Part shown: piece after piece, positions 1 to 64,000 of the stretch
Layout: each line of letters opens with the position of its first letter
Numbering within the stretch: position 1 is the first letter of the stretch
Sequence record: KJ019103.1
Direction: 5' to 3' (one strand)
Length of the DNA stretch: 64,000 bases
Notes under the pieces: model-generated
The model's database searches: none
What the model was told of the DNA's origin: nothing
What the model saw: only the letters and a program-made list of their open reading frames with translations
Position numbers and translations under genes: made by a program

Positions 1-1
1 A

Positions 2-274
2 CTCAGAAGGGATTATCTTTCTAAGTTAGAACAAACCATCCCCTATTGGGATGAGATGAACGACAACCAACACGGAGCCCTGCTCAGTTTTGGGTATAAT
101 CTAGGAGCCGGTTTCTACGGAAGTCCTGATTTTAACACAATAACCCGTGTTTTGCGAGACAAAGAGTGGAATAAAGTCCCCGACGCGTTATACTTGTATC
201 GTAATCCAGGAACTCCTGTAGAGGAGGGTCTATCTAGACGACGGATTGCAGAAGGAGAACTTTGGGAGAGCTGA
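2..274 (+). CDS. Phage lysozyme/endolysin (GH24-like), 5'-truncated by the window edge
   Basis: Frame is open from position 2 (LRRDYLSKLEQTIPYWDEM...). C-terminal motifs ALLSFGYNLG and GLSRRRIAEGELW are typical of GH24 lysozymes. Confidence 0.8.
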   Translation, partial: LRRDYLSKLEQTIPYWDEMNDNQHGALLSFGYNLGAGFYGSPDFNTITRVLRDKEWNKVPDALYLYRNPGTPVEEGLSRRRIAEGELWES

Positions 275-694
275 ATGATTGCACTTGATATATTCTGTGA
301 CTGGTTCACTGGGAGATGGAACAACCGTGCTCAGGCACATTCCAACCCCAGAGGTCAGGCATATGTGATGGCTAGACATGATAGAATATCAGACACAGAG
401 TTTCGATGTGTTTATCACTACCATAGGGATAAGACCCCTTATAGGGACTTTACCCTGAATATCAACGGACACGATAGTGATATTATTCTGTCTGATAAGG
501 AAACCAGGTTAGTTTATTCTTTATATAACGGAGCGTATACCTGTCACTTTGATAAGATAATCAAAGGAAAAAGATATGTATTTGATTCTGTATTAGCGAA
601 TACTTTCTATAAACTTAATGATCAGTGTTTTGATGGAACCCGACTAGTTCGGGGTCTAGAAACCGGTGAGTTCTATGACTTTAGAAAGGAATAA
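275..694 (+). CDS. cpeT: CpeT/CpcT-like (T-type) phycobiliprotein lyase
   Basis: Motif pattern FCDWFTGRWNNRAQAHSNP...TPYR matches phage CpeT-like proteins. Confidence 0.7.
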   Translation: MIALDIFCDWFTGRWNNRAQAHSNPRGQAYVMARHDRISDTEFRCVYHYHRDKTPYRDFTLNINGHDSDIILSDKETRLVYSLYNGAYTCHFDKIIKGKRYVFDSVLANTFYKLNDQCFDGTRLVRGLETGEFYDFRKE

Positions 695-696
695 TA

Positions 697-882
697 TTAT
701 CTAATCCCCACCCACCATTCGCGAGCACAGTTTGCGATTTGTTCTGCGGTGGGGTTTTCTACGCGGATAATCTCAGAGCACTCATCTATCATTTCCTCTA
801 GATGTTTATTGCAGGTAGCGAGATCGTTCATTTGCTTGTGCCTTGATATTTTCGCAGTCATGAGAATACTAACAATGATCAC
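697..882 (-). CDS. Small hypothetical protein; the only plausible minus-strand gene in the window
   Basis: ORF fills an otherwise empty gap and is divergent from the 1023 gene. The true start may be the internal Met (MNDLATC...). Confidence 0.45.
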   Translation of the reverse strand: MIIVSILMTAKISRHKQMNDLATCNKHLEEMIDECSEIIRVENPTAEQIANCAREWWVGIR

Positions 883-1022
883 ATATAGAGTTATTTAGTT
901 CTCAGAGAACTCTCAGTTGTGAGAAATGTGTAATATGATATAATGTAAATATCTTCATATTTTCTTCATATACATAATGAAGAAACTATTAAGTTTCACA
1001 TTGTCGTTTGTAAATTAAAGTT

Positions 1023-1670
1023 TTGGATTCCAATAAGAGATCGATTATTAGAAAACTAGCAGCTATTGCTGCGATTGGCTTCGTGGGTATTCCCGCTGGA
1101 GCTGGTCTAATCCCTACTCTAGAACAGTTTCAAGAAGAAAATGGATATGGTACTGAGGAAGTAGTAGAGGATACAACTGAAGAGGTAGTAGAAGAAGAAG
1201 TAGCAATGACAAGGCGTTGGGTTCTCCCCAATGGAACACATAATGAGAAGATAGTACTCAGTGCCCTACAGGATAGGGGTATTACTGATAAAGTTGCTCT
1301 AGCAGTTGTTTTAGGTAACATCAAACAGGAGTCACGATTCCATTCCAACATCTGTGAGGGTGGTGCAAGGGTCAACTATCATGGTTGTAGATATGGTGGG
1401 TATGGTCTTATCCAATGGACTACTTCAGATAGATATAGAGGACTTGGACACTACGCTTCTAGGATTGGTGGTGATCCTTCCAGTGTAGAAACTCAGGTTG
1501 GATATATCTTCAGAGAGAGGCAGTGGTTAGACATTGAATCATCCCTCAAAAGAAATGGTCATAGTGTTGGTTACTACATGAATAGGGCATATTACTGGTT
1601 GGGATGGGGTCACCATGGAGCCAGAACCCACTACTCACATGACTATGCTGCTCGTCTCATCTTTAAATAA
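1023..1670 (+). CDS. Secreted/membrane-anchored cell-wall hydrolase (phage tail lysozyme 2-like)
   Basis: N-terminal hydrophobic segment, acidic linker, then VLGNIKQES...GGYGLIQWT lysozyme-like motifs. TTG start. Confidence 0.7.
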   Translation: MDSNKRSIIRKLAAIAAIGFVGIPAGAGLIPTLEQFQEENGYGTEEVVEDTTEEVVEEEVAMTRRWVLPNGTHNEKIVLSALQDRGITDKVALAVVLGNIKQESRFHSNICEGGARVNYHGCRYGGYGLIQWTTSDRYRGLGHYASRIGGDPSSVETQVGYIFRERQWLDIESSLKRNGHSVGYYMNRAYYWLGWGHHGARTHYSHDYAARLIFK

Positions 1671-1684
1671 ATAGATGAAACCCA

Positions 1685-2080
1685 ATGAAAGTCCCAGAGT
1701 TTAAAGTCAGTTTTCAGTTTGGTAAGAAGAAGAAAAACCCCCTACGTCTATACATTATAGGGGCAGTTTTGAGCTTTGTTATCGATATGATACATACTTT
1801 TATGAGGGTTCCCACAAAGGACCTCTGGGCTTTGGTTGACGAATTGGGAAAAGAGCTTAGAATAGAAGATATCAATGAGCTCGTTTTGAATAGTCCCGAA
1901 CTACTACAGGCTAGAATCGAACGAGAAGTTGATGGAGCTATTGAGGACCATCTTAAAGAAACAGGTCACAAAGACCCAGAGATTGAATCAGTATTTACTG
2001 AAACACTAAAGGGAGAAACCCCCTTAGGTGGTGAACTAAGAATCCGTGGTAAGTGGGTTCCTGAAAATAAGGAGGACTAA
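1685..2080 (+). CDS. Hypothetical protein with one transmembrane segment
   Basis: ORF in operon context; hydrophobic stretch LYIIGAVLSFVI. Confidence 0.6.
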   Translation: MKVPEFKVSFQFGKKKKNPLRLYIIGAVLSFVIDMIHTFMRVPTKDLWALVDELGKELRIEDINELVLNSPELLQARIEREVDGAIEDHLKETGHKDPEIESVFTETLKGETPLGGELRIRGKWVPENKED

Positions 2081-2241
2081 TGAAACGACACAACAAAGTG
2101 ATGCACCTTATCCGTGAGTCTCTTCGTAACCCAGAAGCATATTCTGAGGAAGAGATTACATATATGAGAGAGCAACTCAAACTACTGGAGGGTGAGAAGG
2201 AAACTATTAAACGGGAGAAGAATCGTGGATTTGGATCTTAA
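2080..2241 (+). CDS. Small hypothetical protein (53 aa, ends RGFGS); not in the ORF track
   Basis: ATG overlaps the upstream TAA (TAATG) with GGAGG upstream; translation is MKRHNKVMHLIRESLRNPEAYSEEE... Confidence 0.6.
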   Translation: MKRHNKVMHLIRESLRNPEAYSEEEITYMREQLKLLEGEKETIKREKNRGFGS

Positions 2242-2671
2242 ATTCATTGGAGATGAGTGTCTTAGGAAACCATCAGTAAATGTTGAAGATATCACAGAGG
2301 ATGTGGTAACTTTATCCAAGGCAATGAAACAGAAGATGGTTGAGTGTAATGGTATTGGTCTAGCAGCCCCACAGGTTGGTAGGAATATCAGACTTATAGT
2401 TGTGCGACTAATGTGTGGTATGACTGTGGAGATGATTAATCCACGCATCAGTTGGACTTCTGATGACAGATGCATACTTGATGAAGGTTGTCTTAGTATC
2501 CCTGGAAAAACACACCCTGTTGAGAGGTATAAATCCATCAGAGTTAAATTTCAGGACATTACAGGACAACATAAATATTGGAAATTATCTAAGATGGACG
2601 CACGAGTGGTTCTACATGAGTATGATCATTTGGAAGGTTTATTGATGGTTGATTACCAGAAGACTGGTTAA
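2192..2671 (+). CDS. def: Peptide deformylase (probable start GTG 2225)
   Basis: All three PDF motifs are present: GIGLAAPQVG, EGCLS and HEYDHLEG. Confidence 0.95.
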   Translation: MRRKLLNGRRIVDLDLKFIGDECLRKPSVNVEDITEDVVTLSKAMKQKMVECNGIGLAAPQVGRNIRLIVVRLMCGMTVEMINPRISWTSDDRCILDEGCLSIPGKTHPVERYKSIRVKFQDITGQHKYWKLSKMDARVVLHEYDHLEGLLMVDYQKTG

Positions 2672-2879
2672 CTTTATAGTATTAACAATGATTATGAAAA
2701 CGAAGAGAGAGCGTCTTGAAGATGTCATTATGGAATATCTAGATGAAGAATACTCGTCTCGACGTATCTACGAAGAATTCTTATCAGTAATGATGAATGA
2801 ATGTCAAGGTAGGGAGGAGGCATCTAAGAAAGCCTTAGAACTTAGAGACTTGATGTTAGGTGATAGACCTGTATTTTAA
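2649..2879 (+). CDS. Hypothetical protein
   Basis: ORF in operon context; the start is probably a downstream Met. Confidence 0.55.
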   Translation: MITRRLVNFIVLTMIMKTKRERLEDVIMEYLDEEYSSRRIYEEFLSVMMNECQGREEASKKALELRDLMLGDRPVF

Positions 2880-2897
2880 CAAAGGAGATTATCAATT

Positions 2898-3209
2898 ATG
2901 ACTAAAGAAGTTAGCGATTTGAAACTCACACGACTTGAGTGTGTGAAGTGTGGCGCCACTTGGATCAATGGTAATCATGTATGGAAGACTGGTAATACTG
3001 GAAGTGAAACCGATCTAGCTGGGTTAGTTTGCAATAAACTAGGTGATGACGATTGCATCAACCCCCTAAGGGGTGCTGAGACAGGTGACACTTGGGAACA
3101 ACGCCTTGGTGACCTGGATACTGGATTCAATGCAAGGAGAGAGCGTCTAGAAGACCAGAGAGCAAGGTTCAAAGAACAATATGGGGAAGACCCTCACTTT
3201 GATGACTGA
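2898..3209 (+). CDS. Hypothetical protein with CxxC (CVKC)
   Basis: AAGGAG RBS upstream; CVKCG...W motif. Confidence 0.65.
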   Translation: MTKEVSDLKLTRLECVKCGATWINGNHVWKTGNTGSETDLAGLVCNKLGDDDCINPLRGAETGDTWEQRLGDLDTGFNARRERLEDQRARFKEQYGEDPHFDD

Positions 3210-3248
3210 TGGGAAATGAAGCGATTAAATAACCCTAATCGCTTCATC

Positions 3249-3292
3249 AAGTGGCACACCCCCCTAGGCAAACCTATGGGGATGCGTTATAA
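3249..3292 (+). promoter_or_regulatory. Sigma70-type promoter: TAGGCA-17bp-TATAAT with upstream AAGTGGCAC box
   Basis: -35 at 3264-3269, -10 at 3287-3292. Confidence 0.65.
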
Positions 3293-3315
3293 TATGAAGG
3301 TAATCAACCAGAGAG

Positions 3316-3531
3316 ATGACACAGCTTAAAACAAAGTTCCGCAGGTATATCGGTGTTCTCACTGAAGCCGTATCTCGTTCCATCGAGTTAGACTACTCAC
3401 AACCCAAACTCTATAAGAAGGTCCGAAGGTTCTATGAGGAACAGGGAGTCTCCTTCACTGGAGACGAGGTAGATGACTACCAAATTGTTATGGATTGTTT
3501 AACTGAAGATCTAGTAAAGGAGCCAGTATGA
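3316..3531 (+). CDS. Hypothetical protein
   Basis: ORF directly after the promoter; overlaps the next gene by 4 nt. Confidence 0.65.
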   Translation: MTQLKTKFRRYIGVLTEAVSRSIELDYSQPKLYKKVRRFYEEQGVSFTGDEVDDYQIVMDCLTEDLVKEPV

Positions 3532-3764
3532 AGACTATTCTTGAGAGAGAAGGTTTCCGTTTCATTGAGAAAGGTATTATTGAACTCAATGGAATGCCAG
3601 ACTACCGACTACAGAAACAAGATCACTATTCCCAACGATGGAATGATGTTTATCTCTTCGATAACAAGATGCAGTGTCTAACTGCTATGGAAGATATCGA
3701 ATATTGTAAGTGGTTGTGTGGAGAACCCTGTTATGTTCGTGATGTTGTTGGTTCCTATTCATAG
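3528..3764 (+). CDS. Hypothetical protein
   Basis: Translationally coupled ORF (ATGA overlap). Confidence 0.65.
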   Translation: MKTILEREGFRFIEKGIIELNGMPDYRLQKQDHYSQRWNDVYLFDNKMQCLTAMEDIEYCKWLCGEPCYVRDVVGSYS

Positions 3765-3995
3765 ATGAGAACTACATCCTTCCTAAGGTATCTTGGAAAT
3801 ACCTTACTAGTGTTGGGTCATTTCACACTCCTTTGGGGGGATACACAGACCGCCTTGACTATCAAAATCATAGGTGGTCTTTCTTTGTTACCCTTTGCCA
3901 TCTCCTGGAAGTTGTGGGATGTTGTGGCACTTGAGTTAATATTTGGAGGTATGGATGTAACCAAGTTCATCCAGTTACTATTCAGCAACTCCTAG
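3765..3995 (+). CDS. Small membrane protein
   Basis: Hydrophobic, Trp-rich ORF abutting the previous stop codon. Confidence 0.55.
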   Translation: MRTTSFLRYLGNTLLVLGHFTLLWGDTQTALTIKIIGGLSLLPFAISWKLWDVVALELIFGGMDVTKFIQLLFSNS

Positions 3996-4029
3996 CACCA
4001 TAGGGTTTCTTTATTCCCTTACAAAGATG

Positions 4030-4073
4030 AAGTGGCGCACCTGATTGGCAAACCCAAAAATATGTGTTATACT
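4030..4073 (+). promoter_or_regulatory. Promoter TTGGCA-17bp-TATACT (extended -10 TG) with AAGTGGCGC box
   Basis: -35 at 4045-4050, TGT-TATACT at 4065-4073. Confidence 0.65.
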
Positions 4074-4078
4074 GGGTA

Positions 4079-4164
4079 GGTATTGGTAGCGTTTTCAGGG
4101 GTGAATAAACTACCAATACCAATCTAAACTCATAGAAAACCACTCCTCATGGGGTGGTTTTTTT
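4079..4164 (+). ncRNA. Candidate ~85-nt small RNA (long 5' hairpin plus terminator)
   Basis: Lies between a promoter and an intrinsic terminator with no ORF; 11-bp perfect stem ggtattggtag/ctaccaatacc. Confidence 0.45.
4136..4164 (+). terminator. Rho-independent terminator
   Basis: aaaaccactcc-tcat-ggggtggttttttt. Confidence 0.75.
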
Positions 4165-4186
4165 GTGCGCGTATAACTAGTGTAAC

Positions 4187-4495
4187 TTGGGTTACATTAT
4201 GAAAGCCGACGCACAACTAGAACACCACGCCAATTGTTGGAATGCTATTCGAAATAATGATAAGGAATACTTTAAGATAGGAGTTGGTGTTTATAAAACT
4301 ATCAACGCTGATAGGGAATACTATATCAATAGTCGTATTGAAACTGATAAGAATAGTGATATATCAGAGATGGATCAAGTGAAAGAAGCCCACTCCAAAC
4401 ACTTAAGTTATTTTATTGGATACAAATCAGAAGTAACAGTTGAAGCTATCAGTAGTGATTGGAAATCTACCCTATACCGGGTTACTACCTGCTAG
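4187..4495 (+). CDS. Hypothetical protein (probable start ATG 4199)
   Basis: ORF after a TATAAC -10-like element. Confidence 0.55.
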
Positions 4496-4527
4496 GGTGT
4501 GTTATAATAGATGAAATGCATGTTGTG

Positions 4528-5526
4528 ATGAAAGCTTTAATCTCTGGTATAACTGGGCAGGATGGATCCTATCTTGCTGAACTTCTACTGAAGAAGGGGT
4601 ATGAAGTCCATGGTATTATTCGTAGAACCTCCTCGTTTAATACAGGAAGAATCGATCATATCTTCGATCAGTTACACCTCCACTACGGGGATTTGACTGA
4701 CTCCCTGAACATAGTCTCTATCATTAAGGAAGTAGAACCTGATGAGATCTACAACCTAGGGGCACAGAGTCATGTGAAAGTATCTTTCGAGGAACCTGAA
4801 TATACAGCACAGACTGATGCTCTGGGGACCCTAAGAGTATTGGAGGCAGTTCGTCTCCTAGGTATGACAGATAAGGTTCGTATCTACCAGGCATCCACTA
4901 GTGAGTTGTATGGGTTGGTACAAGAGACACCCCAGAAAGAAACAACACCTTTCTACCCACGATCTCCATATGGTGTAGCTAAACTCTATGGATATTGGAT
5001 TGTAAAGAACTATCGTGAGAGTTATGGGATGCACGCCAGTAGTGGTATTCTATTCAACCATGAGTCACCACGACGGGGTGAGACTTTCGTAACCCGTAAG
5101 ATTACTAGGGGACTATCCCGTATTAGTACAGGACTACAGGATTGTCTATACCTAGGTAATCTAAACTCAAGACGAGATTGGGGTCATGCTGAAGACTATG
5201 TGGAGGCTATGTGGTTGATGTTACAACAGGAAACTCCTGATGACTATGTGATTGCCACAGGTAAAGAGTATTCAGTGAAGGACTTTGTAGAGGCATCTGC
5301 TGAATACTTTGGTATGAAGATTGAGTGGCAGGGTGAAGGATTGGATGAAGTGGGTATAGATAGATTTACAAAGAAGGTTGTCGTTCGTGTGAGTGACAAA
5401 TACTTCAGACCAGCAGAGGTTGAAACTCTCTGGGGTGATCCCACTAAGGCTAAAGAGGTATTGGGTTGGAAACCTAATCATACCTTTGCTTCCCTAGTAG
5501 AAGATATGTGTATCTACGGTCAGTAA
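4528..5526 (+). CDS. gmd: GDP-mannose 4,6-dehydratase
   Basis: [39 protein letters not shown] and [18 protein letters not shown]. Start placed at MKALI after the TGTTATAAT promoter. Confidence 0.97.
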
Positions 5527-5528
5527 TT

Positions 5529-6455
5529 ATGGAAAAAGGTGCAACGGTAGCAGTATTTGGTTCGGGTGGATTGGCTGGAAGTGCCATCACCAGGGCACTC
5601 AGGTGTTCTTTTGGGGGGTATAAGATTCTTACTCCTAGGAGTAAAGAACTAGACCTAAGAGAACAAGCAGATGTTCGTAGTTGGTTTAAGCATAACAAAG
5701 TTGATTATGTATTCTTAGCTGCTGCCTTAGTTGGTGGTATCATGGCTAACAAGACTAGAAAGGCAGAGTTCTTACATGACAATCTAATGATGCAGTGTAA
5801 TGTAATTGACTCTGCATACTATAGTGGAGTGAAGAAACTTCTATTCCTAGGTACTTCTTGTATCTATCCAGCAGGAAGGCACCATCCACTAGTGGAACAT
5901 GAACTACTCACAGGACTATTAGAACCAACCAATGACGCATACGCAATCGCAAAGATCGCAGGGATCAAACAATGTGACTTCTACCGAGAACAATATGGAT
6001 TTGATGCTATCTCTATCATGCCTCCTAATCTATATGGTCCTGGAGATAATTTCAATGAGGGATCAGGACATGTCCTCGCCTCATTGATGAATAGGTTTCA
6101 CCTAGCGAAGGAAGCAGGTGCATCTAGAGTTGAATGTTGGGGTGATGGGACACCTATGAGGGAGTTCCTATATGTGGATGACTTAGCAGATGCTTCCTTA
6201 TACTTTATGGATAGTTATAGTGAGTCTGGGCACATTAATACTGGGACTGGTAGGGATGTAACTATCAAACAACTAGCGGAGACTATTGCTGATGTAGTTG
6301 GATACAAAGGTGAGATAGGTTGGGATACAACTAAACCCAACGGAAACCCAAGGAAACTACTTGACAGCAGTAGGGCAAACCTGTTAGGATGGGAACCCAA
6401 GGTTAAATTTGAAGACGGAATCAAACTCACATACAACTGGTATCTAGCACAATGA
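5529..6455 (+). CDS. fcl: GDP-L-fucose synthase / ColC-like GDP-4-keto-deoxysugar epimerase-reductase
   Basis: GSGGLAGSA, LAAALVGGIMAN, FLGTSCIYP, YAIAKIAG and WGDGTPMREFLYVDDLA. Confidence 0.9.
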   Translation: MEKGATVAVFGSGGLAGSAITRALRCSFGGYKILTPRSKELDLREQADVRSWFKHNKVDYVFLAAALVGGIMANKTRKAEFLHDNLMMQCNVIDSAYYSGVKKLLFLGTSCIYPAGRHHPLVEHELLTGLLEPTNDAYAIAKIAGIKQCDFYREQYGFDAISIMPPNLYGPGDNFNEGSGHVLASLMNRFHLAKEAGASRVECWGDGTPMREFLYVDDLADASLYFMDSYSESGHINTGTGRDVTIKQLAETIADVVGYKGEIGWDTTKPNGNPRKLLDSSRANLLGWEPKVKFEDGIKLTYNWYLAQ

Positions 6456-7645
6456 CAAAGATTACAAATGGATATACGTGGCCTCTTATGAAGGACACTG
6501 TGACCAAGAGAGATAGGTTGAGGATGGCAAAGTTTATCCTCACCAGTGATAGACTAACACAAGGTAAAGAAGTTCGTAAGTTTGAGGAGCAGTGGAGTGA
6601 GTGGCTTGGAGTTAAACATTCTCTTTTTGTTAGCAGTGGCAGTACCGCTAACCTACTTCTTGTGTCTGCTTGGAAGGAATTATACGAGATCCCAGACCAG
6701 TCGAAAGTAATTGTACCTGCTTGTACTTGGGTAACTAATGTTGCTCCTATCATTCAGTGTGGTTTGACTCCAATCTTTTGTGACATCAACTTAGAAGACT
6801 ACTCCTTTGATCTGGATAAACTACAGGATATTCGTGATGAATATCACGATGACATCAGAGGTATCTTTGTTACTCACCTCCTAGGATTTCCTGCTAATGT
6901 GGAAAAGTTTCGTGATGTTTTCCCCGACGCTCATATTCTAGAAGATGTATGTGAGAGTCACGGAGCAGTCCTCCCTAGTGGTGATAAGGCGGGAACCTTT
7001 GATGTTGGTGGCACATTTAGTTTCTACTTTGGGCACCACATGACTACCATTGAAGGTGGTATGGTGAGTACTAATGATCCAGAACTCTATGATCTAATGA
7101 GAATGAAGCGTTCTCATGGGTTAGCGAGAGAATCACTATACTTTGAAACATACAAAGAGAAGTATCCTGATGTAAATCCACAGTTTCTCTTCGTTACTGA
7201 GGGATATAACTTCCGTAATACTGATCTAGCTGCTGTATTAGGACAGTCTCAACTGAAGAGACTAGACAGTATGATTGGGATTCGTAACAGGAACTATGAG
7301 TTATACCAACAATTACTAAAGAAACACGAACATGACCTTACACATGAGTATGGTGGTTCTTTCTATATCCCCTCCACACAGGGGGATGTAAGTAGTTTCT
7401 GTTTTCCATTTGTAGTTGATAATATGCACTGCTATCTTAAGTTAAAAGAACTTCTAGAAGAATACTATGTTGAGTATCGACCTATTGTGAGTGGTAACCT
7501 CCTACGACAACCATTCTTGAGAGAATATTCTGCTGAGTGTCCCAAGGCAGATATAGCCCATGAAAAGGGACTATATATTGGGAATAATCACTTTGTAGAT
7601 GAGTCTAACTTTCACATGCTAGATGAGATTTTGAGCCAACTTTGA
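6452..7645 (+). CDS. colD: PLP-dependent GDP-4-keto-6-deoxymannose 3-dehydratase (ColD/WbdK-like, DegT family)
   Basis: VSSGSTANLL, LEDVCES and GTFSFYFGHHMTTIEGG, with His at the position of the usual Schiff-base Lys. Confidence 0.75.
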   Translation: MTKITNGYTWPLMKDTVTKRDRLRMAKFILTSDRLTQGKEVRKFEEQWSEWLGVKHSLFVSSGSTANLLLVSAWKELYEIPDQSKVIVPACTWVTNVAPIIQCGLTPIFCDINLEDYSFDLDKLQDIRDEYHDDIRGIFVTHLLGFPANVEKFRDVFPDAHILEDVCESHGAVLPSGDKAGTFDVGGTFSFYFGHHMTTIEGGMVSTNDPELYDLMRMKRSHGLARESLYFETYKEKYPDVNPQFLFVTEGYNFRNTDLAAVLGQSQLKRLDSMIGIRNRNYELYQQLLKKHEHDLTHEYGGSFYIPSTQGDVSSFCFPFVVDNMHCYLKLKELLEEYYVEYRPIVSGNLLRQPFLREYSAECPKADIAHEKGLYIGNNHFVDESNFHMLDEILSQL

Positions 7646-7646
7646 T

Positions 7647-8441
7647 ATGACATTTTCATTTAATCATATGGGCAACTTGGGGCATCTGGGAAACCAGATG
7701 TTTCAGTATGCCGCACTCATTGGTATGGGGGCTAAGCATGGGAGGAGTATTTGTATCCCCCATAAACAAAGTTTTGGGCAATCATACTACCAGGATCTTC
7801 GTAGTAATATCTACGATGCTTTCAACCTCTCACCCAATGGTGTAGGTATCAGTAGGTTCCCCACAGTTCAGGAAGGTAGTTTCCACTTTGATGAAAACTT
7901 ATTTGAAAACCCACCAGAGGAGAACTGTAACCTCTATGGATTCTTCCAGAGTGAAAAGTGGTTCTCACATATCAAAGAAGGTATTAGGAAAGAGTTCACT
8001 CTAAAGGATGAGTACCGGGAAGTGGCACAACTGATGAGAGACCAACTCTCCGGTCAGGTTGTTGCTATTCATGTTCGTAGAACTGATTACCTATCCAATC
8101 CAAACCACGGAGCATTGGGGTTAGACTACTATGAGAAGGCGCTAGAGTTAGTTCCTAATAACCTCACAGTAGTTGTATTCACTGATGATCCAGAGTGGGC
8201 TAAAGAACAACCACTCTTCCCAGATGATAGGTTCTTTGTATCAGAGACAGACTGTCCCTATACAGACCTTGCTCTTATGAGTATGTGTGATTATCATATT
8301 ATCGCCAACAGTTCATACTCTTGGTGGGGTGCATACTTATCTGATAGTAAGAAAGTAATTGCTCCTAAACAGTGGTTTGGGGAACCACTTAAAACAAATA
8401 ACCTGAAAGATCTTTATTGTGATGGGTGGGTGAAACTATGA
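7647..8441 (+). CDS. GT11 alpha-1,2-fucosyl/colitosyltransferase
   Basis: GHLGNQMFQYA, YGFFQSEKWF, AIHVRRTDY and IIANSSYSWWGAYL are GT11 motifs. Confidence 0.92.
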   Translation: MTFSFNHMGNLGHLGNQMFQYAALIGMGAKHGRSICIPHKQSFGQSYYQDLRSNIYDAFNLSPNGVGISRFPTVQEGSFHFDENLFENPPEENCNLYGFFQSEKWFSHIKEGIRKEFTLKDEYREVAQLMRDQLSGQVVAIHVRRTDYLSNPNHGALGLDYYEKALELVPNNLTVVVFTDDPEWAKEQPLFPDDRFFVSETDCPYTDLALMSMCDYHIIANSSYSWWGAYLSDSKKVIAPKQWFGEPLKTNNLKDLYCDGWVKL

Positions 8442-9061
8442 GTAACTTTGCAAGTGCTAAACAGTTTATCAAGAATGGTATTGATACACAACAGGAGTCT
8501 ATCTCTGGTGGTGGCAGCACTATGGCTTCCACAGTTGCCTTCAGATACTTCCTACCAAAGTATATCAAACAGTATGGTATTGAGAGTATCTTAGACATTG
8601 GGTGTGGTGACTGGCATTGGATGTCTACTATCAGAGAAGAGTTTCCTGATGTAGACTATGAGGGATGGGATGCCTCTGAGGATATGATTAATCCCATGAC
8701 TGAGAAGTATGGAACAGAGAATACCAGGTTTGAGGTAAAGGATATCATTGATAACAAGTATCCCAAAGTGGATTTGGTTATCGCTCGTGATGTTCTATTC
8801 CACCTCAAAGAAGATTACCTAAAGAAGGTTCTCAAGAATATCAGTAAGGCAGGTGTGAAGTATCTACTAGCAACTACCTTCCCAGGTTTACCTAAGAACG
8901 AAGAACTCACTCCTAAGAAATATGACGGTTGGGGATTCAGACCAATCAATCTGGATATCGAGCCTTATAATATGAAAGATTATTGTATCAATGATTTCAA
9001 GGAAACCACAGCCCCCAACAGGGGGTATCATCGTCATGTGTATTTGTATGAGGTAAAATGA
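8438..9061 (+). CDS. Class I SAM-dependent methyltransferase
   Basis: SGGGST..., ILDIGCGDWHW and DLVIARDVLFHL. Confidence 0.85.
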   Translation: MSNFASAKQFIKNGIDTQQESISGGGSTMASTVAFRYFLPKYIKQYGIESILDIGCGDWHWMSTIREEFPDVDYEGWDASEDMINPMTEKYGTENTRFEVKDIIDNKYPKVDLVIARDVLFHLKEDYLKKVLKNISKAGVKYLLATTFPGLPKNEELTPKKYDGWGFRPINLDIEPYNMKDYCINDFKETTAPNRGYHRHVYLYEVK

Positions 9062-9210
9062 AGATCGAAATTGAACTCTCTAAAGATGTAGAATACAAAG
9101 GAGAGAAACTAGGTGAGTATATCTGGAACCTAGAAGAGGGAATTAATCATGTTACTGGTTTTGGTGATTCACTTGAGGAATGTTTTAAGGAAATTGTGAG
9201 GTTTAGATGA
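9058..9210 (+). CDS. Small hypothetical protein (50 aa); not in the ORF track
   Basis: ATGA overlaps at both ends; MKIEIELSKDVEYKGEKLGEYIWNLEEGINHVTGFGDSLEECFKEIVRFR. Confidence 0.65.
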   Translation: MKIEIELSKDVEYKGEKLGEYIWNLEEGINHVTGFGDSLEECFKEIVRFR

Positions 9211-9938
9211 AGAAAGTAGCTATTATCTTTATTGGAACAGGTAGATACCTAGAGTTTCTACCAAAGTATTATGAACAGGCAGAAGCAAACCTCTTCCCTG
9301 ACAGACCCAAACACTACTATGTGTTTACTGATGGTGACTTAGGTAATGAACTACCTGACAATGTAACTGTATACGAACAGGAACATCTCCAATGGCCATA
9401 CATCACCCTCTATCGTTTCGGTATTATCCAGAAACACCTAGAGGAGATTGAGAAGGAGTGTGGTTTCCTACTCTTTATGGATGCTGATACACAGGTAGTA
9501 TCCCCTGTATCGTTCGATGAAGTATTCAGGAAGGGAAAACCCTATACAGGTGTTCATCACCCCTGCCACGCCCTGAATATGCCACCACACAATGAGTTTC
9601 CTGGTAGTCTAGAAACTAATACAGCATCCAAGGCAGCATGTAAACCTGGTGATGACTTCTCTGTATATTGGCAAGGTTGTGTATGGGGTGGAAACATAAA
9701 GGGTGCTCGTAAGATTATTGATACTCTCCACCACAGAACTAAACAAGATGAGGAGAATGGAATCATTGCCAAGTGGCATGATGAAAGTCATATCAATAGA
9801 TACTTCCTTGACAACAAAGATAAGGTGAATACCCTATCACCTAGTTTCGCATACCCAGAGTCCTTCACTGAGTATATGGAAGACTACGAACCTAAGATTG
9901 TACACCTAGCAAAAGAGAATTCTAAGTATCAGGTATGA
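9207..9938 (+). CDS. GT6 family glycosyltransferase (ABO/alpha-1,3-Gal(NAc) transferase-like)
   Basis: KVAIIFIGTGRY, YYVFTD, FMDAD (DxD), GVHHP, YWQGCVWGG and KWHDESHINRY. Confidence 0.9.
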   Translation: MKKVAIIFIGTGRYLEFLPKYYEQAEANLFPDRPKHYYVFTDGDLGNELPDNVTVYEQEHLQWPYITLYRFGIIQKHLEEIEKECGFLLFMDADTQVVSPVSFDEVFRKGKPYTGVHHPCHALNMPPHNEFPGSLETNTASKAACKPGDDFSVYWQGCVWGGNIKGARKIIDTLHHRTKQDEENGIIAKWHDESHINRYFLDNKDKVNTLSPSFAYPESFTEYMEDYEPKIVHLAKENSKYQV

Positions 9939-10558
9939 GTTACTTCACAGATTATGACAACGAATTCACAGTATTCGAGGCACCAAAGAACGGGGGAACT
10001 ACTCTCCGTCTTTGGATATACTACGCAGGAACAGGGGAGTTGGTGAAGTCAGCGGAGTCTGAATACTACGCTGGCACTGGAGAAACATACAAACAACTCC
10101 AAGAGTGGGGTTATGTGAATGGGGAATACGAGAACCCCAAGACCCAGATGGTATGTATCAAGAGAGACCCTGTAGATAGGTTTGTAAGTGCCTTCTATGA
10201 TAAGGTAATCAAAGAGGGGAGAATCAAAGTAACCATCGATGAGTTTCTCTCAAACTATGAAGAGATACTTGATAAGTCTACCCTCAAGATGAATGATGGT
10301 AAGACTAACTTCATGAAGTTTCACTTTGAGTCACAGACATATCACTTTGGTAAAGATAGAGATCTATATCATAAGGTCTTTGATATCTCAGAGGTTGGTA
10401 CTGGTCTGAAGAAGTATCTGGAGAGTAAGTGGAATATAGAACTACCTGATGTCCATGCTAGAAATAGTGGTGGTGGTAGAAAGTTTGATCTCTCCAGGGG
10501 ACAACTGAATAAGGTGAAGGAAATCTACACACAGGACTATTATAATGGCTGGTACTGA
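9935..10558 (+). CDS. Sulfotransferase family 2-like protein
   Basis: PAPS-binding-like motifs APKNGGTT and KRDPVDRFVSAF. Confidence 0.75.
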   Translation: MSYFTDYDNEFTVFEAPKNGGTTLRLWIYYAGTGELVKSAESEYYAGTGETYKQLQEWGYVNGEYENPKTQMVCIKRDPVDRFVSAFYDKVIKEGRIKVTIDEFLSNYEEILDKSTLKMNDGKTNFMKFHFESQTYHFGKDRDLYHKVFDISEVGTGLKKYLESKWNIELPDVHARNSGGGRKFDLSRGQLNKVKEIYTQDYYNGWY

Positions 10559-11330
10559 AGGATATATCCTGATAGGTATTGGTGATAGGTATCTACAGAT
10601 GACAGAGAACCTCACTAAAACTCTAAAGAAACATGGAGATAATAGAGGATCCCTAACTATCACAAGATCGGATAATAGGGAACTCTATAGTGAGTGCAAC
10701 ACTGAGTTTGAGAGGAATGGAACTCTACCTAAGATTACCTTAGATAGATACCTACCTTTTGATCACAATATATTCCTAGATGCTGATATGTTATGTGTAG
10801 GTGATACACAACATGTATGGGATCTATTCAGGAGTAGTGATCAGTTTGTTCAACAGGTAGGATGTTTGGGAAGAGATCCTAACTTCCACGCTCACCAGTA
10901 TGAGAGTGAGTTGGGTTTTGAGATTCCTAGAGTCCATGGTGGTTGTATCTACATCAATAGAGAGAAACTAGACCCAGAGTTCTTTCCCTATATGAGAGAG
11001 TGTTTCCTAAACTATAAACAAATATTTCATAATAGTGGTCTAACCTATAAGAATAGTAGACCAGACCAACCACTATACGCTCTAGCAAATGGTATGTGGG
11101 GATTCAAACCTGTGGATCTATACACTAACCCTATCATGACTATTGTGAATGATAGTACCCCACCCCCACTAGATAGTGTGTTCTTCAATAAGAAGAGGGG
11201 TCCTAAGTTAGATACTCCTGTTCCCTTTGTTCATGTATTCCGTGGAGAAGAGGGTATGTCTAAGGGTTATACTAGAGGTGACCAGAAGATGTTGTTGTCC
11301 CATTATGATTACTACCTGAACTATGAATAA
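10545..11330 (+). CDS. GT-A fold glycosyltransferase (GT8-like)
   Basis: LPKITL...NIFLDADML (DxD) and DQP motif. Confidence 0.6.
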   Translation: MAGTEGYILIGIGDRYLQMTENLTKTLKKHGDNRGSLTITRSDNRELYSECNTEFERNGTLPKITLDRYLPFDHNIFLDADMLCVGDTQHVWDLFRSSDQFVQQVGCLGRDPNFHAHQYESELGFEIPRVHGGCIYINREKLDPEFFPYMRECFLNYKQIFHNSGLTYKNSRPDQPLYALANGMWGFKPVDLYTNPIMTIVNDSTPPPLDSVFFNKKRGPKLDTPVPFVHVFRGEEGMSKGYTRGDQKMLLSHYDYYLNYE

Positions 11331-12111
11331 AACTATATGGATGTGTTGGTTCCAGGGTTGGGATAAGGCACCAGAGATTACAGAGAAGTGTTTAGAGTCC
11401 TGGAAACACTACAATAGTGATTGGGATATTGTTCTACTAGATGAATCCAACTACAAGGATTACATCTCCATTGATAAAGAACTACCAGGACTGAAGACAA
11501 ACTATATCTCACTGGGTGATATCCTTCGTCTCTTTCTACTAAAAGAGCATGGTGGAGTATGGGCAGATGCAACTATCTTCTGCAACAAACCAGTGGATTG
11601 GGTTTTGGATTATGAGGATTCTTTCATCTTCACCAGGAAGGATAAGATGATTGCCTCTTGGTTTGTTGCTGCTCAGAAAGATTCTCATGTTGTAGATGTA
11701 TGGTATAATAAGATGTTAGAGTTCTGGAAGTATCGTATGGAAAATACAGATACTTTCGAGCAACAATATGGTTGGATACACGCTTTGTTCCGTCAGTCCT
11801 ACGCTCAGGATAAGGGGTTCAGGGATATTGTAGATAGTATGGATAAGATTGATTGCATGAGTGATGGTCAATCTAGAGGTAAGGGTCCGCACTTCTTTGC
11901 ACCCTACAGTAAATACTTCTACAACCCTATCAGTGACACGATAAAGAATCGTATAGACTCTAAAGTTGATCCACTATATAAGTTGTCTTACAAGGCAAAC
12001 ACAGACTGGAGAAGTCCAGAGAACAGGGGTATCCACCCAGCAGACCAAAAGATTATGTTGGAATATCCAACTAATAGTGAACTACATTATCTACTCAACA
12101 CATTAAAATGA
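11323..12111 (+). CDS. Capsular polysaccharide synthesis protein (Caps_synth/GT32-like glycosyltransferase)
   Basis: IWMCWFQG..APE...C, DILRLFLLKEHGGVWADAT. Confidence 0.85.
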   Translation: MNKTIWMCWFQGWDKAPEITEKCLESWKHYNSDWDIVLLDESNYKDYISIDKELPGLKTNYISLGDILRLFLLKEHGGVWADATIFCNKPVDWVLDYEDSFIFTRKDKMIASWFVAAQKDSHVVDVWYNKMLEFWKYRMENTDTFEQQYGWIHALFRQSYAQDKGFRDIVDSMDKIDCMSDGQSRGKGPHFFAPYSKYFYNPISDTIKNRIDSKVDPLYKLSYKANTDWRSPENRGIHPADQKIMLEYPTNSELHYLLNTLK

Positions 12112-13013
12112 CAAATAAATCATTGGTTACCGGTGGCGCGGGTTTCATCGGGTCACATATTGTGGACCGACTTATTACACTAGGACATCAAGTCGTAGTG
12201 ATTGACAATGAATCCTCTGATGGTCATGATGAATACCATTGGAACAGAAGCGGACAAGTACAAAACCATAAGGCAGACATTCGTGACTACGATGCAATCA
12301 AACACTTGTTTGGTGGAGTCAATAATGTTTTTCACCTTGCCGCTAAAGCATCAGTACAGGCGTCAGTAGATAACCCCCTACCAACTATTGCCACACAGGT
12401 AATGGGAACCGCCAATGTATTGGAGGCAGCACGACAATCTGGTGTGAGTAAGTTTGTATATTCCTCTACTAGTGCTTGTTATGGTAACAACAACCCCATT
12501 CCTAATGTAGAAACGATGAGAGAAGATCCTCTCAACGCCTATGCTATTGGTAAGTTATCTGGGGAACAACTAGTTCGTGCCTATCACTACCTCTATGGTA
12601 TGAAGACGGTGGCATTCCGTTATACCAATGTATATGGGGAGAGGGCAAGACATGTAGGACACTATGCTCCTGCTGTTAGTAAGTTCCTAAAGATGAGAGC
12701 ACAGGGAGAACCCCTAACTATCTTTGGTGATGGTGCCCAACGCCGGGACTTTATTCATGTATCTGATGTAGTCAACGCTAACTGCTGTATTACCTATGAG
12801 GAACTAGAGCAGTGGGGTGAGACCTATAACATTGGTTATGGTAAGAACTGGAGTATCCAAGAGATCGCAGACTCTATCAGTCAGGAACAGATTCACCTAT
12901 CTGCTCGTACTGGTGAGATGCGTGAGACGCTTGCTGATATTGGGAAGGCAAAGGCAGAGTTGATGTGGAAACCAAAGACTGACATCATGGATTGGATTAG
13001 GGTACAACTCTGA
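12108..13013 (+). CDS. NAD-dependent nucleotide-sugar epimerase/dehydratase (UDP-Glc/GlcNAc 4-epimerase-like)
   Basis: VTGGAGFIGSH, YxxxK (YAIGK) and IFGDGAQRRDFIHVSDVV. Confidence 0.9.
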   Translation: MTNKSLVTGGAGFIGSHIVDRLITLGHQVVVIDNESSDGHDEYHWNRSGQVQNHKADIRDYDAIKHLFGGVNNVFHLAAKASVQASVDNPLPTIATQVMGTANVLEAARQSGVSKFVYSSTSACYGNNNPIPNVETMREDPLNAYAIGKLSGEQLVRAYHYLYGMKTVAFRYTNVYGERARHVGHYAPAVSKFLKMRAQGEPLTIFGDGAQRRDFIHVSDVVNANCCITYEELEQWGETYNIGYGKNWSIQEIADSISQEQIHLSARTGEMRETLADIGKAKAELMWKPKTDIMDWIRVQL

Positions 13014-13630
13014 TGCCAGTATTTCAGAAGGACAACAAGAAAGTTCTATTCATCCATGTTCCCAAGACTGCAGGAAGTTCTGTGAATAAACTCTTTGTGA
13101 ATAATGGATATGAAATGTCCTACTATTCTGAGAGTTCTAAAGATCTATACAATGGATTATGTGGACCACAACATCTGGACTCACTTCTATTGGAAGATGA
13201 GTTCCAAGATTTCTCTCAGTTTGATTATATCTTCTCTATCTTCAGAGACCCAGTAGACAGACATCTATCTGAGTTCACCTGGGCACCCTGGGGACTAATG
13301 GGTAGAAACATCTACACACCAGAAAGATTTGATGAGTGGTGTCCTAAGATATTCAGAGCGTATCAGGACTCACCATATAGGATGGATAATCACATTAGAC
13401 CTCAACATGAGTTCTATGTCAATGGATGTGATGTGTATGACTATGAAAATATCAATACACTCACAGAGAAACTATGTGATAAAATAGGTCTAGATAATAA
13501 AGAGATGCCATATGAAAGGTCTTCACGATATGATAGTGAGGATTATGTCATCTATGAAGATACTTACAATTGTATTACTGAATTTTACAAAGGAGACTAT
13601 CAATGGCAAAAGGATTCAGTCCTGTTGTGA
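13013..13630 (+). CDS. Sulfotransferase family 2 protein
   Basis: LFIHVPKTAGSSV and FSIFRDPVDR. Confidence 0.8.
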   Translation: MPVFQKDNKKVLFIHVPKTAGSSVNKLFVNNGYEMSYYSESSKDLYNGLCGPQHLDSLLLEDEFQDFSQFDYIFSIFRDPVDRHLSEFTWAPWGLMGRNIYTPERFDEWCPKIFRAYQDSPYRMDNHIRPQHEFYVNGCDVYDYENINTLTEKLCDKIGLDNKEMPYERSSRYDSEDYVIYEDTYNCITEFYKGDYQWQKDSVLL

Positions 13631-14481
13631 CTAAGGATAAGAACAAGTCCCAGTTCAAACTACAGGGTGTTCCTAGGATTTACTACATCAGTTTAGATGA
13701 TCATGCTCATCGTCAAGACTATATGGAGTCCCAGTTTGAAGACTGGGGCATCACTAACTTCGAAAGAATCTCTGCTCATGATGGTAGAGGTGATAATGAT
13801 CTGAGTGATATTCTCAAAGGATCTTATCCAAAGATGATGACTTCTGGTGAGGTTGGTTGTGTGACCTCTCACCTAAAGGCACTCAAACACTGGTTAGATA
13901 CTACAGAGGATGAAGAGTTTCTCCTTATGATGGAGGATGATTGTGATATCTCCACTGCTGCCCACTGGGGTTTCTCCTGGAGGGAGTTTGTTGGGAATGT
14001 TCCATCCCATGTAGATTGTGTTCAGTTGGCAGTTATCAATCCAGCAGAACTACACATCAAAATCCATATCAGGTTTGTGAATGATTTCTCCACTGCCTCA
14101 TACCTAATCCGTAGATCACACGCGGAGAAGTTAGTTAGACTCTATTGTAGGGGTGATAAGTATAAACTTGATAGTGATATCAAACCCAGAGCAGTTGCTG
14201 ACGATCTTATCTACAACTCTGGTGTGACTCTTGCTATGCCACTGTTTGCATACAAGATCGCACTAGGTTCCAGTATCCATGATGTCCATATCAATACCTT
14301 CCACAAGAGTAGTCATGATGGTATCTGGGAGTTTTGGAAGAAAACAGCACCAACTATTGATAACTGGAAACCATTCTTCAACTATGATGCCTATCTGGGA
14401 ACCCTACCACCCAATGTTGTGGTTCAACAATGGCAGCAAAAACAGGAATCCAAGGCAAAAGATTCAGGGGCTTCGCAATAG
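13603..14481 (+). CDS. GT25 glycosyltransferase
   Basis: IYYISLD...RQDYM, FERISAHDG, GEVGCVTSHLKA and MMEDD. Confidence 0.85.
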   Translation: MAKGFSPVVTKDKNKSQFKLQGVPRIYYISLDDHAHRQDYMESQFEDWGITNFERISAHDGRGDNDLSDILKGSYPKMMTSGEVGCVTSHLKALKHWLDTTEDEEFLLMMEDDCDISTAAHWGFSWREFVGNVPSHVDCVQLAVINPAELHIKIHIRFVNDFSTASYLIRRSHAEKLVRLYCRGDKYKLDSDIKPRAVADDLIYNSGVTLAMPLFAYKIALGSSIHDVHINTFHKSSHDGIWEFWKKTAPTIDNWKPFFNYDAYLGTLPPNVVVQQWQQKQESKAKDSGASQ

Positions 14482-14525
14482 AACATATATATGTTATAAT
14501 ATTTACATTCACCCATGAGGTTATT

Positions 14526-14645
14526 ATGAAATTTGGTTTTACCCCCGAAGCAGAAATCCTAAACGCTCGTTTGGCAATGTTGGGATTCGTTATCGCCGTA
14601 GGCACTTACTTGACCACAGGTCAGATTATTCCAGGAGTTCTTTGA
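14526..14645 (+). CDS. hli: High-light-inducible protein (HLIP)
   Basis: [22 protein letters not shown] contains the chlorophyll-binding ExxNxRxAMxG motif. Confidence 0.92.
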
Positions 14646-14938
14646 TGGCGTTTTCTGTAACACTTAGATCACCTACTGGTGAAGATAAAGTTGTAACAGT
14701 GGAGGGAGATCAATACATCCTAGATGCCGCAGAGGAAGCGGGTGTAGATCTCCCATATTCATGTAGAGCTGGTGCTTGTTCATCCTGTGCAGGTAAGATT
14801 GTATCTGGAAAGGTGAATCAAGAAGACCAGTCATTCTTAGATGATGATCAGATCGAAGCAGGTTTCGCACTCTTATGTGTATCTTATGCCGAATCTGATT
14901 GTGTGATTGAGACGGAAAAAGAGGAAACCCTTTACTGA
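14645..14938 (+). CDS. petF: Plant-type 2Fe-2S ferredoxin
   Basis: [13 protein letters not shown]...LLC. Confidence 0.97.
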
Positions 14939-14943
14939 GACTG

Positions 14944-15093
14944 ATGTCTAATCCAAACGCTCTATATGAAGATATGGAGAAACTGAATGCCCTCTACGAA
15001 GAACTTTGTTGGGGGCATAACGATGAACTACAATTTTCCCATGACGGGGAGAGCATTATTATTACCAATAAAACCCAGGAGAAACAAAAATGA
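14944..15093 (+). CDS. Small hypothetical protein (49 aa) between petF and hli; not in the ORF track
   Basis: MSNPNALYEDMEKLNALYEELCWGHNDEL...; stop overlaps the hli start (ATGA). Confidence 0.65.
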   Translation: MSNPNALYEDMEKLNALYEELCWGHNDELQFSHDGESIIITNKTQEKQK

Positions 15094-15299
15094 CAGTAAC
15101 AACTGAAGACGGCGGACGCACAAACATGTACGCCACTGAACCCACTATGTTTATTGATCCTTCTTACACTGAGAAGTATGGTTTAGAAACACACGCGGAA
15201 CGAGCTGAAACAGCAAACGGGCGTTGGGCAATGATTGGATTTGTTTCTGGTATTGTATCCTATGTTATTACTGGTAACTTCTTCTTTGGTGTTATCTAA
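15090..15299 (+). CDS. hli: High-light-inducible protein (long type)
   Basis: AETANGRWAMIGF motif. Confidence 0.9.
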   Translation: MTVTTEDGGRTNMYATEPTMFIDPSYTEKYGLETHAERAETANGRWAMIGFVSGIVSYVITGNFFFGVI

Positions 15300-15303
15300 T
15301 ATT

Positions 15304-15334
15304 AGAAGGAGGGTTTGATACCCTCCTTTTTTTG
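15304..15334 (+). terminator. Rho-independent terminator
   Basis: agaaggaggg-tttgata-ccctccttttttt. Confidence 0.8.
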
Positions 15335-15340
15335 TGCTCC

Positions 15341-15348
15341 TATAAATA
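15341..15348 (+). promoter_or_regulatory. T4-type late promoter TATAAATA
   Basis: Exact gp55 consensus upstream of the tail fibre gene. Also at 24353, 25118, 26337, 28475, 46455 and 58658. Confidence 0.75.
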
Positions 15349-15380
15349 CCTTTTAGGCACCCACACACCTTCGTATCAAA

Positions 15381-17795
15381 ATGGCATTTAAGATTAATGG
15401 CGTAGTACGCATTGATAATAGTGGCAACGGTTTTCTGGGAATTGTAACCGCTACCGACGCTAATATCACAGGAGTTCTCACTGCCACTGAGGTGGATGCG
15501 AAAGTATCATCTAAGGCAATAACTGAACAAACAGATGGAACCGTAGATGATGTAACTGGTGCAGATGAACTATTACTATTAGATGCTGAGACTGGTGGAT
15601 TACTAAGAGTATCAATAGATGAGTTCGTGCAGGGTTCAGGCATTGGAACTCTAGTAACGGACTTTGATAACTTAACTGTTACTGGTATCACAACCGTTGC
15701 CACCCTCAAAGGTATTGGATCTAATAACATCAGTGTAGGGAGCACACTTTCCTTTGCTGATGGTACAGAGATCATCATGGGTGACTCTGGTGACTTCAGT
15801 ATTCATCATGATGGTGACCATACTTACCTAGATGAGACGGGGCAGGGTAATCTAAAACTCCGTACAAATAACTTTAGAGTAACAAATATAGCAGAAACAA
15901 AACCAGCTATTACAGCACAGGTTACTTCTGGTGTTGAGTTGTATTTTGATGGTAATAAGAAGATAGAAACTACAAATACTGGTGTTCTTGTGAGTGGTAT
16001 GCTCACTGCTGATAGATTAAGATCAGGTGATATTGCTGCTAGAAATGTAATCACACTGGGTATTACCACTATCCAAGATCATTTGGAAGTGAATGATAGT
16101 ACTGGTTCTGGTACCGAATACAATCTCAATGTTAAGACCAATGGTAGTTCTACCTTTGGTGTCTTAGGTAATGGAAATATTCTACTTGGAAACAGTTCCG
16201 GTGCTCCATTCATGGCGACGAATGATCACCACGCAACTTCCAAGAAGTATGTGGATGATGCTATTGATGATTCCGTCAGCTACATCGGTGCTAGTGCTTG
16301 GGGTTCTTTTAATTCTGACGGGACGACTGAAGGTGCTTTCAACTGTAGTGCAACTAGAGGATCAGCAGGGGAATACGTGGTTACCTTTACCACTGCATTG
16401 TCTGATTCGGATTATGCAGTGAACGCCACTAGTAATGGCTCTAGTAATTATGACGTTTTTATTGATAATAAAGCAACGACAGGTTTTACAGTAAGCACTA
16501 GAAATGCGTTAAGTGCAAACGCCGGTGATCAGGCTTTTTGTGTATCCATCCACGGTGCTAATGCAATTGCACCGCCGTCAGGCGTAGGCGCTGACGCCTG
16601 GGGAACATTCTCTGGAACGACTGGCGACCTGCAAGCTGGGATGAATATCAGCTCAACTACACGTACTGCCCTAGGAGAATATGACGTAGAATTTATAACC
16701 GAGATGCCTTCGGACTCAGAATATGCCGTAACCGCAGTATCTAATGCAAGTCAAGCAAAGTTTATTAATATACGCAATAAGTCTACAAGTGGTTTTAAGG
16801 TTGTAACTAGAGATGGTTCTGGAAATATTTCTGACGGAGCCGTATCCTTTGCCGTCCACGCATCATCAACAGTCACGCCAACCTATACCTGGACACGCGA
16901 CGGCACAACGCTTAAGCCTGCTAATGATGGTGATGATGTAGAGGTGAACGGTCGGGGCCTTTTCGAAAGCAGCCAGCCGGCTGACTATGTTGTGAGAGTA
17001 AAAAACACCGACACAGGTACTATCAATCCCGCATGTTTGCTGCTGGACATGCGAGATGTTGACGCTTCTAATAATTATTCAGCCTTAAGGGTAGTAGGTT
17101 ACAACACTACAACAGGTCTTGATATAAATTCAGACGGCGCTATCACGGCTCAGGGGCAGATAACCGCAAACGTCAGTAACCAAGGCGGAGAGAATAGTGC
17201 AATCAAGGCAATTCAAACCAACTCCAACGGGTATGCGGTATGGGTTGGTGATGGACCTAACTCTACAGATAGAACCGCTTCTATAGGCCCTGATGGAAGA
17301 GCCACGTTTTCCTCCGGCAAAATTTCGCTGGGTCCGACCGGCTCGGGGACGTTTGCAGACAATAACATCTTCCTGCAGTCGGACGGACAAGTCAGATGCA
17401 CGAACGTAATTACATCTTCAGCTTTGGCAGGCTCAGGCACCAGACCATTATATGTCGACTCATCTGGTGGTTTAACTATCAGCTCTTCTGATCGTAGTTT
17501 GAAGACGAACATCACTACTCTTCCTGATCAGATACAAGTAGTCAAAGCATTAAATCCCGTTTCGTTTAATTGGATAGAGAAAGAAAGACTAGGTGCAGGT
17601 CTTGAAATTGGATTTATTGCTCAAGAAGTAGAAGAAATCGTTCCTGAGGTTGTTCGTAGCACTGCCGGAATACTTTCAGTAGATTATGCAAAATTAACCG
17701 CAACTTTAACGTCTGCCCTACAGGCAGCACTCACCCGCATCGAAGCCCTCGAAGCGAAAGTCCAATCACTCGAAGAAGGTGTGACACCTGACTAA
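15381..17795 (+). CDS. Tail fibre protein with C-terminal intramolecular chaperone (peptidase S74)
   Basis: Gly/Thr-rich fibre repeats, two tandem AWGxF...GEYxVxF domains, and SDRSLKTNI...IGFIAQEV...VDYAKL plus a coiled coil. Confidence 0.85.
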   Translation: MAFKINGVVRIDNSGNGFLGIVTATDANITGVLTATEVDAKVSSKAITEQTDGTVDDVTGADELLLLDAETGGLLRVSIDEFVQGSGIGTLVTDFDNLTVTGITTVATLKGIGSNNISVGSTLSFADGTEIIMGDSGDFSIHHDGDHTYLDETGQGNLKLRTNNFRVTNIAETKPAITAQVTSGVELYFDGNKKIETTNTGVLVSGMLTADRLRSGDIAARNVITLGITTIQDHLEVNDSTGSGTEYNLNVKTNGSSTFGVLGNGNILLGNSSGAPFMATNDHHATSKKYVDDAIDDSVSYIGASAWGSFNSDGTTEGAFNCSATRGSAGEYVVTFTTALSDSDYAVNATSNGSSNYDVFIDNKATTGFTVSTRNALSANAGDQAFCVSIHGANAIAPPSGVGADAWGTFSGTTGDLQAGMNISSTTRTALGEYDVEFITEMPSDSEYAVTAVSNASQAKFINIRNKSTSGFKVVTRDGSGNISDGAVSFAVHASSTVTPTYTWTRDGTTLKPANDGDDVEVNGRGLFESSQPADYVVRVKNTDTGTINPACLLLDMRDVDASNNYSALRVVGYNTTTGLDINSDGAITAQGQITANVSNQGGENSAIKAIQTNSNGYAVWVGDGPNSTDRTASIGPDGRATFSSGKISLGPTGSGTFADNNIFLQSDGQVRCTNVITSSALAGSGTRPLYVDSSGGLTISSSDRSLKTNITTLPDQIQVVKALNPVSFNWIEKERLGAGLEIGFIAQEVEEIVPEVVRSTAGILSVDYAKLTATLTSALQAALTRIEALEAKVQSLEEGVTPD

Positions 17796-17837
17796 CTGGC
17801 ACAGGGGGTTGGCACCCTGGGGAATCTGTGTTATAAT
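17794..17837 (+). promoter_or_regulatory. psbA promoter TTGGCA-17bp-TATAAT with ACTGGCAC box, followed by late-like ATAAATA
   Basis: -35 at 17809-17814, TGT-TATAAT at 17829-17837, ATAAATA at 17844-17850. Confidence 0.7.
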
Positions 17838-17883
17838 AAACACATAAATAAGAAATGTAACGTTCTTATTACAACACTTCCAT

Positions 17884-17955
17884 CTAACCGAGACCTACGG
17901 GGAAGTAAAATACGTCTCTAATACCTACACCGGAGGGTGGTGTAGGAATAATACT
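17884..17955 (+). ncRNA. PhotoRC-II-like cis-regulatory RNA in the psbA leader
   Basis: Pairings gagac/gtctc and cctacacc-ggag-ggtggtgtagg in the psbA 5' UTR resemble, from memory, the cyanophage PhotoRC-II motif. Confidence 0.6.
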
Positions 17956-17995
17956 ATCGTCAGCTCCCCCTGGCACTACTTACCCTTTTTACACA

Positions 17996-19075
17996 ATGGC
18001 TTCAACACTTACACGCCGTCAAGGCGCATCTATCTGGGATCAGTTTTGTTCCTGGGTCACATCAACCAACAATCGTCTTTACGTCGGTTGGTTCGGTGTT
18101 CTAATGATTCCTACATTGTTAGCCGCAACTGTATGTTTCATTATCGCTTTCGTGGGTGCTCCCCCAGTGGACATCGACGGAATCCGTGAACCAGTAGCTG
18201 GTTCACTCATGTATGGAAACAACATCATCTCTGGTGCAGTTGTTCCTAGTTCAAACGCAATCGGTCTACACTTCTACCCAATCTGGGAAGCAGCCACACT
18301 CGACGAATGGCTCTACAACGGTGGTCCTTTCCAACTAGTTGTCTTCCACTTCCTTATTGGTATCTACGCCTATATGGGACGTGAGTGGGAACTCTCTTAT
18401 CGTTTAGGTATGAGACCTTGGATCTGTGTAGCATACTCTGCACCAGTTGCAGCAGCTTCAGCAGTATTCCTAGTCTATCCTTTCGGTCAAGGTTCATTCT
18501 CAGACGCGATGCCCTTGGGTATCTCTGGAACATTCAACTACATGTTGGTCTTCCAAGCAGAACATAACATCTTGATGCACCCCTTCCACATGTTGGGAGT
18601 CGCAGGTGTCTTCGGTGGTTCATTGTTCTCAGCGATGCATGGTTCACTTGTTACATCTTCACTCGTAAGAGAGACAACTGAAACAGAATCCCAGAACTAT
18701 GGTTACAAGTTTGGACAAGAAGAGGAGACCTACAACATCGTTGCAGCCCATGGCTACTTCGGTCGTTTGATCTTCCAATACGCCTCATTCAACAACTCAC
18801 GCTCACTCCACTTCTTCTTAGCCGCATGGCCAGTTGTGGGTATCTGGTTCACCGCACTTGGTGTTTCCACAATGGCATTCAACCTCAATGGTTTCAACTT
18901 CAACCAGTCCGTCATTGATGGACAAGGTAGAGTTCTTAACACCTGGGCGGATGTATTGAACAGAGCTGGTCTAGGTATGGAGGTGATGCATGAGAGAAAT
19001 GCACACAACTTCCCACTAGATTTGGCAGCAGCTGAGTCCACACCTGTGGCTCTAATTGCACCATCTGTTGGTTGA
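17996..19075 (+). CDS. psbA: Photosystem II D1 protein (uninterrupted)
   Basis: [29 protein letters not shown] and [15 protein letters not shown]. Confidence 0.99.
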
Positions 19076-19096
19076 TCACTCAACCTGTGATATGAT

Positions 19097-19130
19097 AAAA
19101 GGGGACTTCGGTCCCCTTTCTTTTTCTTTT
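19097..19130 (+). terminator. Rho-independent terminator after psbA
   Basis: aaaaggggac-ttcg-gtcccctttcttttt. Confidence 0.85.
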
Positions 19131-19145
19131 GTAATGTAAAGTTTT

Positions 19146-19376
19146 ATGTCCCACGATCTAATCGAATTGCTCACTTACTATGTGATCGGTGGTGCCCTTA
19201 TCATAGGACCACCCGCTATCTTTCTCATCATTGCTATGATGGCAGCACTCCAAAATACGAAAGGTCGCATGGTTGGATACAAAGATCACAAAACTTATGG
19301 TGATTCATCTATCTACGATCCGGCACCAAAATTGCCAGTAGATCAAACAAAATTCTTCCTGGAACTTAACAACTGA
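19146..19376 (+). CDS. Small single-TM hypothetical protein between psbA and psbD
   Basis: Hydrophobic N-terminal half; ORF fills the intergenic space. Confidence 0.65.
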   Translation: MSHDLIELLTYYVIGGALIIGPPAIFLIIAMMAALQNTKGRMVGYKDHKTYGDSSIYDPAPKLPVDQTKFFLELNN

Positions 19377-19387
19377 GGTAAACAAAA

Positions 19388-20443
19388 ATGACGACAAGTA
19401 CACTTACAACACCACAAAGGGGGTGGTATGATATTTTGGAGGATTGGCTTCAGAGAGATAGGTTTATCTTTATTGGCTGGTCTGGATTACTACTTCTTCC
19501 CACTGCTTATCTTGCCATTGGCGGCTGGCTTACTGGCACAACTTTTGTCACGAGTTGGTACACCCATGGTCTTGCTTCTTCCTATCTTGAGGGTGCTAAC
19601 TTTCTCACGGCGGCTGTCTCGACTCCTGCTGATGCTATGGGTCATTCTCTTCTTCTACTTTGGGGTCCTGAATCTCAGGGCGACTTCCAGCGGTGGCTCC
19701 AACTTGGAGGGCTTTGGTCCTTTGTTGCTCTCCACGGTGCCTTCGCTTTAATTGGATTCATGCTTCGTCAGTTTGAACTGTCACGACTCATTGGTATCCG
19801 TCCCTACAACGCTATTGCATTCAGTGGTCCTATCGCTGTATTTGTCAGTGTGTTTCTTCTATACCCACTAGGTCAATCTTCCTGGTTCTTTGCCCCCTCC
19901 TTTGGTGTGGCAGCAATCTTTAGATTCCTATTGTTTCTTCAGGGTTTCCACAACTGGACACTGAACCCCTTCCATATGATGGGAGTTGCTGGTATACTAG
20001 GTGGAGCACTACTATCTGCAATCCATGGCGTTACTGTTGAAAATACCCTATATGAAGATGGAGAACAGAATAACACCTTCACTGCGTTCGATTCCACCCA
20101 GGAGGAAGAGACCTATTCGATGGTTACTGCGAACCGCTTCTGGTCGCAAATCTTCGGGGTTGCGTTTAGTAATAAGCGTTGGCTTCACTTCTTTATGTTG
20201 TTTGTTCCTGTCATGGGTCTTTGGGTCTCAAGTATTGGGATCATTGGGCTTGCTCTTAATCTTCGTGCTTATGATTTTGTGAGCCAAGAGATTAGAGCAG
20301 CAGAAGATCCTGAGTTTGAAACTTTCTACACAAAGAACATCCTTCTTAACGAAGGACTAAGAGCATGGATGGCACCTGTGGATCAACCACATGAGTCATT
20401 TGTATTCCCAGAAGAAGTTCTACCTAGAGGTAACGCATTGTGA
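19388..20443 (+). CDS. psbD: Photosystem II D2 protein
   Basis: [25 protein letters not shown] and [12 protein letters not shown]. Confidence 0.99.
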
Positions 20444-20685
20444 TTAACGCACTCTTCACTTTTATATTTGCTGCGGTGATGTGGGTGCAAGTCCCACAGT
20501 GGCAGGATGATTGGTCTAAGTGCGCAGTAGATGTACCTGATGTTCAATGTCATTGGTATATCACAGCACCCGATAGCACCATGGGTGAAGGATTTAGTTG
20601 GGCGAATGCCCCTTGGTTCAGTGCTGAAGGTCTCCTTGATATTGGAGAACTTCACAACACAGTTCAATCACTTCAGGAGGCATGA
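20440..20685 (+). CDS. Hypothetical secreted/membrane protein
   Basis: GTGA overlap with psbD; signal-like N-terminus. Confidence 0.6.
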
Positions 20686-20897
20686 TGAATATATTATTTT
20701 TAGTATTATACTTCGTCTGCTTCTGTCTCATTGCAGGTGGTGCCGCAGCTATGATGTATGCAAACATACAATCTATCTGGAACACACCACCCGCTCCACC
20801 TAAACCAATTCATCCTGAGGCACCTGTAGCAGGTGAAGAGGTTATGTATGTCGATCTAACAAGAGAAAAACTGGAAGATTTGTACCATGAACATTGA
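20682..20897 (+). CDS. Small membrane protein (DUF2973-like)
   Basis: TM helix followed by IHPEAP...EVMYVDL; family assignment is from memory. Confidence 0.55.
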   Translation: MMNILFLVLYFVCFCLIAGGAAAMMYANIQSIWNTPPAPPKPIHPEAPVAGEEVMYVDLTREKLEDLYHEH

Positions 20898-21009
20898 ATA
20901 CCTTTTAGGTTGGGTTGCTATTCTTGTTTTGTTTATAGCAACACAGAATACTGATGATGACGATGATCCAGAAGGTGGTATGATGGTTCCTTCCACTCAA
21001 TCTACATAA
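20887..21009 (+). CDS. Small membrane protein (40 aa; DDDDDPEGGMMVP); not in the ORF track
   Basis: TM helix plus acidic tail; ends before the terminator. Confidence 0.55.
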   Translation: MNIEYLLGWVAILVLFIATQNTDDDDDPEGGMMVPSTQST

Positions 21010-21015
21010 CAAAAC

Positions 21016-21047
21016 TACAAGGGGATTGCTAACAATCCTCTTTTTTT
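21016..21047 (+). terminator. Rho-independent terminator
   Basis: aaggggatt-gctaac-aatcctcttttttt. Confidence 0.7.
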
Positions 21048-21131
21048 GTGTCGTTATTTTGTTTGATTGTTATATATTGTGTGTATTCTCACACAAACCA
21101 TATACATAGAGTGTAGAACAAGAGGAGTATT

Positions 21132-21332
21132 ATGTTATCGCATAATCTTATTTCGCATAACCAATTAGAAGGTTGGCGAGAATCTTTTCAGAAGATAGAT
21201 AAATCTACCAATAGAACAACAGACGAACTAAACCTAATTAATGATTACTATGATTGCTTAATAGAGTGTGATGATAACCAATCAGCATGTAAGCGTATCT
21301 GTAAACATGTATTGACATCTCCACCAATTTAA
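21132..21332 (+). CDS. Small protein with CxxxC..CxxxC motif
   Basis: GAGGAG RBS; YYDCLIECDDNQSACKRIC; followed by a terminator at about 21344-21371. Confidence 0.7.
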   Translation: MLSHNLISHNQLEGWRESFQKIDKSTNRTTDELNLINDYYDCLIECDDNQSACKRICKHVLTSPPI

Positions 21333-21371
21333 ATATGTTAGAATGGAGGGTATAACAACCCTCCTTTTTTT

Positions 21372-21539
21372 ATGCGATTCGATTTAACCATGGATGATTA
21401 TGCCATCATCCTCAACGCATTACACTATTATAAGAAAGTAGAGAAGCGTGGCAACTTCAAGCAGTATAATGAGGAGCGAGTTAACGATCTTAGGGACCGA
21501 ATGGCCCACCAAATCGTCTGGGAACAGGGTGAAGAGTAG
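21372..21539 (+). CDS. Small hypothetical protein (55 aa); not in the ORF track
   Basis: MRFDLTMDDYAIILNALHYYKKVEKRG... Confidence 0.55.
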   Translation: MRFDLTMDDYAIILNALHYYKKVEKRGNFKQYNEERVNDLRDRMAHQIVWEQGEE

Positions 21540-21654
21540 CAAATACCACCATTTTCAGGAACCTCTCACCAAACCTTTGGGATACACTATGGGAAAACGG
21601 GTTGTTGATCGCCTATAATAAGGGGGTAGAACACAACTGGAGAGAAAATCCACT

Positions 21655-22038
21655 ATGAAAATCCAACAATCAATGCTTCGTCGTCTTGCCGCTAAGAAGG
21701 GAAAGAAGCAGAACGGATTCACACTAATTGAACTGATGGTGGTTGTTGCTATCGTTGGTGTATTGTCGGCTGTTGGTCTCCCTCAGTTGTTGAAAGCACA
21801 AGACCGAGCAAAGATCTCAGTAGCACAACAGGAAGCAGTCAACTACGCTAAAGAGTGTTCTATCTCCATTCTTACAGGTGGTGATGGTCCTGTCGTTGCT
21901 AACTTTTCAACAGTTCCTGCCGACCAAACCTGTGCCGCTGGTACTGATGTAACCGCTTTATCTGATACTGAGACAGTAGTAACCTGGACAGTAGAAATGG
22001 AAGGCGGCATCCCTGGCGTTCCTTCTTCCGATGAGTGA
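21655..22038 (+). CDS. pilA: Type IV pilin (prepilin with class III signal peptide)
   Basis: Basic leader, then G^FTLIELMVVVAIVGVLSAVGLP; C-terminal Cys pair. Confidence 0.9.
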   Translation: MKIQQSMLRRLAAKKGKKQNGFTLIELMVVVAIVGVLSAVGLPQLLKAQDRAKISVAQQEAVNYAKECSISILTGGDGPVVANFSTVPADQTCAAGTDVTALSDTETVVTWTVEMEGGIPGVPSSDE

Positions 22039-22044
22039 TCTATT

Positions 22045-22608
22045 ATGAACCTAATGTCCACCATGGTGGGACTTAGCATCATGGGGGCTTCTGCCCCCGC
22101 TATGATGAAAATGTCCATGGCACCATATGAAGCACAACTAAGAGCACAAAACCTAGGTGTAGCCGAAACTGCTGCTGTAGTATTCGCCGCTACTTACGAA
22201 GGTAAGCTCGAACTCCCAGAAGATACAGACACCTGTGTATCAAAACTACGTGAAGGTACTGCAAACGCTTTTAGCGTTACCTGTACTGAAGGTGATGGTA
22301 GGTATGTTCAGTCTGTAACTCGTGCATTCCGTCTAGCTGTTCCCGATGAAGGACTAGACGGTGGTAATGCAACTGATACAAGCAGAGAGTTTGCATTTGA
22401 AACTCCTACTCGTTTCTCAGGACACCAATGTCCTGGTTATGATTCCTGGGGAGTCAACGGTTACAATGACAAAAACTACTCTGCCTTAGGTGGAGCTTGT
22501 ATTCCTAACGATGGATGGAATCAAACTAATTATCAGTTCTCTGATCCAGACGCTTGGCTTTATGACATCAACAACCGTAATGGTTGGGGAGCACATCCTG
22601 ACTACTAA
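22045..22608 (+). CDS. Pilin-like/minor pilin-like protein lacking a cleavable leader
   Basis: N-terminal hydrophobic helix MNLMSTMVGLSIMGASAP; Cys pairs; adjacent to pilA. Confidence 0.5.
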   Translation: MNLMSTMVGLSIMGASAPAMMKMSMAPYEAQLRAQNLGVAETAAVVFAATYEGKLELPEDTDTCVSKLREGTANAFSVTCTEGDGRYVQSVTRAFRLAVPDEGLDGGNATDTSREFAFETPTRFSGHQCPGYDSWGVNGYNDKNYSALGGACIPNDGWNQTNYQFSDPDAWLYDINNRNGWGAHPDY

Positions 22609-22790
22609 TGATTGAGTTACTCGCATCTAGCATTATCATTTACGGTAATGCCAACGGGGTGTGGTCTCCCTCACATCCCGATATTTATCCTTATTCAGAA
22701 CCACCTACACGAGTAGAAAAACCTGAAATTCCAAAAACATCTACGACTAGCGGAAATGGAGATATCATTTTCCCTCAACTATTAGAATAA
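22608..22790 (+). CDS. Small hypothetical protein, coupled to the pilin-like gene
   Basis: TAATG overlap; begins MIELLASSIII. Confidence 0.55.
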   Translation: MIELLASSIIIYGNANGVWSPSHPDIYPYSEPPTRVEKPEIPKTSTTSGNGDIIFPQLLE

Positions 22791-22810
22791 CTAAAACTAG
22801 GAAACACACA

Positions 22811-22834
22811 CAGGAGGGAAACCCTCCTTTTTTT
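22811..22834 (+). terminator. Rho-independent terminator closing the pilin operon
   Basis: caggaggg-aaa-ccctccttttttt. Confidence 0.75.
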
Positions 22835-22849
22835 GTGCTATAATTATAA

Positions 22850-23149
22850 GTGAGTTGTGAGATTTCTATGGACGAAAGAATAAGAACTTTATATGTCTTT
22901 CAGTCGGATGATCGTCTTATAACTCATGACGGGCATGTCCAACTAGGTTGTCATAACATGACCATGGAAAAGTTTATGTCTTTCGATAGGGAGAATATCC
23001 GATACATCGAAACCTACTGGTTGCCTGATGTATTTGGAAATAGGTATAAGCGTTCTAACTTCCAAGCACACCAGAGGGTATCTGGGGAGAAGGGTGTATT
23101 AGAACTATCTAATAACCAACCAGGAAACAGACTTGATAGGTCTGTATAA
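22850..23149 (+). CDS. Hypothetical protein
   Basis: ORF after a TGCTATAAT element. Confidence 0.6.
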   Translation: MSCEISMDERIRTLYVFQSDDRLITHDGHVQLGCHNMTMEKFMSFDRENIRYIETYWLPDVFGNRYKRSNFQAHQRVSGEKGVLELSNNQPGNRLDRSV

Positions 23150-23387
23150 GGCACCTATATACACAAAAAGGATTCCTATGGGACCTATAATTGTATTTGC
23201 TTGTTTTCTACCTATAGTTGCTATATTCATTGTAATAAAACTAGCTGTTTGGGTAGAAGCTGTTAACTCCGAAACAAACTATGTCAGAGAAGAATCTTCA
23301 AGACAACGAGGACCTTGGGTGGAAAACCCATATGAGGATATTGATGTTGAGGAAGAGGAGTATGGAGATCGCACAGACTATCGATGA
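23133..23387 (+). CDS. Small membrane protein (probable start 23178)
   Basis: TM helix PIIVFACFLPIVAIFIVI plus acidic tail. Confidence 0.55.
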   Translation: MIGLYKAPIYTKRIPMGPIIVFACFLPIVAIFIVIKLAVWVEAVNSETNYVREESSRQRGPWVENPYEDIDVEEEEYGDRTDYR

Positions 23388-23514
23388 AGCGATTAACGAC
23401 TATTATTCGCTTCATGGACTCCCTGTTCCCGATTGGAAACTGAAAAAGAATCCAGACTGGTGGATTGAATACTTACTTTCTCTTGGATTAACTGATAACA
23501 ATGAACCCCTTTAA
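23281..23514 (+). CDS. Hypothetical protein (probable start at MEIAQT)
   Basis: Overlapping operon arrangement; Trp-rich C-terminus. Confidence 0.5.
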   Translation: MSEKNLQDNEDLGWKTHMRILMLRKRSMEIAQTIDEAINDYYSLHGLPVPDWKLKKNPDWWIEYLLSLGLTDNNEPL

Positions 23515-23671
23515 GATACTCGGACCTTTCCTGAACCTATTGGTGGTGTATAGTCTATGGTATTCTGACTTATACAGTAGGAATCGATACTACGCATATG
23601 GTATTGTACTACTACACATTCTCGTACTGGCATCAATTCCAACCATACCCGCAATTCTATATTGGTATTAA
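23501..23671 (+). CDS. Small two-TM membrane protein (56 aa); not in the ORF track
   Basis: MNPFKILGPFLNLLVVYSLW...LHILVLASIPTIPAILYWY; stop lies 2 nt before the talC start. Confidence 0.5.
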   Translation: MNPFKILGPFLNLLVVYSLWYSDLYSRNRYYAYGIVLLHILVLASIPTIPAILYWY

Positions 23672-23673
23672 TT

Positions 23674-24324
23674 ATGAAGATCTTTTTAGACACTGCTGAC
23701 TTGAATGAGATCAGAGAAGCATCATCCACTGGTTTGATTGATGGGGTGACTACCAACCCAACACTCATTCTAAAGAGTGGTAATGACCTATACTCCACTG
23801 CAAAACTATTACAACTAGAATACCCCACATTTGAGAGTATCTCCACTGAGGTGGTTGCAGACACCGCAGAGGAGATGGTAGAACAGGCACGTCAGTATCT
23901 TAATATTGGATCTGCAATCACTGTTAAGGTTCCTTGTACTGTAGAGGGTCTTAAGGCGTGTAGAACACTCTCAGAGGAGGGTGTGAAGACCAATGTGACC
24001 CTTGTGTTCTCTGTATCCCAGGCTATCCTGGCAGCTAAGTCAGGAGCCACCTACGTGTCTCCCTTTGTTGGTAGGGTGAATGATAACTCCTTCAGTGGAG
24101 TTGCACTTATCCAAGCTATCTCAGAGACCTTCTCCCTACACAGGGTGAAGACAGAGGTATTGGCAGCTTCAGTTCGTGAAGCAAACCAAGTAGGACGTTG
24201 TTTTGCAGCTGGTGCTGACATTTGCACCATCCCAACCAAAGTATTCTGGAAGATGTACGAGCACATTCTCACAGAGAAAGGTTTAGAACTCTTCCAAAAG
24301 GACTGGGAGAACTCAGTACGATAA
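23674..24324 (+). CDS. talC: Transaldolase (TalC/FSA-type)
   Basis: MKIFLDTA, GVTTNPTL, VKVPCT, TNVTLVFS and YVSPFVGR. Confidence 0.97.
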   Translation: MKIFLDTADLNEIREASSTGLIDGVTTNPTLILKSGNDLYSTAKLLQLEYPTFESISTEVVADTAEEMVEQARQYLNIGSAITVKVPCTVEGLKACRTLSEEGVKTNVTLVFSVSQAILAAKSGATYVSPFVGRVNDNSFSGVALIQAISETFSLHRVKTEVLAASVREANQVGRCFAAGADICTIPTKVFWKMYEHILTEKGLELFQKDWENSVR

Positions 24325-24345
24325 AGTGTGAATATTCACACTTTA
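24322..24345. repeat. Perfect 24-bp palindrome
   Basis: taaagtgtgaat|attcacacttta is self-complementary. Confidence 0.9.
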
Positions 24346-24387
24346 AGTATTATATAAATATTAAAGAATACATATTTCTTTGCATAA

Positions 24388-24594
24388 ATGAAACGTCCAG
24401 CCTTTTATTTGGTTGCGAGTGTTGTTATTGTTCAGATGTTAATGGCGGCGGGGGTATTATTTGGTTGTTTTGCACGACCGGATCCCCGTTGTACCGGAGA
24501 TAAGGCATCTGATTTACTGAATAATATTATTGTACAAACTTTCGCACTCTATGCGGCTGAGAAAGTTTCCCATAAAGACGATAAACAAGTATAG
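24388..24594 (+). CDS. Small membrane protein after a late promoter
   Basis: TM helix with LFGC; TATAAATA at 24353. Confidence 0.6.
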   Translation: MKRPAFYLVASVVIVQMLMAAGVLFGCFARPDPRCTGDKASDLLNNIIVQTFALYAAEKVSHKDDKQV

Positions 24595-24633
24595 TGTGGT
24601 AGAATAGGGGAGAACACCTCCACCTATTTTTTT

Positions 24634-25122
24634 ATGCCTATCAATAAAGAGTATTATGATAAATGGTATGGGATATGGAGTTCCCAATCAGAAGATGTAT
24701 TGGAAGTTACTGCCTTAGTTAGAGCTATTGAATGTACTAATGGGTGTATTCAGTGGGCGTTTAGGGACGATGATGACAGGTCACTACCCATTGAGAAGAC
24801 CAGAGAGGCTATGAAACTCTCCATGGGTGTGATGAAGAATAAGGTTTTACCATTCCCTGATGGTGGGAAGTTTGTTATCCCAGAGGATGTAGTTCCCCTC
24901 ATGGATAAGTCCAGAGATATTTACATTAGAGGATTCAAACAAGGTGATGAGGATGCCTACCAAGAGTTTATGGCACTATCCAAGTCACACTTTGTTGTAA
25001 TGGGTAGAGAGAGGATGGATAGAAACTTCCAGAAAGTGAAGGACCATTTCATAGATGTGTTTAGTGACTACTGGATTGAGATGGGTAGGGGATACGTTTA
25101 TGCCCTTGGGGAGTTTGTATAA
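24634..25122 (+). CDS. Hypothetical protein
   Basis: 162-aa ORF with phage codon usage. Confidence 0.7.
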   Translation: MPINKEYYDKWYGIWSSQSEDVLEVTALVRAIECTNGCIQWAFRDDDDRSLPIEKTREAMKLSMGVMKNKVLPFPDGGKFVIPEDVVPLMDKSRDIYIRGFKQGDEDAYQEFMALSKSHFVVMGRERMDRNFQKVKDHFIDVFSDYWIEMGRGYVYALGEFV

Positions 25123-25146
25123 ATATCGGGTATCGCTTCTCCTCCA

Positions 25147-25338
25147 ATGGACGAAAATAGTGCATCACGTATTTTAGATTCAGCGGGAAAGGGTGGGCAT
25201 GTTAATCCTACTGCCCTGGCTGTTGCTATCCGTGCCGCAGTGAAGGAATGTCTAGACCATAATGGTATGGTTAGTATGTCATCCCTCTACGAACTCAGTT
25301 GTCAGTTGGAAAAGAAGGGAAAAGAGTGGTATGATTAG
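25147..25338 (+). CDS. Hypothetical protein
   Basis: ORF after a late promoter. Confidence 0.55.
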   Translation: MDENSASRILDSAGKGGHVNPTALAVAIRAAVKECLDHNGMVSMSSLYELSCQLEKKGKEWYD

Positions 25339-25358
25339 TAAACTTATTTGGTGATGTC

Positions 25359-25559
25359 ATGAGTGAAAAACTTTGGGTGAAGATGGCGGAAGTATTCTAC
25401 AATAAGGATGCCGAGACCGCAGAGCGAATGGGAGTTGAGAACTTCTTCAATAAAGCAGCATCTAGAATGATTACAGTTGTTGCTGAGAGTATTGATGGGG
25501 AGGAGAGACTATACCTAGAAGAGCAATCCAAAATAGCAGAGGCTGAACAACGAGTATGA
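25359..25559 (+). CDS. Hypothetical protein
   Basis: ORF in operon context. Confidence 0.55.
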   Translation: MSEKLWVKMAEVFYNKDAETAERMGVENFFNKAASRMITVVAESIDGEERLYLEEQSKIAEAEQRV

Positions 25560-25783
25560 ACACTTACTATGTGATAGTATACACACTAGTATTCTTTGTT
25601 GGTGTATGTATTATTGAACCCAACCTACTCAAGTGGATAGAACTCCAGTTTAAGTGGGCAGGTATAAACGTTAGAAGAGCTATACTTATAGTTCAATTTC
25701 ATCCACGTAACTTTGTTACCAACTGGATAATTCGTAGGAAGTTTCAGAAGATTATCAGAGAACATAGTCAACCTAAAGAGTAG
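25556..25783 (+). CDS. Small membrane protein
   Basis: ATGA overlap; TM N-terminus. Confidence 0.55.
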   Translation: MNTYYVIVYTLVFFVGVCIIEPNLLKWIELQFKWAGINVRRAILIVQFHPRNFVTNWIIRRKFQKIIREHSQPKE

Positions 25784-25955
25784 GAGTTAGTTGTGATTGA
25801 GACTTTGGCGTTTGTTTTCCTTTCATGCCAAGATGCACGTCAGGTTGCAGATCGTGCAATGAATACTGAGAGTATTACCAAAGAAGTAGCCATAGAAGTT
25901 ATTATTGAACTTGATATAGCTTCTGGCGGCAAATGTAACTTACCTGGAATAACTG

Positions 25956-26345
25956 ATGGGCATGTTTGATACTATAAGATGCTCCTATGATATTGGAGAA
26001 CTAACTGATGTAGAATGTCAGTCTAAGAATATAGATGATTGGGGAGGCACTATGTCTTTCTATTGGGTAGATCCTAATGGGAGGTTGTGGTCTCCCAGTT
26101 ATGCTGGAACCTATGACTTTGTTCCTGAAGAGGGACCCTTCCCTGAGCTCGGAAAGGGGAAGCTTAGTCATGTACAATATTTGGGTACTACACCTAATGG
26201 AACTCATGGGAAGTATCAGTTCGTATCTATGACAAGATGTATAGAGATATATGATACAAAAACACATGCAGATGGGTATGTAGAGTTTGTGACATGTTAT
26301 TTGTCATTCTACCAAGGACTACTGAGAGATTACTTTTATAAATAA
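25956..26345 (+). CDS. Hypothetical phage protein (MGMFDTIRC... family)
   Basis: GMFD...QSK pattern seen in many phage hypotheticals. Confidence 0.65.
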   Translation: MGMFDTIRCSYDIGELTDVECQSKNIDDWGGTMSFYWVDPNGRLWSPSYAGTYDFVPEEGPFPELGKGKLSHVQYLGTTPNGTHGKYQFVSMTRCIEIYDTKTHADGYVEFVTCYLSFYQGLLRDYFYK

Positions 26346-26370
26346 GTCCATATAGAGTTGTTTTTAACCA

Positions 26371-27867
26371 ATGGATCTCCAATCATATATCCAACTTAAA
26401 GAGGCGTACACCAACGTCCACTCCCCAAAGGTAGAAGTCACTAGAGAAGAAGTTGATGCTTTCATTGATGCTCTACTGGAAGAAGGATACGATCTAAGTG
26501 AGTTCACTTGGGAGGAAGTCCGTGATGCTTACCTAGAAGAGGGTGTTGCTAATAATCCTCGTTGGGGAGTTATTGGTCAAGGTGCAAGACTTCTTCAGAA
26601 AGGTTTTGGTAACAAAGAACAGGGAGATGCTGCTAGGGATTATGAGACATCTGTAAATAATATTAATAGTCGTAGAAATCAAAATTCTAGTACATCAACC
26701 GCAACTGCTAACGAGATTGCAGCAGAAACCAAAGGTAGGAAAGCTCAGACAGGTGGTGGATCTAGTTCTAGTGGATCTAGTTCTAGTGGATCTGGTGGAT
26801 CAAGTCTCTCTGATTCTGTTGCTAGAAAACAGAAAGAGGCTGATGCCAAACGCGCAAGACAAAGGGAGACTGGTGGAACTGGAGCCACCGACAATAAGCC
26901 CGCTGGTGGTTCCGGTGGATCCGGTGGTTCCGGTGGATCCGGTGGTTCCGGTGGATCCGGTGGTTCTGGTGGATCCGGTGGCGGCAGTAATAGACCAGTA
27001 GCAAAGGCTAAGCCAGTACAGACAGCACAACAGAAGGCAGACTCTTCTACTAACGCACAGTATGACAAGTTGAGGAAGTCTGATCCAGCTGCCGCTAAGA
27101 AGTTTGGTATGGCTGCATCACAGAAGAAGTTTGGTAATCAACTAAAGCCAAAGACTCCAAATCCATTGATGAGGGGTATGAATACTGCTTCTACTAAGCC
27201 AGCAACTACTCCTAAGCCAGCAACTACTCCTAAGCCAACAACTCCAGTATCAGACTCATCTCCTGTTAGGGCAATGAGTAAGACTACCCCCACACCAGCT
27301 GCCTCCAAGCCAAAGGCAACACCTATCAAGTCAAGTCGCCTAAACAAGGCACTATCCAGTGTTGGTGAAGCAGTGGAATTTGATTCCTTTGATATCATCC
27401 TAGAATACCTAGTTGATTCTGGTTTCCCACAACAGGAAGCTCTCGTCATCATGGCGGAAATGCCTGAAGAGAAACGCGAAGAGATTCTCGAAGCTATGAA
27501 GCATCGTGACGCCAAGACTGGTGAAGTCACAGACAAGCCTGAAATTGGCAAGACATACTACCCCCATGGTGAGCGTCAGAAGTCTTCTGTAGCTCTTCGC
27601 AAAGAGAAGGAGAGGGCAGATGCTAAAAAGAAATCAGTGAAGGAGGATAGAGCTTCCCTCGCAGATGCCTATCGGGCAGTTTATTCTGAGGAAGCTTCCG
27701 ATACTAAAAAGGATAAGCACCTAGAGCGTGGTGGTCACTCTGCTAAGACTGACTATAGTAAGCCACCTTCTACTGGTAACACCTTCGGTAAGAAGCCATC
27801 TATGAGTGAGGAAGATCGTAGTGAGGCTATGGCTAAGATTGTGGCTAGAATGAAAGGTAAGAAATAA
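26371..27867 (+). CDS. Low-complexity late protein, probably virion/internal (GS linkers, PATTPK repeats)
   Basis: Late promoter at 26337; repeated EAYxxVY-type motifs; terminator at about 27880-27911. Confidence 0.7.
   Translation: MDLQSYIQLKEAYTNVHSPKVEVTREEVDAFIDALLEEGYDLSEFTWEEVRDAYLEEGVANNPRWGVIGQGARLLQKGFGNKEQGDAARDYETSVNNINSRRNQNSSTSTATANEIAAETKGRKAQTGGGSSSSGSSSSGSGGSSLSDSVARKQKEADAKRARQRETGGTGATDNKPAGGSGGSGGSGGSGGSGGSGGSGGSGGGSNRPVAKAKPVQTAQQKADSSTNAQYDKLRKSDPAAAKKFGMAASQKKFGNQLKPKTPNPLMRGMNTASTKPATTPKPATTPKPTTPVSDSSPVRAMSKTTPTPAASKPKATPIKSSRLNKALSSVGEAVEFDSFDIILEYLVDSGFPQQEALVIMAEMPEEKREEILEAMKHRDAKTGEVTDKPEIGKTYYPHGERQKSSVALRKEKERADAKKKSVKEDRASLADAYRAVYSEEASDTKKDKHLERGGHSAKTDYSKPPSTGNTFGKKPSMSEEDRSEAMAKIVARMKGKK
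26905..26976 (+). repeat. 18-bp tandem repeat x4 encoding (GGS)n
   Basis: ggtggttccggtggatcc x3 plus one variant copy. A 15-bp x2 repeat is at 26758-26787 and an 18-bp PATTPK repeat is near 27136. Confidence 0.9.
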
Positions 27868-27945
27868 TAGTGTTATAATAACCCCATAGGTCCATTCCCA
27901 TGGGGTTTTTTGTTATGAATACATAAAACTAGATGGACTTACTCC

Positions 27946-28320
27946 ATGAATACATATGGTTCTCCCGAAGGTTATCTCTTTAACCTTCATACCTGCTCAG
28001 CATCAGAAGCGAAGCGAATGTGGAAAGAATCTATAAAGAATGATTGGAAACATAAATGTGCTTATTGTGGATCGGAACATGAAATTACTTTAGATCATAT
28101 AGTACCCAAAGCGAAAGGGGGTACTAGTCATACAACCAATGTCGTAGCTTGTTGTCGTTCTTGTAACGGGAGTAAGGCATATGAGGATTGGATTATCTGG
28201 TATATTCAACAGCCATTCTTCACTGAAGAGAGGAGGGAGGCTATTGAAAAGTGGATGGAGAAGGGCCTCCTCAACAATAACTTAGTTGCATATCCACCCA
28301 GAAGAAATGTCGTTTATTGA
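27946..28320 (+). CDS. HNH endonuclease
   Basis: CAYCG...TLDHIVPKAKGG...NVVACCRSCNGSK. Confidence 0.92.
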   Translation: MNTYGSPEGYLFNLHTCSASEAKRMWKESIKNDWKHKCAYCGSEHEITLDHIVPKAKGGTSHTTNVVACCRSCNGSKAYEDWIIWYIQQPFFTEERREAIEKWMEKGLLNNNLVAYPPRRNVVY

Positions 28321-28326
28321 GTCTTT

Positions 28327-28455
28327 ATGGATTCCTATCACCCGTCTAGGGCAGATCAAGAACTAGAACTAGAACAGCAAGAACTAAAAACAATCATAGG
28401 AGGATCTATACTATCCTTCTTCACTGTACTTATACCTTTTATTATACTTCTCTAA
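28327..28455 (+). CDS. Small C-terminally anchored membrane protein; not in the ORF track
   Basis: MDSYHPSRADQELELEQQELKTIIGGSILSFFTVLIPFIILL. Confidence 0.45.
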   Translation: MDSYHPSRADQELELEQQELKTIIGGSILSFFTVLIPFIILL

Positions 28456-28536
28456 AACCTTTCAGTTCAGGCGATATAAATAAACCTAAGAAGAGTATAT
28501 GCGTTCTTCGTCGGATAGCCTGAATCGACAAAAGAG

Positions 28537-31500
28537 ATGATCTCAACAGCGACTAAGATTAAATTTAAAAGGTCTGGTGTAGCCGGACGTAGACCCTCCT
28601 TAGCTGATCTTCAGTTAGGTGAATTGGGGATCAATTATAACGATGGTAAACTATTTTTCCGACAGGAAAATGAAGTAGTTGGCTCTCGTATCATTGAACC
28701 TGGACAGGGTGATGTAATCGGTAAGACTATTTTCGTATCCACAAAGGGTAACGATAACAATAGTGGTCTTAACGAAAGAGATGCCAAGAGAACTGTTAAA
28801 GCGGCCGCCGCAGTAGCAGAACCTGGTGACTCCATCAAACTGTATCCAGGTCAGTACATCGAAGATAACCCTATCGTATTTAAGGATAGGGTATCTGTAG
28901 AGGGTATGGAGCTTCGTAACGTTCTCGTTACTCCAGCCAACCCCAGTAAAGACTTGTATCAAGTTGGTGAGGCGTTCCACGCTACCAACCATTCCTTTGT
29001 GTCCAATAGGGATTCAACAGATGGTGCCTCTATTATCACCTATCGTCCTCTAGAGGGAACTGCGTCTGACAGGTATTTTGACGCGGCTAGACTCATCAGG
29101 GACAATCTTAGCTTCATTGCTAACGAGACAGTAGGTTTCCTAACCAGTGGATATTCAGGCTTTGCCGCTGGTCAGAGATCACAGGACGCTGCTCGTGCTC
29201 TAGAACTAAACAAGAACTTCATAGTAGAAGAAGCATTTCAATATATCAACTCTCCTGATTATACAGGAGCCACATACTTCAACCCAGACCCAGCACAGTG
29301 TAAGAGAGACCTAGGAAATATCATTGATGGTTGGAGATATGATCTCATCTCTGATGGTAACACCAGATCTACTGGTCTTGGTCTAACCTACTACGCACCT
29401 ATTCCCTTTGTGAATAGTGCTAATGTTGCTGACCTTGTATACAACAGAAATAACGGTGATGTTCTAATTGAAACCGACGTAGATACACAGGTTTCAGTTG
29501 GTGAGAAGATCAAACTACAGGATATCAGACTAGAGTGTGGTTCCTACAATAACGACTTCTTTATCACTGGTTTCAAGTATGATAACACCAGTGGTATTGG
29601 AACAGTTAATCTACCCTTTATCCATAACGTCAAGGTTGGAGACCTTGTTAAGTTTGATGGTTTAGAGTTTGATTGTCCTGCCTATGGTGCCATTGAATAT
29701 GGTATCCAAGACTTCAAGTATAATGAAACTACTGGTGGAAGTGTTGTCACACTCACCGAAGATCATGATCTAAAGATTGGTGACACCATTGAACTAAGAG
29801 ACCTTCAGTTCGATTGTCCCGCCTATGGTGGTGACTTCACTAACATCATCAACCTAGAATACAATAAGACCAGTGGTCAGGGTGTTATCACATATGACAA
29901 ACCCGCCGATCTCAAGTCTGGTGACGTTGTTATCCTCTATGACCTCACACTAACTTGTGATGCTTATGGTAACGCTATCTCAGTTACTGATTTCTCTTAT
30001 GATAACTTCACTGGTATCACTGAAGTAGAAGTAAATAGACCCCACAACCTCCGTCCCGGAGACCTAATCAAACTAGAGAACCTTAAGTTCTCTTGTGATT
30101 CCTACCTTAATGAAACATACAAGGTCTCTAACTTTGTATATAATGAGAGCACTGGTGATAGTGTCCTCACCCTAACTGAACCACATAGTTTAGTTGCTGG
30201 TAAGAACGTCAGACTTGCTGACCTAGTTTTCTCCTGTAACTCCTATGTTCCAACCGCTAAAGCAATCTCTGATTTCCAGTATGATGAAGTAGTTGGTATC
30301 TCTACTATTACTCTAGCATCTCCACACAACTTATCAGTTGGTGAGCAGTTCAGACTAGAGGATTTAGTATTCTCCTGTAACTCATATTCCTTCACTGATA
30401 TTCCTATCATTGATGCACCATATGATAATGTAACTGGTTATGTAACCCTATCGTTCTCTGGTGACCACGGACAACAGGTTGGTGAGAGAGTAAGACTCAG
30501 AGATATTGAGTACTCCTGCCCTGGTGGTTCAGGTATCACTACAACCTTGTTCCCCGATGGAACCTTTGGTTATGAGTTTGAAATCCTAAGTGTTCCAAAC
30601 ACTAAGAAGATGATTCTTAATGTTGGCACCTCCACTATTGAACACTCCTATGTGAGTGGTGGTACTGCTACCGTTGGTATTACAACTACTATCTTCCCTG
30701 ATGGAACACAAGGTTTCGACTTCAATGTATCCAGTGTTAATAGTTCCACTGTTATCGAAGCAAGTGTTGGTATTTCTACCATCGCTCACAACTATGTTTC
30801 TGGTGGATCATTATTCGTTGGTTTCACTACCACAGTATTCCCCGATGGAACACAAGGTGATACCTTCAGAGTTAATTCTATTCCTTCTAGCACTCAAATC
30901 AGTGTTAATGTTGGTGTATCTTCTATCGCCCATACTTTCGTATCCGGTGGTACAGCAACTGACCTAGACTCTTTCATCCCTGTATCTGGTTTCACCTACA
31001 ATGAAGGTGACGGAACTGGACTAGTATCCCTAGACAAGGCACACAACCTAGTGGTTGGTGACTCTTTTGTTCTAGAGGATCTTAAGTTCAACTGTAACTC
31101 CTACAGAACAGGTGGTACTTCTACTATTGATATCACTAACTTTGAGTATGATAAGGTAACCGGACTATCTACAGTCACACTATCTTCTTCACACAACCTA
31201 CATGTTAATGATACCGTAGCACTATATGATATCAAGTTCTCTTGTCCTGGTGGTTCAGGTATTACAACTAATATCTTCCCCGATGGAACCAGAGACAACT
31301 TCTATGATGTAGTTGCTGACCTAAACCCCAACCAGATTATTGTTCGTGTTGGTAAGTCTGACATTACTCACACATACGCTAGTGGTGGTAGTCTATCCGT
31401 TGGTATCACTACTAACATCTTCCCTGATGGAACTAGACCTTCTGGTGACTTCTTCCAGGTTATCTCTGTTCCTTCTACCAAGTCTGTTCTAACTCAGGTT

Positions 31501-34500
31501 GGTCTATCCTCTATCGCTCACTCATACGCAAGTGGTGGTAAGTTCTACACTGGTATCACTACTAATGTATTCCCACAGGTATTCACCGACCCCAACATCA
31601 AGGTAACCAACGCTGTATATGACGAAGTATCTGGTGTTATCACCATTACTACTAACAAGGCACACGGACTTACCGCTACCGCACCTGTTCTACTACAGGA
31701 TCTAAACTTCTCTTGCCTCTCTGGTGGTGTAGGAAACACCCCAGGCAACCTTGTGTTCCCCAGGAACCAGGAAGTTTATGATGTTGTGTCCGTTCTATCT
31801 ACTACACAATATACGATCAATGTAGGTCCTTCTGACTTCGCTCACGCATATGTTGATGGTGGTACTTCTACCACACAGAACATCACTAAGGCATCCTACA
31901 ACAAAGGAACTGGTGATCTAACAGTAACCCTAGACAAGCAACACGGTTATTCAGTTGGTGATCGTGCTAGTGTGGTTGATCTCCTCTTCTCCTGTCAGTC
32001 TGGTGGTCCTAACAACCAACCTGGAACACTTCTATTCCCCAGACCTACTGATGAGTATGAAGTTCTATCTGCAAGTGGTAAGACACTCACAGTTAATGTT
32101 GGAGCGTTCCCATCACTAGTTCATACCTATAAGAATGGTGGATCACTAACCTATAGTTCTACTGTACTTCCTGTAAGTAACGCAGTTTATGATCAATCAA
32201 CTGGAGTTCTAACACTTACCACATCAATTGCACTAGGGGCACCTGTTGGTTCTACCATTAAGATGCAGGGTCTAAACTTCTCCTGTGCCTCTGGTGGTCC
32301 TGGTAATGACGCTGGTGCTATTGTATTTCCAAGACTAGACACTCCTACCTTCAAGGTTAAGGAAGTCAAGAGTGGTGTATCCTATGTTATCAATGTAGGA
32401 ACCTCTACACTCTCACACACATATACATCTGGTGGTTTCTCCTCACTCAAGAAGTTGAAGAACGACCCCAATATTTTCAAAGTTATCGACACCCCAACAC
32501 CTAGTAAGGTTATTACTAATGTAGGTGTCTCATCTATCGCTCATGACTATGTGAGTGGTGGTAATATGTTCGTGGGTATCACCACTAATGTATTCCCTGA
32601 TGGAACTCGCCCTGATGGAAGTAGGTTCGAAGTTATCTCCGCCCTATCACCCAACCAGGCACTCATCAACATCGGTGTTTCTACTATCACCCACAACTAC
32701 GATAGTGGTGGTAGGATGCAGTATGGTACTACCAATGAGAGACCTGTTCTAGACTTCCTATACGATGGTCAGACTGGTATCTCCACTGTAACTATTAGAG
32801 GAACTCATGGTTTGAACCAGGGTGACCTAGTGAAACTCAGAGGTCTTGAGTTCGCTTGTACTAACTCACCTGGTATTACAACTACTATCTTCCCAGATGG
32901 AACTGCCGCTGGTCTCAATATCTACAAGGTTACTGAGATTATTAGTAACAGTACCTTCAAGACAAATGTAGGTAGAGTTGGATTCGATCATACTTACATC
33001 CAAGGTGGTTCCGCTTTCGTTGGTATCACTACTAACATCTTCCCAGATGGAACACAAGGTTACAACTATACAGTTGCCGCCATTCCTAATAAGAATCAGG
33101 TAACAGTTGATGTGGGTATCTCCAGTATCCAACATGATTATATTCGTGGTGGATCACTATTCTCTGGTAAGACTAACGAGAGAGATATCGCAGACTTCAA
33201 GTATGATCACATCTCTGGTGATGCGGTTCTTACCTTCAGAAAGGCACAGAACTTATTCACACAAGATCTAGTAAAACTTAAGAACCTTCAGTTTGATTGT
33301 CCAAACTCTACTGGTATCACTACTACTCTCTTCCCAGACGGAACCAGAAGTAACCTCTTCCTAATCAAGGAGAGACTAAACCCAACACAGTTCAAACTCA
33401 ATGTTGGCACTTCACCATTCGGTCATGACTATGTGAGAGGAACAGGTCAGGCATTCGTTGGTATCACTACTAACATCTTCCCTGATACCAAGACACAACC
33501 AAGTAAGTTATTCAAGGTTGTTGATGTCCCAACTCCTACTACTATCTCCGCCAAGATTGGTGTATCCACTATCTCCCACTCATATGTTAAGGGTGGTAAG
33601 GTATTCGTTGGTATTAACACTGATATCTTCCCTGGAGATGAGCAAGTATCACCACTAGGTGACACATATACAGTTCAGAGTATCACTAAAGATGGTGAGT
33701 TGGTTATCAATGTTGGACTATCTTCTATCAGTCACTCCTATGGTGGCGGTGGTAAGGTTCTATATGGACAGAGTTCTGGTAACAACCTACAACATATCAC
33801 TGGTCCTGGTGTCCTAGATGCAACCATCGCCGCTGTGGACTTCGAGAAACAGGTAGCAATCAACGCACTAAACAACAGACCTTGGGGTTCATTCGTTCCT
33901 GAAGAGACTGCTGTTGTGGAGGCGTTCGCCTATGATAACCAGACTGGTTTCGGAACAGTAACTGCTAGAGGAATCAACGTCAACACTGGTGACACCATCA
34001 GAATGAGTGACATTCAGTTTGTTTGTTCTGAGGAATACGCAGGTGTAACCACTACCTTCTTCCCTGATAATACTAGACCAGAGGGTCAGTACTTTAGAGT
34101 AGAAAGAAGAATCAACATCGATGAGTTTGAAGTTAATATTGGTGTTTCTACTATCAAACACGTATTCAACTACGAAACAGGTGGTAACGTATATCGTTAC
34201 AGACAGTCTATTCTAGATGTTAACTACGATAGATCCAGTGGTATCACTAGTATCCGAGCAACCAAGCATGGTTACAAGGCGAAAGATATCGTGGAACTAG
34301 GTGATATCGAGTTCGATTGTCCCGTATTCAAACCTCAATATGATATTGAGAACTTTGTTTATGATAACACAACTGGTCTATCCACAGTTACTACTACTGT
34401 AGATAACACTATCAAGGTAGGTGACAATGTAAAACTAGCAGACATCAAACTAGAGTGTCCTCCATATGGTAACCAGAGAGTTATTGATAACTTTGTTTAT

Positions 34501-37500
34501 GATAACAAGAGTGGTCTTTCCACCATATCACTAACAGCAGCACACGGACTCAACCTAAGACCTAGACCTTCTGTTTCTATCTCTACCGCCCTCTATGATA
34601 ACCAGACTGGTATCCTAACCGTTACCACCAATGCTGACATCAACTTCACCGATAGAAGTGGTCAGGGTGTTCAACTCAGTGGTCTAAGGTTCTCCTGTGA
34701 CTCCGCTGGTTTCCCTGGAACTCTCACCTACCCTGAAGAGAATCTAGTTTATGATATCCTAGAGATTCAGTCTCCTAGTAAGTTTAAGATTAATGTTGGT
34801 CTCTCCACTATCGCTCACGAGTATGTGAATGGTGGTGCCGCTACTAAGGTTGATAGATTCGATGTGAAACTACAGGGTATCAAGTTTGATTGTCCCGCCT
34901 ATGGAAACACAATCGATGTTACTAACTTCCTATACGATCAGAGAAGTGGTAACTCACTAGTTACCGTAGATAAGGCACACAAACTATCTGTTGGTGATAA
35001 CATCAAACTAGCGGATCTCAAGTTCCAATGTGCTCCATATGGTAACGATTACAATGTTCTAAACGCAGATTACGACAACACAACTGGTATTATTACAGTA
35101 ACCACTAACCAAAACATCAACGGTGTTGGTGTTGGTGATACTATTCGCCTCTCCAGACTACAGTTTGATTGTGTAGGTAGTGGTCCTGAGTATAATATCA
35201 CTAACGTATTCTTCAATACTGGTAACAGATCAGTTATTCTCACAGTTCCTGAAAGACCAATTGGTCTAAACCCAGGTGATGACATTAAACTAACCAATAT
35301 GTCATACCTAGAAGGTGGTAGTGGTAATGTAGTTGCGTATCCAGACGGAAGAGATTCGAGTCTAAACATCTTCCGTATCAATGATGTTCAACCTAACTCC
35401 ATTCTCCCTGGATACTTCGATGTAACCACAGCGTTCCCCAATGTTAAGGATCCTTTCGCGATCTTCAACAATACTGGTAGACTAACCACTGGTATTACTA
35501 CTAACATCTACCCTGAGAATGTAGGTGCTGAAGGTGGTTTCTATGAAGTTATCCGCCTAAGACAAGATAACCAGTTTGAGATTCAGGTAGGAACCTCTAC
35601 TATCACTCACAACTATGTGAGACAAGGACAGATGTTCACTGGTGTAACCACCAACTTCTTCCCTGGTAACCTACAGAACTCACCTAGAGGAAACATCTTT
35701 GAGATTGTGGAAGTTCCCACAGCAACACAGGTGAGAATCAATGTAGGTGTATCTTCTATCTCTCATAGTTATGATAGTGGTGGTCAGATGTTTGTTGGTA
35801 TTACTACTAACATCTTCCCTGATGGAACCAGAGGTAACCTATTCCCAGTTGTTGGAGTGGCAAATACTCTCACCCTAAGAATCGACGCTGGTGTATCCAG
35901 TATTCCTCACAACTATGTTTCTGGTGGAGAACTATTCGTAGGTATTACAACTAATATCTTCCCTGGTAACTCACAGAACTCACCAAGAGGTAGTATCTTC
36001 AAGGTTCTATCTAAGGATAACGAGTGTGGTGCTGATAGATTCACTATCAATGTTGGTGTATCTTCCATCACTCACGGTTATGTTGAGGGTGGAACAGTCA
36101 CCACTGGTGTTACAACTAACAAGTTCCCTGATGGAACACACGGATTCAAGTTCCCTGTTATCGATGTTCTAGATGACAACTACTTCACCGTGAATGTTGG
36201 TACTTCTACTATCACTCACAACTATATCTCTGGTGGTTTCACTAGAAGACTTGAAGTTCCTATCAATAGTTTCGTATATGATAGAGTTTCTGGTCTATCC
36301 ACAGTGGGTATCCAAAGTCACAGAATGAATATCGGTGACCTTGTGAAACTTCGTGATGTGAAGTTCAACTGTGATCCATATGGTGGAGAAAAGACTATCT
36401 CTGGTGTTGTTTATGATAATACCTCTGGTAGAATGACCGTTAACACCACTGGTTCTCATAGTCTAAACATCAATGATGTTGTGAAACTCTCCAATATTCA
36501 GTTGGATTGTTCCCCATATGGTAACGAGAGAACTATTACCGCCGCCACCTACAACAGAAACAATGGAAACCTAAGTGTTCAGGTATCTGAACCTCACAAC
36601 CTCAAGATTAGTGAGAATGTGAAACTTAAAGGTTTAGAGTTCTCCTGTTCCTCAGAACACGCAGGTGTGACAACAACAATCTTCCCAGATTCAACCGCAC
36701 CTTCTCTAAACATCTACGCCATCCAGAGTATCACCAACTCCACAACCTTCATGGTTAATGTTGGAACCTCTACTATCAGTCACAACTATGTTTCTGGTGG
36801 TTCCGCTTTCGTAGGTATCACAACTAACATCTTCCCAGGTGATAGCCAGAACTCCCCCAGAGGTTCTTTCCTCAGTGTGGTAGATATCCCAGCATCAGAC
36901 GCCTTCGTGGTGAATGTAGGGGTTTCTACTATCTCTCACGGGTATGTTAGAGGTGGATTGGTTCAGACAGGTATTACAACTGATGTATTCCCTGATGGAA
37001 CACAGAGTGATTTCTTCAAGATTGAAGATGTCCCTAGTAATAATACAGTTGTAATCAACGCAGGTATCTCTTCTATCATCCATAGATACAACTCTGGTGG
37101 TTTCGCCGCCAAGTATGTTACCTATCAGTCCAATAACTCACAACTACTTGATAGTTCTGTTATTAGAGTGAGTGGTGATTGTATGGCAGTTGGTGAGAGA
37201 GTTGAAGAACTCGCAGGTATTGTTACCTCCATCATCAAGAATGGTCCTTCAATCGCACCTGGTGGTATTCCAGTAGATGTGGTAAGTGCATCCTACGACC
37301 AGTCTGGTGGAGCACTATCAGTCACAGTCAAAGACGCAATTGACCTCACACCAACTAACATAGTTAGAATCGAAGGTCTTATCTTCGAGTGTGAGTCCTC
37401 TGGTGTAACAAACACTCGTGTATATCCTGACAATAAGGTATTCAACTATGAGGTTCTATCAGTTCAGTCTCCAACAACCTTCACTATCAATGTAGGTTCT

Positions 37501-40440
37501 CAGGCAGATATCCCACACACATATGTGAATGGTGGAACTGTAAGACCAGGTAACAAGTTTGATGTGGCAACCGCAACCTACAATACTGAAAATGGTATTG
37601 TTAGAGTTACTACCACTGAAGATAACTACTTGGTTCTTGGTAGAGGAGTTAACCTACAGGGTCTAAACTTCTCCTGTACCTCTGGTGGTCCTAACAACAA
37701 ACCTGGAACACTAACCTTCCCCGACAAAACACCAACCAATGTAACCGCCGCCACATATGATAGTGTGACTGGTGTATTACGTATCACAACCAACAGACCT
37801 CACCAAGCATACAAGGACGCGTTTGTATCCCTAAACGGACTAACCTTCACTTGTGATCCAGGTGGTCCTCTAGTATTCCCTAGAAACCCTGATACTAAGT
37901 CCTTCAGAGTTACTAAGAGAGTTGATGACTACACATATGAGTGTCAGTTGGCACCGACCAATAAGGTTCATACGTATCTAAGTGGTGGTACTTCCTCCAC
38001 AGGAAACGGAAACTTCAGAGTTTCCCGTCTCATTGATACAAAGACCTTCGAAGTCACAATGGTTCCACTAGATCTACCACATACCTATGTGAATGGTGGT
38101 TCCGCCGCTAGTGTATTCACTAGACAGATCATTGATGGAATCAACATCAACACTAGGAAGTGTGCTAGAGACGTTAGACGTATCTACCTCGCAGTGGCAC
38201 ACGATATCACTCGTGGTGGTAACTGGAAGTGTGTTGAAGGAGCGAAACTCTACTACGATAACGTGGGTCAAACCAAGTTTATCTCTGGTGGTGAAGTAAA
38301 TCAAACCGTTGAGGCACTTGACTTCTCCCTAAACATTGTTAGATGTTTAATCAACAACGTAACATGGGGTGGAGTTCCAAGAGGTTATCTCACTAAGGGT
38401 GAGAGAAGTGAACTAAGAATTCCATCTTCAGCTAAGACTTCAGTGGTTGGTTTCAGACAACAACTACTTTCCAACCAATACACTACTCAGAAGAAGAGTA
38501 TTTCTGGTATGGTATACGATAACCTTACGGGTATCGCAACCGTCACCACTAAACTCTCACATGAACTCATCAAGTATGATGGTATTCAACTCTCAGATAT
38601 TGAGATGAGATGTACTGGTAGTCCAAGGATTACCACCAATGTATTCCCTGATGGGACACAAGGTGAGATCTTTGAAGTTATGGAAACTCTAGATGATAGA
38701 GTAGCATACATCGTAACTGACGCGTCATACACCAACACCACTGGTAAGTTGGTAGTAACAACAACAGGAAACAATGATATTCCTGTTGGATCAAGAGCAA
38801 AACTAGATGGTTTACTCTGGACTTGTTCATACGATCCTTCAAAACAACTTAAGTTCCCAGAGAACAGGAAGTTCCGTTATGAGGTTATCGCAAAACCAGA
38901 TGGTACAACACTAGAGTTCAATGTTGGTATCTCTACGATTCCACACACATTTGTTCCAGCTCCTATAGATGTTGAATACACAGTCAAGGAGGATCCAGTT
39001 AAGTTTAAGGTTCATGTTGGTACAGTTTCCTTCCCACACACCTACTTCGGTGGTGGAACAGTATGGCACAAACTACCATTCACTCCACCTTTCACCCAAA
39101 CACAGATCAAAGACGTATCACAACAGAAGGATCCAGTCCAATTCTCCAATAATACTCCTAACGGATGTGCTAATGTATTCTCCGCTATCAGTAATTGTAT
39201 TGGTGTTGTTACTAGTATCGTAGCAGATGGATTAGAAGGATCAGGTATCTCCACAACTTATCCAGGTAACAATGGTAAGGGAGTTCCAACGATGGCAGAG
39301 ATGCCTTCACAGGGTGTTGGTAACATTATCAAGGGTCCATACATCAGAAACTGTACTAACTTCGTTCCCAAGTCTATTGGTATGAGAATGGATGGTTTCG
39401 ACGCAGAACCTGGTGATGAAATCTCCAATGGTGTTCAAGGTTCATCTAACGTTGACTCCTTCACCCAGTTCAACCCTGGTGGTGTTGGTTGTTCCATCTC
39501 TAACGGAACCTACCAACAGTTGGTTTCTATCTTCACTATCTGTTGTGATGAAGCAATCGTATGTGACTCTGGAGCACAACTCGACCTCACTAACTCCAAC
39601 TCTTCCTTCGGTAGATTGGGTCTAGTCGCAAGAGGTATTGGTGATAAACTCTCCAAGTGTATCGACAGATATACTGGTATCGTCGCCAAAGAGGCATCAA
39701 TCGAAGATGACCTAGTTGTTGTGAAGGGTATTGGTGATAAGAGACCCTACGATGGTCAGGGTATTTTCTTCGGAGAACTCTTCAGGGATGTGGTTAGTAT
39801 CGAAGTTCTGGACGGTGGTTCAGGTTACAACGATGATATTCCACCTAACGCGTTTGTCGCAGAACCTACTGGTCCCGCTGGTATTAAGGCGGAAGTTTCA
39901 CCAACAGTCAGAGATGGTGTTGTTGTTTCTATCGAGGTTATCGCAAATGGTAACCAATACAGAGAGAAATTCCCTGAGGTTGTAATATCACCTCCTAAGA
40001 GTCCTCTTGGTAGAACCGCAAAAGCAAGGGCAATTACCGAACCTCTCTACTATAATGTAGAAAGTTCTTCCCCACCTGAAGAGGGTACAACTAGTATCAT
40101 TTTCAAACAGCGTCTAAATAATACCGTATCGGTAGGCACAACTGTATTCTTCTCTAGATTAAGTCTACAGATTGCCTCCTCTCACTCCTTCGAATACATT
40201 GGTGCTGGTAACAGCATTAACGGAGCAAGACCTTCTGAAGGTGGAGTTCCAATTAAGGAAAATGAGATCGTGAAGGAAGACGGTGGTTCAATTGTCTATA
40301 CCTCCACTGACCAGGCAGGTAACTTTAACATTGGTGACGATTTCGTTATCAACCAGTTCACTGGTACTATCACTGGTAGATCGTTCGATCAATCAGTCCT
40401 AAATAAAGTTACTCCACTCATCATCGCCCTAGACAGTTAA
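28537..40440 (+). CDS. Giant virion structural/fibre protein (3967 aa) with a split beta-helix and about 31 nested repeat domains
   Basis: Late promoter at 28475. N-terminal fibre-attachment motif KIKFKRS...LQLGELGINYNDGKLF, DUF1565-like FVSTKGNDNNSG, and C-terminal SSHSFEYIGAG...VYTSTDQAGNF block typical of cyanophage structural proteins. Confidence 0.85.
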   Translation: MISTATKIKFKRSGVAGRRPSLADLQLGELGINYNDGKLFFRQENEVVGSRIIEPGQGDVIGKTIFVSTKGNDNNSGLNERDAKRTVKAAAAVAEPGDSIKLYPGQYIEDNPIVFKDRVSVEGMELRNVLVTPANPSKDLYQVGEAFHATNHSFVSNRDSTDGASIITYRPLEGTASDRYFDAARLIRDNLSFIANETVGFLTSGYSGFAAGQRSQDAARALELNKNFIVEEAFQYINSPDYTGATYFNPDPAQCKRDLGNIIDGWRYDLISDGNTRSTGLGLTYYAPIPFVNSANVADLVYNRNNGDVLIETDVDTQVSVGEKIKLQDIRLECGSYNNDFFITGFKYDNTSGIGTVNLPFIHNVKVGDLVKFDGLEFDCPAYGAIEYGIQDFKYNETTGGSVVTLTEDHDLKIGDTIELRDLQFDCPAYGGDFTNIINLEYNKTSGQGVITYDKPADLKSGDVVILYDLTLTCDAYGNAISVTDFSYDNFTGITEVEVNRPHNLRPGDLIKLENLKFSCDSYLNETYKVSNFVYNESTGDSVLTLTEPHSLVAGKNVRLADLVFSCNSYVPTAKAISDFQYDEVVGISTITLASPHNLSVGEQFRLEDLVFSCNSYSFTDIPIIDAPYDNVTGYVTLSFSGDHGQQVGERVRLRDIEYSCPGGSGITTTLFPDGTFGYEFEILSVPNTKKMILNVGTSTIEHSYVSGGTATVGITTTIFPDGTQGFDFNVSSVNSSTVIEASVGISTIAHNYVSGGSLFVGFTTTVFPDGTQGDTFRVNSIPSSTQISVNVGVSSIAHTFVSGGTATDLDSFIPVSGFTYNEGDGTGLVSLDKAHNLVVGDSFVLEDLKFNCNSYRTGGTSTIDITNFEYDKVTGLSTVTLSSSHNLHVNDTVALYDIKFSCPGGSGITTNIFPDGTRDNFYDVVADLNPNQIIVRVGKSDITHTYASGGSLSVGITTNIFPDGTRPSGDFFQVISVPSTKSVLTQVGLSSIAHSYASGGKFYTGITTNVFPQVFTDPNIKVTNAVYDEVSGVITITTNKAHGLTATAPVLLQDLNFSCLSGGVGNTPGNLVFPRNQEVYDVVSVLSTTQYTINVGPSDFAHAYVDGGTSTTQNITKASYNKGTGDLTVTLDKQHGYSVGDRASVVDLLFSCQSGGPNNQPGTLLFPRPTDEYEVLSASGKTLTVNVGAFPSLVHTYKNGGSLTYSSTVLPVSNAVYDQSTGVLTLTTSIALGAPVGSTIKMQGLNFSCASGGPGNDAGAIVFPRLDTPTFKVKEVKSGVSYVINVGTSTLSHTYTSGGFSSLKKLKNDPNIFKVIDTPTPSKVITNVGVSSIAHDYVSGGNMFVGITTNVFPDGTRPDGSRFEVISALSPNQALINIGVSTITHNYDSGGRMQYGTTNERPVLDFLYDGQTGISTVTIRGTHGLNQGDLVKLRGLEFACTNSPGITTTIFPDGTAAGLNIYKVTEIISNSTFKTNVGRVGFDHTYIQGGSAFVGITTNIFPDGTQGYNYTVAAIPNKNQVTVDVGISSIQHDYIRGGSLFSGKTNERDIADFKYDHISGDAVLTFRKAQNLFTQDLVKLKNLQFDCPNSTGITTTLFPDGTRSNLFLIKERLNPTQFKLNVGTSPFGHDYVRGTGQAFVGITTNIFPDTKTQPSKLFKVVDVPTPTTISAKIGVSTISHSYVKGGKVFVGINTDIFPGDEQVSPLGDTYTVQSITKDGELVINVGLSSISHSYGGGGKVLYGQSSGNNLQHITGPGVLDATIAAVDFEKQVAINALNNRPWGSFVPEETAVVEAFAYDNQTGFGTVTARGINVNTGDTIRMSDIQFVCSEEYAGVTTTFFPDNTRPEGQYFRVERRINIDEFEVNIGVSTIKHVFNYETGGNVYRYRQSILDVNYDRSSGITSIRATKHGYKAKDIVELGDIEFDCPVFKPQYDIENFVYDNTTGLSTVTTTVDNTIKVGDNVKLADIKLECPPYGNQRVIDNFVYDNKSGLSTISLTAAHGLNLRPRPSVSISTALYDNQTGILTVTTNADINFTDRSGQGVQLSGLRFSCDSAGFPGTLTYPEENLVYDILEIQSPSKFKINVGLSTIAHEYVNGGAATKVDRFDVKLQGIKFDCPAYGNTIDVTNFLYDQRSGNSLVTVDKAHKLSVGDNIKLADLKFQCAPYGNDYNVLNADYDNTTGIITVTTNQNINGVGVGDTIRLSRLQFDCVGSGPEYNITNVFFNTGNRSVILTVPERPIGLNPGDDIKLTNMSYLEGGSGNVVAYPDGRDSSLNIFRINDVQPNSILPGYFDVTTAFPNVKDPFAIFNNTGRLTTGITTNIYPENVGAEGGFYEVIRLRQDNQFEIQVGTSTITHNYVRQGQMFTGVTTNFFPGNLQNSPRGNIFEIVEVPTATQVRINVGVSSISHSYDSGGQMFVGITTNIFPDGTRGNLFPVVGVANTLTLRIDAGVSSIPHNYVSGGELFVGITTNIFPGNSQNSPRGSIFKVLSKDNECGADRFTINVGVSSITHGYVEGGTVTTGVTTNKFPDGTHGFKFPVIDVLDDNYFTVNVGTSTITHNYISGGFTRRLEVPINSFVYDRVSGLSTVGIQSHRMNIGDLVKLRDVKFNCDPYGGEKTISGVVYDNTSGRMTVNTTGSHSLNINDVVKLSNIQLDCSPYGNERTITAATYNRNNGNLSVQVSEPHNLKISENVKLKGLEFSCSSEHAGVTTTIFPDSTAPSLNIYAIQSITNSTTFMVNVGTSTISHNYVSGGSAFVGITTNIFPGDSQNSPRGSFLSVVDIPASDAFVVNVGVSTISHGYVRGGLVQTGITTDVFPDGTQSDFFKIEDVPSNNTVVINAGISSIIHRYNSGGFAAKYVTYQSNNSQLLDSSVIRVSGDCMAVGERVEELAGIVTSIIKNGPSIAPGGIPVDVVSASYDQSGGALSVTVKDAIDLTPTNIVRIEGLIFECESSGVTNTRVYPDNKVFNYEVLSVQSPTTFTINVGSQADIPHTYVNGGTVRPGNKFDVATATYNTENGIVRVTTTEDNYLVLGRGVNLQGLNFSCTSGGPNNKPGTLTFPDKTPTNVTAATYDSVTGVLRITTNRPHQAYKDAFVSLNGLTFTCDPGGPLVFPRNPDTKSFRVTKRVDDYTYECQLAPTNKVHTYLSGGTSSTGNGNFRVSRLIDTKTFEVTMVPLDLPHTYVNGGSAASVFTRQIIDGININTRKCARDVRRIYLAVAHDITRGGNWKCVEGAKLYYDNVGQTKFISGGEVNQTVEALDFSLNIVRCLINNVTWGGVPRGYLTKGERSELRIPSSAKTSVVGFRQQLLSNQYTTQKKSISGMVYDNLTGIATVTTKLSHELIKYDGIQLSDIEMRCTGSPRITTNVFPDGTQGEIFEVMETLDDRVAYIVTDASYTNTTGKLVVTTTGNNDIPVGSRAKLDGLLWTCSYDPSKQLKFPENRKFRYEVIAKPDGTTLEFNVGISTIPHTFVPAPIDVEYTVKEDPVKFKVHVGTVSFPHTYFGGGTVWHKLPFTPPFTQTQIKDVSQQKDPVQFSNNTPNGCANVFSAISNCIGVVTSIVADGLEGSGISTTYPGNNGKGVPTMAEMPSQGVGNIIKGPYIRNCTNFVPKSIGMRMDGFDAEPGDEISNGVQGSSNVDSFTQFNPGGVGCSISNGTYQQLVSIFTICCDEAIVCDSGAQLDLTNSNSSFGRLGLVARGIGDKLSKCIDRYTGIVAKEASIEDDLVVVKGIGDKRPYDGQGIFFGELFRDVVSIEVLDGGSGYNDDIPPNAFVAEPTGPAGIKAEVSPTVRDGVVVSIEVIANGNQYREKFPEVVISPPKSPLGRTAKARAITEPLYYNVESSSPPEEGTTSIIFKQRLNNTVSVGTTVFFSRLSLQIASSHSFEYIGAGNSINGARPSEGGVPIKENEIVKEDGGSIVYTSTDQAGNFNIGDDFVINQFTGTITGRSFDQSVLNKVTPLIIALDS

Positions 40441-40444
40441 GATC

Positions 40445-40795
40445 ATGGCAGCAGTTGCTTTAAATACGTTCAAAACGGTCAGGCATTTAGTTTCTGATTC
40501 CAATGTGGGGATTTATACATCCCCCATTGGTGTTGCCTCTATTGTCCTATACGCTCAGGCGACACACGTTGCGAACGATGAAAGTGTATATTTCATTAAC
40601 TTTTCACATGCTCGTCCCGACGAGGATCCTGTGCAGTTTGAAATCATTAAGGATGGTCCAGTTATCCCTAATGACGCACTAAACCTATTAACAGGTAGAT
40701 TAGTTCTCGAAACTGGAGACGAACTTAGAGTATCAGGAAATACGACCGGAGATGTGAAGGTTGTTGTTTCTATTCTAGAGACTGCAAAGTCTTAA
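40445..40795 (+). CDS. Small structural partner protein of the giant gene
   Basis: LNTFKT...IYTSP...SIVLYAQ...GRLVLETGD...SILET pattern typical of cyanophage virion accessory proteins. Confidence 0.7.
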   Translation: MAAVALNTFKTVRHLVSDSNVGIYTSPIGVASIVLYAQATHVANDESVYFINFSHARPDEDPVQFEIIKDGPVIPNDALNLLTGRLVLETGDELRVSGNTTGDVKVVVSILETAKS

Positions 40796-40827
40796 TAGCA
40801 TAACACACACACCCAAAGCGTAGACCA

Positions 40828-43800
40828 ATGCCTCTAAATTATCTTACCGGAAGAGTAAGTAGATTACAAGTTGGATTTCCAGGGTTTTCAACAGCAAAGG
40901 ACCTTACAGTTGATGTAGCAGGTGCCATTGGTATTGATACCCAAAACCCAAGAGCAGCTGCCGACTTCCCAGATGTCAGTATCCGTGGTGATATTGTTGA
41001 CTCTGTTGGATTTACCGGTGGTATTGGGTATTTTCTAGCGCAAGATGTTCAGGGTGTTCGGTGGGTAGAGGCTCCACCTATCAACTCTAACGCCATCTTA
41101 GTGTTAGACAATGGAGTTATCGTTGGTGCTGGATCATTCATTGGTCTAAACTTTGACTCTGGTAAGGATGAGGACTTCCTCTCGGTTGTTCCTGACCCAC
41201 TAAACCCACAGATTGCAAAGATTGCATATGATGTTCGTTGGGTAAGATATAATTACGGTAATAATAAAGGTATCTCCACAGGTTTTGGAGATAATGGTGA
41301 CTACTCCTCTATCCCTGGTTATGGAACCACAGAGGCAGTTGGTGTTACCTCAGTTGGTATTGGTACTAACCAACCACTAGATGACTTCCAAGTTGGTATT
41401 GGATCTACTGGTGTTACTATCAACGGACCTCTAGGTCTAGTTGATGCAGAAATTATTAAAGCAAAATCAATCTCGGTTGAAGGAAACCTAGAGGTTGAAT
41501 CACTTATTGTTAGACCTGGTGTTGCCACTCTAACCACTCTAGATGTATTGAACGAGGCGTTCATACCAGTAGAGTATGTTGGTTTCTCCAGCATTCAAGA
41601 TGCAAATATTGATGCTCTCTTTGCTAATCAGTTACTAGCAGGTATTACTACCCTAGGTTTCGGTGGTGAAGATGTATTCATCCTCAACGACTTATATGTT
41701 CAGGGTGGTTTAGGTACCTTCGATGGCGACGTATTCGTTGGTGGAGACCTAACTGTTAAGGGTGAGACGTTCTTCAACCAGATTAACGCAGTCAACTTAT
41801 CAGTATCTGGTATTGCCACTATCGTCCAAGCGGAGATAGCTGTTGGTTTAGTTACCGATCTAAAAGTATCTGGTTTCTCTACACTATCAGATTTCTCATT
41901 CAACATTGGTGTTGGTACATACCTAGAACTAGAAGATCTAGATGTATCTGGTGTTGGTAGTTTTGGTGTTGTCAACTCTGGTGATATTAATGTTAGTGGT
42001 GGTTTAACCGCTAGTGAGATTGATGCAGATAAGGGATACATTGGTATTCTCACAGCAGACTCTATTGTATCTGGTGCAGGTACTATTGGTTCTATCGAGT
42101 CTGATGGGAACCTAACAACACTTAATGATATTATTGTTGGTGGTGCTTCAACCTTCGTTGGTTTGGGTACTTTCCAAGACGATCTCTTTGTTGGTGGTGA
42201 CCTCTTTGTTAGAGGTGATGTTACCTTTAAGAATATTAATGGTGAACAACTACTAATCAGTGGTATTGGTACCATCAAGGAACTAGTCTTTGATAGTGGT
42301 ATTGGAACCTCACTAGAAGTGAGAGATCAGATTACGACTGGTATATCTACGATCAATGAAGCAGATATTCAAGATGCCGCTGTTGAGAGACTCACTGTTG
42401 GTGATGCAGAGATCATCGGTATCGCAACTATTACCGAGATTGATGTAGATAGGGGTAGAGTTGGTATCCTAACTGGTACAGACCTCTCCTATGCTGGTAT
42501 CGGTACTATCACGGAGATTGATGTTGACCAGGGTAGAGTTGGTCTAGTCACTGGTGACACACTACTATACTACGAACAGTCTAGGATCAATAGAGTTACC
42601 TTCTTTGATAACTACCTATCAGTTAATCAGAGTCTAAGAGTTTCTGGTCTCTCCACCTTTGTTGGAACAGGTACATTCTTTAATGACTTGTATGTTGGTG
42701 GTGACCTATATGTTGCTGGTGAACTAAACTTCAAACAACTCAATGGTGAGAACCTATACCTAACTGGTGTTGGTACCATCTATGATTTACGTAACACTGT
42801 TGGTTTCATTACTAACCTCTACGTAGAAGAGTCTGTAACTGGTTTAGCAACCATCAGTAGTCTAGTTGGTTCTTCCGCTACCATCACAGACTTCACTGGA
42901 CAGTCACTACTCATCCAGAATCCATTCAACCCAATGCCTTTGGATCCAACTGGGATCCCAGGACAGGGTGTTATTGATAGTCTCCTAGTTAGAAACCTAA
43001 CTTCTTCTAACAACATTCTAGCCAATGACATTGATGCCAACTTCGTTGACACCGATGATCTAAAGGCTGGTGTTGGTACTATCACTGACCTAGAGTGGAC
43101 TACCGCTGTTGGTGATGACACTACTACCAATACTCTACAGGTTACTGATACAGCAACCATCAATATCATCGATGCCAATCAGATCGATGCCGAAGATGCC
43201 AACATTGGAGTTGCCACCCTCTCTAGTCTCCTAGTAACTGGTGTCACTACCTTCAAGGGTCAGGTTGATATTGAGGATATTGAGTTCGTTGACCAGAGTG
43301 TCACCGGTATTTCCTCCATCAACATTCTCAAGTTTAATGTTGGTTATGGAACTTACCTAGAGGTCACTGACTCAGTAACTGGTGTTGGAACTATTGGTCT
43401 TGCCAGTATCACAACCGCTCAGGTATCCTTCCTAGATGTAAGAGATGAGGTAGTTGGAGCATCCACTATTGGTGTTCTATCAGTAACTGAAGGATTTGCA
43501 GTATCTGGTTTCTCCACCTTTGTTGGTTTCACTACCTATAAAGGAGATGTATTTGTTGATGGTAACTTAACTGTTACTGGTTTCGTTAGTTTCACACAAC
43601 TAAACGCCGATCAATCACAGATTGGTATCCTAACTGTATTCGATGCGTTAGACGCTAGAACGGGTGTTGGTACATTCAAACACCTAGAGACAGTAGATAG
43701 TGCAGTTCTATCAGGTGTATCTACCATTGGACTCACAACCTTCAAGAATGGTGATGTTAATATCAACCGCAACTTAACAGTTGGTGGTATCACTACCTTC

Positions 43801-46434
43801 ATTGGTAATGTTTTCATTGAAGATACTGAGTTTGTAGAACTAAGTGTTACCAATCAGGCTAACATTAACAAACTATTTGTAAACTCTGGTGTTGCAACTC
43901 AGTTCAGTATCGGTGTTGCCACTATCACCCAGTCACTAACAGGTATCGCCACTATTGGTGACCTCAATGTAACTGGTCTTTCTACCTTCGTTGGTCTCGC
44001 TACCTTCCAGGGTGATGTTTATGTTGATAGTTACCTAGAAGTATCTAAGGATGTTGTAGTTGGTTCATCACTAACAGTTCCTAACCTTACATTCACTGAT
44101 GGTGATGGACAGTTCCTCAATATTCAGGAAGAGGTTGTTGGTGTATCCACTATTGGTTTCGCTAGTATTACAGATGAGATAGTAGGAACTTCCACTATCT
44201 TTAGATCCAATATTCGTGACCTAGCAGTATCCGGTCTCTCCACCTTTATTGGTGATGTGTTGATGGGTTCCAACCTAGATGTGGTTGGTGATATATCTGG
44301 AACTAATATATCAATTGCACAATCAGTAACTTCTGACACCCTATTCACTAGGTTTGCTGATATTGAGGGATCCAATACTGGTGTTGCTACTATTGGTTTC
44401 GCCACTATAACCGAACTCTTCACTGAGGATCTAACGGTTGTAGGAACCTCCACCTTCGTTGGTTTCACAACGATGACGGGAGACCTAAACATTGAGGGTA
44501 ACCTTAATGTAACTGGTGTTGTTACCTTCCAACAGTTAGACGCAACTCAGTCACAGATTGGTATCCTAACGGTATTCAACTACCTAGACAACCAAGGAGA
44601 CCTAAGAGTAGTTGGTTTCTCCACACTCGGTGACTTCTCAGCCAACTCCGGTATCCTTACCAGTATTGAATCTGGTGAGATTGATGTAACCGGTGATGTT
44701 TCTATCGGTGGAACACTAGGTGTTGCCGGTGAAGTTGGTTTCTCCAGTAACTTCTATACCGTTGGTATTACTACCCTCGCTTCTGGAACTGGTATTGTTA
44801 CTACTGGTGGTGACCTCTATGTTGGTGGTAACCTATTCGTATATAACGATATTGTATATGATGAAATCATTGGTCGTAACCTAGACATTAGTGGTATTGG
44901 TACTATCGCAGACCTCAGAGTGGGTCTTGGTAGTATCGCAGACCTTAGAGGTACAACACTCAGGTATCAGACTGGTATTATTACTTCACTCAGAGCAGAA
45001 GATTCTGAAGTTGGAAGACACATTGGTACTTCAGTTGTTGTAGAGAACATAACTGCTACTGGTCCTTCTACTTTCGTTGGTGTTGTTACTACTACTAACG
45101 AACTCTTTGTTGGAACTAACCTATTCGTAGGCAACAACGCAGATATCCAAGGTGATATCTTCGGTAGAAACCTAACACTCGAACTAAACGCCTCTGGTAC
45201 TACACTAGACTTCGATTCAGGTCAGATTGATGACCTCATCTCACAGTATATACTCTCTGATGACTTGTTTGTCACTGGTATTACTACTTCAGTTGCGGCA
45301 CAAATCAACTTCCTGAATGTATCTGGTGTAACTACTTCACCTATCATTAACTCCACACTACTAACCAACTCTGGTTTAGTTACAACTGGTAGTCTATATG
45401 TTCAGGGTCTAGCACAGGTAGAAACAACTCTACTTGTAGATGGTAACTCCATCTTCAATGGTCCAGCACTCTTCAATGATACAGTTACAGTCAATGACGA
45501 CATTAATGTAACAGGTGATATCACCTTCAACGATATCAGTGGTATTAATGGTAACTTCGCTGGTATTGTTACCGCAACGAAACTCAAGTCTAACTTCCTA
45601 GAGGTTAATGGTCAAACAGCCATTACTGGTTTAGCAACCTTCTTCAGTGGATTGAATGTAAGAGGTGGTCCTCTAGTAGTAGATAATCAGATCTTCGCTA
45701 ACTCTGGTTTCGTTACTACCATTCAGGGTACTGACTTAACATATACTGATGGTATTTTCTTAGGTGATCTACAGGTCAATAAGGATACAACCATCAACCA
45801 GAACCTAAGAGTTGTTGGTATCACTACCTCAACCAACTTAGATGTATCAGCACAAACTGAAACCTCACTACTAAGTGTAACGGGTGTAGGTACTATTCCA
45901 ATCTTATACTCCACCAATGGTGAGTTTAAGACTTCACTCAAGACGGATCAACTCTTCTTTAATACTGGTTTAGGTACATACCTCAGTGTTACTGATCTAA
46001 ATGTTGTTGGTGTTGCTACTATCCCAACACTAGACATTGAATTCCTAGAAGCTGACAGAGCTGAAATTGGTATTCTAACCGTCACAAATAGAACTGATAT
46101 CAGTGATACTTCCAGTATCTTTAGTTACAGACTAACTACATCTGGATCAGCCACCAACGTAACTCTCTACGACTCCTCAGTTTATAGAAGTTTCGAGGCA
46201 AATATCCAAGTATCCACTGGTAGTAGTTTCCAATCTAGTAAGATGCATGGTTTGAGTGATGATAACTCTACACCAAATGTACTCTTCAATGAAACTTCTT
46301 ACCTCTCTAATGGTGGTGAGTTGGCTGAGTTTGATGTATCAGGTTCCGCTGGTAACAATGTTATCCTAACAGTTACTCCATATACAGTTGGAATTACAAC
46401 CTATATACTTTCAGTAACCGCGGTAAGGGTCTAA
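40828..46434 (+). CDS. Long repetitive fibre-like protein (1868 aa; GxxTF/GIGTI repeats)
   Basis: Recurrent STFVGxxTFxxDLFVGGDL and GIxTI units; acidic and Gly/Thr/Val-rich. Confidence 0.75.
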   Translation: MPLNYLTGRVSRLQVGFPGFSTAKDLTVDVAGAIGIDTQNPRAAADFPDVSIRGDIVDSVGFTGGIGYFLAQDVQGVRWVEAPPINSNAILVLDNGVIVGAGSFIGLNFDSGKDEDFLSVVPDPLNPQIAKIAYDVRWVRYNYGNNKGISTGFGDNGDYSSIPGYGTTEAVGVTSVGIGTNQPLDDFQVGIGSTGVTINGPLGLVDAEIIKAKSISVEGNLEVESLIVRPGVATLTTLDVLNEAFIPVEYVGFSSIQDANIDALFANQLLAGITTLGFGGEDVFILNDLYVQGGLGTFDGDVFVGGDLTVKGETFFNQINAVNLSVSGIATIVQAEIAVGLVTDLKVSGFSTLSDFSFNIGVGTYLELEDLDVSGVGSFGVVNSGDINVSGGLTASEIDADKGYIGILTADSIVSGAGTIGSIESDGNLTTLNDIIVGGASTFVGLGTFQDDLFVGGDLFVRGDVTFKNINGEQLLISGIGTIKELVFDSGIGTSLEVRDQITTGISTINEADIQDAAVERLTVGDAEIIGIATITEIDVDRGRVGILTGTDLSYAGIGTITEIDVDQGRVGLVTGDTLLYYEQSRINRVTFFDNYLSVNQSLRVSGLSTFVGTGTFFNDLYVGGDLYVAGELNFKQLNGENLYLTGVGTIYDLRNTVGFITNLYVEESVTGLATISSLVGSSATITDFTGQSLLIQNPFNPMPLDPTGIPGQGVIDSLLVRNLTSSNNILANDIDANFVDTDDLKAGVGTITDLEWTTAVGDDTTTNTLQVTDTATINIIDANQIDAEDANIGVATLSSLLVTGVTTFKGQVDIEDIEFVDQSVTGISSINILKFNVGYGTYLEVTDSVTGVGTIGLASITTAQVSFLDVRDEVVGASTIGVLSVTEGFAVSGFSTFVGFTTYKGDVFVDGNLTVTGFVSFTQLNADQSQIGILTVFDALDARTGVGTFKHLETVDSAVLSGVSTIGLTTFKNGDVNINRNLTVGGITTFIGNVFIEDTEFVELSVTNQANINKLFVNSGVATQFSIGVATITQSLTGIATIGDLNVTGLSTFVGLATFQGDVYVDSYLEVSKDVVVGSSLTVPNLTFTDGDGQFLNIQEEVVGVSTIGFASITDEIVGTSTIFRSNIRDLAVSGLSTFIGDVLMGSNLDVVGDISGTNISIAQSVTSDTLFTRFADIEGSNTGVATIGFATITELFTEDLTVVGTSTFVGFTTMTGDLNIEGNLNVTGVVTFQQLDATQSQIGILTVFNYLDNQGDLRVVGFSTLGDFSANSGILTSIESGEIDVTGDVSIGGTLGVAGEVGFSSNFYTVGITTLASGTGIVTTGGDLYVGGNLFVYNDIVYDEIIGRNLDISGIGTIADLRVGLGSIADLRGTTLRYQTGIITSLRAEDSEVGRHIGTSVVVENITATGPSTFVGVVTTTNELFVGTNLFVGNNADIQGDIFGRNLTLELNASGTTLDFDSGQIDDLISQYILSDDLFVTGITTSVAAQINFLNVSGVTTSPIINSTLLTNSGLVTTGSLYVQGLAQVETTLLVDGNSIFNGPALFNDTVTVNDDINVTGDITFNDISGINGNFAGIVTATKLKSNFLEVNGQTAITGLATFFSGLNVRGGPLVVDNQIFANSGFVTTIQGTDLTYTDGIFLGDLQVNKDTTINQNLRVVGITTSTNLDVSAQTETSLLSVTGVGTIPILYSTNGEFKTSLKTDQLFFNTGLGTYLSVTDLNVVGVATIPTLDIEFLEADRAEIGILTVTNRTDISDTSSIFSYRLTTSGSATNVTLYDSSVYRSFEANIQVSTGSSFQSSKMHGLSDDNSTPNVLFNETSYLSNGGELAEFDVSGSAGNNVILTVTPYTVGITTYILSVTAVRV

Positions 46435-46505
46435 AACACCTCTCCCACTCCCTCTATAAATATCTGTATATCTAACACTGCAGACTATAGGGGGAATGTG
46501 AACCC

Positions 46506-49500
46506 GTGGCGAATCAGAATTTTCGTGTCAAAAAAGGTATAGAAGTTGGCTTAGGTGCCACCTTTCTATACGCAGACGACAGTGGAGTTGGCATTAATAG
46601 TGCTAGCCCACGATCAAACCTAGACGTTCGAGGTAGATCCCAAACAGAGGAACTACTGGTAGACAACTATGCAGAGGTGCAAGGACCCTCTACATTCGTT
46701 GGACTAGGTACCTTTGGGGGTGATCTATATGTTGGGAATGATCTATATGTAAAGGGCAACCTATCATTCACCAGTTTTGAATCTGAGACTGGTAATGTAA
46801 CAGGTGTTCTTACCACAAGAGACTTTAATGTAACCGGATTATCTACGTTTGCGGGAGACGCCACCTTCCAAAGTGACGTAAATATCTCTGGTGCTTCTTC
46901 AATTACTGGAAACTTAGTAGTTTCTGGTGCCTCTACGCTCACAGGTATCGTCACAACTGGCGATGACCTCTATGTGGGTGGTAGTTTATATGTATTCAAT
47001 GATATCTTCTATGATGAGATTACTGGTAGAAACCTCAGTATCTCTGGTATTGCCACACTCAGACAGTTAGAAATCCAACAGGACCTAGAAGTTGCAGGTC
47101 TCTCCACATTTGTTGGTTTAGTATCGTTCAGAGATGCAGTAGGTACAAACCTCACAGTTTATAATCTTTCCGCCAATACTGGTAACTTCGTAGAGATTAA
47201 CGTCGATGGTGGAGGAGGCGGCGGTGGCGGTACTGGTATCGATAGTACCTCCGTCAATACCGAGTTCTTAAACGTCACTGGTGTTGCAACATTTAACAAT
47301 GGTATTGCCACCAACTTCAGTGCAGAGTTTATTGACGCTGGTGTAACCACAACTACCGACCTCCACTTCACTAATGGTTACGGTGTCAATCTCAATATGA
47401 GTGGCATCACAACTGTTGGTATTCTAACAGTCTATGAGAATATCTATGACTCTAGAAACCAAGTTGGCTATGGTGACTCACTACTAGTCACACAGGGTGG
47501 GAAACTAGTATGGACTAGACCTGATATTGCAGGTATTGCCACTTCATTCCAACCAGGTTCTACCTTCTATGTAAGTGAGAATGGTAGTAATACCAATGAT
47601 GGTAGAAGTCCAGAGAAAGCATGGAGTTCTATTGCATATGCCGTATCACAGATTGGAGATACTTCTCACGATATTCTAGAGGTTACTGCTGGTGAATACA
47701 CAGAAACCTTCCCTATCACAGTCCCTAAAGGTCTAACCATTTCTGGTGCTGGACAAAGGGCAACCATTGTCAGACCGTCACAGGCAACCGAAACCAATGA
47801 TGGTTTCCTACTAAACGATAGATCCACTATCCATAACATCACAGTTACTGGATTCTACAAACCACAAGGTTCTATCAACTACGCCTTCAAGTTTAGTGTT
47901 GGAGCAGCAATCACCAGTAGAAGTCCTTATGTTGATAAGGTCACGGTCATCAACAAAGGTACTCAGACAAGTGCCAGTGACCCATATGGTTATGGTTCAG
48001 CTGACTCCTACCCAACCACAGCACCTGGTGGTGCTGGTGTTTTAGTTGATGGTAGTGTAGTTGCAACCAACTCACTAGAAGCAGCAATTCTCCTCAATGA
48101 GGTTACACTATTCACTGCTGGCAACCAAGGTATTAAGATTACCAATGGTGGTAGGGTAGAGTGGTTGAATGGTTTCATCTACTTCGCTTCTGAAGCACTT
48201 GTAGGTCTTAGTGATAAGACTACTGGTTTAGCGGGTGCTGGTAAGGCAAGACTAACCCTAGAGAACGCCTCTGGTGGATTGGTTGGTGGTAATACCGTTC
48301 AATACTATGATAGTGATGGAACCACAGTTCTTGCTTCTGGTACCATTGATAATGTATCTGGTAGTTATGTAACACTAACCAACGCTGGTGTTGGTACATT
48401 CACAACTCCTAGAAATAGAACAGCCAAGAAGGTTGACTTTGTTAATGGAGCACAACTATCCACAGCACAGGCAAGGTTCGGTACATCCTCACTAGATGTA
48501 ACTGGTGCCGGAACTGATAACATCACAGTTGATTCCACTTCAGACTTTGGGTTTGGAACTGGAGACTTCACCGTTGAATTCTGGATATACAGAACTGGTA
48601 ATATTAATGGTAAGGTAATCTGTGACTTCAGAGATACCGCCGCTACAGATCAGGCAATTACTATCCAAGGTGATGGTGGTAATGAGACTGATGTTTATAT
48701 TGGTACTACATCCGTTGTCACTGGTACAGTTCCTACCACACTGAATGCTTGGAACCATATCGCTGTTTGTAGAGTTGGTTCTACCATCACTCAGTATATT
48801 GATGGTGCTGTTTCTGGTAGTGGAACTGCTGCTACTGATCTAGGTGTTGCTAGACAACTAACCTTTGGTGATAGGTACGACAATAGTAACAACGGTCCTA
48901 CAGCATACCTAGATGAACTTCGTGTCACTAAGGGGGCAGCAAAATACACAGGAGCATTCACTTCACCTTCAGTAGCACTCACAGGTGATAAGGATACTTC
49001 TATCCTACTACACTTTGATGGTATCAATGGAGCAACCTCCACTACAGATGATATCATTGTCCTCCAGGATATTCGTATCACTGGTGGCAACACAGCAGAT
49101 AAAGTTACCCTAGCAGACTACAGTCAGTTTGGTGCTGACCTCAGGTCTATCGCTTGTGCCATTGAATATGGTAACCAGGGTATGATTGGTGATGGTGATG
49201 GAGTAACTCTCCGTGCTATCTCTATCAACTTCAACCATGTAGGTGCTCTTGGTGATATCACTAACGATCCTAACCTAGCGATTCAATCGAACGAGGTTAT
49301 CGAACTCAATGGTGGTCAAGTATCCTATGTAAGTATTGACCAGAAGGGTGACTTCCGTGTTGGTGAATCCTTCTATGTTAACCAGGAAACTGGTGATGTA
49401 TCATTCAACAACACAACAACTGATCTAACCTCACTATCTAGTCTAACCATCACTGATGGTACTAACAACTCACTTATCACTCCTACCTCTGGTAGATTTG

Positions 49501-52500
49501 GTAATGTTCAGATCTCTGGACAGCAAGTTGCTTCTGTATCTGGTGACCTAGACCTAGTAACCGCTGGTGGTGGTGAAGTTAACATCTACGGTAATACTAA
49601 CGTTGTTGGTATTCTAACCGCACAGGTTGTTGAGATCAACGCTATCCAGAAGGGTGATACTTCTATCGCTCTAGATGATACCGGTACTGATGGTACTATC
49701 CGGTTTAACACCGATGGTTCTGAGGCAGGTAGATTCACTAAGGATAACGACCTTGCAGTAACACACAACTTCCGCGTTGGTGGAATTGGTACTATTCCAA
49801 ACTTGGTAAGTACTACTGCGACCATCACAACTCTAAATGTTGAGAACCTTGTCAGTAGTGGTAGCACTAGTGGCGGTGGCGGAACTGGTATCGGTTCTAC
49901 CGCTATCAATTCACCTAACCTTAATATTTCTGGTCAGGCAAACTTCAACAACGTCAACGTTTCTGGTGTTGCCACGGTTCCTGATCTAACTGTAACCAAC
50001 TCCTTTACTAATACTGGTTATTCAACCATCACTGGTGACGCCGAAGTTGGTGGAAATCTATGGTTGAAGGGTGACCTCAATGTTATCGGTTCCCAGAATG
50101 TTAGCGAGTTCTTCGCTACCAATATGGAGATCTCTGGTATCGCTACCTTCGGTACCGTAAAGGTCAACAGTAATGTCCATTGTGACGATACTGTATTTGT
50201 TGGCGGTGCTGTAACAATCACTGGTCCAATCACAGCAGTGGATATCCTTGCCACTGGTATTGGAACCATTCCTGTAGCAGATGTTGGACATGCTGATGTT
50301 GATTCTATCAATGTCACTGGTATCTCTACTATCTCTCAGGTTGATATCGGTAAGATTACCGTAGGTGACTTCACTGTAACTGGATTTGCAACTGTCACTG
50401 ACGGACTTGAAGTTATCGGTCCTGTCTCATTTGGTGGTTCTATCACACAACTACCTCTACCAACTGGTCAAGGTGGTGTTTGGTTTGACAACTCTGTTGT
50501 GGGTGTCGGCACACTACTCGCCACTAATGCATCAATTAGCGGACTCCTCGGAGTTGGTAATTCATTGGGTGTTGCTGGTGATGCCTACATCGATGGAAAC
50601 ATCATTGGTTCTGGTGGTACTATCTCTAATTACAACGAGATTATTACACCTCTCCTAACCGCAACTGATATCGATGCAGCTACACTCGATGTTAGTGGTA
50701 ACGTAACCATTGATGGAAACGTAGACCTTGGTGACACATCTGCCGACTTCGTTAGAATCAACGGTAGAGTAAGTACTTCCTTTATTCCTTCTACTGATAG
50801 TGCAACTGACTTAGGTAGCAATGGTCTCAGGTGGAAAGAACTCTTCGTTGATAAACTCACCCTCACAGATGATGCTGCTATTGGTGGTGATCTATCTGTT
50901 GGTGGTAGTGTATCTGCCGATTATGTAGATACTACTGAACTCAATGTCAGTGGTGTTGCAACCTTCGCTCAGATTTCAATTGGTGGTGGCGGCGGTGGTA
51001 TTAGTACCAACGGCGTTATTATTAACAATGTTACTGTTACTGACCAGAGTACTCTTAACAACCTCATTGTTTCTGGTGTATCAACCTTCGTTGGTGTTTC
51101 TACCTTCAAGGGTGATGTCTATATCGATGGTAACCTAATCATTGATGGTGATAACAGTCAGGATCTAATCAGTGGTACTAACCTACTCGTCAGTGGTATT
51201 GCTACCATCGGCACACTAGGTGTAACTACAAACTTAACTGTTGGTGGTGATGTACTTGTCAGTGGTGCTATGACCGCTGGTTCATACAATGGTGATGGTT
51301 CTCAGTTAGATAATCTACCTGCAGCATCAATCACAACCTCCATAACACCTACAACTAGGGTGAATGGTGATACACTACAGACTGGTGATCTATGGTATGA
51401 CTCTTCTGAGTTACGCCAGTATACTTACTATGATGATGGTGGATCCGTTCAGTGGGTACCTTCAGCCCCAGAACCTACTATTCCTGATTTTACCTACGCA
51501 GGTAACACAGGTATTGGTACTCTATCCTTAGGGGATGATACTTTCTCTGTTGTTGGTGATAATACAAACGTAGTCACTACTGCAAGTGGTGTAACTACTA
51601 CCGTAACCATTTCACTATCCGATAGTGTGGCAATCGCCGGTTCTATGACCGCTGGTAGCTTCCTTGGTGAGAACCTCAATGTTTCTGGTGTATCAACCTT
51701 CGTTGGCGTTACAACCTTCAGAGGTGATGTCTTCATCGAAGGTAACCTAATCATTGATGGTGATGAGAGTCAGGATCTAGTCAGTGGTACTAACCTAATT
51801 ATTACTGGTATTGCTACCATTGGTACATTAGGAGTAACTACTACTACTACCAATACTCTCACCGTACTCGATACCTTCACTCTAGATAACCCAGTCAATT
51901 CTATCGGAATTAGTTCTGATCTAGGTGGTGCCGGTGCTGCTCACACAGCTCTTGCTTCCCAGTTAGCAATCAAACAATACATTGATGCTAATAACTCAGA
52001 TCAAAACCTAAACTTCACTGGTGATACTGGTTCTGGCTCGATTGGTCTTGGTACTGAATTCCTAGAGGTTCGTGGTACAGCACAACAGGTTACAACCATT
52101 GGTGTTGGTAACAGTGTTGTTATTGGACTACCTAACACAGTAAGAGTACCACAGAGACTATATGTTGGTGGTGGTGCCTTTACTCAGGTTATGGATGCCA
52201 ACTCCGCTTCTGGTGTGGTATTTGCCAATAAGATTGTTACGATCAACAAAGGTCTAACCCTCAGTAGTAGTGACCTAACCGGAGTTCGTAACCTAGTTCA
52301 GACTGGTATTGCAACTCTTGGTACAGTTAACTTCTCTGGTGTAACAACCACTGTAGGTAACGCATTCGTTGGTAATGACTTAAGTGTCTTAGGCACAGTC
52401 AACGCTAATGACTTCAACTCTACTTCTGACGCTACTAGAAAAGAAGACGTAGTTGAGATTGAAGATGCACTCGCTAAGGTCCTAGACCTACGTGGTGTAA

Positions 52501-52715
52501 CATTCAACTGGAAGAATGGTGAAGGATCATCTGCTGGTGTTCTTGCACAAGAAGTTCAGATGGTTCTACCTGAGATTGTTAAGGGTGACGTAGGCAATAT
52601 GTCCGTTCAGTATAACGGTATTATAGCACTTCTCGTCCAAGCAGTCAAGGAACTCTCTTCTGAAGTTGAAGAACTCAAGAGAACCAAAAGTGACAAGAGA
52701 AGGAAGAAATCCTGA
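46506..52715 (+). CDS. Long tail fibre (2069 aa) with beta-helix, LamG/ConA-like domain and C-terminal S74 chaperone
   Basis: MANQNFRVKKG start after a late promoter; YVSENGSNTNDG; GTGDFTVEFWIY...WNHIAVCR...YLDELRVTKG; SDATRKEDV...GVLAQEV. Confidence 0.85.
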   Translation: MANQNFRVKKGIEVGLGATFLYADDSGVGINSASPRSNLDVRGRSQTEELLVDNYAEVQGPSTFVGLGTFGGDLYVGNDLYVKGNLSFTSFESETGNVTGVLTTRDFNVTGLSTFAGDATFQSDVNISGASSITGNLVVSGASTLTGIVTTGDDLYVGGSLYVFNDIFYDEITGRNLSISGIATLRQLEIQQDLEVAGLSTFVGLVSFRDAVGTNLTVYNLSANTGNFVEINVDGGGGGGGGTGIDSTSVNTEFLNVTGVATFNNGIATNFSAEFIDAGVTTTTDLHFTNGYGVNLNMSGITTVGILTVYENIYDSRNQVGYGDSLLVTQGGKLVWTRPDIAGIATSFQPGSTFYVSENGSNTNDGRSPEKAWSSIAYAVSQIGDTSHDILEVTAGEYTETFPITVPKGLTISGAGQRATIVRPSQATETNDGFLLNDRSTIHNITVTGFYKPQGSINYAFKFSVGAAITSRSPYVDKVTVINKGTQTSASDPYGYGSADSYPTTAPGGAGVLVDGSVVATNSLEAAILLNEVTLFTAGNQGIKITNGGRVEWLNGFIYFASEALVGLSDKTTGLAGAGKARLTLENASGGLVGGNTVQYYDSDGTTVLASGTIDNVSGSYVTLTNAGVGTFTTPRNRTAKKVDFVNGAQLSTAQARFGTSSLDVTGAGTDNITVDSTSDFGFGTGDFTVEFWIYRTGNINGKVICDFRDTAATDQAITIQGDGGNETDVYIGTTSVVTGTVPTTLNAWNHIAVCRVGSTITQYIDGAVSGSGTAATDLGVARQLTFGDRYDNSNNGPTAYLDELRVTKGAAKYTGAFTSPSVALTGDKDTSILLHFDGINGATSTTDDIIVLQDIRITGGNTADKVTLADYSQFGADLRSIACAIEYGNQGMIGDGDGVTLRAISINFNHVGALGDITNDPNLAIQSNEVIELNGGQVSYVSIDQKGDFRVGESFYVNQETGDVSFNNTTTDLTSLSSLTITDGTNNSLITPTSGRFGNVQISGQQVASVSGDLDLVTAGGGEVNIYGNTNVVGILTAQVVEINAIQKGDTSIALDDTGTDGTIRFNTDGSEAGRFTKDNDLAVTHNFRVGGIGTIPNLVSTTATITTLNVENLVSSGSTSGGGGTGIGSTAINSPNLNISGQANFNNVNVSGVATVPDLTVTNSFTNTGYSTITGDAEVGGNLWLKGDLNVIGSQNVSEFFATNMEISGIATFGTVKVNSNVHCDDTVFVGGAVTITGPITAVDILATGIGTIPVADVGHADVDSINVTGISTISQVDIGKITVGDFTVTGFATVTDGLEVIGPVSFGGSITQLPLPTGQGGVWFDNSVVGVGTLLATNASISGLLGVGNSLGVAGDAYIDGNIIGSGGTISNYNEIITPLLTATDIDAATLDVSGNVTIDGNVDLGDTSADFVRINGRVSTSFIPSTDSATDLGSNGLRWKELFVDKLTLTDDAAIGGDLSVGGSVSADYVDTTELNVSGVATFAQISIGGGGGGISTNGVIINNVTVTDQSTLNNLIVSGVSTFVGVSTFKGDVYIDGNLIIDGDNSQDLISGTNLLVSGIATIGTLGVTTNLTVGGDVLVSGAMTAGSYNGDGSQLDNLPAASITTSITPTTRVNGDTLQTGDLWYDSSELRQYTYYDDGGSVQWVPSAPEPTIPDFTYAGNTGIGTLSLGDDTFSVVGDNTNVVTTASGVTTTVTISLSDSVAIAGSMTAGSFLGENLNVSGVSTFVGVTTFRGDVFIEGNLIIDGDESQDLVSGTNLIITGIATIGTLGVTTTTTNTLTVLDTFTLDNPVNSIGISSDLGGAGAAHTALASQLAIKQYIDANNSDQNLNFTGDTGSGSIGLGTEFLEVRGTAQQVTTIGVGNSVVIGLPNTVRVPQRLYVGGGAFTQVMDANSASGVVFANKIVTINKGLTLSSSDLTGVRNLVQTGIATLGTVNFSGVTTTVGNAFVGNDLSVLGTVNANDFNSTSDATRKEDVVEIEDALAKVLDLRGVTFNWKNGEGSSAGVLAQEVQMVLPEIVKGDVGNMSVQYNGIIALLVQAVKELSSEVEELKRTKSDKRRKKS
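51069..51839 (+). repeat. Internal ~159-bp duplication within the tail fibre (51069-51227 and 51681-51839)
   Basis: VSGVSTFVGVxTFxGDVxIxGNLIIDGDxSQDLxSGTNL...GTLGVT occurs twice. Confidence 0.8.
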
Positions 52716-52781
52716 TAACTTGCCATACTCCTTCTGATCCTGTATAATACCTTTGTGGAGGATCAGAAGTTGGCTCTAAGC

Positions 52782-52805
52782 TTAGACCCCTTATGGGGTC
52801 TTTTC
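52782..52805 (+). terminator. Rho-independent terminator
   Basis: agacccc-ttat-ggggtcttttt. Confidence 0.7.
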
Positions 52806-52846
52806 TTATGCCATAATAAATAGAAGTGATAACTCCATGAAGACAC

Positions 52847-53215
52847 ATGTCTCTTTCAATTACTACTGCCACTACTACACATGATGGTGTAGTTACTGAT
52901 GTACAATGGGCTTATACTACATCTGAAGGTATTATCTCAGGTGGTCACACAATGCAAGGAACACCTGGTAGTGTTTCATTAGAAAATGTTAATGAATCTG
53001 TTATATCTGGTTGGTTAGAAGAACAGATGGATACCTCACACTTTGATAGACTTTGTTCTGAAAGAGGTTTTCCAACAGAAGAGGAAGAAGAAGACAGAAC
53101 CTTCAACTTCTCAGAAACAGGTACAATGGAAGAAGTAGTTGCACCTGAGCCTGAGCCTGAGCCTGAAGATAATGTTGGTATTGCAACCGATGGTTCATCT
53201 GGTATTTCAACTTAG
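52847..53215 (+). CDS. Putative tail fibre assembly/accessory protein
   Basis: VQWAY...SLENVNESVISGWL pattern; follows the fibre gene; acidic EP-repeat tail. Confidence 0.5.
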   Translation: MSLSITTATTTHDGVVTDVQWAYTTSEGIISGGHTMQGTPGSVSLENVNESVISGWLEEQMDTSHFDRLCSERGFPTEEEEEDRTFNFSETGTMEEVVAPEPEPEPEDNVGIATDGSSGIST

Positions 53216-53251
53216 AAACTTTTAATCTTCCAAAAGAACAAAATTATTCTA

Positions 53252-53926
53252 ATGTCTCAAATCAATTTCCCAAATATCCCATCAGATGGTGATGAGTTTT
53301 TGGCACCCAATGGTACAACTTACCAATATGATTCCGACACAGGTCAGTGGAAGATTCTATTAGGTCCTGGTGCCGATGGTCCCAAGGGTCCTATAGGTCC
53401 TGAAGGTGCTACTGGATCCACAGGTCCCGATGGTCCTACTGGTGCTACTGGAACGGATGCTACAAGAATAACTGGTGAGATTATTGCATTTGGTGGAACT
53501 ACTGTTCCATCTGGTTGGCTTGAATGTAATGGTCAAGCTGCTCCTAGTGCTCTTGCTGCTGTATTAGGTATATCTAATGTACCAGACTTACGTGGTGAGT
53601 TTATAAGAGGATTTGATAACGGTAGAGGTGTTGATAGTGGCCGTGCCATTCTCACCGCTCAGGGTGATGAATTTGAGAGTCACACACACATTCAAAATTC
53701 CCATAACCATACACAAAATCCACACACTCACCAAGCAAATTACACACCCTTAACCTATGTGGCGGGGCAACCACAAGCAAATGGATTGGTTACCGCGGTA
53801 ACAGCTCTAACAAACATTTCCACAAACACAGCAACTAATATTGCAAACACAGCAACCAACCAAAGCACAGGTGGCACTGAAACCCGTCCACGCAACATAT
53901 CTCTGATGTACATCATTAAAACCTAA
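53252..53926 (+). CDS. Phage tail collar domain protein (paralog 1)
   Basis: GEIIAFGG...GWLECNGQ...PDLRGEFIRG...ETRPRNISLMYIIK; short collagen-like GPx linker. Confidence 0.9.
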   Translation: MSQINFPNIPSDGDEFLAPNGTTYQYDSDTGQWKILLGPGADGPKGPIGPEGATGSTGPDGPTGATGTDATRITGEIIAFGGTTVPSGWLECNGQAAPSALAAVLGISNVPDLRGEFIRGFDNGRGVDSGRAILTAQGDEFESHTHIQNSHNHTQNPHTHQANYTPLTYVAGQPQANGLVTAVTALTNISTNTATNIANTATNQSTGGTETRPRNISLMYIIKT

Positions 53927-53930
53927 ACCC

Positions 53931-54578
53931 ATGTCTCAAATTAATTTCCCAAATAGCCCATCCGATGGTGAAGAGTTTCTAGCATCTAATGGAACTACGT
54001 ATCGATACGATAGTTCTACGGGTCAGTGGAAGATTCTATCAGGTCCTGGTGTTCAGGGACCCGCTGGTAATACAGGTCCTACTGGATCTATTATTATGTG
54101 GGGAACTTCAACACTACCAGAGGGATATATCGAATGTAATGGTCAATCTACTTCTGGATATACAGCTTTAGCTGCGTTATATGGTTCCAATGTCCCAGAT
54201 CTTCGTGGTGAGTTTGTAAGGGGTTGGGATAACGGTAAGGGTACTGATAGTGGTCGGGCTCTATTGGGTAGTCAAGGCGAATCGTTTAAAAGCCACACAC
54301 ACACTCAGAATTCACACAATCACAGTCAGAATTCACACAATCACACACAGAATCCCCACAAACACACGCAACAACTGGGTGGAACTATTTCATCTGACCT
54401 TTTGCAATCCGGGAGCTATCGGATTGGTAACGCAAATTCTGCATCAGTTAGTAATACCACAGCAACCAATAAATCTACTACAGCAACCAATAATGCAGCC
54501 ACAGCAACCAACCAAAGCACAGGTGATACTGAAACCCGTCCACGCAACATATCTTTGATGTATATTATTAAGACCTAG
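53931..54578 (+). CDS. Phage tail collar domain protein (paralog 2)
   Basis: GSIIMWG...GYIECNGQ...PDLRGEFVRG...ETRPRNISLMYIIK. Confidence 0.9.
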   Translation: MSQINFPNSPSDGEEFLASNGTTYRYDSSTGQWKILSGPGVQGPAGNTGPTGSIIMWGTSTLPEGYIECNGQSTSGYTALAALYGSNVPDLRGEFVRGWDNGKGTDSGRALLGSQGESFKSHTHTQNSHNHSQNSHNHTQNPHKHTQQLGGTISSDLLQSGSYRIGNANSASVSNTTATNKSTTATNNAATATNQSTGDTETRPRNISLMYIIKT

Positions 54579-54614
54579 TGTGATATAATAAATACACTGT
54601 AAGAATACTATATT

Positions 54615-54848
54615 ATGTACACCCTATACTCCAAACTAAACTGTTCTCATTGTAAAGCAATTGAGAATGTATTTGATCTAAAGAACATTCCATACACCAA
54701 GAAAACACTAGGTCTAGACTTCACTAAGGTGGAGTTTATGGAACAATTTGGTAGAACTACTTTCCCCAGAGTAGTCAGTAATGAAGGAGTGGTATTGGGT
54801 GGTGCTAGTGAAACTGTTAAAATCCTAAAAGAACAAGGTATCCTTTAA
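54615..54848 (+). CDS. nrdC: Glutaredoxin
   Basis: CSHC active site, TFPRV and LGG. Confidence 0.85.
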   Translation: MYTLYSKLNCSHCKAIENVFDLKNIPYTKKTLGLDFTKVEFMEQFGRTTFPRVVSNEGVVLGGASETVKILKEQGIL

Positions 54849-55060
54849 TGTCTCAAATTAATTTTCCAAGTTCACCAGATAATGGTGATGAGTTTTTAGC
54901 CGGTAATGGCACAACATATCAATATGACAGTGCAACAGGTCAGTGGAAGATTCTATCAGGTCCTGGATCTCAAGGTCCTATAGGTCCTGCAGGTCCTCTT
55001 GGATCTACAGGTGCTACTGGACCTACCATTGATATTGGTGCTCTACCAGAACTTAGTTGA
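54848..55060 (+). CDS. Short collagen-like protein sharing the N-terminal module of the collar paralogs
   Basis: MSQINFPSSPDNGDEFLAGNGTTYQYDSATGQWKILSGPG plus GPx repeats; no collar domain. Confidence 0.7.
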   Translation: MSQINFPSSPDNGDEFLAGNGTTYQYDSATGQWKILSGPGSQGPIGPAGPLGSTGATGPTIDIGALPELS

Positions 55061-55094
55061 TATGTTATAATGTATCATAGTAACTCTATGATAT

Positions 55095-55853
55095 ATGGCT
55101 GCCCCTGTTGTTAAGATTTTGACTCCTGCATATATGGGTCAAGTGACCACACAATATATGCACAGTCTTATTGAATTTATACCATATGCTATGAGTAATG
55201 GTATAAATGTAACCTTTGAGACAATGCCCAACTGTTCTCTCATCAGTTTGGGTAGGAATGTGATGCAGTCTAGAGCACTCAGAGATCCCACATGGACTCA
55301 TCTAATGTGGATTGATTCTGATATTAGATTTCCAAAGGAAGCTATTATCAGTATGTTATTTGATGATAAACCTATTATGGGTGGTTTCTATCCAAAGAAG
55401 TCACTACCCATTGACATGGCAAGTTCTCCCATGCCTGGTGGTGAAGAAACTGAGCAACTATTTGAAACTGATTATGTTGCCACTGGTTTCATGTTAATTA
55501 AACGTGAAGTCATTGAGAAGATGCAAGATTCATACCCTGAACGTAAGTTTTTCTATCAGGGTAGTGACGAATATTATGATCTATATGCACCTTACATCGA
55601 TGAAGATTCACCTAATAGATTATTTCTCACTGAAGACTACGCCTTCTGTCGTCTAGCACGTAAGATAGGTTATAAGTCATACATGTCCAAGAGATTTACT
55701 CTAGGTCATATTGGTGTCTATGAGTTTAATTGGAATACAGAAAAGAATCTATCACAAGCATATATTCAGAAGTATGCACAACCAAAACAAAAACTAGAAA
55801 AGGTTGAAGGTGATAGTGAAGATTACAATAAACTAGATGATCTTCCACAATAA
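55095..55853 (+). CDS. GT-A fold glycosyltransferase-like protein (GT2-like)
   Basis: ILTPAY, SLISLGRN, HLMWIDSD (DxD), TGFMLIKR and LTEDYAFC. Confidence 0.75.
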   Translation: MAAPVVKILTPAYMGQVTTQYMHSLIEFIPYAMSNGINVTFETMPNCSLISLGRNVMQSRALRDPTWTHLMWIDSDIRFPKEAIISMLFDDKPIMGGFYPKKSLPIDMASSPMPGGEETEQLFETDYVATGFMLIKREVIEKMQDSYPERKFFYQGSDEYYDLYAPYIDEDSPNRLFLTEDYAFCRLARKIGYKSYMSKRFTLGHIGVYEFNWNTEKNLSQAYIQKYAQPKQKLEKVEGDSEDYNKLDDLPQ

Positions 55854-55881
55854 ATACTAACACTAGAACTACCACAAACAA

Positions 55882-57036
55882 ATGTCTATAAGAACTGCTT
55901 ATTACTTAATGCAAAGAAGTGGCGTTAATTATAAGGTTTCGGGATTAGATCTTATAAACAGAGACACTTCTATACTTAATGCTGGTGATGTATTTTTGGT
56001 TGAAAGGAGTGGAACTGCATACAAATTTACAGTATCACTTGATGCAGGAGGGGATGTAGATACATCTAGCATTCAAGATGATGATCTGTTTGTTTGTTTT
56101 ATTGATGGATCTGAAAAGAAAATTAATGGATTAGAGTTTAGTGCTCTAGTTAGTCCGAACGTATGGGAAACCAAAGACAGTTGGACTCATATTATTACAG
56201 ATATAGAATACGAATGGCAAAGCGTATATGGTTATGATCATGATGGTGTCTATCGATTAGATGGAACATTAATAGCTGCTGCTGCTTCCAGCACCGAGCT
56301 CACGACTGAATCAGAATTTGTGATCACTGGTAATAGTTCTACTGTGAGTGCAGGCGGCATTGATGTTAGAGTAGCGTGGCTTAGTAACATAGGCACAAGA
56401 ACAGACTTAAGTCGTGCGTTCCAAGATCTACCCGATCTGACTTTATTTGATGGGTATTGGGATATGACCAACGTTACAAACATGGCACAGATGTTCTACA
56501 ACGTTGGACCTTTTACAGCTGACGTTAGTAGTTGGAATACATCTAATGTGACTAATATGTCGGATATGTTCTATCGCTCGGGTTGGGGTGATTACACCTT
56601 CAATGTTACAGGGCTTTCTTCCTGGGATACAACGAATGTCACATGTATGTCGTTTATGTTTGAAGGCATTGATCTAACTGAAGATATTACTGGTTGGGAT
56701 GTTTCTAATGTAACTAATATGGCGGGTATGTTCGAGTTCGGTATCTTCAACCAAAACATTGGTGGTTGGGATGTTTCTAATGTAACTAATATGAGTTATA
56801 TGTTCCACGAGAGTAACACCTTCAATCAAAACATTGGTGGTTGGGATGTTGCTAATGTAACTAATATGGATGCTATGTTCTATTACTATAGTGGTGGACA
56901 ATTTGCTGGACAATTCAACCAAAACCTAAGTGGATGGTGTGTAACTAACATTGGATCTAAACCTAATGACTTCGATACTAATTCTGGTTTCGCAGGTCAG
57001 ACCGCCCTACAACCACAGTGGGGTACTTGCCCATAA
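55882..57036 (+). CDS. DUF285/BspA-like leucine-rich repeat surface protein
   Basis: About five WDVSNVTNMxxMF...FNQNI repeats. Confidence 0.85.
   Translation: MSIRTAYYLMQRSGVNYKVSGLDLINRDTSILNAGDVFLVERSGTAYKFTVSLDAGGDVDTSSIQDDDLFVCFIDGSEKKINGLEFSALVSPNVWETKDSWTHIITDIEYEWQSVYGYDHDGVYRLDGTLIAAAASSTELTTESEFVITGNSSTVSAGGIDVRVAWLSNIGTRTDLSRAFQDLPDLTLFDGYWDMTNVTNMAQMFYNVGPFTADVSSWNTSNVTNMSDMFYRSGWGDYTFNVTGLSSWDTTNVTCMSFMFEGIDLTEDITGWDVSNVTNMAGMFEFGIFNQNIGGWDVSNVTNMSYMFHESNTFNQNIGGWDVANVTNMDAMFYYYSGGQFAGQFNQNLSGWCVTNIGSKPNDFDTNSGFAGQTALQPQWGTCP
56689..56880 (+). repeat. 72-75-bp DUF285 repeats, near-identical at DNA level
   Basis: ggttgggatgtttctaatgtaactaatatg recurs at about 56692, 56764 and 56839 (one substitution in the third copy). 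Confidence 0.8.
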
Positions 57037-57653
57037 TGAGTAAGGTTGATATTGTTATTCCTTGTCATGAGTTATATGAAATTCTTGGAGAATGTATTGA
57101 ATCAGTTTTAGAAACCAAATCTCACAATCCAAATACCTTCGGTCAAGTTATTCTAGTTGATGATGACTCCTCATCAGAGGGAACACTAGAAGAATACTTC
57201 AGTGACAAATATCCTGATGTTAAATACGTCAGGAATCCAAACAGGATGTATTTTAGTGGAACTGTTAATCATGGTTCTGACTATGTTACATCCAAATACT
57301 TTATGATGCTAAATTCTGATACTCTAATTGAAACTCCAAATTGGTTGGAGGTTATGGTAGAGGAATATAACTCTGATGATAAGATTAAGATTATTAGTGC
57401 AAACTTTAATGATCGCAAACCATACTTTTCTGGAGGACCATTTGTGTGTGGTGTTTGTCTTATGATGGAGATTGATTTGTTCAGACAAATAGGAAAGTTA
57501 AAATCTGATGGTAAATTCATTCACTGGCATAGTGATAAGAAATTACAGAATGATGTACGTCGTATGGGATATTTGAATGCTTTATCCACTGCTAAGATAA
57601 AACATTTGGGAGGCAGATCCCGCGGATATATTCCTACTGAATTGGAAAGATGA
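57036..57653 (+). CDS. GT2 family glycosyltransferase
   Basis: DIVIPCH, VILVDDDS, FSGTVNHG and MLNSD. Confidence 0.8.
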   Translation: MSKVDIVIPCHELYEILGECIESVLETKSHNPNTFGQVILVDDDSSSEGTLEEYFSDKYPDVKYVRNPNRMYFSGTVNHGSDYVTSKYFMMLNSDTLIETPNWLEVMVEEYNSDDKIKIISANFNDRKPYFSGGPFVCGVCLMMEIDLFRQIGKLKSDGKFIHWHSDKKLQNDVRRMGYLNALSTAKIKHLGGRSRGYIPTELER

Positions 57654-58642
57654 AAAGAGTTCTTGTGACAGGTGGTGCTGGTTTCATCGCTCACCATCTA
57701 ATCTTAATGATATTAGAAACTACAGACTGGGAGATTATTAGTTTAGATAGATTAGACTTCAGTGGTAATTTGAATAGGTTATATGATATTCTATTAGAAT
57801 CTCCTCATAAGTCTAGAGTTAAGATAGTATATCATGACCTAAAGGCACCTATCAATCCATTGGTGGCATCAGATATTGGAAAGGTAGATTATATTCTACA
57901 CCTTGCTGCTGGATCACATGTTGATCGTAGTATTGAGTATCCTTTAGAGTTTGTTATGGATAATGTTGTGGGAACCTGCAACATATTAGACTTTGCTAGA
58001 ACACAGGATCTGATTCGGTTTATCTACTTTGGAACTGATGAAGTGTTCGGTCCCGCTCCTACAGGTGTAAGTTATAAGGAGAATGATAGATACAACTCAA
58101 CCAATCCATATAGTGCCAGTAAGGCAGGTGGTGAGGAACTAGCAGTATCATTTCAAAATACCTATGGTGTTCCAGTGTATATCACACACACTATGAATGT
58201 ATTTGGACAGAGACAACACCCAGAGAAGTTCATACCTATGTGTATTAAACGCATCAGGGATGGTCAAGTTGTAACTATTCATAGTGATGAGACTAAAACC
58301 ATACCAGGATCTAGACACTACATTCATGCGGAGGATGTATCTGATGCTATTATGTTCCTCCTATCCTATGAGAGTGATGAGAAGTGTCCCAAGTTTAATA
58401 TTGTAGGAACAGAAGAGTTGAATAACCTACAACTAGCACAGATCATTGCTGAAATTCAAGGAAAGGAATTGAACTATGAGATGGTTGATTTCCACACATC
58501 AAGACCGGGACATGATCTCCGATACTCATTGTGTGGGGAGAAGATGAAGTCATTGGGTTGGGAACCAAAGAATATAAGAGATAGGATTGAAGAAGTTGTT
58601 GATTGGACACTTGATAATGAACGTTGGATTAGTGTGTTATAA
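57650..58642 (+). CDS. rfbB: dTDP-glucose 4,6-dehydratase
   Basis: VTGGAGFI, HLAAGSHVDRSI, GTDEVFG, PYSASKA and RPGHDLRY. Confidence 0.88.
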   Translation: MKRVLVTGGAGFIAHHLILMILETTDWEIISLDRLDFSGNLNRLYDILLESPHKSRVKIVYHDLKAPINPLVASDIGKVDYILHLAAGSHVDRSIEYPLEFVMDNVVGTCNILDFARTQDLIRFIYFGTDEVFGPAPTGVSYKENDRYNSTNPYSASKAGGEELAVSFQNTYGVPVYITHTMNVFGQRQHPEKFIPMCIKRIRDGQVVTIHSDETKTIPGSRHYIHAEDVSDAIMFLLSYESDEKCPKFNIVGTEELNNLQLAQIIAEIQGKELNYEMVDFHTSRPGHDLRYSLCGEKMKSLGWEPKNIRDRIEEVVDWTLDNERWISVL

Positions 58643-58688
58643 TAATGAGGTTAGGGGTATAAATAACTAAAAATAGGAGGCTATTAAG

Positions 58689-58919
58689 ATGCTTACCGTA
58701 TCAATTGTGTTTGGGGTTATCCTACTCCAAATGTTCCTCCTCCTAGGTGGTGTTATCGGGTACCTAGCTTATGGGTACCTATCAATACAAGCCTCCCAGC
58801 TACCCAATCATCCTGAATTCTACGATGAAGAAGGAAACGTACTACCAGATGAAATTCTTGCTATTCGTTTTGAGCATAGCTATGGTCAGGATGGAGAGTG
58901 GATTGGTGAAGAGGATTAA
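58689..58919 (+). CDS. Small membrane protein
   Basis: Late promoter at 58658, AGGAGG RBS, TM helix and HPEFYDEEG motif. Confidence 0.7.
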   Translation: MLTVSIVFGVILLQMFLLLGGVIGYLAYGYLSIQASQLPNHPEFYDEEGNVLPDEILAIRFEHSYGQDGEWIGEED

Positions 58920-58942
58920 ACTATTACTTTTTGGAAAACATT

Positions 58943-59548
58943 ATGACAGAAGCGACAGAAACCAAGAAACCGCGTAGCGCACGAAAGGCACGCAAACCAG
59001 CGGCACCCAAAGTCCCTACCTCCCTACCAAACAATCCTTTGATGTTTGAGATTCTTGACATGGCATCCCGTACTAGGGGTACTGAAAAGAAGGTAGATGT
59101 TCTCAAGAGATACGGGTGTGGTGCTCTAAAGGCACTATTCATCTGGAACTTTGATGAAACTGTAGAGTCTGCTCTACCACCAGGTGAGGTTCCCTACTCT
59201 GGATATGAAGAACAGCATGTATACAGTGGAACACTAACTGATAAGATTGAAGAGTCTTCACGTCAGATGTATGAGAATGGAAGTTTCTCATTGGGTTCTA
59301 CTGATGCCAACGCTAAGACTACACTAAGAGCACAATGGAAGAACCTCTATCACTTTGTTGAGGGTGGTAATGGTGGTCTATCTAAAACACGTCGTGAGAT
59401 GATGTTTATCAACCTCCTAGAATCTGTTCATCCCCTGGAAGCAGAGATCCTCATCCTAGTCAAGGATAAGGAACTTGACACCAAGTATAAGGTTCCCTTT
59501 GAGGTGGTAGAAGCGGCATTCCCAGAGATCCAATGGGGAGGACGTTGA
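58943..59548 (+). CDS. Conserved T4-like cyanophage hypothetical protein (DUF6433-like)
   Basis: ALFIWNFD...LPPGEVPY...RREMMFINLLESVHPLEAEIL. Confidence 0.7.
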   Translation: MTEATETKKPRSARKARKPAAPKVPTSLPNNPLMFEILDMASRTRGTEKKVDVLKRYGCGALKALFIWNFDETVESALPPGEVPYSGYEEQHVYSGTLTDKIEESSRQMYENGSFSLGSTDANAKTTLRAQWKNLYHFVEGGNGGLSKTRREMMFINLLESVHPLEAEILILVKDKELDTKYKVPFEVVEAAFPEIQWGGR

Positions 59549-59574
59549 CATAAATACAAAGGATATGTTATAAT
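59545..59574 (+). promoter_or_regulatory. Consensus sigma70 promoter TTGACA-18bp-TATAAT (extended -10), overlapping ATAAATA
   Basis: TTGACA at 59545-59550, TATAAT at 59569-59574. Confidence 0.8.
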
Positions 59575-59581
59575 ATCCACA

Positions 59582-59669
59582 CGTTCAACTCACTTCGGTG
59601 GGTCGCAAGTAAGTCGCGGAACGGATTCGTTCATCCAGGAAACTGGACGCAAACGACTGAAGGAACGGG
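59582..59669 (+). ncRNA. Tandem glutamine (glnA-type) riboswitch aptamers
   Basis: Two CGTTCA-[hairpin]-CGCAA-...-GGAACG units, with hairpins actcac-TTCG-gtgggt and tccag-GAAA-ctgga, in the leader of a DUF4278 gene. Confidence 0.75.
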
Positions 59670-59701
59670 TTTTAACTAACCTCAACTTCAGGAGTACTAC
59701 T

Positions 59702-59869
59702 ATGAACACTCTCGCACTCATCAAAAAGCAGATCAACAAAGCTGCCGCACTTCACAACGCTCAGATCTCTCACACCGCCTATCGTGGTGTTGAGTATGAT
59801 ACTCATTGTGTAGAGTCTTCCGAGACACACGGCACTTTCTGCTACCGCGGACGCACTTATAACAAGTGA
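59702..59869 (+). CDS. DUF4278 family small protein (55 aa); not in the ORF track
   Basis: AGGAG RBS; two YRGxxY motifs (AYRGVEY and CYRGRTY). Confidence 0.8.
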   Translation: MNTLALIKKQINKAAALHNAQISHTAYRGVEYDTHCVESSETHGTFCYRGRTYNK

Positions 59870-59890
59870 GTCCTAACTGAATAGTGTAGG

Positions 59891-59921
59891 AAAGGGAAGG
59901 ACTTGTTTCTTCCCTTTTTTT
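59891..59921 (+). terminator. Rho-independent terminator
   Basis: aaagggaag-gacttgttt-cttcccttttttt. Confidence 0.75.
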
Positions 59922-59952
59922 GTGCTATAATATAAACAAGTATTCTATCATC

Positions 59953-60132
59953 ATGGACACAGACAAAGTAAAGTTTCTCATTCAATCCATAGAGGTTCTC
60001 ATTGATGAACTAAAATCAGAAGTATATGCTGAGGGTGAAACTTTTAAAGTAAGTGAAACCCAGTACTCAGAGGAATCAGAAATTCCAACGACTATAACAA
60101 ACTTTTATCCTGAAGTGACGGACGATCTATGA
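59953..60132 (+). CDS. Hypothetical protein
   Basis: MDTDKVKFLIQSIEVLIDELKSEVY...; follows TGCTATAAT. Confidence 0.6.
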   Translation: MDTDKVKFLIQSIEVLIDELKSEVYAEGETFKVSETQYSEESEIPTTITNFYPEVTDDL

Positions 60133-60881
60133 AACCAGTCAAGGCAGATACACTCCTCAAACTAGATCCTCACCAGAAGGTTGAGATGATCCGTTGTACT
60201 CCCAACCCACAGCAACTTGTGTTTATGGGTGGTAAGAATGACTATAGTGAACTACCCATTGAAGACACAGACATTCCTCAAGAGAAAGAGTGTGGAGCGT
60301 GGGTTATTGAGCAACTCTTAGCGAACGAGAGGGGACACTGGGGACCCCTAGAACACCCCTCTATCACCTTCTCCTGTAGTGGGTTCGTTCATAATGTTAT
60401 CGTTCAGGCAAGAACCCATAGAGTAGGTATTAGTTTTGATGTACAATCACAACGATATACCTGCAAGAGAATCATAAAGGTAGCAGAGGGGAAACTATCA
60501 CCCCAGTCAGTATTCTATGTGAGACCTCCTGGTTTCTATACTAATAGGAAGGGGAAGAAGTACGAATGGATAGACGCAGACTATCAAACTCAGTTAGGTC
60601 TCTGTCAGGCTGCAGCTGAACGATTTGCTCGTCAGTTTGAGAATGGTGTATCTGAAGAACACGCTCGTGATTATCTACCACAGAATATTCGTCAGAACTT
60701 TGTAGTCACCTTTAGTCTTCGTTCTCTCCTACACTTCCTAGATCTTCGAGCTAAACTAGATGCTCAGTTGGAAATCCAAGCTCTATGTGAGGCTATGATT
60801 GAACCTACTAAGACCTGGATTCCTGAAATCTTTGAATACTACTCAGAGAAAAGACTACACAGGGCAAGACTTGCCCCCTAA
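60129..60881 (+). CDS. thyX: Flavin-dependent thymidylate synthase
   Basis: GHWGPLEH, RTHRVGISFDVQSQRY (ThyX motif) and EHARDYLP. Confidence 0.9.
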   Translation: MKPVKADTLLKLDPHQKVEMIRCTPNPQQLVFMGGKNDYSELPIEDTDIPQEKECGAWVIEQLLANERGHWGPLEHPSITFSCSGFVHNVIVQARTHRVGISFDVQSQRYTCKRIIKVAEGKLSPQSVFYVRPPGFYTNRKGKKYEWIDADYQTQLGLCQAAAERFARQFENGVSEEHARDYLPQNIRQNFVVTFSLRSLLHFLDLRAKLDAQLEIQALCEAMIEPTKTWIPEIFEYYSEKRLHRARLAP

Positions 60882-60909
60882 ATATTTTTATGTCTAATGG
60901 AGGACTATT

Positions 60910-61152
60910 TTGGCGAAATTTGATGTGATCAATAAAGACACTGGGGAGACTAAAATCATTGATGTTAGTGTCCATGAAATCACCCAGTGGTATGAAGATA
61001 ATAAACCTTGGGTTCGTGACTGGTCACAGGGATGTGCTGGTGGAGGTGAGATTGGTGACTGGAGAGACACTCTAAGAAAGAAAGCACCAGGTTGGAATGA
61101 TGTATTGGGTGTAGCCGCCTCACAGAGAGGCTCCCGAGTCAAGAAGCTCTGA
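60910..61152 (+). CDS. Conserved hypothetical protein upstream of phoH
   Basis: TTG start after GGAGG; GWNDVL motif; T4-like cyanophage synteny. Confidence 0.65.
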   Translation: MAKFDVINKDTGETKIIDVSVHEITQWYEDNKPWVRDWSQGCAGGGEIGDWRDTLRKKAPGWNDVLGVAASQRGSRVKKL

Positions 61153-61177
61153 TTTTTAGTATTATTGTATAGTTATT

Positions 61178-61945
61178 ATGGCCGCTAGAAAGAAAAGAAC
61201 ATCTGCGAACTCCAACATTGGGGTGGGACTTACTACCAAGCAGATGAAGAGGAAGAAACCAATCAATAGTGACTTCCTCACCCGGATTGAACCCATGACG
61301 GATAATCAGAAGTTGTTATTCGATGAGTACGACAAGGGACAACACATTGTTGCCTATGGTTCTGCTGGTACTGGTAAGACCTTTGTAACCCTCTACAAGG
61401 CGTTGAAAGAGGTTTTGGATGAGAGATCCCCGTATGAGAAAGTATATCTCGTCAGGTCTCTTGTAGCAACCAGAGAGATTGGTTTCCTTCCTGGTGACCA
61501 TGATGATAAGGTAGCTATCTATCAGATTCCATATAAGAATATGGTGAAGTATATGTTTGCAATGCAGACAGACTCTGACTTTGAAATGTTATATGGAAAC
61601 CTAAAGTCACAAGAGACTCTAAGTTTCTGGAGTACCTCATTCCTTCGTGGTACTACACTAGACAAGGCAGTTATCATCGTAGATGAGTTCCAGAACCTCA
61701 ACGCACACGAACTTGATTCCATCATGACTCGTGTTGGTGAGGATACTAAGATTCATTTCTGTGGTGATGCAACTCAGTCTGACCTTACCAAGGCGTCAGA
61801 AAGAACAGGTATCATGGACTTCATGGCTATTCTAGAAAGAATGCCCTCTATCAGTAAGATTGAGTTTGGTCTAGATGATATTGTTAGATCTGGTTTGGTT
61901 AAAGAATACCTAACTGCTAAGGCAGAGTCTGGTATTGAGATCTGA
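61178..61945 (+). CDS. phoH: PhoH family ATPase
   Basis: GSAGTGKT, IGFLPG, FLRGTT, IVDEFQN and FCGDATQSD. Confidence 0.95.
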   Translation: MAARKKRTSANSNIGVGLTTKQMKRKKPINSDFLTRIEPMTDNQKLLFDEYDKGQHIVAYGSAGTGKTFVTLYKALKEVLDERSPYEKVYLVRSLVATREIGFLPGDHDDKVAIYQIPYKNMVKYMFAMQTDSDFEMLYGNLKSQETLSFWSTSFLRGTTLDKAVIIVDEFQNLNAHELDSIMTRVGEDTKIHFCGDATQSDLTKASERTGIMDFMAILERMPSISKIEFGLDDIVRSGLVKEYLTAKAESGIEI

Positions 61946-61975
61946 TGTGGTATAATAGTATTGTCTTTACTATAG

Positions 61976-62656
61976 ATGATGCCATTTATTCACAGCCCTA
62001 TTGATCTACCAAACCTTGAGAGGTACCCTATCAACGGGGTTCGGTATTATAAAGTACCAGATGGAGATACACTACACACTCTAGTGTCAGTAACCTCTGT
62101 AACTTCACACTGGAAGGCAGACTTCTTCCGTAAGTGGAGAGCAAAGGTTGGTGAAGAGGAAGCTAATCGTATAACAAATAGAGCAACAACTAGGGGTACA
62201 GACATGCACCTACTAACTGAACACTATTTGAGGAACGAGACTCTACCAAAGGCAAAGGTTCCTATTGCCGATCTCCTATTCAAAATAGCCAAACCAGAGT
62301 TAGATAGGATCAATAACATCATTGTTCAAGAACAGGCAATGTATAGTTTGAAACTCGGTATTGCTGGTACTCCTGATTGTATTGCCGACTACAACGGAGA
62401 GTTATCTATTATTGACTTTAAGACATCTGCTAAACCCAAACCCAGAGCGTGGATTGAAGGTTACTTTGTTCAGGCATCAGCATACGCTTGTATGTTGTAT
62501 GAACTCACAGGACTAAAGGCTAAGAACCTAGTTATTATTATGGCGTGTGAAGATGGTGAGTGTGTGGTATATGAAGAGCGTGATATAATGAAGTACGCAA
62601 GACTACTTCACCAATACATTACCAAATTTGTAAACGACAAACTAGAGGAACTATGA
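61976..62656 (+). CDS. PD-(D/E)xK exonuclease (Cas4-like fold, T4-like cyanophage core)
   Basis: SVTSV, RGTDMH, AGTPDCIA...IIDFKTS and YFVQASAYA. Confidence 0.88.
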   Translation: MMPFIHSPIDLPNLERYPINGVRYYKVPDGDTLHTLVSVTSVTSHWKADFFRKWRAKVGEEEANRITNRATTRGTDMHLLTEHYLRNETLPKAKVPIADLLFKIAKPELDRINNIIVQEQAMYSLKLGIAGTPDCIADYNGELSIIDFKTSAKPKPRAWIEGYFVQASAYACMLYELTGLKAKNLVIIMACEDGECVVYEERDIMKYARLLHQYITKFVNDKLEEL

Positions 62657-62916
62657 GCAAAGAAGAGTTTAATAAAGTATTGGAGGAGAAGTTTATCACC
62701 CCCATTCATTTCTCCTATGAGGTGGAGAAGATTGTATTGAAGGAAAAGGTTAACTATATTGATGGTATCCTCCTCTATTGTGAGAGGGAAAGTATTGAAG
62801 TAGAAGCTATTCCCAAACTGATGACTAAACCCCTCAAGGAGAAGCTGAAAATTGATGCCAATCGCTTGAACTTTATGAAGTCCAGAAACTTCTCTATGGC
62901 AAAGTTACCACTCTGA
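62653..62916 (+). CDS. gp33: Late promoter transcription coactivator
   Basis: FSYEVEKIV...YIDGILLYC...PKLMTKPLKEKLKIDA..LNF; synteny. Confidence 0.85.
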   Translation: MSKEEFNKVLEEKFITPIHFSYEVEKIVLKEKVNYIDGILLYCERESIEVEAIPKLMTKPLKEKLKIDANRLNFMKSRNFSMAKLPL

Positions 62917-62929
62917 TCTTTATTATTAT

Positions 62930-63544
62930 ATGATGTACATTCGAGGAACAGGTACAGTGAAACCATTTGAAGTTTATACAACATACCTGGCTCTGAAACG
63001 CCATTTTAGTAGTTCCTACGATTATTTTAAGTATAGGGGAAAAACAAGGTGTTCTGAATCTTCCTTCTACTCCCGCAAAGACCGATACTTCTTCGAGCGT
63101 ATGAGTAGGAAACTTAGCGATGAAGAAGTGAAACTCTACTTCCTCTCTTGTTTCTTAGCAACTGATAACCCCTCTTCTATTTGGGTTGGTGAGATCATTA
63201 GGAATGGTGAGGATAACTTTAGAGAACTAGTTAAGAGACACCAATCTTTATCATACATATTCACACAGGAGTGTGAGACAATTTTTTCGGAACATAAGCT
63301 CCCAGAGGCATTCGACGCCACAATGGGTCACCCCCCAATTTTGAAGGGATATCTACGGGGAGAGGTGAGTATTGAGACTTTAGTGATACTCGAAATGATC
63401 TTTGGGTTCTCCAAGAACTTAGATCGTAAACTAAAAGATCCTGTATGGGACATAGTGTGTATGAAAATGAAGAAATATACACCCTTTCTAAATATAGAGT
63501 TAGACAAGTTTAAGAAGATTCTAAGGAATATAGTGTATGTCTGA
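62930..63544 (+). CDS. gp59: Loader of DNA helicase
   Basis: YLALKRHF...YDYFKYRGK...RKDRYFF...HPPILKGYL...ISIETL-like; synteny. Confidence 0.85.
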   Translation: MMYIRGTGTVKPFEVYTTYLALKRHFSSSYDYFKYRGKTRCSESSFYSRKDRYFFERMSRKLSDEEVKLYFLSCFLATDNPSSIWVGEIIRNGEDNFRELVKRHQSLSYIFTQECETIFSEHKLPEAFDATMGHPPILKGYLRGEVSIETLVILEMIFGFSKNLDRKLKDPVWDIVCMKMKKYTPFLNIELDKFKKILRNIVYV

Positions 63545-63905
63545 GTTTTTCGATTCCGAACAAGTACAGAAAGCTCTAAGCGAAATAGCTTTCCTACAGA
63601 ATAAGGTGATGGCATTCACAGTTGTTGCTGCCTTCGCTGATGAAGAAGAACAGAGAGAGAATATCATGACACTCAGATTACTTCTGAGTAAACAGGAAAA
63701 CATGTATAACAGATGTGCTCTGAGCGATAGTGAAGAAGCTAAAGAGTTAATGATAGAAGTGATGAAACACTTCTCTGAGCATGATATTCCTACAAATCAA
63801 CCAATGGGTGAAGTATTCAAAGCAATCCGTGAAAGGGTTGATGATATTGAAAACGATCTCAACCGGTTCATAGAAGAAGGAGAAACAGATCCCTGGTTCT
63901 TCTGA
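63537..63905 (+). CDS. DUF1825-like protein
   Basis: MSEFFDSEQVQ...LLSKQENMYNRCALSDSEEA; usual position between gp59 and gp32. Confidence 0.65.
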   Translation: MSEFFDSEQVQKALSEIAFLQNKVMAFTVVAAFADEEEQRENIMTLRLLLSKQENMYNRCALSDSEEAKELMIEVMKHFSEHDIPTNQPMGEVFKAIRERVDDIENDLNRFIEEGETDPWFF

Positions 63906-63915
63906 CCAGATAACT

Positions 63916-63960
63916 AAGTGGTCCATGGGGCTTGGCAACCCCGGTGTTATATGCTATAAT
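63916..63960 (+). promoter_or_regulatory. Promoter TTGGCA-17bp-TATAAT, probably for the next gene (gp32 by synteny)
   Basis: -35 at 63932-63937, TGC-TATAAT at 63952-63960, AAGTGGTCC box upstream. Confidence 0.65.
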
Positions 63961-64000
63961 ACTAAAGTTCAGCCGTTATCCAACGAATCCAAACAATCCT

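Follow-up and report, generated by a model that had tools for sequence, protein, structure and literature searches.

The marine, lytic cyanophage ACG-2014f is probably able to synthesize colitose, a rare 3,6-dideoxy sugar, since its genome carries a gene for a ColD-type sugar 3-dehydratase beside genes for GDP-fucose synthesis; the final enzymatic step is the one that we infer. On balance, we think that a conserved gmd-fcl-colD-GT11 module turns host GDP-mannose into both 6-deoxy and 3,6-dideoxy L-sugars during infection. A first-pass annotation of this DNA had proposed that the phage makes colitose and not just fucose. The dehydratase part of that proposal stands, as a ColD-type enzyme is encoded beside Gmd, and the closing step stays conditional, as it would fall to an enzyme of the Fcl clade. 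The same annotation knew of no described viral colitose pathway, and our literature search likewise found no paper describing one. Already known were the dehydrase annotation of the homologue in phage S-CAM7 and the presence of gmd-fcl modules in cyanophages.

A block of genes for glycan enzymes

The window, by which we mean the whole stretch of DNA analyzed, comes from Synechococcus phage ACG-2014f (KJ019103.1; 100% identity), of which it is the last 64 kb. The genes gmd, fcl-like, DegT-family and GT11 lie head to tail at 4528–8441, where the first-pass annotation had placed them and where the GenBank and RefSeq annotations agree (Table 1). Although the quartet is as described, the block is larger: nine more co-oriented genes extend it to 14481, making the quartet the opening of a 13-gene block for soluble glycan enzymes (4528–14481). 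Because neighboring gene ends within the block overlap or lie 1–2 nt apart, the arrangement fits an operon-like, translationally coupled unit. The promoter-like match upstream is a possible start of this transcription unit; such matches are fewer in the surrounding region than in shuffled sequences. The 98-aa ORF 5′ of gmd has no Pfam or NCBIfam match. After the terminator-like hairpin, a T4-late-type TATAAATA occurs at 15341 (pattern match only), just 5′ of the tail-fiber gene. Within the block, the methyltransferase is probably responsible for glycan O-methylation, the 261-aa protein has homologues in related viral clusters, and GT6 is the family of blood-group A/B and α-1,3-Gal transferases.

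Table 1. Features in and around the glycan gene block
Coordinates	Strand	Feature	Basis
4045–4073	+	Sigma-70-like promoter match, TTGGCA-17-TATACT with TG	Consensus match only; upstream of block
4199–4495	+	Small hypothetical ORF, 98 aa	Annotated CDS, directly 5′ of gmd
4528–5526	+	gmd	TIGR01472 equivalog, 555 bits (cutoff 415)
5529–6455	+	fcl-like SDR	NF047922, 420 bits
6452–7645	+	DegT-family gene, ColD-type	PF01041, 202 bits
7647–8441	+	GT11 glycosyltransferase (α-1,2-fucosyltransferase family)	PF01531, 98 bits
8438–9061	+	SAM-dependent methyltransferase	Methyltransf_12/25/31 matches
9058–9210	+	50-aa ORF	Annotated CDS; no family match
9207–9938	+	GT6 glycosyltransferase	PF03414, 76 bits; NF041524, 174 bits (cutoff 250)
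9935–10558	+	Sulfotransferase-like protein	PF03567, 29 bits (cutoff 22)
10545–11330	+	Hypothetical protein, 261 aa	No Pfam match
11323–12111	+	Caps_synth / DXD-motif glycosyltransferase	PF05704, 141 bits; PF04488, 36 bits
12108–13013	+	GalE/WbpP-like UDP-hexose 4-epimerase	TIGR01179, 176 bits
13013–13630	+	Sulfotransferase-like protein	PF03567, 34 bits; RefSeq name 'Galactose-3-O-sulfotransferase'
13603–14481	+	GT25 glycosyltransferase, final glycan-block gene	PF01755, 47 bits
15304–15330	+	Strong hairpin and T-run, terminator-like	Pattern match only

The product of the first gene matches E. coli Gmd (1db3) with 496 bits, compared with 111 bits for the GDP-heptose dehydratase 7us5, which argues strongly for a true Gmd that would make GDP-4-keto-6-deoxy-D-mannose. 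Both gmd and colD are under purifying selection, with synonymous to non-synonymous codon differences of 81:22 and 14:4, respectively.

Assignment of the DegT-family protein

The DegT-family gene is called 'aminotransferase' in RefSeq and 'hypothetical protein' in GenBank, and PGAP labels even the genuine E. coli O55 ColD as a DegT aminotransferase. The expectation that automated annotation would choose this name is correct for RefSeq and PGAP but not for the S-CAM7 GenBank record, UniRef and JGI, which name the family 'CDP-4-keto-6-deoxy-D-glucose-3-dehydrase', a name with the correct reaction type and the wrong nucleotide.

Sequence, structure-model and context evidence together argue strongly that the protein is a ColD-type GDP-4-keto-6-deoxymannose 3-dehydratase. 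Its translation contains FVSSGSTANLL, ILEDVCES and GGTFSFYFGHHMTTIEGG, and thus all the motifs quoted in the first-pass annotation. His195, the first His of GHH, aligns with the catalytic His188 of E. coli ColD, the residue replaced in the H188N and H188K crystal structures. His occupies this position in 222/222 family members and Lys in 11/11 DegT paralogues from the same loci; GHH is found in 215 of the 222 relatives, with Gly where E. coli ColD has Ser187. The His had been taken as the mark of ColD/WbdK enzymes. Although it is present, His in place of Lys is common to all sugar 3-dehydratases, including E1 and SpnQ (PMC8987622), so additional tests were needed for a ColD assignment.

Residues 168 to 316 of the protein include no Cys, and the Fe-S cysteine motif is missing, whereas E1-like proteins carry C-X57-C-X-C in this stretch. 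Across the ColD clade, 60 positions reach at least 95% conservation, and at all nine positions distinguishing ColD from E1 (W88, E162, F182, R213, H215, R219, R250, P332 and N371) the phage residue is ColD-type. The PLP-site residues D159, E162, S183, N248 and R250 are kept, as are R219 and R331, which we take to be the arginines holding the diphosphate. The best PDB relatives are four E. coli ColD entries (172–176 bits; 32% identity to E. coli ColD by BLASTP), followed by NDP-hexose 3-dehydratase (124 bits), E1 (108 bits) and perosamine synthase (94 bits). The phylogeny that the first-pass annotation had named as a check was constructed without biochemically characterized E1, SpnQ or Per, the stand-in for E1 being a MAG protein that passes the NCBI RfbH equivalog cutoff. 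In this maximum-likelihood tree, the phage protein joins E. coli O55 ColD (support 99/97), apart from the E1/RfbH-like group (100/99) and the Lys paralogues (100/99); long branches lie between E. coli ColD and the large subclade to which the phage protein belongs. For the AF2 model (pLDDT 92), the top 12 Foldseek hits are all ColD chains, with TM scores of 0.83–0.89. His195, the conserved residues, the tree and Foldseek all agree with the original reading of this PLP enzyme as a ColD-type sugar 3-dehydratase and not an aminotransferase.

Genomic neighborhoods support a tie between this protein and Gmd. A true gmd lies near the colD relative in 69/80 viral loci (56/60 where the flank is sufficient), a set that includes IMG/VR contigs, some of which may be cellular. 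It directly adjoins colD in 13/20 cellular loci, and four archaeal MAG loci encode Gmd and ColD domains in a single ORF. The gmd-fcl-colD trio is present in 39/80 viral loci, 31 of which also contain GT11; in these 39, fcl stands in the middle of the trio and overlaps colD by 4 nt, a placement that fits three enzymes of one pathway. S-CAM7 has a gene order identical to that of ACG-2014f. In a variant module, gmd-colD is paired with GT10, another fucosyltransferase family. Since some viral gmd-colD loci carry a very different SDR (26–27% identity to Fcl) in place of Fcl, the reductase partner is not fixed in the ColD family.

The proposed sugar product and its alternatives

In the pathway that we propose, Gmd would form GDP-4-keto-6-deoxy-D-mannose, a step with strong sequence evidence. 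The ColD-type PMP enzyme would strip the C3 hydroxyl, with His195 as the base, to yield GDP-4-keto-3,6-dideoxy-D-mannose, and L-glutamate would regenerate PMP with neither an Fe-S cluster nor a reductase partner. The Fcl-clade enzyme would turn the Gmd product into GDP-L-fucose and most probably take the ColD product, through C5 epimerization and C4 reduction, to GDP-L-colitose. GT11 might then attach fucose and/or colitose, in α-1,2 linkage, to a galactose-type acceptor, after which the GT6, GT25 and DXD-motif glycosyltransferases, GalE-like epimerase, methyltransferase and two sulfotransferase-like proteins would build and decorate a small oligosaccharide; this synthesis would be cytoplasmic, with a host envelope precursor or a protein as its base.

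The reductase is where the pathway could diverge. The fcl-like protein matches E. coli GDP-fucose synthetase (1bsv) with 312 bits and shares 49% identity with E. coli Fcl versus 38% with E. coli ColC; the NCBIfam Fcl model gives 551 for E. coli Fcl, 420 for the phage protein and 304 for E. coli ColC. The tree places the phage protein within the canonical Fcl clade (98/96), with E. coli ColC outside and the Fcl of the ColD-less cyanophages P-SSM2, S-SKS1 and S-SCSM1 interleaved with it. The catalytic residues S107, C109, Y136, K140 and H179 of E. coli Fcl correspond to T, C, Y, K and H. The reading of this protein as a ColC relative is not upheld. Its clade membership makes it almost certain that GDP-fucose is made as well and leaves the colitose step as one that we infer. 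No other 4-reductase was found within the 64-kb window: the SDR at 12108–13013 has UDP-glucose 4-epimerases and WbpP as its best PDB matches, and the SDR at 57650–58642 is RmlB-like. As the Fcl-clade enzyme is the sole 4-reductase in the window, GDP-colitose would be the most economical product. We propose that the enzyme acts both as the 3,5-epimerase/4-reductase of fucose synthesis and, in a ColC-like role, as a 5-epimerase/4-reductase on the 3-deoxy intermediate.

It is conceivable, although we consider it unlikely, that the Fcl-like enzyme yields GDP-L-fucose only and that the ColD product becomes a different 3,6-dideoxy sugar. A host or unrecognized phage reductase, acting without C5 epimerization, would give a D-series 3,6-dideoxyhexose, or the 4-keto sugar could itself be transferred. 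Such an outcome would be consistent with the position of the fcl-like protein among Fcl of ColD-less phages, with the viral loci that use an unlike SDR, and with C. jejuni, in which separate epimerases and reductases finish ColD-type products in several configurations (PMC10440746). However, the window holds no other candidate 4-reductase, fcl sits between gmd and colD in 39/80 viral loci, and the adjoining transferase belongs to an L-fucose-type family.

That transferase is 61% identical to the S-CAM7 GT11 and 33% identical to WbgN, with HVRRTDY aligned to HIRRGDY. WbgN is, as the first-pass annotation stated, the GT11 colitosyltransferase of E. coli O55; since it also tolerates GDP-fucose (PMC12723683), the donor is not readable from the GT11 sequence. 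The further suggestion of a WbgN-like colitosyltransferase loses ground, as the phage enzyme, at 33% identity, is no nearer to WbgN than are the GT11s of ColD-less cyanophages. The phage enzyme is a candidate for transfer of L-fucose and/or L-colitose.

Could the dehydratase instead act on CDP-, dTDP- or another NDP-4-keto-6-deoxyglucose? The CDP name used by UniRef, JGI and the S-CAM7 record, the second-best PDB match (an NDP-4-keto-6-deoxyglucose 3-dehydratase) and the RmlB-like 4,6-dehydratase at 57650–58642, a possible source of substrate, would be in keeping with this idea. We regard it as improbable, given that the protein scores 183 bits on the RfbH model (cutoff 423), lacks the Fe-S motif of E1/SpnQ and groups with ColD in the tree (99/97); that colD lies in the gmd block, with the RmlB-like gene 50 kb away; that Gmd-ColD fusions exist; and that E3-type reductase and CDP-glucose genes are absent from the cluster. 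The RefSeq name implies an aminotransferase, with GDP-perosamine or some other 4-amino sugar as its product; we find this very improbable. DegT family membership, the close structural neighborhood of GDP-perosamine synthase in Foldseek and the ability of SpnQ to transaminate in some conditions (PMC8987622) are set against the replacement of the Schiff-base Lys by His in 222/222 relatives while true paralogues retain Lys, review text stating that ColD and E1 are without transferase activity in such conditions, and the lower score of perosamine synthases (94 bits versus 176 for ColD). Least credible of all is a heptose pathway with GDP-3,6-dideoxy-heptoses as the products. In Campylobacter jejuni HS:5 and HS:11, such sugars are made with ColD-type enzymes that share 62–67% identity with E. 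coli ColD (PMC10440746), but the dehydratase of the phage passes the TIGR01472 cutoff as a true Gmd and scores 496 bits against E. coli Gmd versus 111 bits against the GDP-heptose 4,6-dehydratase, and GDP-heptose synthesis genes are absent from the cluster.

Comparison with known systems

ColD/WbdK (E. coli O55:H7; PDB 2GMS, 3B8X, 2R0T, 3GR9; Yersinia pseudotuberculosis) resembles the phage protein in fold (TM 0.83–0.89), catalytic His for Lys, PLP-site residues, lack of an Fe-S motif and an adjoining gmd. The phage protein differs in its 32% identity, its Gly for Ser187 before the catalytic His and its separate, mostly viral and marine subclade, and its gene belongs to a lytic cyanophage, not to an O-antigen cluster. 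E1 (DdhC/RfbH), the CDP-6-deoxy-L-threo-D-glycero-4-hexulose 3-dehydrase, and SpnQ are also PMP-dependent 3-dehydratases with His for Lys, but depend on a reductase partner and a [2Fe-2S] cluster (PMC8987622). The Cys motif is missing from the phage protein, which is well below the RfbH cutoff (183 bits versus 423) and lies on the opposite side of the tree.

ColC/WbdJ, the GDP-L-colitose synthase of E. coli O55 and Y. pseudotuberculosis, is an extended SDR homologous to the phage fcl-like protein, and the two share a catalytic set of Ser/Thr, Cys, Tyr, Lys and His; the phage protein is nearer to E. coli Fcl (49% versus 38% identity), and ColC lies outside the Fcl clade. WbgN of E. coli O55 belongs, like the phage transferase, to CAZy GT11, and both have the motif HxRRxDY. 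Finally, the cyanomyoviruses P-SSM2, P-SSM5, S-SKS1, S-SCSM1 and S-SRM01 also carry the gmd-fcl pair, usually with GT11 and other glycosyltransferases, and cyanomyovirus gmd-fcl genes have been described as cell-wall/LPS modification genes (PMC9602691). Whereas these five are without a ColD-type gene, ACG-2014f and S-CAM7 add colD right after fcl.

Gene block and its setting

At 100% identity, window positions 4400–10600 match isolate Syn7803US44 of Synechococcus phage ACG-2014f (KJ019103.1; T4-like cyanomyovirus, Kyanoviridae, Atlauavirus). Window coordinates equal record coordinates minus 153,937, which makes the window the final 64 kb of that record; 44 further ACG-2014f records match at 95–100%. 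The gmd, fcl-like, DegT-family and GT11 genes described in the first-pass annotation lie where it had placed them, and every peptide motif that it quoted is present in the translation. Neighboring genes of this set overlap by 4 nt or are separated by 1–2 nt, and nine further co-oriented genes extend the block to position 14481. These encode a methyltransferase, a 50-aa ORF, a GT6, a sulfotransferase-like protein and a hypothetical protein, then a Caps_synth/DXD glycosyltransferase, a GalE-like epimerase, a second sulfotransferase-like protein and a GT25. In comparison with a related isolate, synonymous codon differences predominate over non-synonymous ones (81:22 for gmd, 18:8 for fcl, 14:4 for colD and 16:4 for GT11).

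None of the 13 block proteins contains a hydrophobic segment (Kyte-Doolittle maximum for any 19 residues <1.4), and no Wzx flippase, Wzy polymerase or initiating transferase was found in the glycan block. A search of window positions 1–17000 with Rfam gave zero matches, the wcaG RNA motif included; in cyanophage S-SCSM1, this motif is annotated upstream of a gmd-fcl cluster. Farther downstream in the window are three very large ORFs (11.9, 5.6 and 6.2 kb), the third annotated as a baseplate wedge initiator and the first and second as hypothetical proteins.

Coordinates of the features discussed, in the window and in the comparison loci (L-numbers)
Feature	Source	Coordinates	Remarks
gmd	window	4528-5526	TIGR01472, 555 bits (cutoff 415)
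fcl-like	window	5529-6455	NF047922, 420 bits
DegT-family (colD-like)	window	6452-7645	PF01041, 202 bits
GT11	window	7647-8441	PF01531, 98 bits (cutoff 23.9)
GT11 to GT6 interval	window	7647-9938	
Sulfotransferase-like, first	window	9935-10558	
GalE/WbpP-type epimerase (SDR)	window	12108-13013	
Sulfotransferase-like, second	window	13013-13630	
Sigma-70-like match	window	4045-4073	pattern match only, not evidence of function
Strong hairpin and T run	window	15304-15330	pattern match only, not evidence of function
T4-late-type TATAAATA, nearest one	window	15341	before tail-fibre gene; pattern match only, not evidence of function
Three very large ORFs	window	28537-52715	
GT2	window	57036-57653	
RmlB-like NDP-glucose 4,6-dehydratase (SDR)	window	57650-58642	190 bits to 2hun
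wcaG RNA motif	S-SCSM1 (L108)	2904-2990	
Adenylylsulfate kinase	S-CAM7 (L106)	12639-13208	
Gmd-ColD fusion ORF	L010	6876-9224	
Gmd-ColD fusion ORF	L012	5735-8002	
Gmd-ColD fusion ORF	L013	6545-8875	
Gmd-ColD fusion ORF	L016	474-2696	
E1 yardstick	L015	4571-5830(-)	
Second His-type DegT	L068	11814-13121	
Fcl homologue and ColD-type gene	LR756502.1 (L109)	6001-8100	

Identity of the DegT-family enzyme

Since the replacement of the active-site Lys by His is common to E1 and SpnQ (PMC8987622), this substitution alone does not decide in favor of ColD, and six extra tests of ColD identity were therefore applied. Reference ColD, ColC, WbgN, Gmd and Fcl genes were taken from E. coli O55:H7 CB9615, and residues were compared in an alignment of these references with 120 database homologues and the homologues from 100 loci. 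The phage protein has the fold-type I DegT/sugar aminotransferase fold, as judged from its Pfam match, an AlphaFold2 model (pLDDT 92) and Foldseek. Its best matches among solved structures are the four E. coli O55 ColD entries (172–176 bits), followed by an NDP-4-keto-6-deoxyglucose 3-dehydratase (124 bits), E1 (108 bits) and perosamine synthase (94 bits). When the AlphaFold2 model was used as a Foldseek query, the top 12 hits were ColD chains (TM 0.83–0.89), above perosamine synthase and E1. The first His of the GHH motif (His195) aligns with ColD His188, which is the site altered in the H188N and H188K structures. His occupies this catalytic position in all 222 relatives (GHH in 215, AHH in 6 and SHH in 1); in 11 of 11 DegT paralogues from the same loci, the position is Lys.

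An E1/RfbH-type CDP-sugar 3-dehydrase would share this His, but other features argue against such an assignment. As yardsticks, we used an E1-like protein from the L015 locus that passes the RfbH equivalog model (568 bits, cutoff 423) and an E1-like protein from the viral contig L068 (375 bits with the same cutoff), both of which contain the motif C-X57-C-X-C. The phage protein scores 183 bits with NF011936 (cutoff 423) and has no Cys in residues 168–316, so that the [2Fe-2S] motif of E1 and SpnQ is absent; at the R219 position, it has Arg where E1-like proteins have Cys. In a maximum likelihood tree in which E1 was represented only by proteins matching NCBI's RfbH model, E. coli ColD and the phage protein fall in one clade (branch supports 99/97), whereas E1-like proteins and Lys paralogues form groups of their own, each at 100/99. 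Sixty positions are conserved at ≥95% in the ColD clade, and at all nine positions that discriminate ColD from E1 (W88, E162, F182, R213, H215, R219, R250, P332 and N371), the phage protein has the ColD residue. A GDP-perosamine synthase was rejected, as this enzyme needs the active-site Lys for its internal aldimine and the phage protein has His there.

Assignment of the phage protein as a 3-dehydratase of the ColD mechanistic type is thus well supported by sequence comparison and structural modeling. In ColD, PMP is regenerated from L-glutamate with release of ammonia, and the phage enzyme is predicted to act likewise. Phylogeny, which the first-pass annotation had proposed as a check, places the protein with ColD and apart from E1-like proteins. 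The interpretation given in that annotation is thus partly supported: its reading of the PLP enzyme as a ColD-type 3-dehydratase is well supported by residues, tree and structure model, and in this lytic cyanophage the gene is coupled to gmd by genomic context.

Probable substrate and proposed final reduction

What is the substrate of this enzyme? The window Gmd exceeds the TIGR01472 equivalog cutoff (555 versus 415 bits). Among the 80 viral contigs with a ColD-type relative, drawn from 206 matched in IMG/VR, a true Gmd is encoded within the fetched stretch in 69; of the 60 loci flanked by 2.5 kb or more on each side, 56 have one. In cellular metagenome-assembled genomes (MAGs), true Gmd directly adjoins the ColD-type gene at 13 of 20 loci. 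Four loci from DPANN archaeal MAGs encode Gmd and a ColD-type domain in a single ORF of 741–783 aa, a fusion of the kind classically taken to indicate consecutive steps and one that lends itself to arguing for the substrate link. An Fcl-like gene comes next at three of these four loci, and a second gmd is often present. Genomic context therefore points to the GDP-linked product of Gmd as the probable substrate of the ColD-like enzyme. A 3,6-dideoxyheptose route is known in C. jejuni (PMC10440746); a GDP-heptose pathway of this kind was rejected because the phage dehydratase is a true Gmd, scoring 496 bits against E. coli Gmd (1db3) versus 111 bits against GDP-heptose dehydratase.

The first-pass annotation had also taken the fcl-like gene as ColC, but the lineage of the protein does not support this: its identity to E. 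coli Fcl (49%) exceeds that to E. coli ColC (38%), and it falls, with E. coli Fcl and the Fcl proteins of the ColD-less cyanophages P-SSM2, S-SKS1 and S-SCSM1, in a canonical Fcl clade (98/96) that excludes E. coli ColC. Fcl proteins from ColD-adjacent and ColD-less loci are interleaved in the tree. NF047922, the NCBI Fcl model, gives 551 bits for E. coli Fcl, 420 for the phage protein and 304 for E. coli ColC, which leaves the phage protein below the equivalog cutoff of 500; the phage protein also matches 1bsv at 312 bits. Residues S107, C109, Y136, K140 and H179 of E. coli Fcl correspond to T, C, Y, K and H in the phage protein, which is an Fcl-homologous SDR with the full epimerase/reductase catalytic set. 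As this set is alike in the phage protein, Fcl and ColC, and no residues separating ColC from Fcl were found, catalytic residues do not discriminate between the two activities.

The only two other SDRs in the window were considered as substitutes for ColC and rejected, one because it is a GalE/WbpP-type epimerase and the other because it is an RmlB-like 4,6-dehydratase 50 kb away. The latter gene overlaps a GT2 gene, and the pair forms a second deoxysugar entry, far from the main cluster, whose downstream enzymes are not evident. No alternative reductase for the ColD product is visible among the SDRs of the 64-kb window, and both S-CAM7 and 39 of 80 viral loci retain the order gmd-fcl-colD. 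Given both observations, the most economical reading is that one Fcl serves two branches and would yield both GDP-L-fucose and GDP-L-colitose. GDP-fucose is almost certainly made. From the absence of another reductase, we infer that the Fcl-like protein would convert GDP-4-keto-3,6-dideoxy-D-mannose to GDP-L-colitose, and colitose is our best inference for the end product.

Predicted glycan, distribution and comparison with known systems

The phage GT11 contains the HxRRxDY motif (HVRRTDY, aligning with HIRRGDY of WbgN). We know of no sequence marker for the use of a GDP-colitose donor in GT11 enzymes. Because WbgN, whose donor is GDP-colitose, also tolerates GDP-fucose well (PMC12723683), and because WbgN is no closer to the phage GT11 than to the GT11s of ColD-less cyanophages (33% identity in both cases, with no special affinity found), the donor cannot be called from the protein itself. 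Fucosyltransferase-family genes regularly accompany viral ColD modules (GT11 in 33 of 80, GT10 in the L068 type), which fits an L-fucose-like sugar. In the window, only the methyltransferase and the 50-aa ORF separate GT11 from GT6. In E. coli O86 and Helicobacter mustelae, such a pair of enzymes builds blood-group A/B-like Fuc-alpha-1,2-(Gal/GalNAc-alpha-1,3)-Gal epitopes. The presence of two sulfotransferase-like genes, together with an adenylylsulfate kinase gene in the syntenic cluster of S-CAM7, suggests a sulfated glycan; the ACG-2014f cluster itself contains no PAPS-making gene.

Among cultured phages, the ColD-type gene occurs only in ACG-2014f (45 records) and S-CAM7 (4 records), and the module is present in at least 206 IMG/VR contigs in addition to these two cyanophage species. 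LR756502.1, a 642-kb uncultured huge phage, encodes an Fcl homologue (47% identity) directly followed by a ColD-type protein (33% identical to that of the window), so the pairing is found beyond cyanophages too. L068 and four similar viral contigs (L051, L052, L076 and L077) carry, in addition to gmd-colD, a second His-type DegT gene with the E1-style C-X57-C-X-C motif; the L068-type cluster also has GT10 and FkbM methyltransferase genes. E1-type 3-dehydratases may thus be found in viruses as well.

Although the expectation that automated annotation would call the phage gene an aminotransferase is correct for RefSeq, GenBank lists a hypothetical protein, and the S-CAM7 GenBank record, UniRef and JGI use 'CDP-4-keto-6-deoxy-D-glucose-3-dehydrase'. 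Our assignment would correct two family-wide names, 'aminotransferase' and 'CDP-...-3-dehydrase'.

Several consequences can be envisioned. We regard as possible, though on balance doubtful, a joint reading in which a canonical GDP-fucose synthase feeds two branches, lytic cyanophages and the viruses of at least 200 contigs make GDP-L-colitose besides GDP-L-fucose, and these sugars cap a methylated, sulfated, blood-group-like GT11/GT6 oligosaccharide on the infected-cell envelope or virion, altering recognition by other phages or grazers. If true, such a 3,6-dideoxyhexose pathway would be the first to be encoded by a virus and would extend the substrate range of Fcl, raising for enzymology the question of whether an ordinary GDP-fucose synthase can complete colitose. 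Since the module is conserved in two cyanophage species and at least 206 contigs, infected marine picocyanobacteria may display or shed unusual deoxysugars.

Cyanophage gmd-fcl modules have been annotated, and a role in modifying the cell wall or LPS has been discussed for them (PMC9602691). In agreement with the first-pass annotation, we found no phage- or virus-encoded colitose pathway in the literature searched, which lay mostly outside subscription journals. 3,6-dideoxyhexoses are rare sugars, mostly known as immunodominant O-antigen caps in enteric bacteria and vibrios, and a virus-borne route would bring a new sugar class to phage auxiliary metabolism. E. coli ColD and the phage protein share 32% identity, the latter belonging to a distinct, largely viral subclade, and blastn of the colD-like gene gave no match in all complete E. 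coli genomes. The ACG-2014f protein belongs to a known enzyme family, here in a new setting, and the module is widespread among viral contigs.

What the first reader, a model, noticed from the sequence alone, without database searches (positions are those of the whole stretch)
7647..9938. GT11 plus GT6 pair: machinery for a blood-group A/B-like epitope, with an unusual donor pocket
Established: GT11 makes Fuc-alpha1,2-Gal (H antigen) and GT6 adds alpha-1,3-Gal/GalNAc to it; GT6 genes are already known in some cyanophages. Seen: both are in one operon with the deoxysugar pathway. The GT6 keeps a DxD motif (FMDAD, metal-dependent type), but its donor-specificity loop reads YWQGCVWGG, versus YYLGGFFGG/YYMGAFFGG in human A/B enzymes. 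Inference: it makes a colitosylated A/B-like trisaccharide, possibly with a non-canonical donor, either to mask the host surface (superinfection or grazer evasion) or to decorate the virion.
Basis: partly seen in the sequence, partly recalled or inferred. Interest (0 to 1): 0.68.

Follow-up and report, generated by a model that had tools for sequence, protein, structure and literature searches.

The report
Cyanophage blood-group-like glycan gene cassette
A marine cyanophage carries the same pair of sugar-adding enzymes that make human blood-group antigens, probably to build a B-like sugar cap with the rare sugar colitose, but the pair was already known in cyanophages and its "odd" donor pocket is a known galactose-specific variant.

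Summary
Window 7647-8441 encodes a GT11 enzyme and 9207-9938 a DXD-type GT6 enzyme. Both lie in a 13-gene, overlapping-ORF cassette (4528-14481) of Synechococcus phage ACG-2014f, whose GenBank record already names both families.

- **Colitose route.** Upstream lie Gmd, an Fcl-type epimerase/reductase and a ColD-type 3-dehydratase with the diagnostic histidine. GDP-colitose, and GDP-fucose, are therefore plausible donors.
- **Conserved pair.** GT11 sits within 100 bp upstream of GT6 in 18 viral loci and within 1.5 kb in 39 of 80 bacterial loci. P-SSM2's published "LPS cluster" is syntenic.
- **Donor pocket.** The loop is not exceptional. Y-x-Q-G-C-x-W-G-G is the commonest form in the DXD prokaryote/phage lineage. 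QGC grafted into human A transferase gave pure B (galactose) activity (Yamamoto 2014).

Most likely the GT25 enzyme lays down a beta-Gal, GT11 adds alpha-1,2 colitose or fucose, and GT6 adds alpha-1,3 galactose. Two sulfotransferases, a methyltransferase and two further transferases then decorate the product.

The phage lacks priming, flippase and polymerase genes, so it must use a host primer or a protein acceptor. The target, infected-cell surface or virion, is unresolved. No enzyme of this DXD/QGC lineage has been assayed. Another note of this scan already flagged the colitose pathway on this same window. Verdict: a new member of a known kind, of moderate interest.

The parts
4528..5526 (+). 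GDP-mannose 4,6-dehydratase (Gmd)
   Evidence: TIGR01472 at 555 bits against a 415 cut-off. Pfam GDP_Man_Dehyd at 2.9e-152. Annotated as such in KJ019103.1.
5529..6455 (+). Fcl/GMER-type GDP-4-keto-6-deoxymannose epimerase/reductase, the likely GDP-fucose and GDP-colitose synthase (ColC role)
   Evidence: E. coli GDP-fucose synthetase 1bsv at 3.9e-92. The GMER residues S107, C109, Y136, K140 and H179 are all aligned and kept. The NCBIfam Fcl model scores 420 bits, below its 500 cut-off.
6452..7645 (+). ColD-type PLP/PMP GDP-4-keto-6-deoxymannose 3-dehydratase. The catalytic His is H195 (motif G-H-H, nt 7031-7039).
   Evidence: The best PDB hits are E. coli O55 ColD (2gms at 8.4e-51, also 3gr9). 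Perosamine synthases score only about 1e-25. His aligns with ColD H188, where aminotransferases have Lys. The motif is conserved in all phage homologues.
7647..8441 (+). GT11 alpha-1,2-L-fucosyl/colitosyl-transferase, with HVRRTD at nt 8070-8087 and SSYSWWGAYL at nt 8310-8339
   Evidence: Pfam PF01531 at 6.6e-28. phrog_2644 at 4.8e-142. The motifs are present in 118 and 119 of 120 homologues. Annotated 'glycosyltransferase family 11' in GenBank.
8438..9061 (+). SAM-dependent methyltransferase, a candidate sugar O-methyltransferase
   Evidence: Pfam Methyltransf_12, _25 and _31 at 1e-8 to 1e-10. phrog_3382. Found only in the closest relatives L001-L004.
9058..9210 (+). 50-aa ORF of unknown function (phrog_3687)
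   Evidence: It is missing from relatives: L004 lacks it, and a metatranscriptome contig joins 9057 to 9207.
9207..9938 (+). DXD-type minimal GT6 retaining alpha-1,3-hexosyltransferase. DAD at nt 9480-9488, donor loop YWQGCVWGG at nt 9666-9692, WHDES (catalytic Glu) at nt 9774-9788, H233..K236 at nt 9903-9914.
   Evidence: Pfam PF03414 at 3.5e-21. BoGT6a at 2e-27 and human ABO transferases at about 1e-16. Model pLDDT 95.7 with TM 0.85-0.89. Invariant residues are listed.
9935..10558 (+). Sulfotransferase 1 (PAPS motifs PKNGGTT and RDPVDRFVS)
   Evidence: Pfam Sulfotransfer_2 at 1.2e-6. Motifs read directly.
10545..11330 (+). Probable fifth glycosyltransferase (GT-A fold, DXD, weakly GT8-like)
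   Evidence: hhalign gives 94% probability to the N-terminal half of the GT6 profile, including the LDADM motif. Weak Glyco_transf_8 hits occur in 6 of 19 members. No structure could be obtained.
11323..12111 (+). Caps_synth / GT32-type glycosyltransferase
   Evidence: Pfam PF05704 at 6e-41 and Gly_transf_sug at 1.6e-8.
12108..13013 (+). GalE/WbpP-like UDP-hexose 4-epimerase, a possible UDP-Gal (or UDP-GalNAc) supply
   Evidence: The best PDB hits are UDP-glucose 4-epimerases (4zrm at 5.7e-50, 7ys8), then WbpP and WbgU. 50% identical to the P-SSM2 epimerase at the same position.
13013..13630 (+). Sulfotransferase 2 (PKTAGSS and RDPVDRHLS)
   Evidence: Pfam Sulfotransfer_2 at 5.8e-8. phrog_3347 'Galactose-3-O-sulfotransferase'. 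Motifs.
13603..14481 (+). GT25 glycosyltransferase, a candidate beta-galactosyltransferase that would make the Gal acceptor
   Evidence: Pfam PF01755 at 3.1e-12. 59% identical to the P-SSM2 copy and 68% to the S-CAM7 copy. The beta-Gal role is inferred from the family, not tested.

Best explanation
The stretch belongs to a 10-kb, 13-gene glycan cassette of the lytic T4-like cyanophage ACG-2014f. The cassette works in the cytoplasm of the infected Synechococcus cell.

- Sugar supply. Gmd, ColD and the Fcl-type enzyme turn GDP-mannose into GDP-L-colitose, and into GDP-L-fucose when ColD is bypassed. A GalE-like epimerase can supply UDP-Gal.
- Assembly. The GT25 enzyme probably provides a beta-galactoside. 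GT11 caps it with alpha-1,2 colitose or fucose, giving an H-like disaccharide. The Mn/Mg-dependent GT6 then adds an alpha-1,3 hexose to the same galactose.
- Donor. The Q-G-C donor motif points to galactose, so the product would be a blood-group-B-like branched trisaccharide.
- Decoration. A GT32 enzyme, a GT8-like enzyme, two sulfotransferases and a methyltransferase decorate the product further.
- Target. The phage has no priming transferase, flippase or polymerase. The glycan must therefore be built on a host-provided primer, most likely a lipid-linked envelope glycan that the host exports. That would re-surface the infected cell with an epitope cyanobacteria rarely make.

Shown here: gene identities, catalytic motifs, fold and conserved gene pairing. 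Inferred: linkages, donors, order of action and target.
For: Family assignments and motifs. Fold.

Functional coupling of GT11 and GT6:
- GT11 ends 3-100 bp before GT6 in 18 viral loci at only 30-66% identity.
- GT11 is within 1.5 kb in 39 of 80 bacterial GT6 loci.
- The same gene backbone is found in P-SSM2.

Acceptor side: H118, Y154, W190 and E193 align with the H-antigen-binding residues His122, Tyr153, Trp189 and Glu192 of BoGT6a. They are invariant or nearly so (PMC3516806).

Donor:
- QGC gave B-only activity in human GTA (PMC5377540 Table 2).
- The code also fits the assayed DXD-clade enzyme PaGT6, a GalNAc transferase, because Parachlamydiales relatives carry CGG.
- A UDP-hexose 4-epimerase is encoded in the cassette.

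Colitose:
- The catalytic His of ColD is conserved.
- GT11 enzymes WbgN and FUT2 use both GDP-Col and GDP-Fuc.
- Gmd-Fcl-ColD-GT11 stays contiguous in S-CAM7.

Host dependence: no Bac_transf, Glycos_transf_4, Wzx or Wzy_C family match in the whole 217,937-bp genome, with positive controls. No protein in the cassette has a hydrophobic segment.

Host-directed rather than late timing:
- There is no late-promoter motif between 2578 and 15341.
- An extended -10 element lies before gmd.
- A terminator and a TATAAATA motif lie just before the tail-fibre gene.
- The cassette sits among hli, ferredoxin, cpeT and psbA genes.

GT6 was found in only 2 of 401 sampled cyanobacterial genomes. Pieces of the cassette occur in contigs of four marine RNA libraries.
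Against: - No enzyme of the DXD/QGC lineage has been assayed.
- The QGC result comes from a human scaffold. The phage pocket also differs at W160 (human F270) and H233 (human A343, a position said to govern room for the fucose). Both co-vary strictly with QGC. Donor or acceptor could therefore differ.
- The cassette's epimerase is about as close to UDP-GlcNAc 4-epimerases as to GalE.
- The Fcl-type enzyme keeps everything needed to make plain GDP-fucose, so the share of colitose is unknown.
- The beta-Gal role of GT25 rests on family precedent only.
- The promoter evidence is consensus matching.
- RNA-library contigs may contain DNA.
- Nothing here shows where the glycan ends up.
Confidence: 0.5

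Rival explanations
1. The glycan is put on phage proteins (tail fibres, capsid decoration, or the phage-encoded pilin), not on the host envelope. Soluble cytoplasmic transferases would glycosylate virion proteins before assembly, as in some mycobacteriophages and giant viruses.
For: All cassette proteins are soluble. The phage has no lipid-carrier priming or export genes. The cassette lies upstream of a tail-fibre gene in ACG-2014f, S-CAM7 and P-SSM2. A giant-virus MAG contig also carries a GT6 with GT11 46 bp away.
Against: No protein-O/N-glycosyl priming transferase was recognised. There is no late-promoter motif inside the cassette, whereas the tail-fibre gene has its own terminator-promoter boundary. 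The cassette is embedded among host-like auxiliary genes. GT25, GT11 and GT6 relatives in bacteria sit in LPS or O-antigen loci.
Confidence: 0.18
2. The GT6 uses a non-canonical donor (UDP-Glc, UDP-GalNAc or another UDP-sugar), so the product is A-like or something new rather than B-like.
For: The DXD/QGC lineage is a separate, biochemically untested branch (quick tree). Its pocket differs from human enzymes at four positions: Q156, C158, W160 and H233. The adjacent epimerase could make UDP-GalNAc. The closest assayed DXD enzyme, PaGT6, transfers GalNAc.
Against: QGC gave strong B and no A activity in human GTA. A Cys at the 268 position is bulkier than the Gly or Ala that admits an N-acetyl group. 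The A-type motifs (AGG, AAA, CGG) occur in a different viral clade that includes P-SSM2.
Confidence: 0.25
3. GT11 and GT6 act on different acceptors, so there is no branched A/B-like trisaccharide. They would be neighbours only because both belong to a shuffled pool of surface-glycan genes.
For: H233 replaces the small residue (Ala or Ile) that makes room for fucose in GTA and BoGT6a. In this phage two ORFs separate the genes. S-CAM7 keeps GT11 but lacks GT6.
Against: Tight adjacency is retained across very divergent viral and bacterial loci. His118, which is Gln in the fucose-independent alpha-3GT, is conserved.
Confidence: 0.12

Closest known systems
Prochlorococcus phage P-SSM2 'LPS cluster' (PSSM2_257-271; Sullivan et al. 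2005, PMC1079782; its GT6 is discussed in PMC3516806)
   Same: Same genomic island and same backbone order: Gmd, Fcl-like, GT11, two ORFs, GT6, one ORF, epimerase, GT25, then hli, ferredoxin and psbA. Identities are 74, 54, 42, 30, 50 and 59%. Both GT6 proteins are minimal DXD enzymes.
   Different: P-SSM2 has no ColD. Its GT6 loop is YYAGGFNGG (AGG, predicted GalNAc or 'A') and belongs to another clade. It has GT1 and GT2 genes instead of the sulfotransferases and GT32.
E. coli O86 B-antigen genes (GT11 fucosyltransferase plus GT6 WbnI; Yi et al. 2005, as cited in PMC5377540)
   Same: GT11 followed by GT6, building Gal-alpha-1,3(Fuc-alpha-1,2)Gal on a beta-Gal made by another transferase. The predicted donor is galactose.
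   Different: The bacterial enzymes are of the NXN (metal-independent) type and sit in a full O-antigen locus with priming, flippase and polymerase genes. The phage has none of these. The phage may use colitose instead of fucose.
BoGT6a of Bacteroides ovatus (PDB 4ayj, 4cj8)
   Same: Best sequence match (2e-27) and best structural match (TM 0.85-0.89). It is a minimal catalytic domain. The acceptor residues His122, Tyr153, Trp189 and Glu192 are shared.
   Different: BoGT6a has NXN in place of DXD, an AGG donor motif (GalNAc), Ile at the A7 position and a C-terminal membrane-binding region. The phage enzyme has DAD, QGC and His233, and no such tail.
PaGT6 of Parachlamydia acanthamoebae (PMC3516806)
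   Same: The only assayed member of the minimal DXD prokaryote/phage group. It is metal-dependent and requires an H-type (2'-fucosylated) acceptor.
   Different: It transfers GalNAc. Parachlamydiales relatives carry CGG or AGA motifs and fall in the A-type DXD clade, not the QGC clade.
E. coli O55 colitose system (ColD, ColC, GT11 colitosyltransferase WbgN)
   Same: A ColD-type dehydratase with the catalytic His, an Fcl-like reductase, and a GT11 enzyme that puts colitose alpha-1,2 on Gal.
   Different: About 35-40% identity only, inferred from the bit score. In O55 no GT6 follows. The phage enzyme's preference between GDP-Col and GDP-Fuc is unknown.
Human GTA/GTB (ABO transferases)
   Same: Same fold, DXD motif, catalytic Glu in W-H-D-E-S, acceptor His233 and Trp300 equivalents, and the C-terminal Lys346 equivalent.
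   Different: About 23-24% identity and no stem or transmembrane region. Donor positions 266/268 are Q/C, against L/G in A and M/A in B. Position 270 is W where the human enzymes have F, and position 343 is H where they have A.

Membership tests
CAZy GT6 (Pfam PF03414) | Significant match to the family model | tested here: met
   75.7 bits against a gathering score of 25, E 3.5e-21. The NCBIfam subfamily model NF041524 scores 174 bits, below its 250 cut-off.
CAZy GT6 (Pfam PF03414) | GT-A fold superposable on solved GT6 enzymes | tested here: met
   Model pLDDT 95.7. TM 0.85-0.89 to BoGT6a and about 0.8-0.87 to GTA, GTB and alpha-3GT.
CAZy GT6 (Pfam PF03414) | Catalytic Glu (E303 in GTA, E192 in BoGT6a) in the W-H-D-E-S motif | tested here: met
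   W190-H-D-E193-S aligns with that motif. D192 and E193 are invariant in 25 sequences.
Metal-dependent (DXD) GT6 subgroup | Asp-X-Asp at the metal site rather than Asn-X-Asn | tested here: met
   D92-A-D94, both Asp invariant. Metal dependence itself was not assayed.
H-antigen-dependent A/B-type GT6 | Residues that bind the 2'-fucosylated Gal acceptor (His233, Trp300, Glu303; small residue at 343) | tested here: inconclusive
   H118, W190, E193 and Y154 are conserved. The 343-equivalent is an invariant His in the QGC clade rather than Ala or Ile. The Thr245 equivalent is ambiguous in the alignment.
B-type (galactose) donor specificity | Motif at codons 266-268 that gives B and not A activity | tested here: inconclusive
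   The motif is QGC, which gave B +++++ and no A activity in the human scaffold (PMC5377540 Table 2). It has not been tested in a native DXD/QGC enzyme.
CAZy GT11 (Pfam PF01531) | Family model match plus the HxRRxD and C-terminal S-x-x-S-W-W motifs | tested here: met
   98.2 bits against 23.9. HVRRTD and SSYSWWGAYL are present and conserved in 118 and 119 of 120 homologues.
CAZy GT11 (Pfam PF01531) | Alpha-1,2 transfer of an L-6-deoxyhexose from a GDP-sugar to beta-Gal | not testable with these tools
   Family precedent only. WbgN and FUT2 take both GDP-Fuc and GDP-Col.
ColD-type 3-dehydratase | DegT-fold enzyme with His in place of the PLP-binding Lys, closest to ColD | tested here: met
   2gms ColD at 8.4e-51. 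H195 aligns with ColD H188, the residue changed in the 3b8x variant. Bacterial aminotransferase paralogues in the loci carry Lys there.
Autonomous O-antigen or capsule gene cluster | Priming phosphoglycosyltransferase, Wzx flippase, Wzy polymerase or ligase | tested here: not met
   No PF02397, PF00953, PF01943 or PF04932 match in the whole genome KJ019103.1. Controls were positive.

The most novel reading that the evidence does not exclude
Marine phages carry an ABO-like system of their own. The conserved GT11-GT6 pair comes in a predicted galactose ('B', QGC/W/H) lineage and predicted GalNAc ('A'; AGG, AAA, CGG) lineages. In at least two lineages a ColD insertion swaps fucose for colitose. 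ACG-2014f would then paint infected Synechococcus (or its own virions) with a sulfated, methylated, colitose-bearing B-like epitope not described from any organism. That epitope would serve as a phage-versus-phage or anti-grazer identity mark.
Probability: 0.25. Interest if true: 0.65.

Novelty: new member of a known kind. Interest (0 to 1): 0.4.

Why it matters
Phage-encoded surface-glycan cassettes are among the largest auxiliary gene blocks in marine cyanophages, and none has a known product. This one is unusually readable. The sugar-nucleotide supply, a conserved two-enzyme core with well-studied human and bacterial relatives, and the decorating enzymes are all identifiable, so the predicted epitope can be tested with standard reagents.

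If confirmed, it would be the first defined glycan made by a cyanophage. It would also give the first activity for the DXD/QGC branch of GT6, the branch proposed to resemble the ancestor of vertebrate ABO enzymes. As it stands, the gene pair is known and annotated, and the supposed donor-pocket oddity is explained.

Tried and rejected
- The PDB sequence search with GT11 gave only spurious hits to designed TPR proteins on a 16-residue stretch. There is no informative relative.
- The NCBIfam name 'family 6 glucosyltransferase' looked like a lead to a glucose donor. The hit is below cut-off, and no paper with that phrase exists in the library. I treat it as a naming habit, not evidence.
- The Brew et al. 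2010 review (PMC2988317) is not held. Yamamoto 2014 has no held supplements, so the motif of E. coli O86 WbnI could not be read.
- No paper linking colitose with cyanophages was found. 'Colitose' plus 'bacteriophage' gave only receptor and O-antigen papers.
- There is no APS kinase in the phage genome, so PAPS must come from the host.
The protein atlas was unreachable. A profile search of the PDB gave nothing.
- DNA glycosylation as the role of these enzymes was considered and set aside. GDP-fucose-type GT11, GT6 and the sulfotransferases have no precedent on DNA.
- The careful tree did not finish in time, so only the quick tree with a midpoint root is reported.
Full report
**What the window is.** Bases 4400-14500 are 100% identical to Synechococcus phage ACG-2014f isolate Syn7803US44 (KJ019103.1; Kyanoviridae, Atlauavirus). 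They are 95-99.4% identical to 44 other genomes of that population. The GenBank record already labels the two genes in question 'glycosyltransferase family 11' and 'glycosyltransferase family 6'.

**The observation.**
- ORF 7647-8441 matches Pfam Glyco_transf_11 (E 6.6e-28) and ORF 9207-9938 matches Glyco_transf_6 (E 3.5e-21).
- GT11 has the family's HxRRxD and S-x-x-S-W-W motifs.
- With a 25-sequence alignment the GT6 folds at pLDDT 95.7. It superposes on BoGT6a (TM 0.85-0.89) and on human GTA/GTB.
- The two genes are separated by a SAM methyltransferase (8438-9061) and a 50-aa ORF (9058-9210).

**The surroundings.** Thirteen ORFs from 4528 to 14481 run on the + strand, mostly with 4-bp stop/start overlaps. 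In order they are:

| ORF | Evidence |
|---|---|
| Gmd | Equivalog model, above cut-off |
| Fcl/GMER-type enzyme | 3.9e-92 to E. coli GDP-fucose synthetase; all five catalytic residues kept |
| DegT-fold protein | Best solved relatives are ColD of E. coli O55 (8.4e-51); His where aminotransferases have the PLP lysine |
| GT11 | |
| Methyltransferase | |
| 50-aa ORF | |
| GT6 | |
| Sulfotransferase 1 | Both PAPS motifs present |
| 261-aa GT-A/DXD protein | Weakly GT8-like |
| Caps_synth/GT32 transferase | |
| GalE/WbpP-like UDP-hexose 4-epimerase | |
| Sulfotransferase 2 | Both PAPS motifs present |
| GT25 transferase | |

- None of these proteins has a hydrophobic segment.
- The whole phage genome lacks priming transferases, Wzx and Wzy or ligase, and it lacks APS kinase.
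- No late-promoter motif (ATAAATA) occurs between 2578 and 15341. An extended -10 element precedes gmd.
- A strong terminator (15304-15330) followed by TATAAATA (15341) separates the cassette and its hli/ferredoxin tail from the tail-fibre gene.

**Is the pairing meaningful?** Yes.
- In IMG/VR contigs found with the GT6, a GT11 gene ends 3-100 bp upstream of GT6 in 18 loci whose GT6 is only 30-66% identical to this one. Thirty of 38 loci have GT11 within 8 kb.
- In 80 bacterial or archaeal genome loci, 51 have GT11 within 6 kb and 39 within 1.5 kb.
- P-SSM2's 'LPS cluster', published in 2005, has the same backbone in the same genomic position.
- The pair is therefore a deeply conserved module. 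This phage has a methyltransferase and a small ORF inserted into it.
- S-CAM7 keeps Gmd-Fcl-ColD-GT11-...-GT25 but lacks both GT6 and the epimerase. It adds an APS kinase, which supports the view that sulfation is real in these cassettes.

**The donor pocket.**
- By alignment to human GTB and BoGT6a, Q156, G157 and C158 correspond to codons 266-268.
- The loop is not peculiar to this phage. All 120 nearest homologues have Y-x-Q-[GA]-C-[LV]-W-G-G. Among 133 representatives at 50% identity, QGC with DXD is by far the commonest form.
- Yamamoto et al. (Sci Rep 2014, PMC5377540) list QGC among bacterial 'B gene' motifs. In their code table, QGC in human A transferase gave no A activity and B activity +++++.
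- The same code fits the one assayed minimal DXD enzyme. PaGT6 is a Mg/Mn-dependent GalNAc transferase that needs an H-type acceptor. Parachlamydiales relatives carry CGG, an 'A' motif.
- P-SSM2's enzyme has AGG.
- In viral loci the motif classes are QGC 21, AAA 8, AGG 5 and CGG 1.
- In a quick tree the DXD/QGC sequences, including this one, lie apart from a supported group (SH-aLRT 95) that holds the DXD A-type and all NXN bacterial enzymes. The tree is midpoint-rooted and only a quick search.
- QGC co-varies strictly with W160 (human F270) and H233 (human A343): 25 of 25 resolved cases. The His replaces the small residue said to make room for the acceptor's fucose. This is a real, unexplained difference on the acceptor side.
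- Overall, the pocket differs from the human one and the lineage is unassayed. The best available evidence still predicts an ordinary UDP-Gal donor, not an exotic one.

**The acceptor and the deoxysugar.**
- H118, Y154, W190 and E193 match the residues that BoGT6a and GTA/GTB share for binding 2'-fucosyl acceptors. The fucose-independent alpha-3GT has Gln at the His position.
- The ColD-type histidine is conserved in every phage homologue. These include S-CAM7 and a second, A-type (AAA) viral lineage, L027 and L028.
- A Rhizobiales genome locus (L061) combines Gmd, Fcl, a His-type ColD, GT11 and GT6 as well.
- WbgN and human FUT2, both GT11 enzymes, transfer either colitose or fucose depending on supply (PMC11987014).
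- GT11 is the only GDP-L-sugar-type transferase in the cassette. It is therefore the only candidate for colitose.
- Because the Fcl-type enzyme can also make GDP-fucose directly, a mixture is possible.

**Where the product goes.** This cannot be decided here.
- The missing priming and export genes and the soluble enzymes fit either extension of a host lipid-linked glycan or glycosylation of a protein.
- The promoter pattern and the company of host-like auxiliary genes favour a host-directed role.
- GT6 was found in only 2 of 401 sampled cyanobacterial genomes, so the epitope would be foreign to most hosts.
- Contigs from four marine RNA libraries (three studies) cover pieces of ColD through the 261-aa gene at 90-100% identity. 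This is compatible with expression in the sea. It is not proof, since such libraries can hold DNA.

**Comparison and verdict.**
- The finding is a member of the known class of cyanophage surface-glycan ('LPS') cassettes with a GT11-GT6 core. It is homologous to P-SSM2's cluster and analogous to the E. coli O86 B-antigen genes.
- The particular features here are the ColD insertion (colitose), the inserted methyltransferase, the two sulfotransferases, and membership of the unassayed DXD/QGC/W/H branch of GT6.
- I found no open paper on phage-encoded colitose synthesis. S-CAM7's record does already annotate its ColD homologue as a 3-dehydrase.
- Another first-stage note of this scan (s1-159050) flagged the colitose pathway on this same window. 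My checks agree with it.

Noticed in passing
window 4045-4170 (+): A sigma-70-like promoter (TTGGCA-17-TATACT with TG) is followed by a 97-nt stretch that folds into two strong hairpins (MFE -41.9 kcal/mol, z -7.15), the second with a U-run. There is no Rfam match. It is a candidate small RNA just upstream of the glycan cassette.
   Followed up: partly
window 10545-11330 (+): A 261-aa protein of unknown function (phrog_1903) looks like a further GT-A/DXD glycosyltransferase. It matches the GT6 N-terminal half at 94% hhalign probability, has weak GT8 hits and an invariant D79-x-D81. About 20 marine homologues were found.
   Followed up: partly
L007-L038 and L120 (viral loci): Viral GT6 genes fall into donor-motif classes: QGC (21), AAA (8), AGG (5) and CGG (1). 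QGC always comes with Trp at 160 and His at 233, while the A-type enzymes have Ala at 233. This looks like an A/B-style split among marine phages.
   Followed up: partly
L119 (Synechococcus phage S-CAM7, KU686212.1) 7118-14481: S-CAM7 keeps Gmd, Fcl, ColD (65%), GT11 and GT25 but lacks both GT6 and the 4-epimerase. It carries an adenylylsulfate (APS) kinase, which ACG-2014f lacks.
   Followed up: partly
L061 (Rhizobiales bacterium AFS045263): This bacterial locus combines Gmd (65%), an Fcl-like gene, a His-type ColD homologue, GT11 and an NXN GT6 with an MGA (B-type) motif. It is a cellular counterpart of the colitose + GT11 + GT6 combination.
   Followed up: no
L121 (G332:C1) 7314-8000 and 9535-10206: One of only two GT6 hits in 401 sampled cyanobacterial genomes lies in a 2.3-Mb genome. 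It is a DXD enzyme with a Q-N-C motif, near a sulfotransferase-like ORF and without GT11 nearby.
   Followed up: partly
L029 (IMG/VR giant-virus MAG contig) 7702-8418: A GT6 (30% identity, AGG motif) with a GT11 gene 46 bp away lies on a contig labelled as a giant-virus MAG.
   Followed up: no
window 9057-9207: A metatranscriptome contig (run X17) joins 9057 directly to 9207, so a wild relative lacks the 50-aa ORF between the methyltransferase and GT6. L004 also lacks it.
   Followed up: no
window 15304-15348 and 17864-17959: A strong terminator hairpin (15304-15330) is followed at once by the late-promoter motif TATAAATA (15341), ahead of the tail-fibre gene (15381-17795, with a C-terminal Peptidase_S74 chaperone domain). 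A PhotoRC-II RNA (RF01717, 69 bits) lies upstream of psbA.
   Followed up: no

What the first reader, a model, noticed from the sequence alone, without database searches (positions are those of the whole stretch)
21655..22038. Phage-encoded type IV pilin with an intact PilD cleavage site
Seen: MKIQQSMLRRLAAKKGKKQNG^FTLIELMVVVAIVGVLSAVGLPQLL, a canonical class III signal with E5, a cyanobacterial-style long basic leader and a C-terminal disulfide pair. It has its own upstream TATAAT and an operon terminator at 22811. No assembly genes are present. Inference: the pilin is processed by host PilD and enters or poisons host pili. This could block pilus-dependent competitor phages, or change buoyancy, aggregation, grazing or DNA uptake of the infected cell.
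Basis: partly seen in the sequence, partly recalled or inferred. Interest (0 to 1): 0.7.

Follow-up and report, generated by a model that had tools for sequence, protein, structure and literature searches.

The report
Cyanophage pilin cassette shared with hosts
A lytic marine cyanophage carries a ready-to-process pilus-subunit gene fused to a partner gene. The same cassette sits in the chromosomal pilus locus of some Synechococcus hosts, so the phage probably re-surfaces the infected cell's pili, most likely to control which phages can dock on them.

Summary
Window 21655-22038 encodes a 127-aa type IV prepilin with a 21-residue basic leader, Gly-1, Phe+1 and Glu+5. The gene is not new: the window is Synechococcus phage ACG-2014f (KJ019103.1), where it is already annotated "pilin" (PHROG 3433).

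- The pilin is always coupled (gap -3 to +7 nt) to a 187-aa four-cysteine protein, ORF2 (22045-22608). This holds in 49/49 phage records and 67/68 metagenome loci.
- Its nearest named cellular relatives are picocyanobacterial PilA1. The phage protein lacks one disulfide loop.
- The pilin-ORF2(-ORF3) cassette also occupies the chromosomal pilA1 locus, between the minor-pilin operon and lepA, in several Synechococcus-like contigs. Its pilin is also the PilA1 entry of strain PROS-9-1. In the host contigs its GC3 is phage-like, and host ORF2 copies are scattered among phage copies in the tree.
- Within the near-clonal ACG-2014f population only the exposed pilin domain is hypervariable.

No pilus assembly genes are annotated in the phage. 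The best reading is that host machinery assembles the phage pilin and swaps the pilus surface, as the prophage FimU-like proteins of Pseudomonas do. Processing, assembly and the payoff are all untested.

The parts
21345..21364 (+). Terminator-like hairpin that closes the upstream unit. It marks the left boundary of the interval holding the cassette.
   Evidence: 7-bp stem with 5 G-C pairs, followed by a T run.
21372..21539 (+). Small ORF (55 aa, phrog_835, function unknown) lying between the upstream terminator and the pilin. It may be co-transcribed. It also sits in front of the pilin in the ACG-2014f-like loci L091 and L092.
21614..21619 (+). TATAAT string 36 nt upstream of the start codon. 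There is no -35 element and it is not called as a promoter.
21655..22038 (+). Type IV prepilin gene (127 aa), annotated 'pilin' AIX32447.1. Leader: 21655-21717. Predicted cleavage between Gly21 and Phe22. Alpha1 helix: residues 24-74. Small beta-sheet: residues 99-125. Conserved Cys68 and Cys93.
21755..22038 (+). Hypervariable segment of the pilin gene, covering the end of alpha1 and the exposed globular domain. Nucleotide identity between ACG-2014f alleles is 36-76% here, inside flanks that are 99-100% identical.
22045..22608 (+). ORF2 (187 aa, phrog_3415), the obligate partner of the pilin. It has no leader and no Glu5; its first charged residue is at position 22. The model shows an N-terminal helix (residues 3-51) and a 3-stranded sheet that are pilin-like only in a moderately confident model. 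It has four conserved cysteines and a C-terminal half rich in Trp/Tyr/Asn/Gly/Asp.
22608..22790 (+). ORF3 (60 aa, phrog_3533), an optional third cassette gene. It is 53% identical to the third ORF of the host-chromosomal cassette in L181. Other lineages have an unrelated small ORF here, or none.
22812..22835 (+). Intrinsic-terminator-like hairpin plus T run that closes the cassette.

Best explanation
The locus is a three-gene pilus-fibre cassette: a PilA1-class prepilin, its obligate partner ORF2, and an optional ORF3. It belongs to a gene pool shared between T4-like cyanophages and the chromosomal pilA1 locus of marine Synechococcus.

Proposed mechanism in an infected cell:
1. The prepilin is inserted into the inner membrane.
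2. The host prepilin peptidase cuts it after Gly21.
3. The host PilB/PilC/PilQ machine and host minor pilins polymerise it, alone or mixed with host PilA1. ORF2 acts as its dedicated partner, for example as a priming or tip subunit.
4. The pilus stays functional but displays a phage-chosen surface.
5. The most likely payoff is control of pilus-mediated phage docking. Rival pilus-binding cyanophages are excluded, and the phage's own progeny are not wasted on already infected cells or debris.

Shown: sequence features, fold, pairing, synteny, population pattern, and phage-host sharing.
Inferred: processing, assembly, ORF2's role, and the payoff.
For: - Processing site: complete and invariant class III signal.
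- Conservation profile of a filament subunit: in alpha1N the commonest residue holds a 0.99 share, against 0.67 in the globular domain.
- Fold: lollipop model with pLDDT 78. Top structural matches are pilins from cryo-EM filaments (Shewanella PilA, probability 1.00; Thermus PilA4).
- Cellular relatives: the nearest named ones are picocyanobacterial PilA1, at 41-43% identity over 88 aa spanning the leader, alpha1 and the first Cys. P0359 matches the MIT9313 PilA1 that was detected in the exoproteome.
- No assembly genes are annotated in the phage genome.
- Pairing with ORF2: 49/49 phage records, 22/22 phage loci and 67/68 metagenome loci, with a gap of -3 to +7 nt.
- Host copies: the same cassette sits between the minor-pilin operon and lepA in the cellular contigs L181/L176, L136 and L172. 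That is the slot holding canonical PilA1 in genome L098. The 'PilA1' of cultured strain PROS-9-1 is of this class, and the strain has PilC/PilQ/PilB.
- Transfer signal: the cassette's GC3 is 0.36-0.48 against 0.55-0.69 for host flanks, and host ORF2 copies are polyphyletic among phage copies.
- Hypervariability is confined to the exposed domain in a near-clonal population, while differences within allele A are synonymous only.
- The hosts are piliated, and S-CAM7, which carries the cassette, binds pili most strongly.
- Precedents: P-FimU and SNJ2 pilins.
Against: - There are no expression, processing or incorporation data for any cyanophage copy. The promoter class, and so the timing, is undetermined.
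- Pili are not S-CAM7's essential receptor. Resistance maps to galE/LPS, and the pilus-less mutant lyses like wild type in monoculture. The benefit of exclusion may therefore be small.
- Pilin alleles assort independently of the adjacent tail-fibre variants, so no co-adaptation with that fibre is visible.
- ORF2 has no detectable similarity to pilins and no significant structural match. The C-terminal half of its model is unreliable.
- Hypervariability could partly reflect a recombination hot region, since psbA and psbD nearby are also mosaic.
- No PADLOC defence model matches.
- The direction of phage-host transfer rests on composition and a distance tree only.
Confidence: 0.5

Rival explanations
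1. Maintenance gene, following the same logic as phage psbA. Infection shuts off host pilin synthesis, and the phage supplies a pilin (plus ORF2) so that the infected cell keeps its pili. The cell therefore stays suspended in the light and protected from grazers until lysis. Phage-phage competition plays no part.
For: - The cassette lies in the host-like gene region, between psbA/psbD/hli and talC.
- Host pili give flotation and grazing protection.
- The pilin is PilA1-class, and the cassette can occupy the host pilA1 locus.
Against: - Simple maintenance does not predict discrete, hypervariable allele classes of the exposed domain inside a near-clonal phage population.
- It also does not predict a protein that lacks a host surface loop.
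- Only two cyanomyovirus genera among 50,697 phage records carry the cassette, unlike the widespread maintenance genes.
Confidence: 0.2
2. Dominant-negative block. The pilin and/or ORF2 jam the assembly platform or cap the fibre, so infected cells lose pili or freeze them. That removes a docking site for later phages.
For: - Phages are known to shut down type IV pili for superinfection exclusion (papers listed). Truncated phage PilA-like proteins have been suggested to act this way.
- ORF2 has a leaderless hydrophobic N-terminus with no Glu5, which could act as a non-extendable subunit.
Against: - The cassette replaces PilA1 in host chromosomes that keep their minor pilins. In PROS-9-1, PilC/PilQ/PilB are also retained.
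- The exposed domain is under allele-class diversification, which implies it is seen from outside.
- The pilin keeps every feature needed for polymerisation.
Confidence: 0.1
3. ORF2 is the real effector. The pilin forms a short fibre or pseudopilus whose job is to display or export ORF2, a disulfide-bonded, possibly carbohydrate-binding protein. ORF2 would then change adhesion, aggregation or surface chemistry of the infected cell.
For: - ORF2 is better conserved than the pilin's globular domain (commonest-residue share 0.80-0.84 against 0.67).
- It has four conserved cysteines and an aromatic/Asn/Gly/Asp-rich C-terminal half.
- There is a faint, non-significant similarity to beta-propeller lectin repeats (E 0.28).
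- The coupling to the pilin is strict.
Against: - No significant family, structure or fold match exists for ORF2.
- The C-terminal model is unreliable.
- Nothing indicates secretion.
Confidence: 0.1
4. Passenger. A host gene pair picked up by recombination and carried without any function in the phage.
For: The region is recombination-prone, and the cassette also exists in hosts.
Against: - Both genes are intact in 49 phage records from two genera and in many metagenomic lineages. Only one possibly broken copy was seen.
- Within allele A, 26 other records differ only synonymously.
- The GC3 is fully phage-like.
- The processing site is invariant.
Confidence: 0.03

Closest known systems
Prophage-encoded FimU-like minor pilins (P-FimU) of Pseudomonas aeruginosa phages, and the PilA-like proteins the same study noted in virulent phages (Sztanko et al., Cell Rep 2026, PMC12952977)
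   Same: A phage-encoded type IV pilus structural subunit with no assembly genes. It is incorporated by the host machine, leaves the pilus working and blocks pilus-binding phages. The proteins are highly diverse, which the authors attribute to phage-versus-phage competition. The authors also note that PilA-like genes occur in non-temperate phages.
   Different: - The protein here is a major-pilin (PilA1) class protein, not a tip minor pilin.
- It sits in a strictly lytic T4-like cyanophage.
- It is always fused to an uncharacterised partner, ORF2.
- The cassette is also resident at a host chromosomal pilus locus.
- No function has been tested.
- Whether this family is one of their 'four groups' (their Table S3) could not be checked, because the supplement is not held.
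PilA1 (with PilE) of marine Synechococcus and Prochlorococcus, the flotation and anti-grazing pilus (Aguilo-Ferretjans et al., Nat Commun 2021, PMC7994388)
   Same: - Long basic leader, GFTLxE site and a near-identical alpha1N helix.
- The conserved 'AKEC' cysteine and its partner.
- A hypervariable exposed C-terminal domain.
- The host copies of the cassette occupy the same chromosomal slot.
   Different: - The phage-class pilin is shorter: 106 aa mature, against about 140.
- It lacks the loop carrying the second cysteine pair.
- It is followed by ORF2 rather than by a canonical prepilin such as PilE.
- Identity to the MIT9313-type PilA1 is only 41% over 88 aa.
Viral pilins of the archaeal pleolipovirus SNJ2 (Cell Rep 2025, PMC12426801)
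   Same: The virus carries pilin genes but no PilB/PilC. Host machinery assembles them, and they become surface filaments that determine the adsorption of another virus.
   Different: This is an archaeal, temperate, integrated virus. There the pilins serve as the receptor for a partner virus (a mutualism) rather than as a shield. No sequence relationship was tested or is expected.
Phage proteins that switch off type IV pili for superinfection exclusion (those acting on PilB or PilC; reviewed in PMC11436027; Pf phage example PMC8764522)
   Same: The same proposed goal: to stop further pilus-dependent phages from reaching an already occupied cell.
   Different: Those are small inhibitors of the motor or platform and abolish piliation. 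The protein here is a complete structural subunit with an exposed, diversifying domain. No homology was found, and there were no PADLOC hits.
Host-like auxiliary genes of cyanomyoviruses (psbA, psbD, hli, talC), which flank the cassette
   Same: A host-derived gene kept in the same hyperplastic region, with phage-like codon composition and mosaic recombination.
   Different: This is a surface structure gene rather than a metabolic one. It is rare (two genera), and the flow appears to run from phage to host as well.

Membership tests
Type IV prepilin (class III signal peptide; Pfam PF07963, TIGR02532) | Short basic leader ending in Gly, then Phe/Met at +1 and Glu at +5, opening a roughly 20-residue hydrophobic helix | tested here: met
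   The leader is 21 aa with 7 K/R, followed by G-1, F+1 and E+5. These positions are invariant in 89 relatives.
Type IV prepilin (class III signal peptide; Pfam PF07963, TIGR02532) | Profile score above the curated cut-off | tested here: met
   PF07963 scores 39 bits against 21.2. TIGR02532 scores 36.9 against 16.3.
Type IV prepilin (class III signal peptide; Pfam PF07963, TIGR02532) | Lollipop fold: a long N-terminal alpha helix packed on a small antiparallel beta-sheet | tested here: met
   The AF2 model has pLDDT 78, with a helix at residues 24-74 and strands at 99-125. The top Foldseek hits are filament pilins 9laa (probability 1.00, E 4.6e-3, TM 0.45) and 6xxd. The profile also hits 21 solved pilins.
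Type IV prepilin (class III signal peptide; Pfam PF07963, TIGR02532) | Cleavage and N-methylation by the prepilin peptidase, and polymerisation into a filament | not testable with these tools
   This needs proteomics or structural work on infected cells.
Picocyanobacterial PilA1 (major pilin of the flotation pilus) | Closest cellular relatives are PilA1 proteins | tested here: met
   P0359 (Prochlorococcus MIT1320; it matches the MIT9313 PilA1 listed in PMC7994388 Supplementary Data 1) and P0493 (a Synechococcus) are 41-43% identical over 88 aa.
Picocyanobacterial PilA1 (major pilin of the flotation pilus) | Located at the chromosomal pilA1 slot, next to the minor-pilin operon | tested here: met
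   This holds for the host-borne copies of the same class: L181/L176, L136 and L172, between the minor pilins and lepA, as for PilA1 in L098. PROS-9-1_0647 is listed as PilA1. The phage copy itself lies in the phage's host-like gene region.
Picocyanobacterial PilA1 (major pilin of the flotation pilus) | Full globular domain with two cysteine pairs (the MIT9313 type), and a canonical PilE-like prepilin next door | tested here: not met
   The phage class has a single Cys pair and lacks a loop of about 25-30 residues. The neighbour is ORF2, which is not a prepilin. It is therefore best called a distinct short subclass, not an orthologue.
Type II secretion major pseudopilin GspG | TIGR01710 score above the cut-off | tested here: not met
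   It scores 38.1 bits against a cut-off of 88.85, and the match covers the N-terminal helix only.
Prepilin family, as applied to ORF2 (22045-22608) | Gly-1 cleavage site, Glu+5 and an N_methyl profile match | tested here: not met
   ORF2 has no leader, its first charged residue is at position 22, and there is no Pfam or NCBIfam hit. hhalign against the pilin family finds nothing.
Prepilin family, as applied to ORF2 (22045-22608) | Pilin-like fold | tested here: inconclusive
   The helix at 3-51 and three strands are modelled at pLDDT about 70-87, but the whole model scores 57. The best suggestive hit is a chain of a type II pseudopilus model (probability 0.77, E 0.22).
Phage-encoded pilus-subunit replacement for anti-phage defence (P-FimU type) | Incorporation into the pilus without loss of function, and protection against pilus-binding phages | not testable with these tools
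   Only circumstantial support is available: surface hypervariability, host-locus occupancy and pilus binding by S-CAM7.
Known anti-phage defence systems (PADLOC) | A match to any PADLOC model | tested here: not met
   None of the three proteins has a hit.

The most novel reading that the evidence does not exclude
The cassette is a mobile 'pilus serotype' module that shuttles between lytic cyanophages and the pilA1 locus of their hosts.
- Phages would use it to re-coat the pili of the infected cell, so that pilus-binding rivals and their own progeny cannot dock.
- Hosts would repeatedly capture phage copies as ready-made escape alleles.

Cyanophages would then be a direct source of the extreme pilin diversity seen in marine picocyanobacteria. 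ORF2 would be a new kind of leaderless fibre-priming or tip subunit that makes the cassette self-sufficient on any host machine.
Probability: 0.3. Interest if true: 0.8.

Novelty: new variant of a known kind. Interest (0 to 1): 0.62.

Why it matters
Type IV pili keep a quarter of marine picocyanobacteria afloat and protect them from grazers. They were recently reported to be docking lines for cyanophages.

A lytic cyanophage that brings its own major-pilin cassette would add a new layer to phage-phage competition in the ocean, and that cassette is traded with the host's own pilus locus. It would also offer a concrete origin for host pilin hypervariability, and extend the newly described 'replace a surface component' defence from Pseudomonas prophages to abundant marine viruses.

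The idea is directly testable with existing strains: WH7803, its pilus-less derivative, PROS-9-1 and S-CAM7. It also flags ORF2, a widespread protein (468 clusters) with no known family, as a probable new pilus component.

Tried and rejected
- **ORF2 as phage-specific.** I first concluded this, because its profile was absent from 81 cellular pilin loci and from the host protein tables. The metagenome scan overturned it: four cellular contigs carry the cassette.
- **Genome-collection scan with the pilin.** It returned no cyanobacteria.
- **ORF3 as a conserved third member.** Rejected across lineages, then partly reinstated: the window type recurs in host L181 at 53% identity.
- **ORF2 as a diverged pilin paralogue.** The profile-profile comparison was negative.
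- **Co-variation of pilin alleles with the adjacent tail-fibre gene.** Not found.
- **Viral structure library and PADLOC.** Nothing informative.
- **Confounding of the preprint's result.** I asked whether a phage pilin could explain its 'pili enriched in infected single cells' finding. It cannot, because they scored pilB and pilC.
- **Recent whole-allele transfer between sampled hosts and phages.** Not seen. The best identity is 57-78% overall and 49-74% in the globular domain.
- **Source names for 30 representative proteins.** No organism names were returned.
- **Disulfide geometry.** It could not be measured because model coordinates are not exposed.
- **PROS-9-1 pilin against phage allele C.** I compared these by eye only. 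I did not paste the paper's sequence into any tool.
Full report
**Identity of the window and the gene.** The window is the last 64 kb of Synechococcus phage ACG-2014f isolate Syn7803US44 (KJ019103.1). This is a T4-like cyanomyovirus (Kyanoviridae, Atlauavirus), and bases 21000-23200 match the record at 100% identity. It is already annotated 'pilin' (AIX32447.1) and belongs to PHROG 3433 'pilin' (E 5.9e-78). So the gene's existence is known. I found no paper in the searchable library that discusses it.

**Checking the observation.**
- The leader is 21 residues with 7 K/R and no acidic residue. It is followed by Gly-1, Phe+1 and Glu+5, and the mature protein is 106 aa.
- Pfam N_methyl and TIGR02532 both pass their curated cut-offs. 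Full-length equivalog models (Myxococcus-type PilA, PpdD, GspG) do not pass and match only the N-terminal helix.
- The AlphaFold model (pLDDT 78) is a classic pilin lollipop. Its best structural matches are pilins from cryo-EM filaments. A family profile hits 21 solved pilins.
- The terminator at 22812-22828 is confirmed.
- The TATAAT at 21614-21619 is present, but it has no -35 element, is not called as a promoter, and is only loosely conserved in position across lineages. An upstream terminator at 21345-21364 and a small ORF at 21372-21539 make co-transcription equally possible.
- The two cysteines (68 and 93) are conserved, but they are central rather than C-terminal.
- No pilB, pilC, pilD, pilM-Q or pilT is annotated anywhere in the 218-kb genome.

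**The pilin is never alone.**
- The 187-aa ORF2 (22045-22608; PHROG 3415, no Pfam or NCBIfam family) is found in exactly the same 49 of 50,697 phage records as the pilin. These are ACG-2014f and S-CAM7, which belong to two genera.
- In every phage locus that includes the upstream DNA (22 of 22, counting IMG/VR contigs), ORF2 starts -3 to +7 nt from the pilin stop. The same holds in 67 of 68 metagenome loci. The single exception has only the pilin's C-terminal part in an open frame.
- ORF2 has 468 relatives at 90% clustering. It has four conserved cysteines and a hydrophobic N-terminus with no leader, no Gly-1 and no Glu+5. Its C-terminal half is rich in Trp/Tyr/Asn/Gly/Asp.
- Its model is confident only for an N-terminal helix (3-51) and a three-stranded sheet. 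The only suggestive fold hit is a chain of a type II pseudopilus model, which is not significant. It shows no profile similarity to the pilin.
- ORF3 (22608-22790) is optional. Other lineages carry an unrelated small ORF, or none.

**Origin.**
- An exhaustive representative search returned a 2-Cys, roughly 130-aa class and a 4-Cys, 140-180-aa class. Every member of the 2-Cys class that I could place sat on a cyanophage contig at that stage.
- The 4-Cys class is cellular (L096, L098). It includes named proteins of Prochlorococcus MIT1320 and a Synechococcus.
- The MIT1320 protein matches the MIT9313 PilA1 listed in PMC7994388 Supplementary Data 1, which is the pilin detected in that strain's exoproteome.
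- The phage pilin aligns with these proteins at 41-43% identity over 88 residues. The alignment runs through the leader, the cleavage site, alpha1 and the first cysteine. The phage protein then lacks a host loop of about 25-30 residues that carries a second cysteine pair.
- Its GC3 (0.375) is phage-like, so it is not a recent import.

**The cassette also lives in host chromosomes.** This overturned my interim conclusion that ORF2 is phage-specific.
- A metagenome scan with the ORF2 profile found four loci of 49-54% GC: L181 and the near-identical L176, plus L136 and L172.
- In them a short pilin, ORF2 and (in L181) a 72-aa ORF lie between a divergently transcribed minor-pilin operon and lepA. 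The operon includes GspH-like and N_methyl proteins and, in L181, is preceded by a histidine kinase.
- The same flanks bracket the canonical PilA1 and five further genes in the complete picocyanobacterial genome in L098.
- L181's GspH-like protein is plainly the orthologue of Syn_PROS-9-1_0651. The 'PilA1' of the cultured strain PROS-9-1 (0647) is the only entry in that table with the phage-style GFTLIELM motif. By eye it belongs to the phage class and resembles phage allele C. No PilE or PilA2 is listed for that strain, while PilC, PilQ and PilB are present.
- L181's third ORF is 53% identical to the window's ORF3.
- In the host contigs the flanking genes have GC3 0.55-0.69, but the cassette has 0.36-0.48, as in phages.
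- Host ORF2 copies are not monophyletic. Their common ancestor spans 69 of 85 tips in a distance tree, and their nearest neighbours are phage-context copies at 76-86% identity.
- Host pilin alleles are 57-78% identical to the nearest sampled phage-side alleles, so no very recent whole-allele transfer was sampled.
- The simplest reading is repeated exchange, with at least some transfers running from phage to host. This rests on composition and a simple tree only.

**Population pattern.**
- Three pilin alleles coexist in ACG-2014f. Flanking DNA is 99-100% identical, but identity falls to 36-63% within 21755-22038 and recovers inside ORF2.
- Allele A is identical at protein level in 27 records, even though its 3' 284 nt differ by 2-3 substitutions. 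Those differences are therefore synonymous.
- Allele A's globular region is 87% nt-identical to that of S-CAM7, a phage of another genus, while ORF2 is only 69% identical at protein level.
- Across 89 relatives, alpha1N is almost invariant (commonest-residue share 0.99) and the globular domain is variable (0.67).
- Pilin alleles assort independently of the three variants of the tail-fibre gene 4 kb upstream.
- This is the signature of a filament subunit whose exposed face is under allele-class diversification.

**Biological context from the literature.**
- WH7803, the isolation host of both phage groups, makes abundant PilA1-PilE pili that provide flotation and grazing protection. Its authors proposed that pilin hypervariability is an escape from phage (PMC7994388).
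- A 2025 preprint reports that cyanomyoviruses bind these pili. S-CAM7 does so most often (median 70%, against 43-44% for S-PM2 and S-RSM4) and selects most strongly against piliated cells. It never mentions a phage pilin. I did not verify that S-PM2 and S-RSM4 are in the phage collection, but no record other than ACG-2014f and S-CAM7 matched the pilin.
- Pili are not S-CAM7's essential receptor, because resistance maps to galE.
- Two experimental precedents exist for virus-encoded pilus subunits without assembly genes. Archaeal SNJ2 pilins are assembled by host PilB/PilC. Pseudomonas prophage FimU-like proteins enter the pilus, leave it functional, block tip-binding phages and are highly diverse. 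The same paper notes PilA-like genes in virulent phages. Its supplement is not held, so I could not see whether this family is listed there.

**Mechanism.** I commit to pilus-surface replacement. The host peptidase and machine process and assemble the phage pilin, ORF2 serves as its dedicated partner, and the pilus keeps working with a phage-chosen surface. The most probable payoff is control of pilus-mediated docking by rival phages and by the phage's own progeny.
- I put about 0.7 on 'functional prepilin assembled by the host machine' and about 0.5 on the whole statement.
- The rivals are pilus maintenance for flotation (0.2), a dominant-negative block (0.1), ORF2 as a displayed or exported effector (0.1), and a neutral passenger (0.03).
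- Host-locus occupancy and surface hypervariability argue against the block and the passenger. Hypervariability and rarity argue against simple maintenance.
- Nothing here shows expression, cleavage or incorporation.

**Novelty.** The gene is already annotated, and the kind (phage-encoded pilus subunits) is known. Four things appear new: the obligate pilin-ORF2 cassette, its residence at the host pilA1 locus with phage-like composition, the allele-class hypervariability inside one phage population, and the link to a pilus-binding cyanophage.

Noticed in passing
window 4528-14481: A large cluster of sugar-nucleotide and glycosyltransferase genes: GDP-mannose 4,6-dehydratase, epimerases, heptose epimerase, and glycosyltransferase families 11, 6 and 25. 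A further set lies near window 57036-58642. It is a second gene set able to alter cell-surface or virion glycans, and S-CAM7 resistance maps to LPS (galE).
   Followed up: no
window 15381-17795: The annotated tail-fibre gene is mosaic in the ACG-2014f population. Megablast coverage falls into three classes (89-100%, 57-67% and 37%). These classes assort independently of the pilin alleles.
   Followed up: partly
window 18655-19654: psbA and the 5' part of psbD show local drops to 77-93% nt identity between isolates that are otherwise 99-100% identical. This is a recombination mosaic next to the cassette.
   Followed up: no
L002 5001-5948 (S-CAM7, NC_031927.1): The RefSeq 'pilin' CDS starts at an internal Met and omits the leader and cleavage site, although in-frame homology begins about 75 nt upstream. 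ORF2 is likewise annotated about 60 nt short. Three other S-CAM7 records call the pilin 'hypothetical protein'.
   Followed up: partly
window 21563-21575: A C-rich box of about 12 nt, upstream of the AT-rich box, is shared by four phage lineages in front of the pilin (window, L005, L091, L093). It may be a regulatory element.
   Followed up: no
L097 2597-3328: A 56.7% GC phage-like contig, with a portal-like DUF4055 protein and many small ORFs, carries a related prepilin-domain protein of 243 aa without ORF2. Five further PHROG families also match the prepilin N-terminus. Pilin-like genes therefore occur in several unrelated phage groups.
   Followed up: no
window 20440-20685 and 20887-21009: Two tiny ORFs (81 and 40 aa) are annotated 'carboxylesterase' in GenBank. 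The annotation looks doubtful for proteins of that size.
   Followed up: no
window 28537-40440: A single 3,967-aa ORF annotated 'hypothetical protein'. It is followed by further very large ORFs that include a 'baseplate wedge initiator'.
   Followed up: no
P0143, P0150, P0156, P0161, P0174, P0195 (ORF2 relatives): A subset of ORF2 proteins carries an extra C-terminal tail of about 30 residues, rich in Gly/Asn/Ser and containing additional cysteines.
   Followed up: no
P0251 (Tara Oceans surface sample) and other metagenomic pilins: Phage-class pilins are present in ocean gene catalogues. Environmental pilA1 counts based on a pilin profile could include cyanophage copies. The 2025 preprint's single-cell analysis is not affected, because it scored pilB and pilC.
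   Followed up: partly
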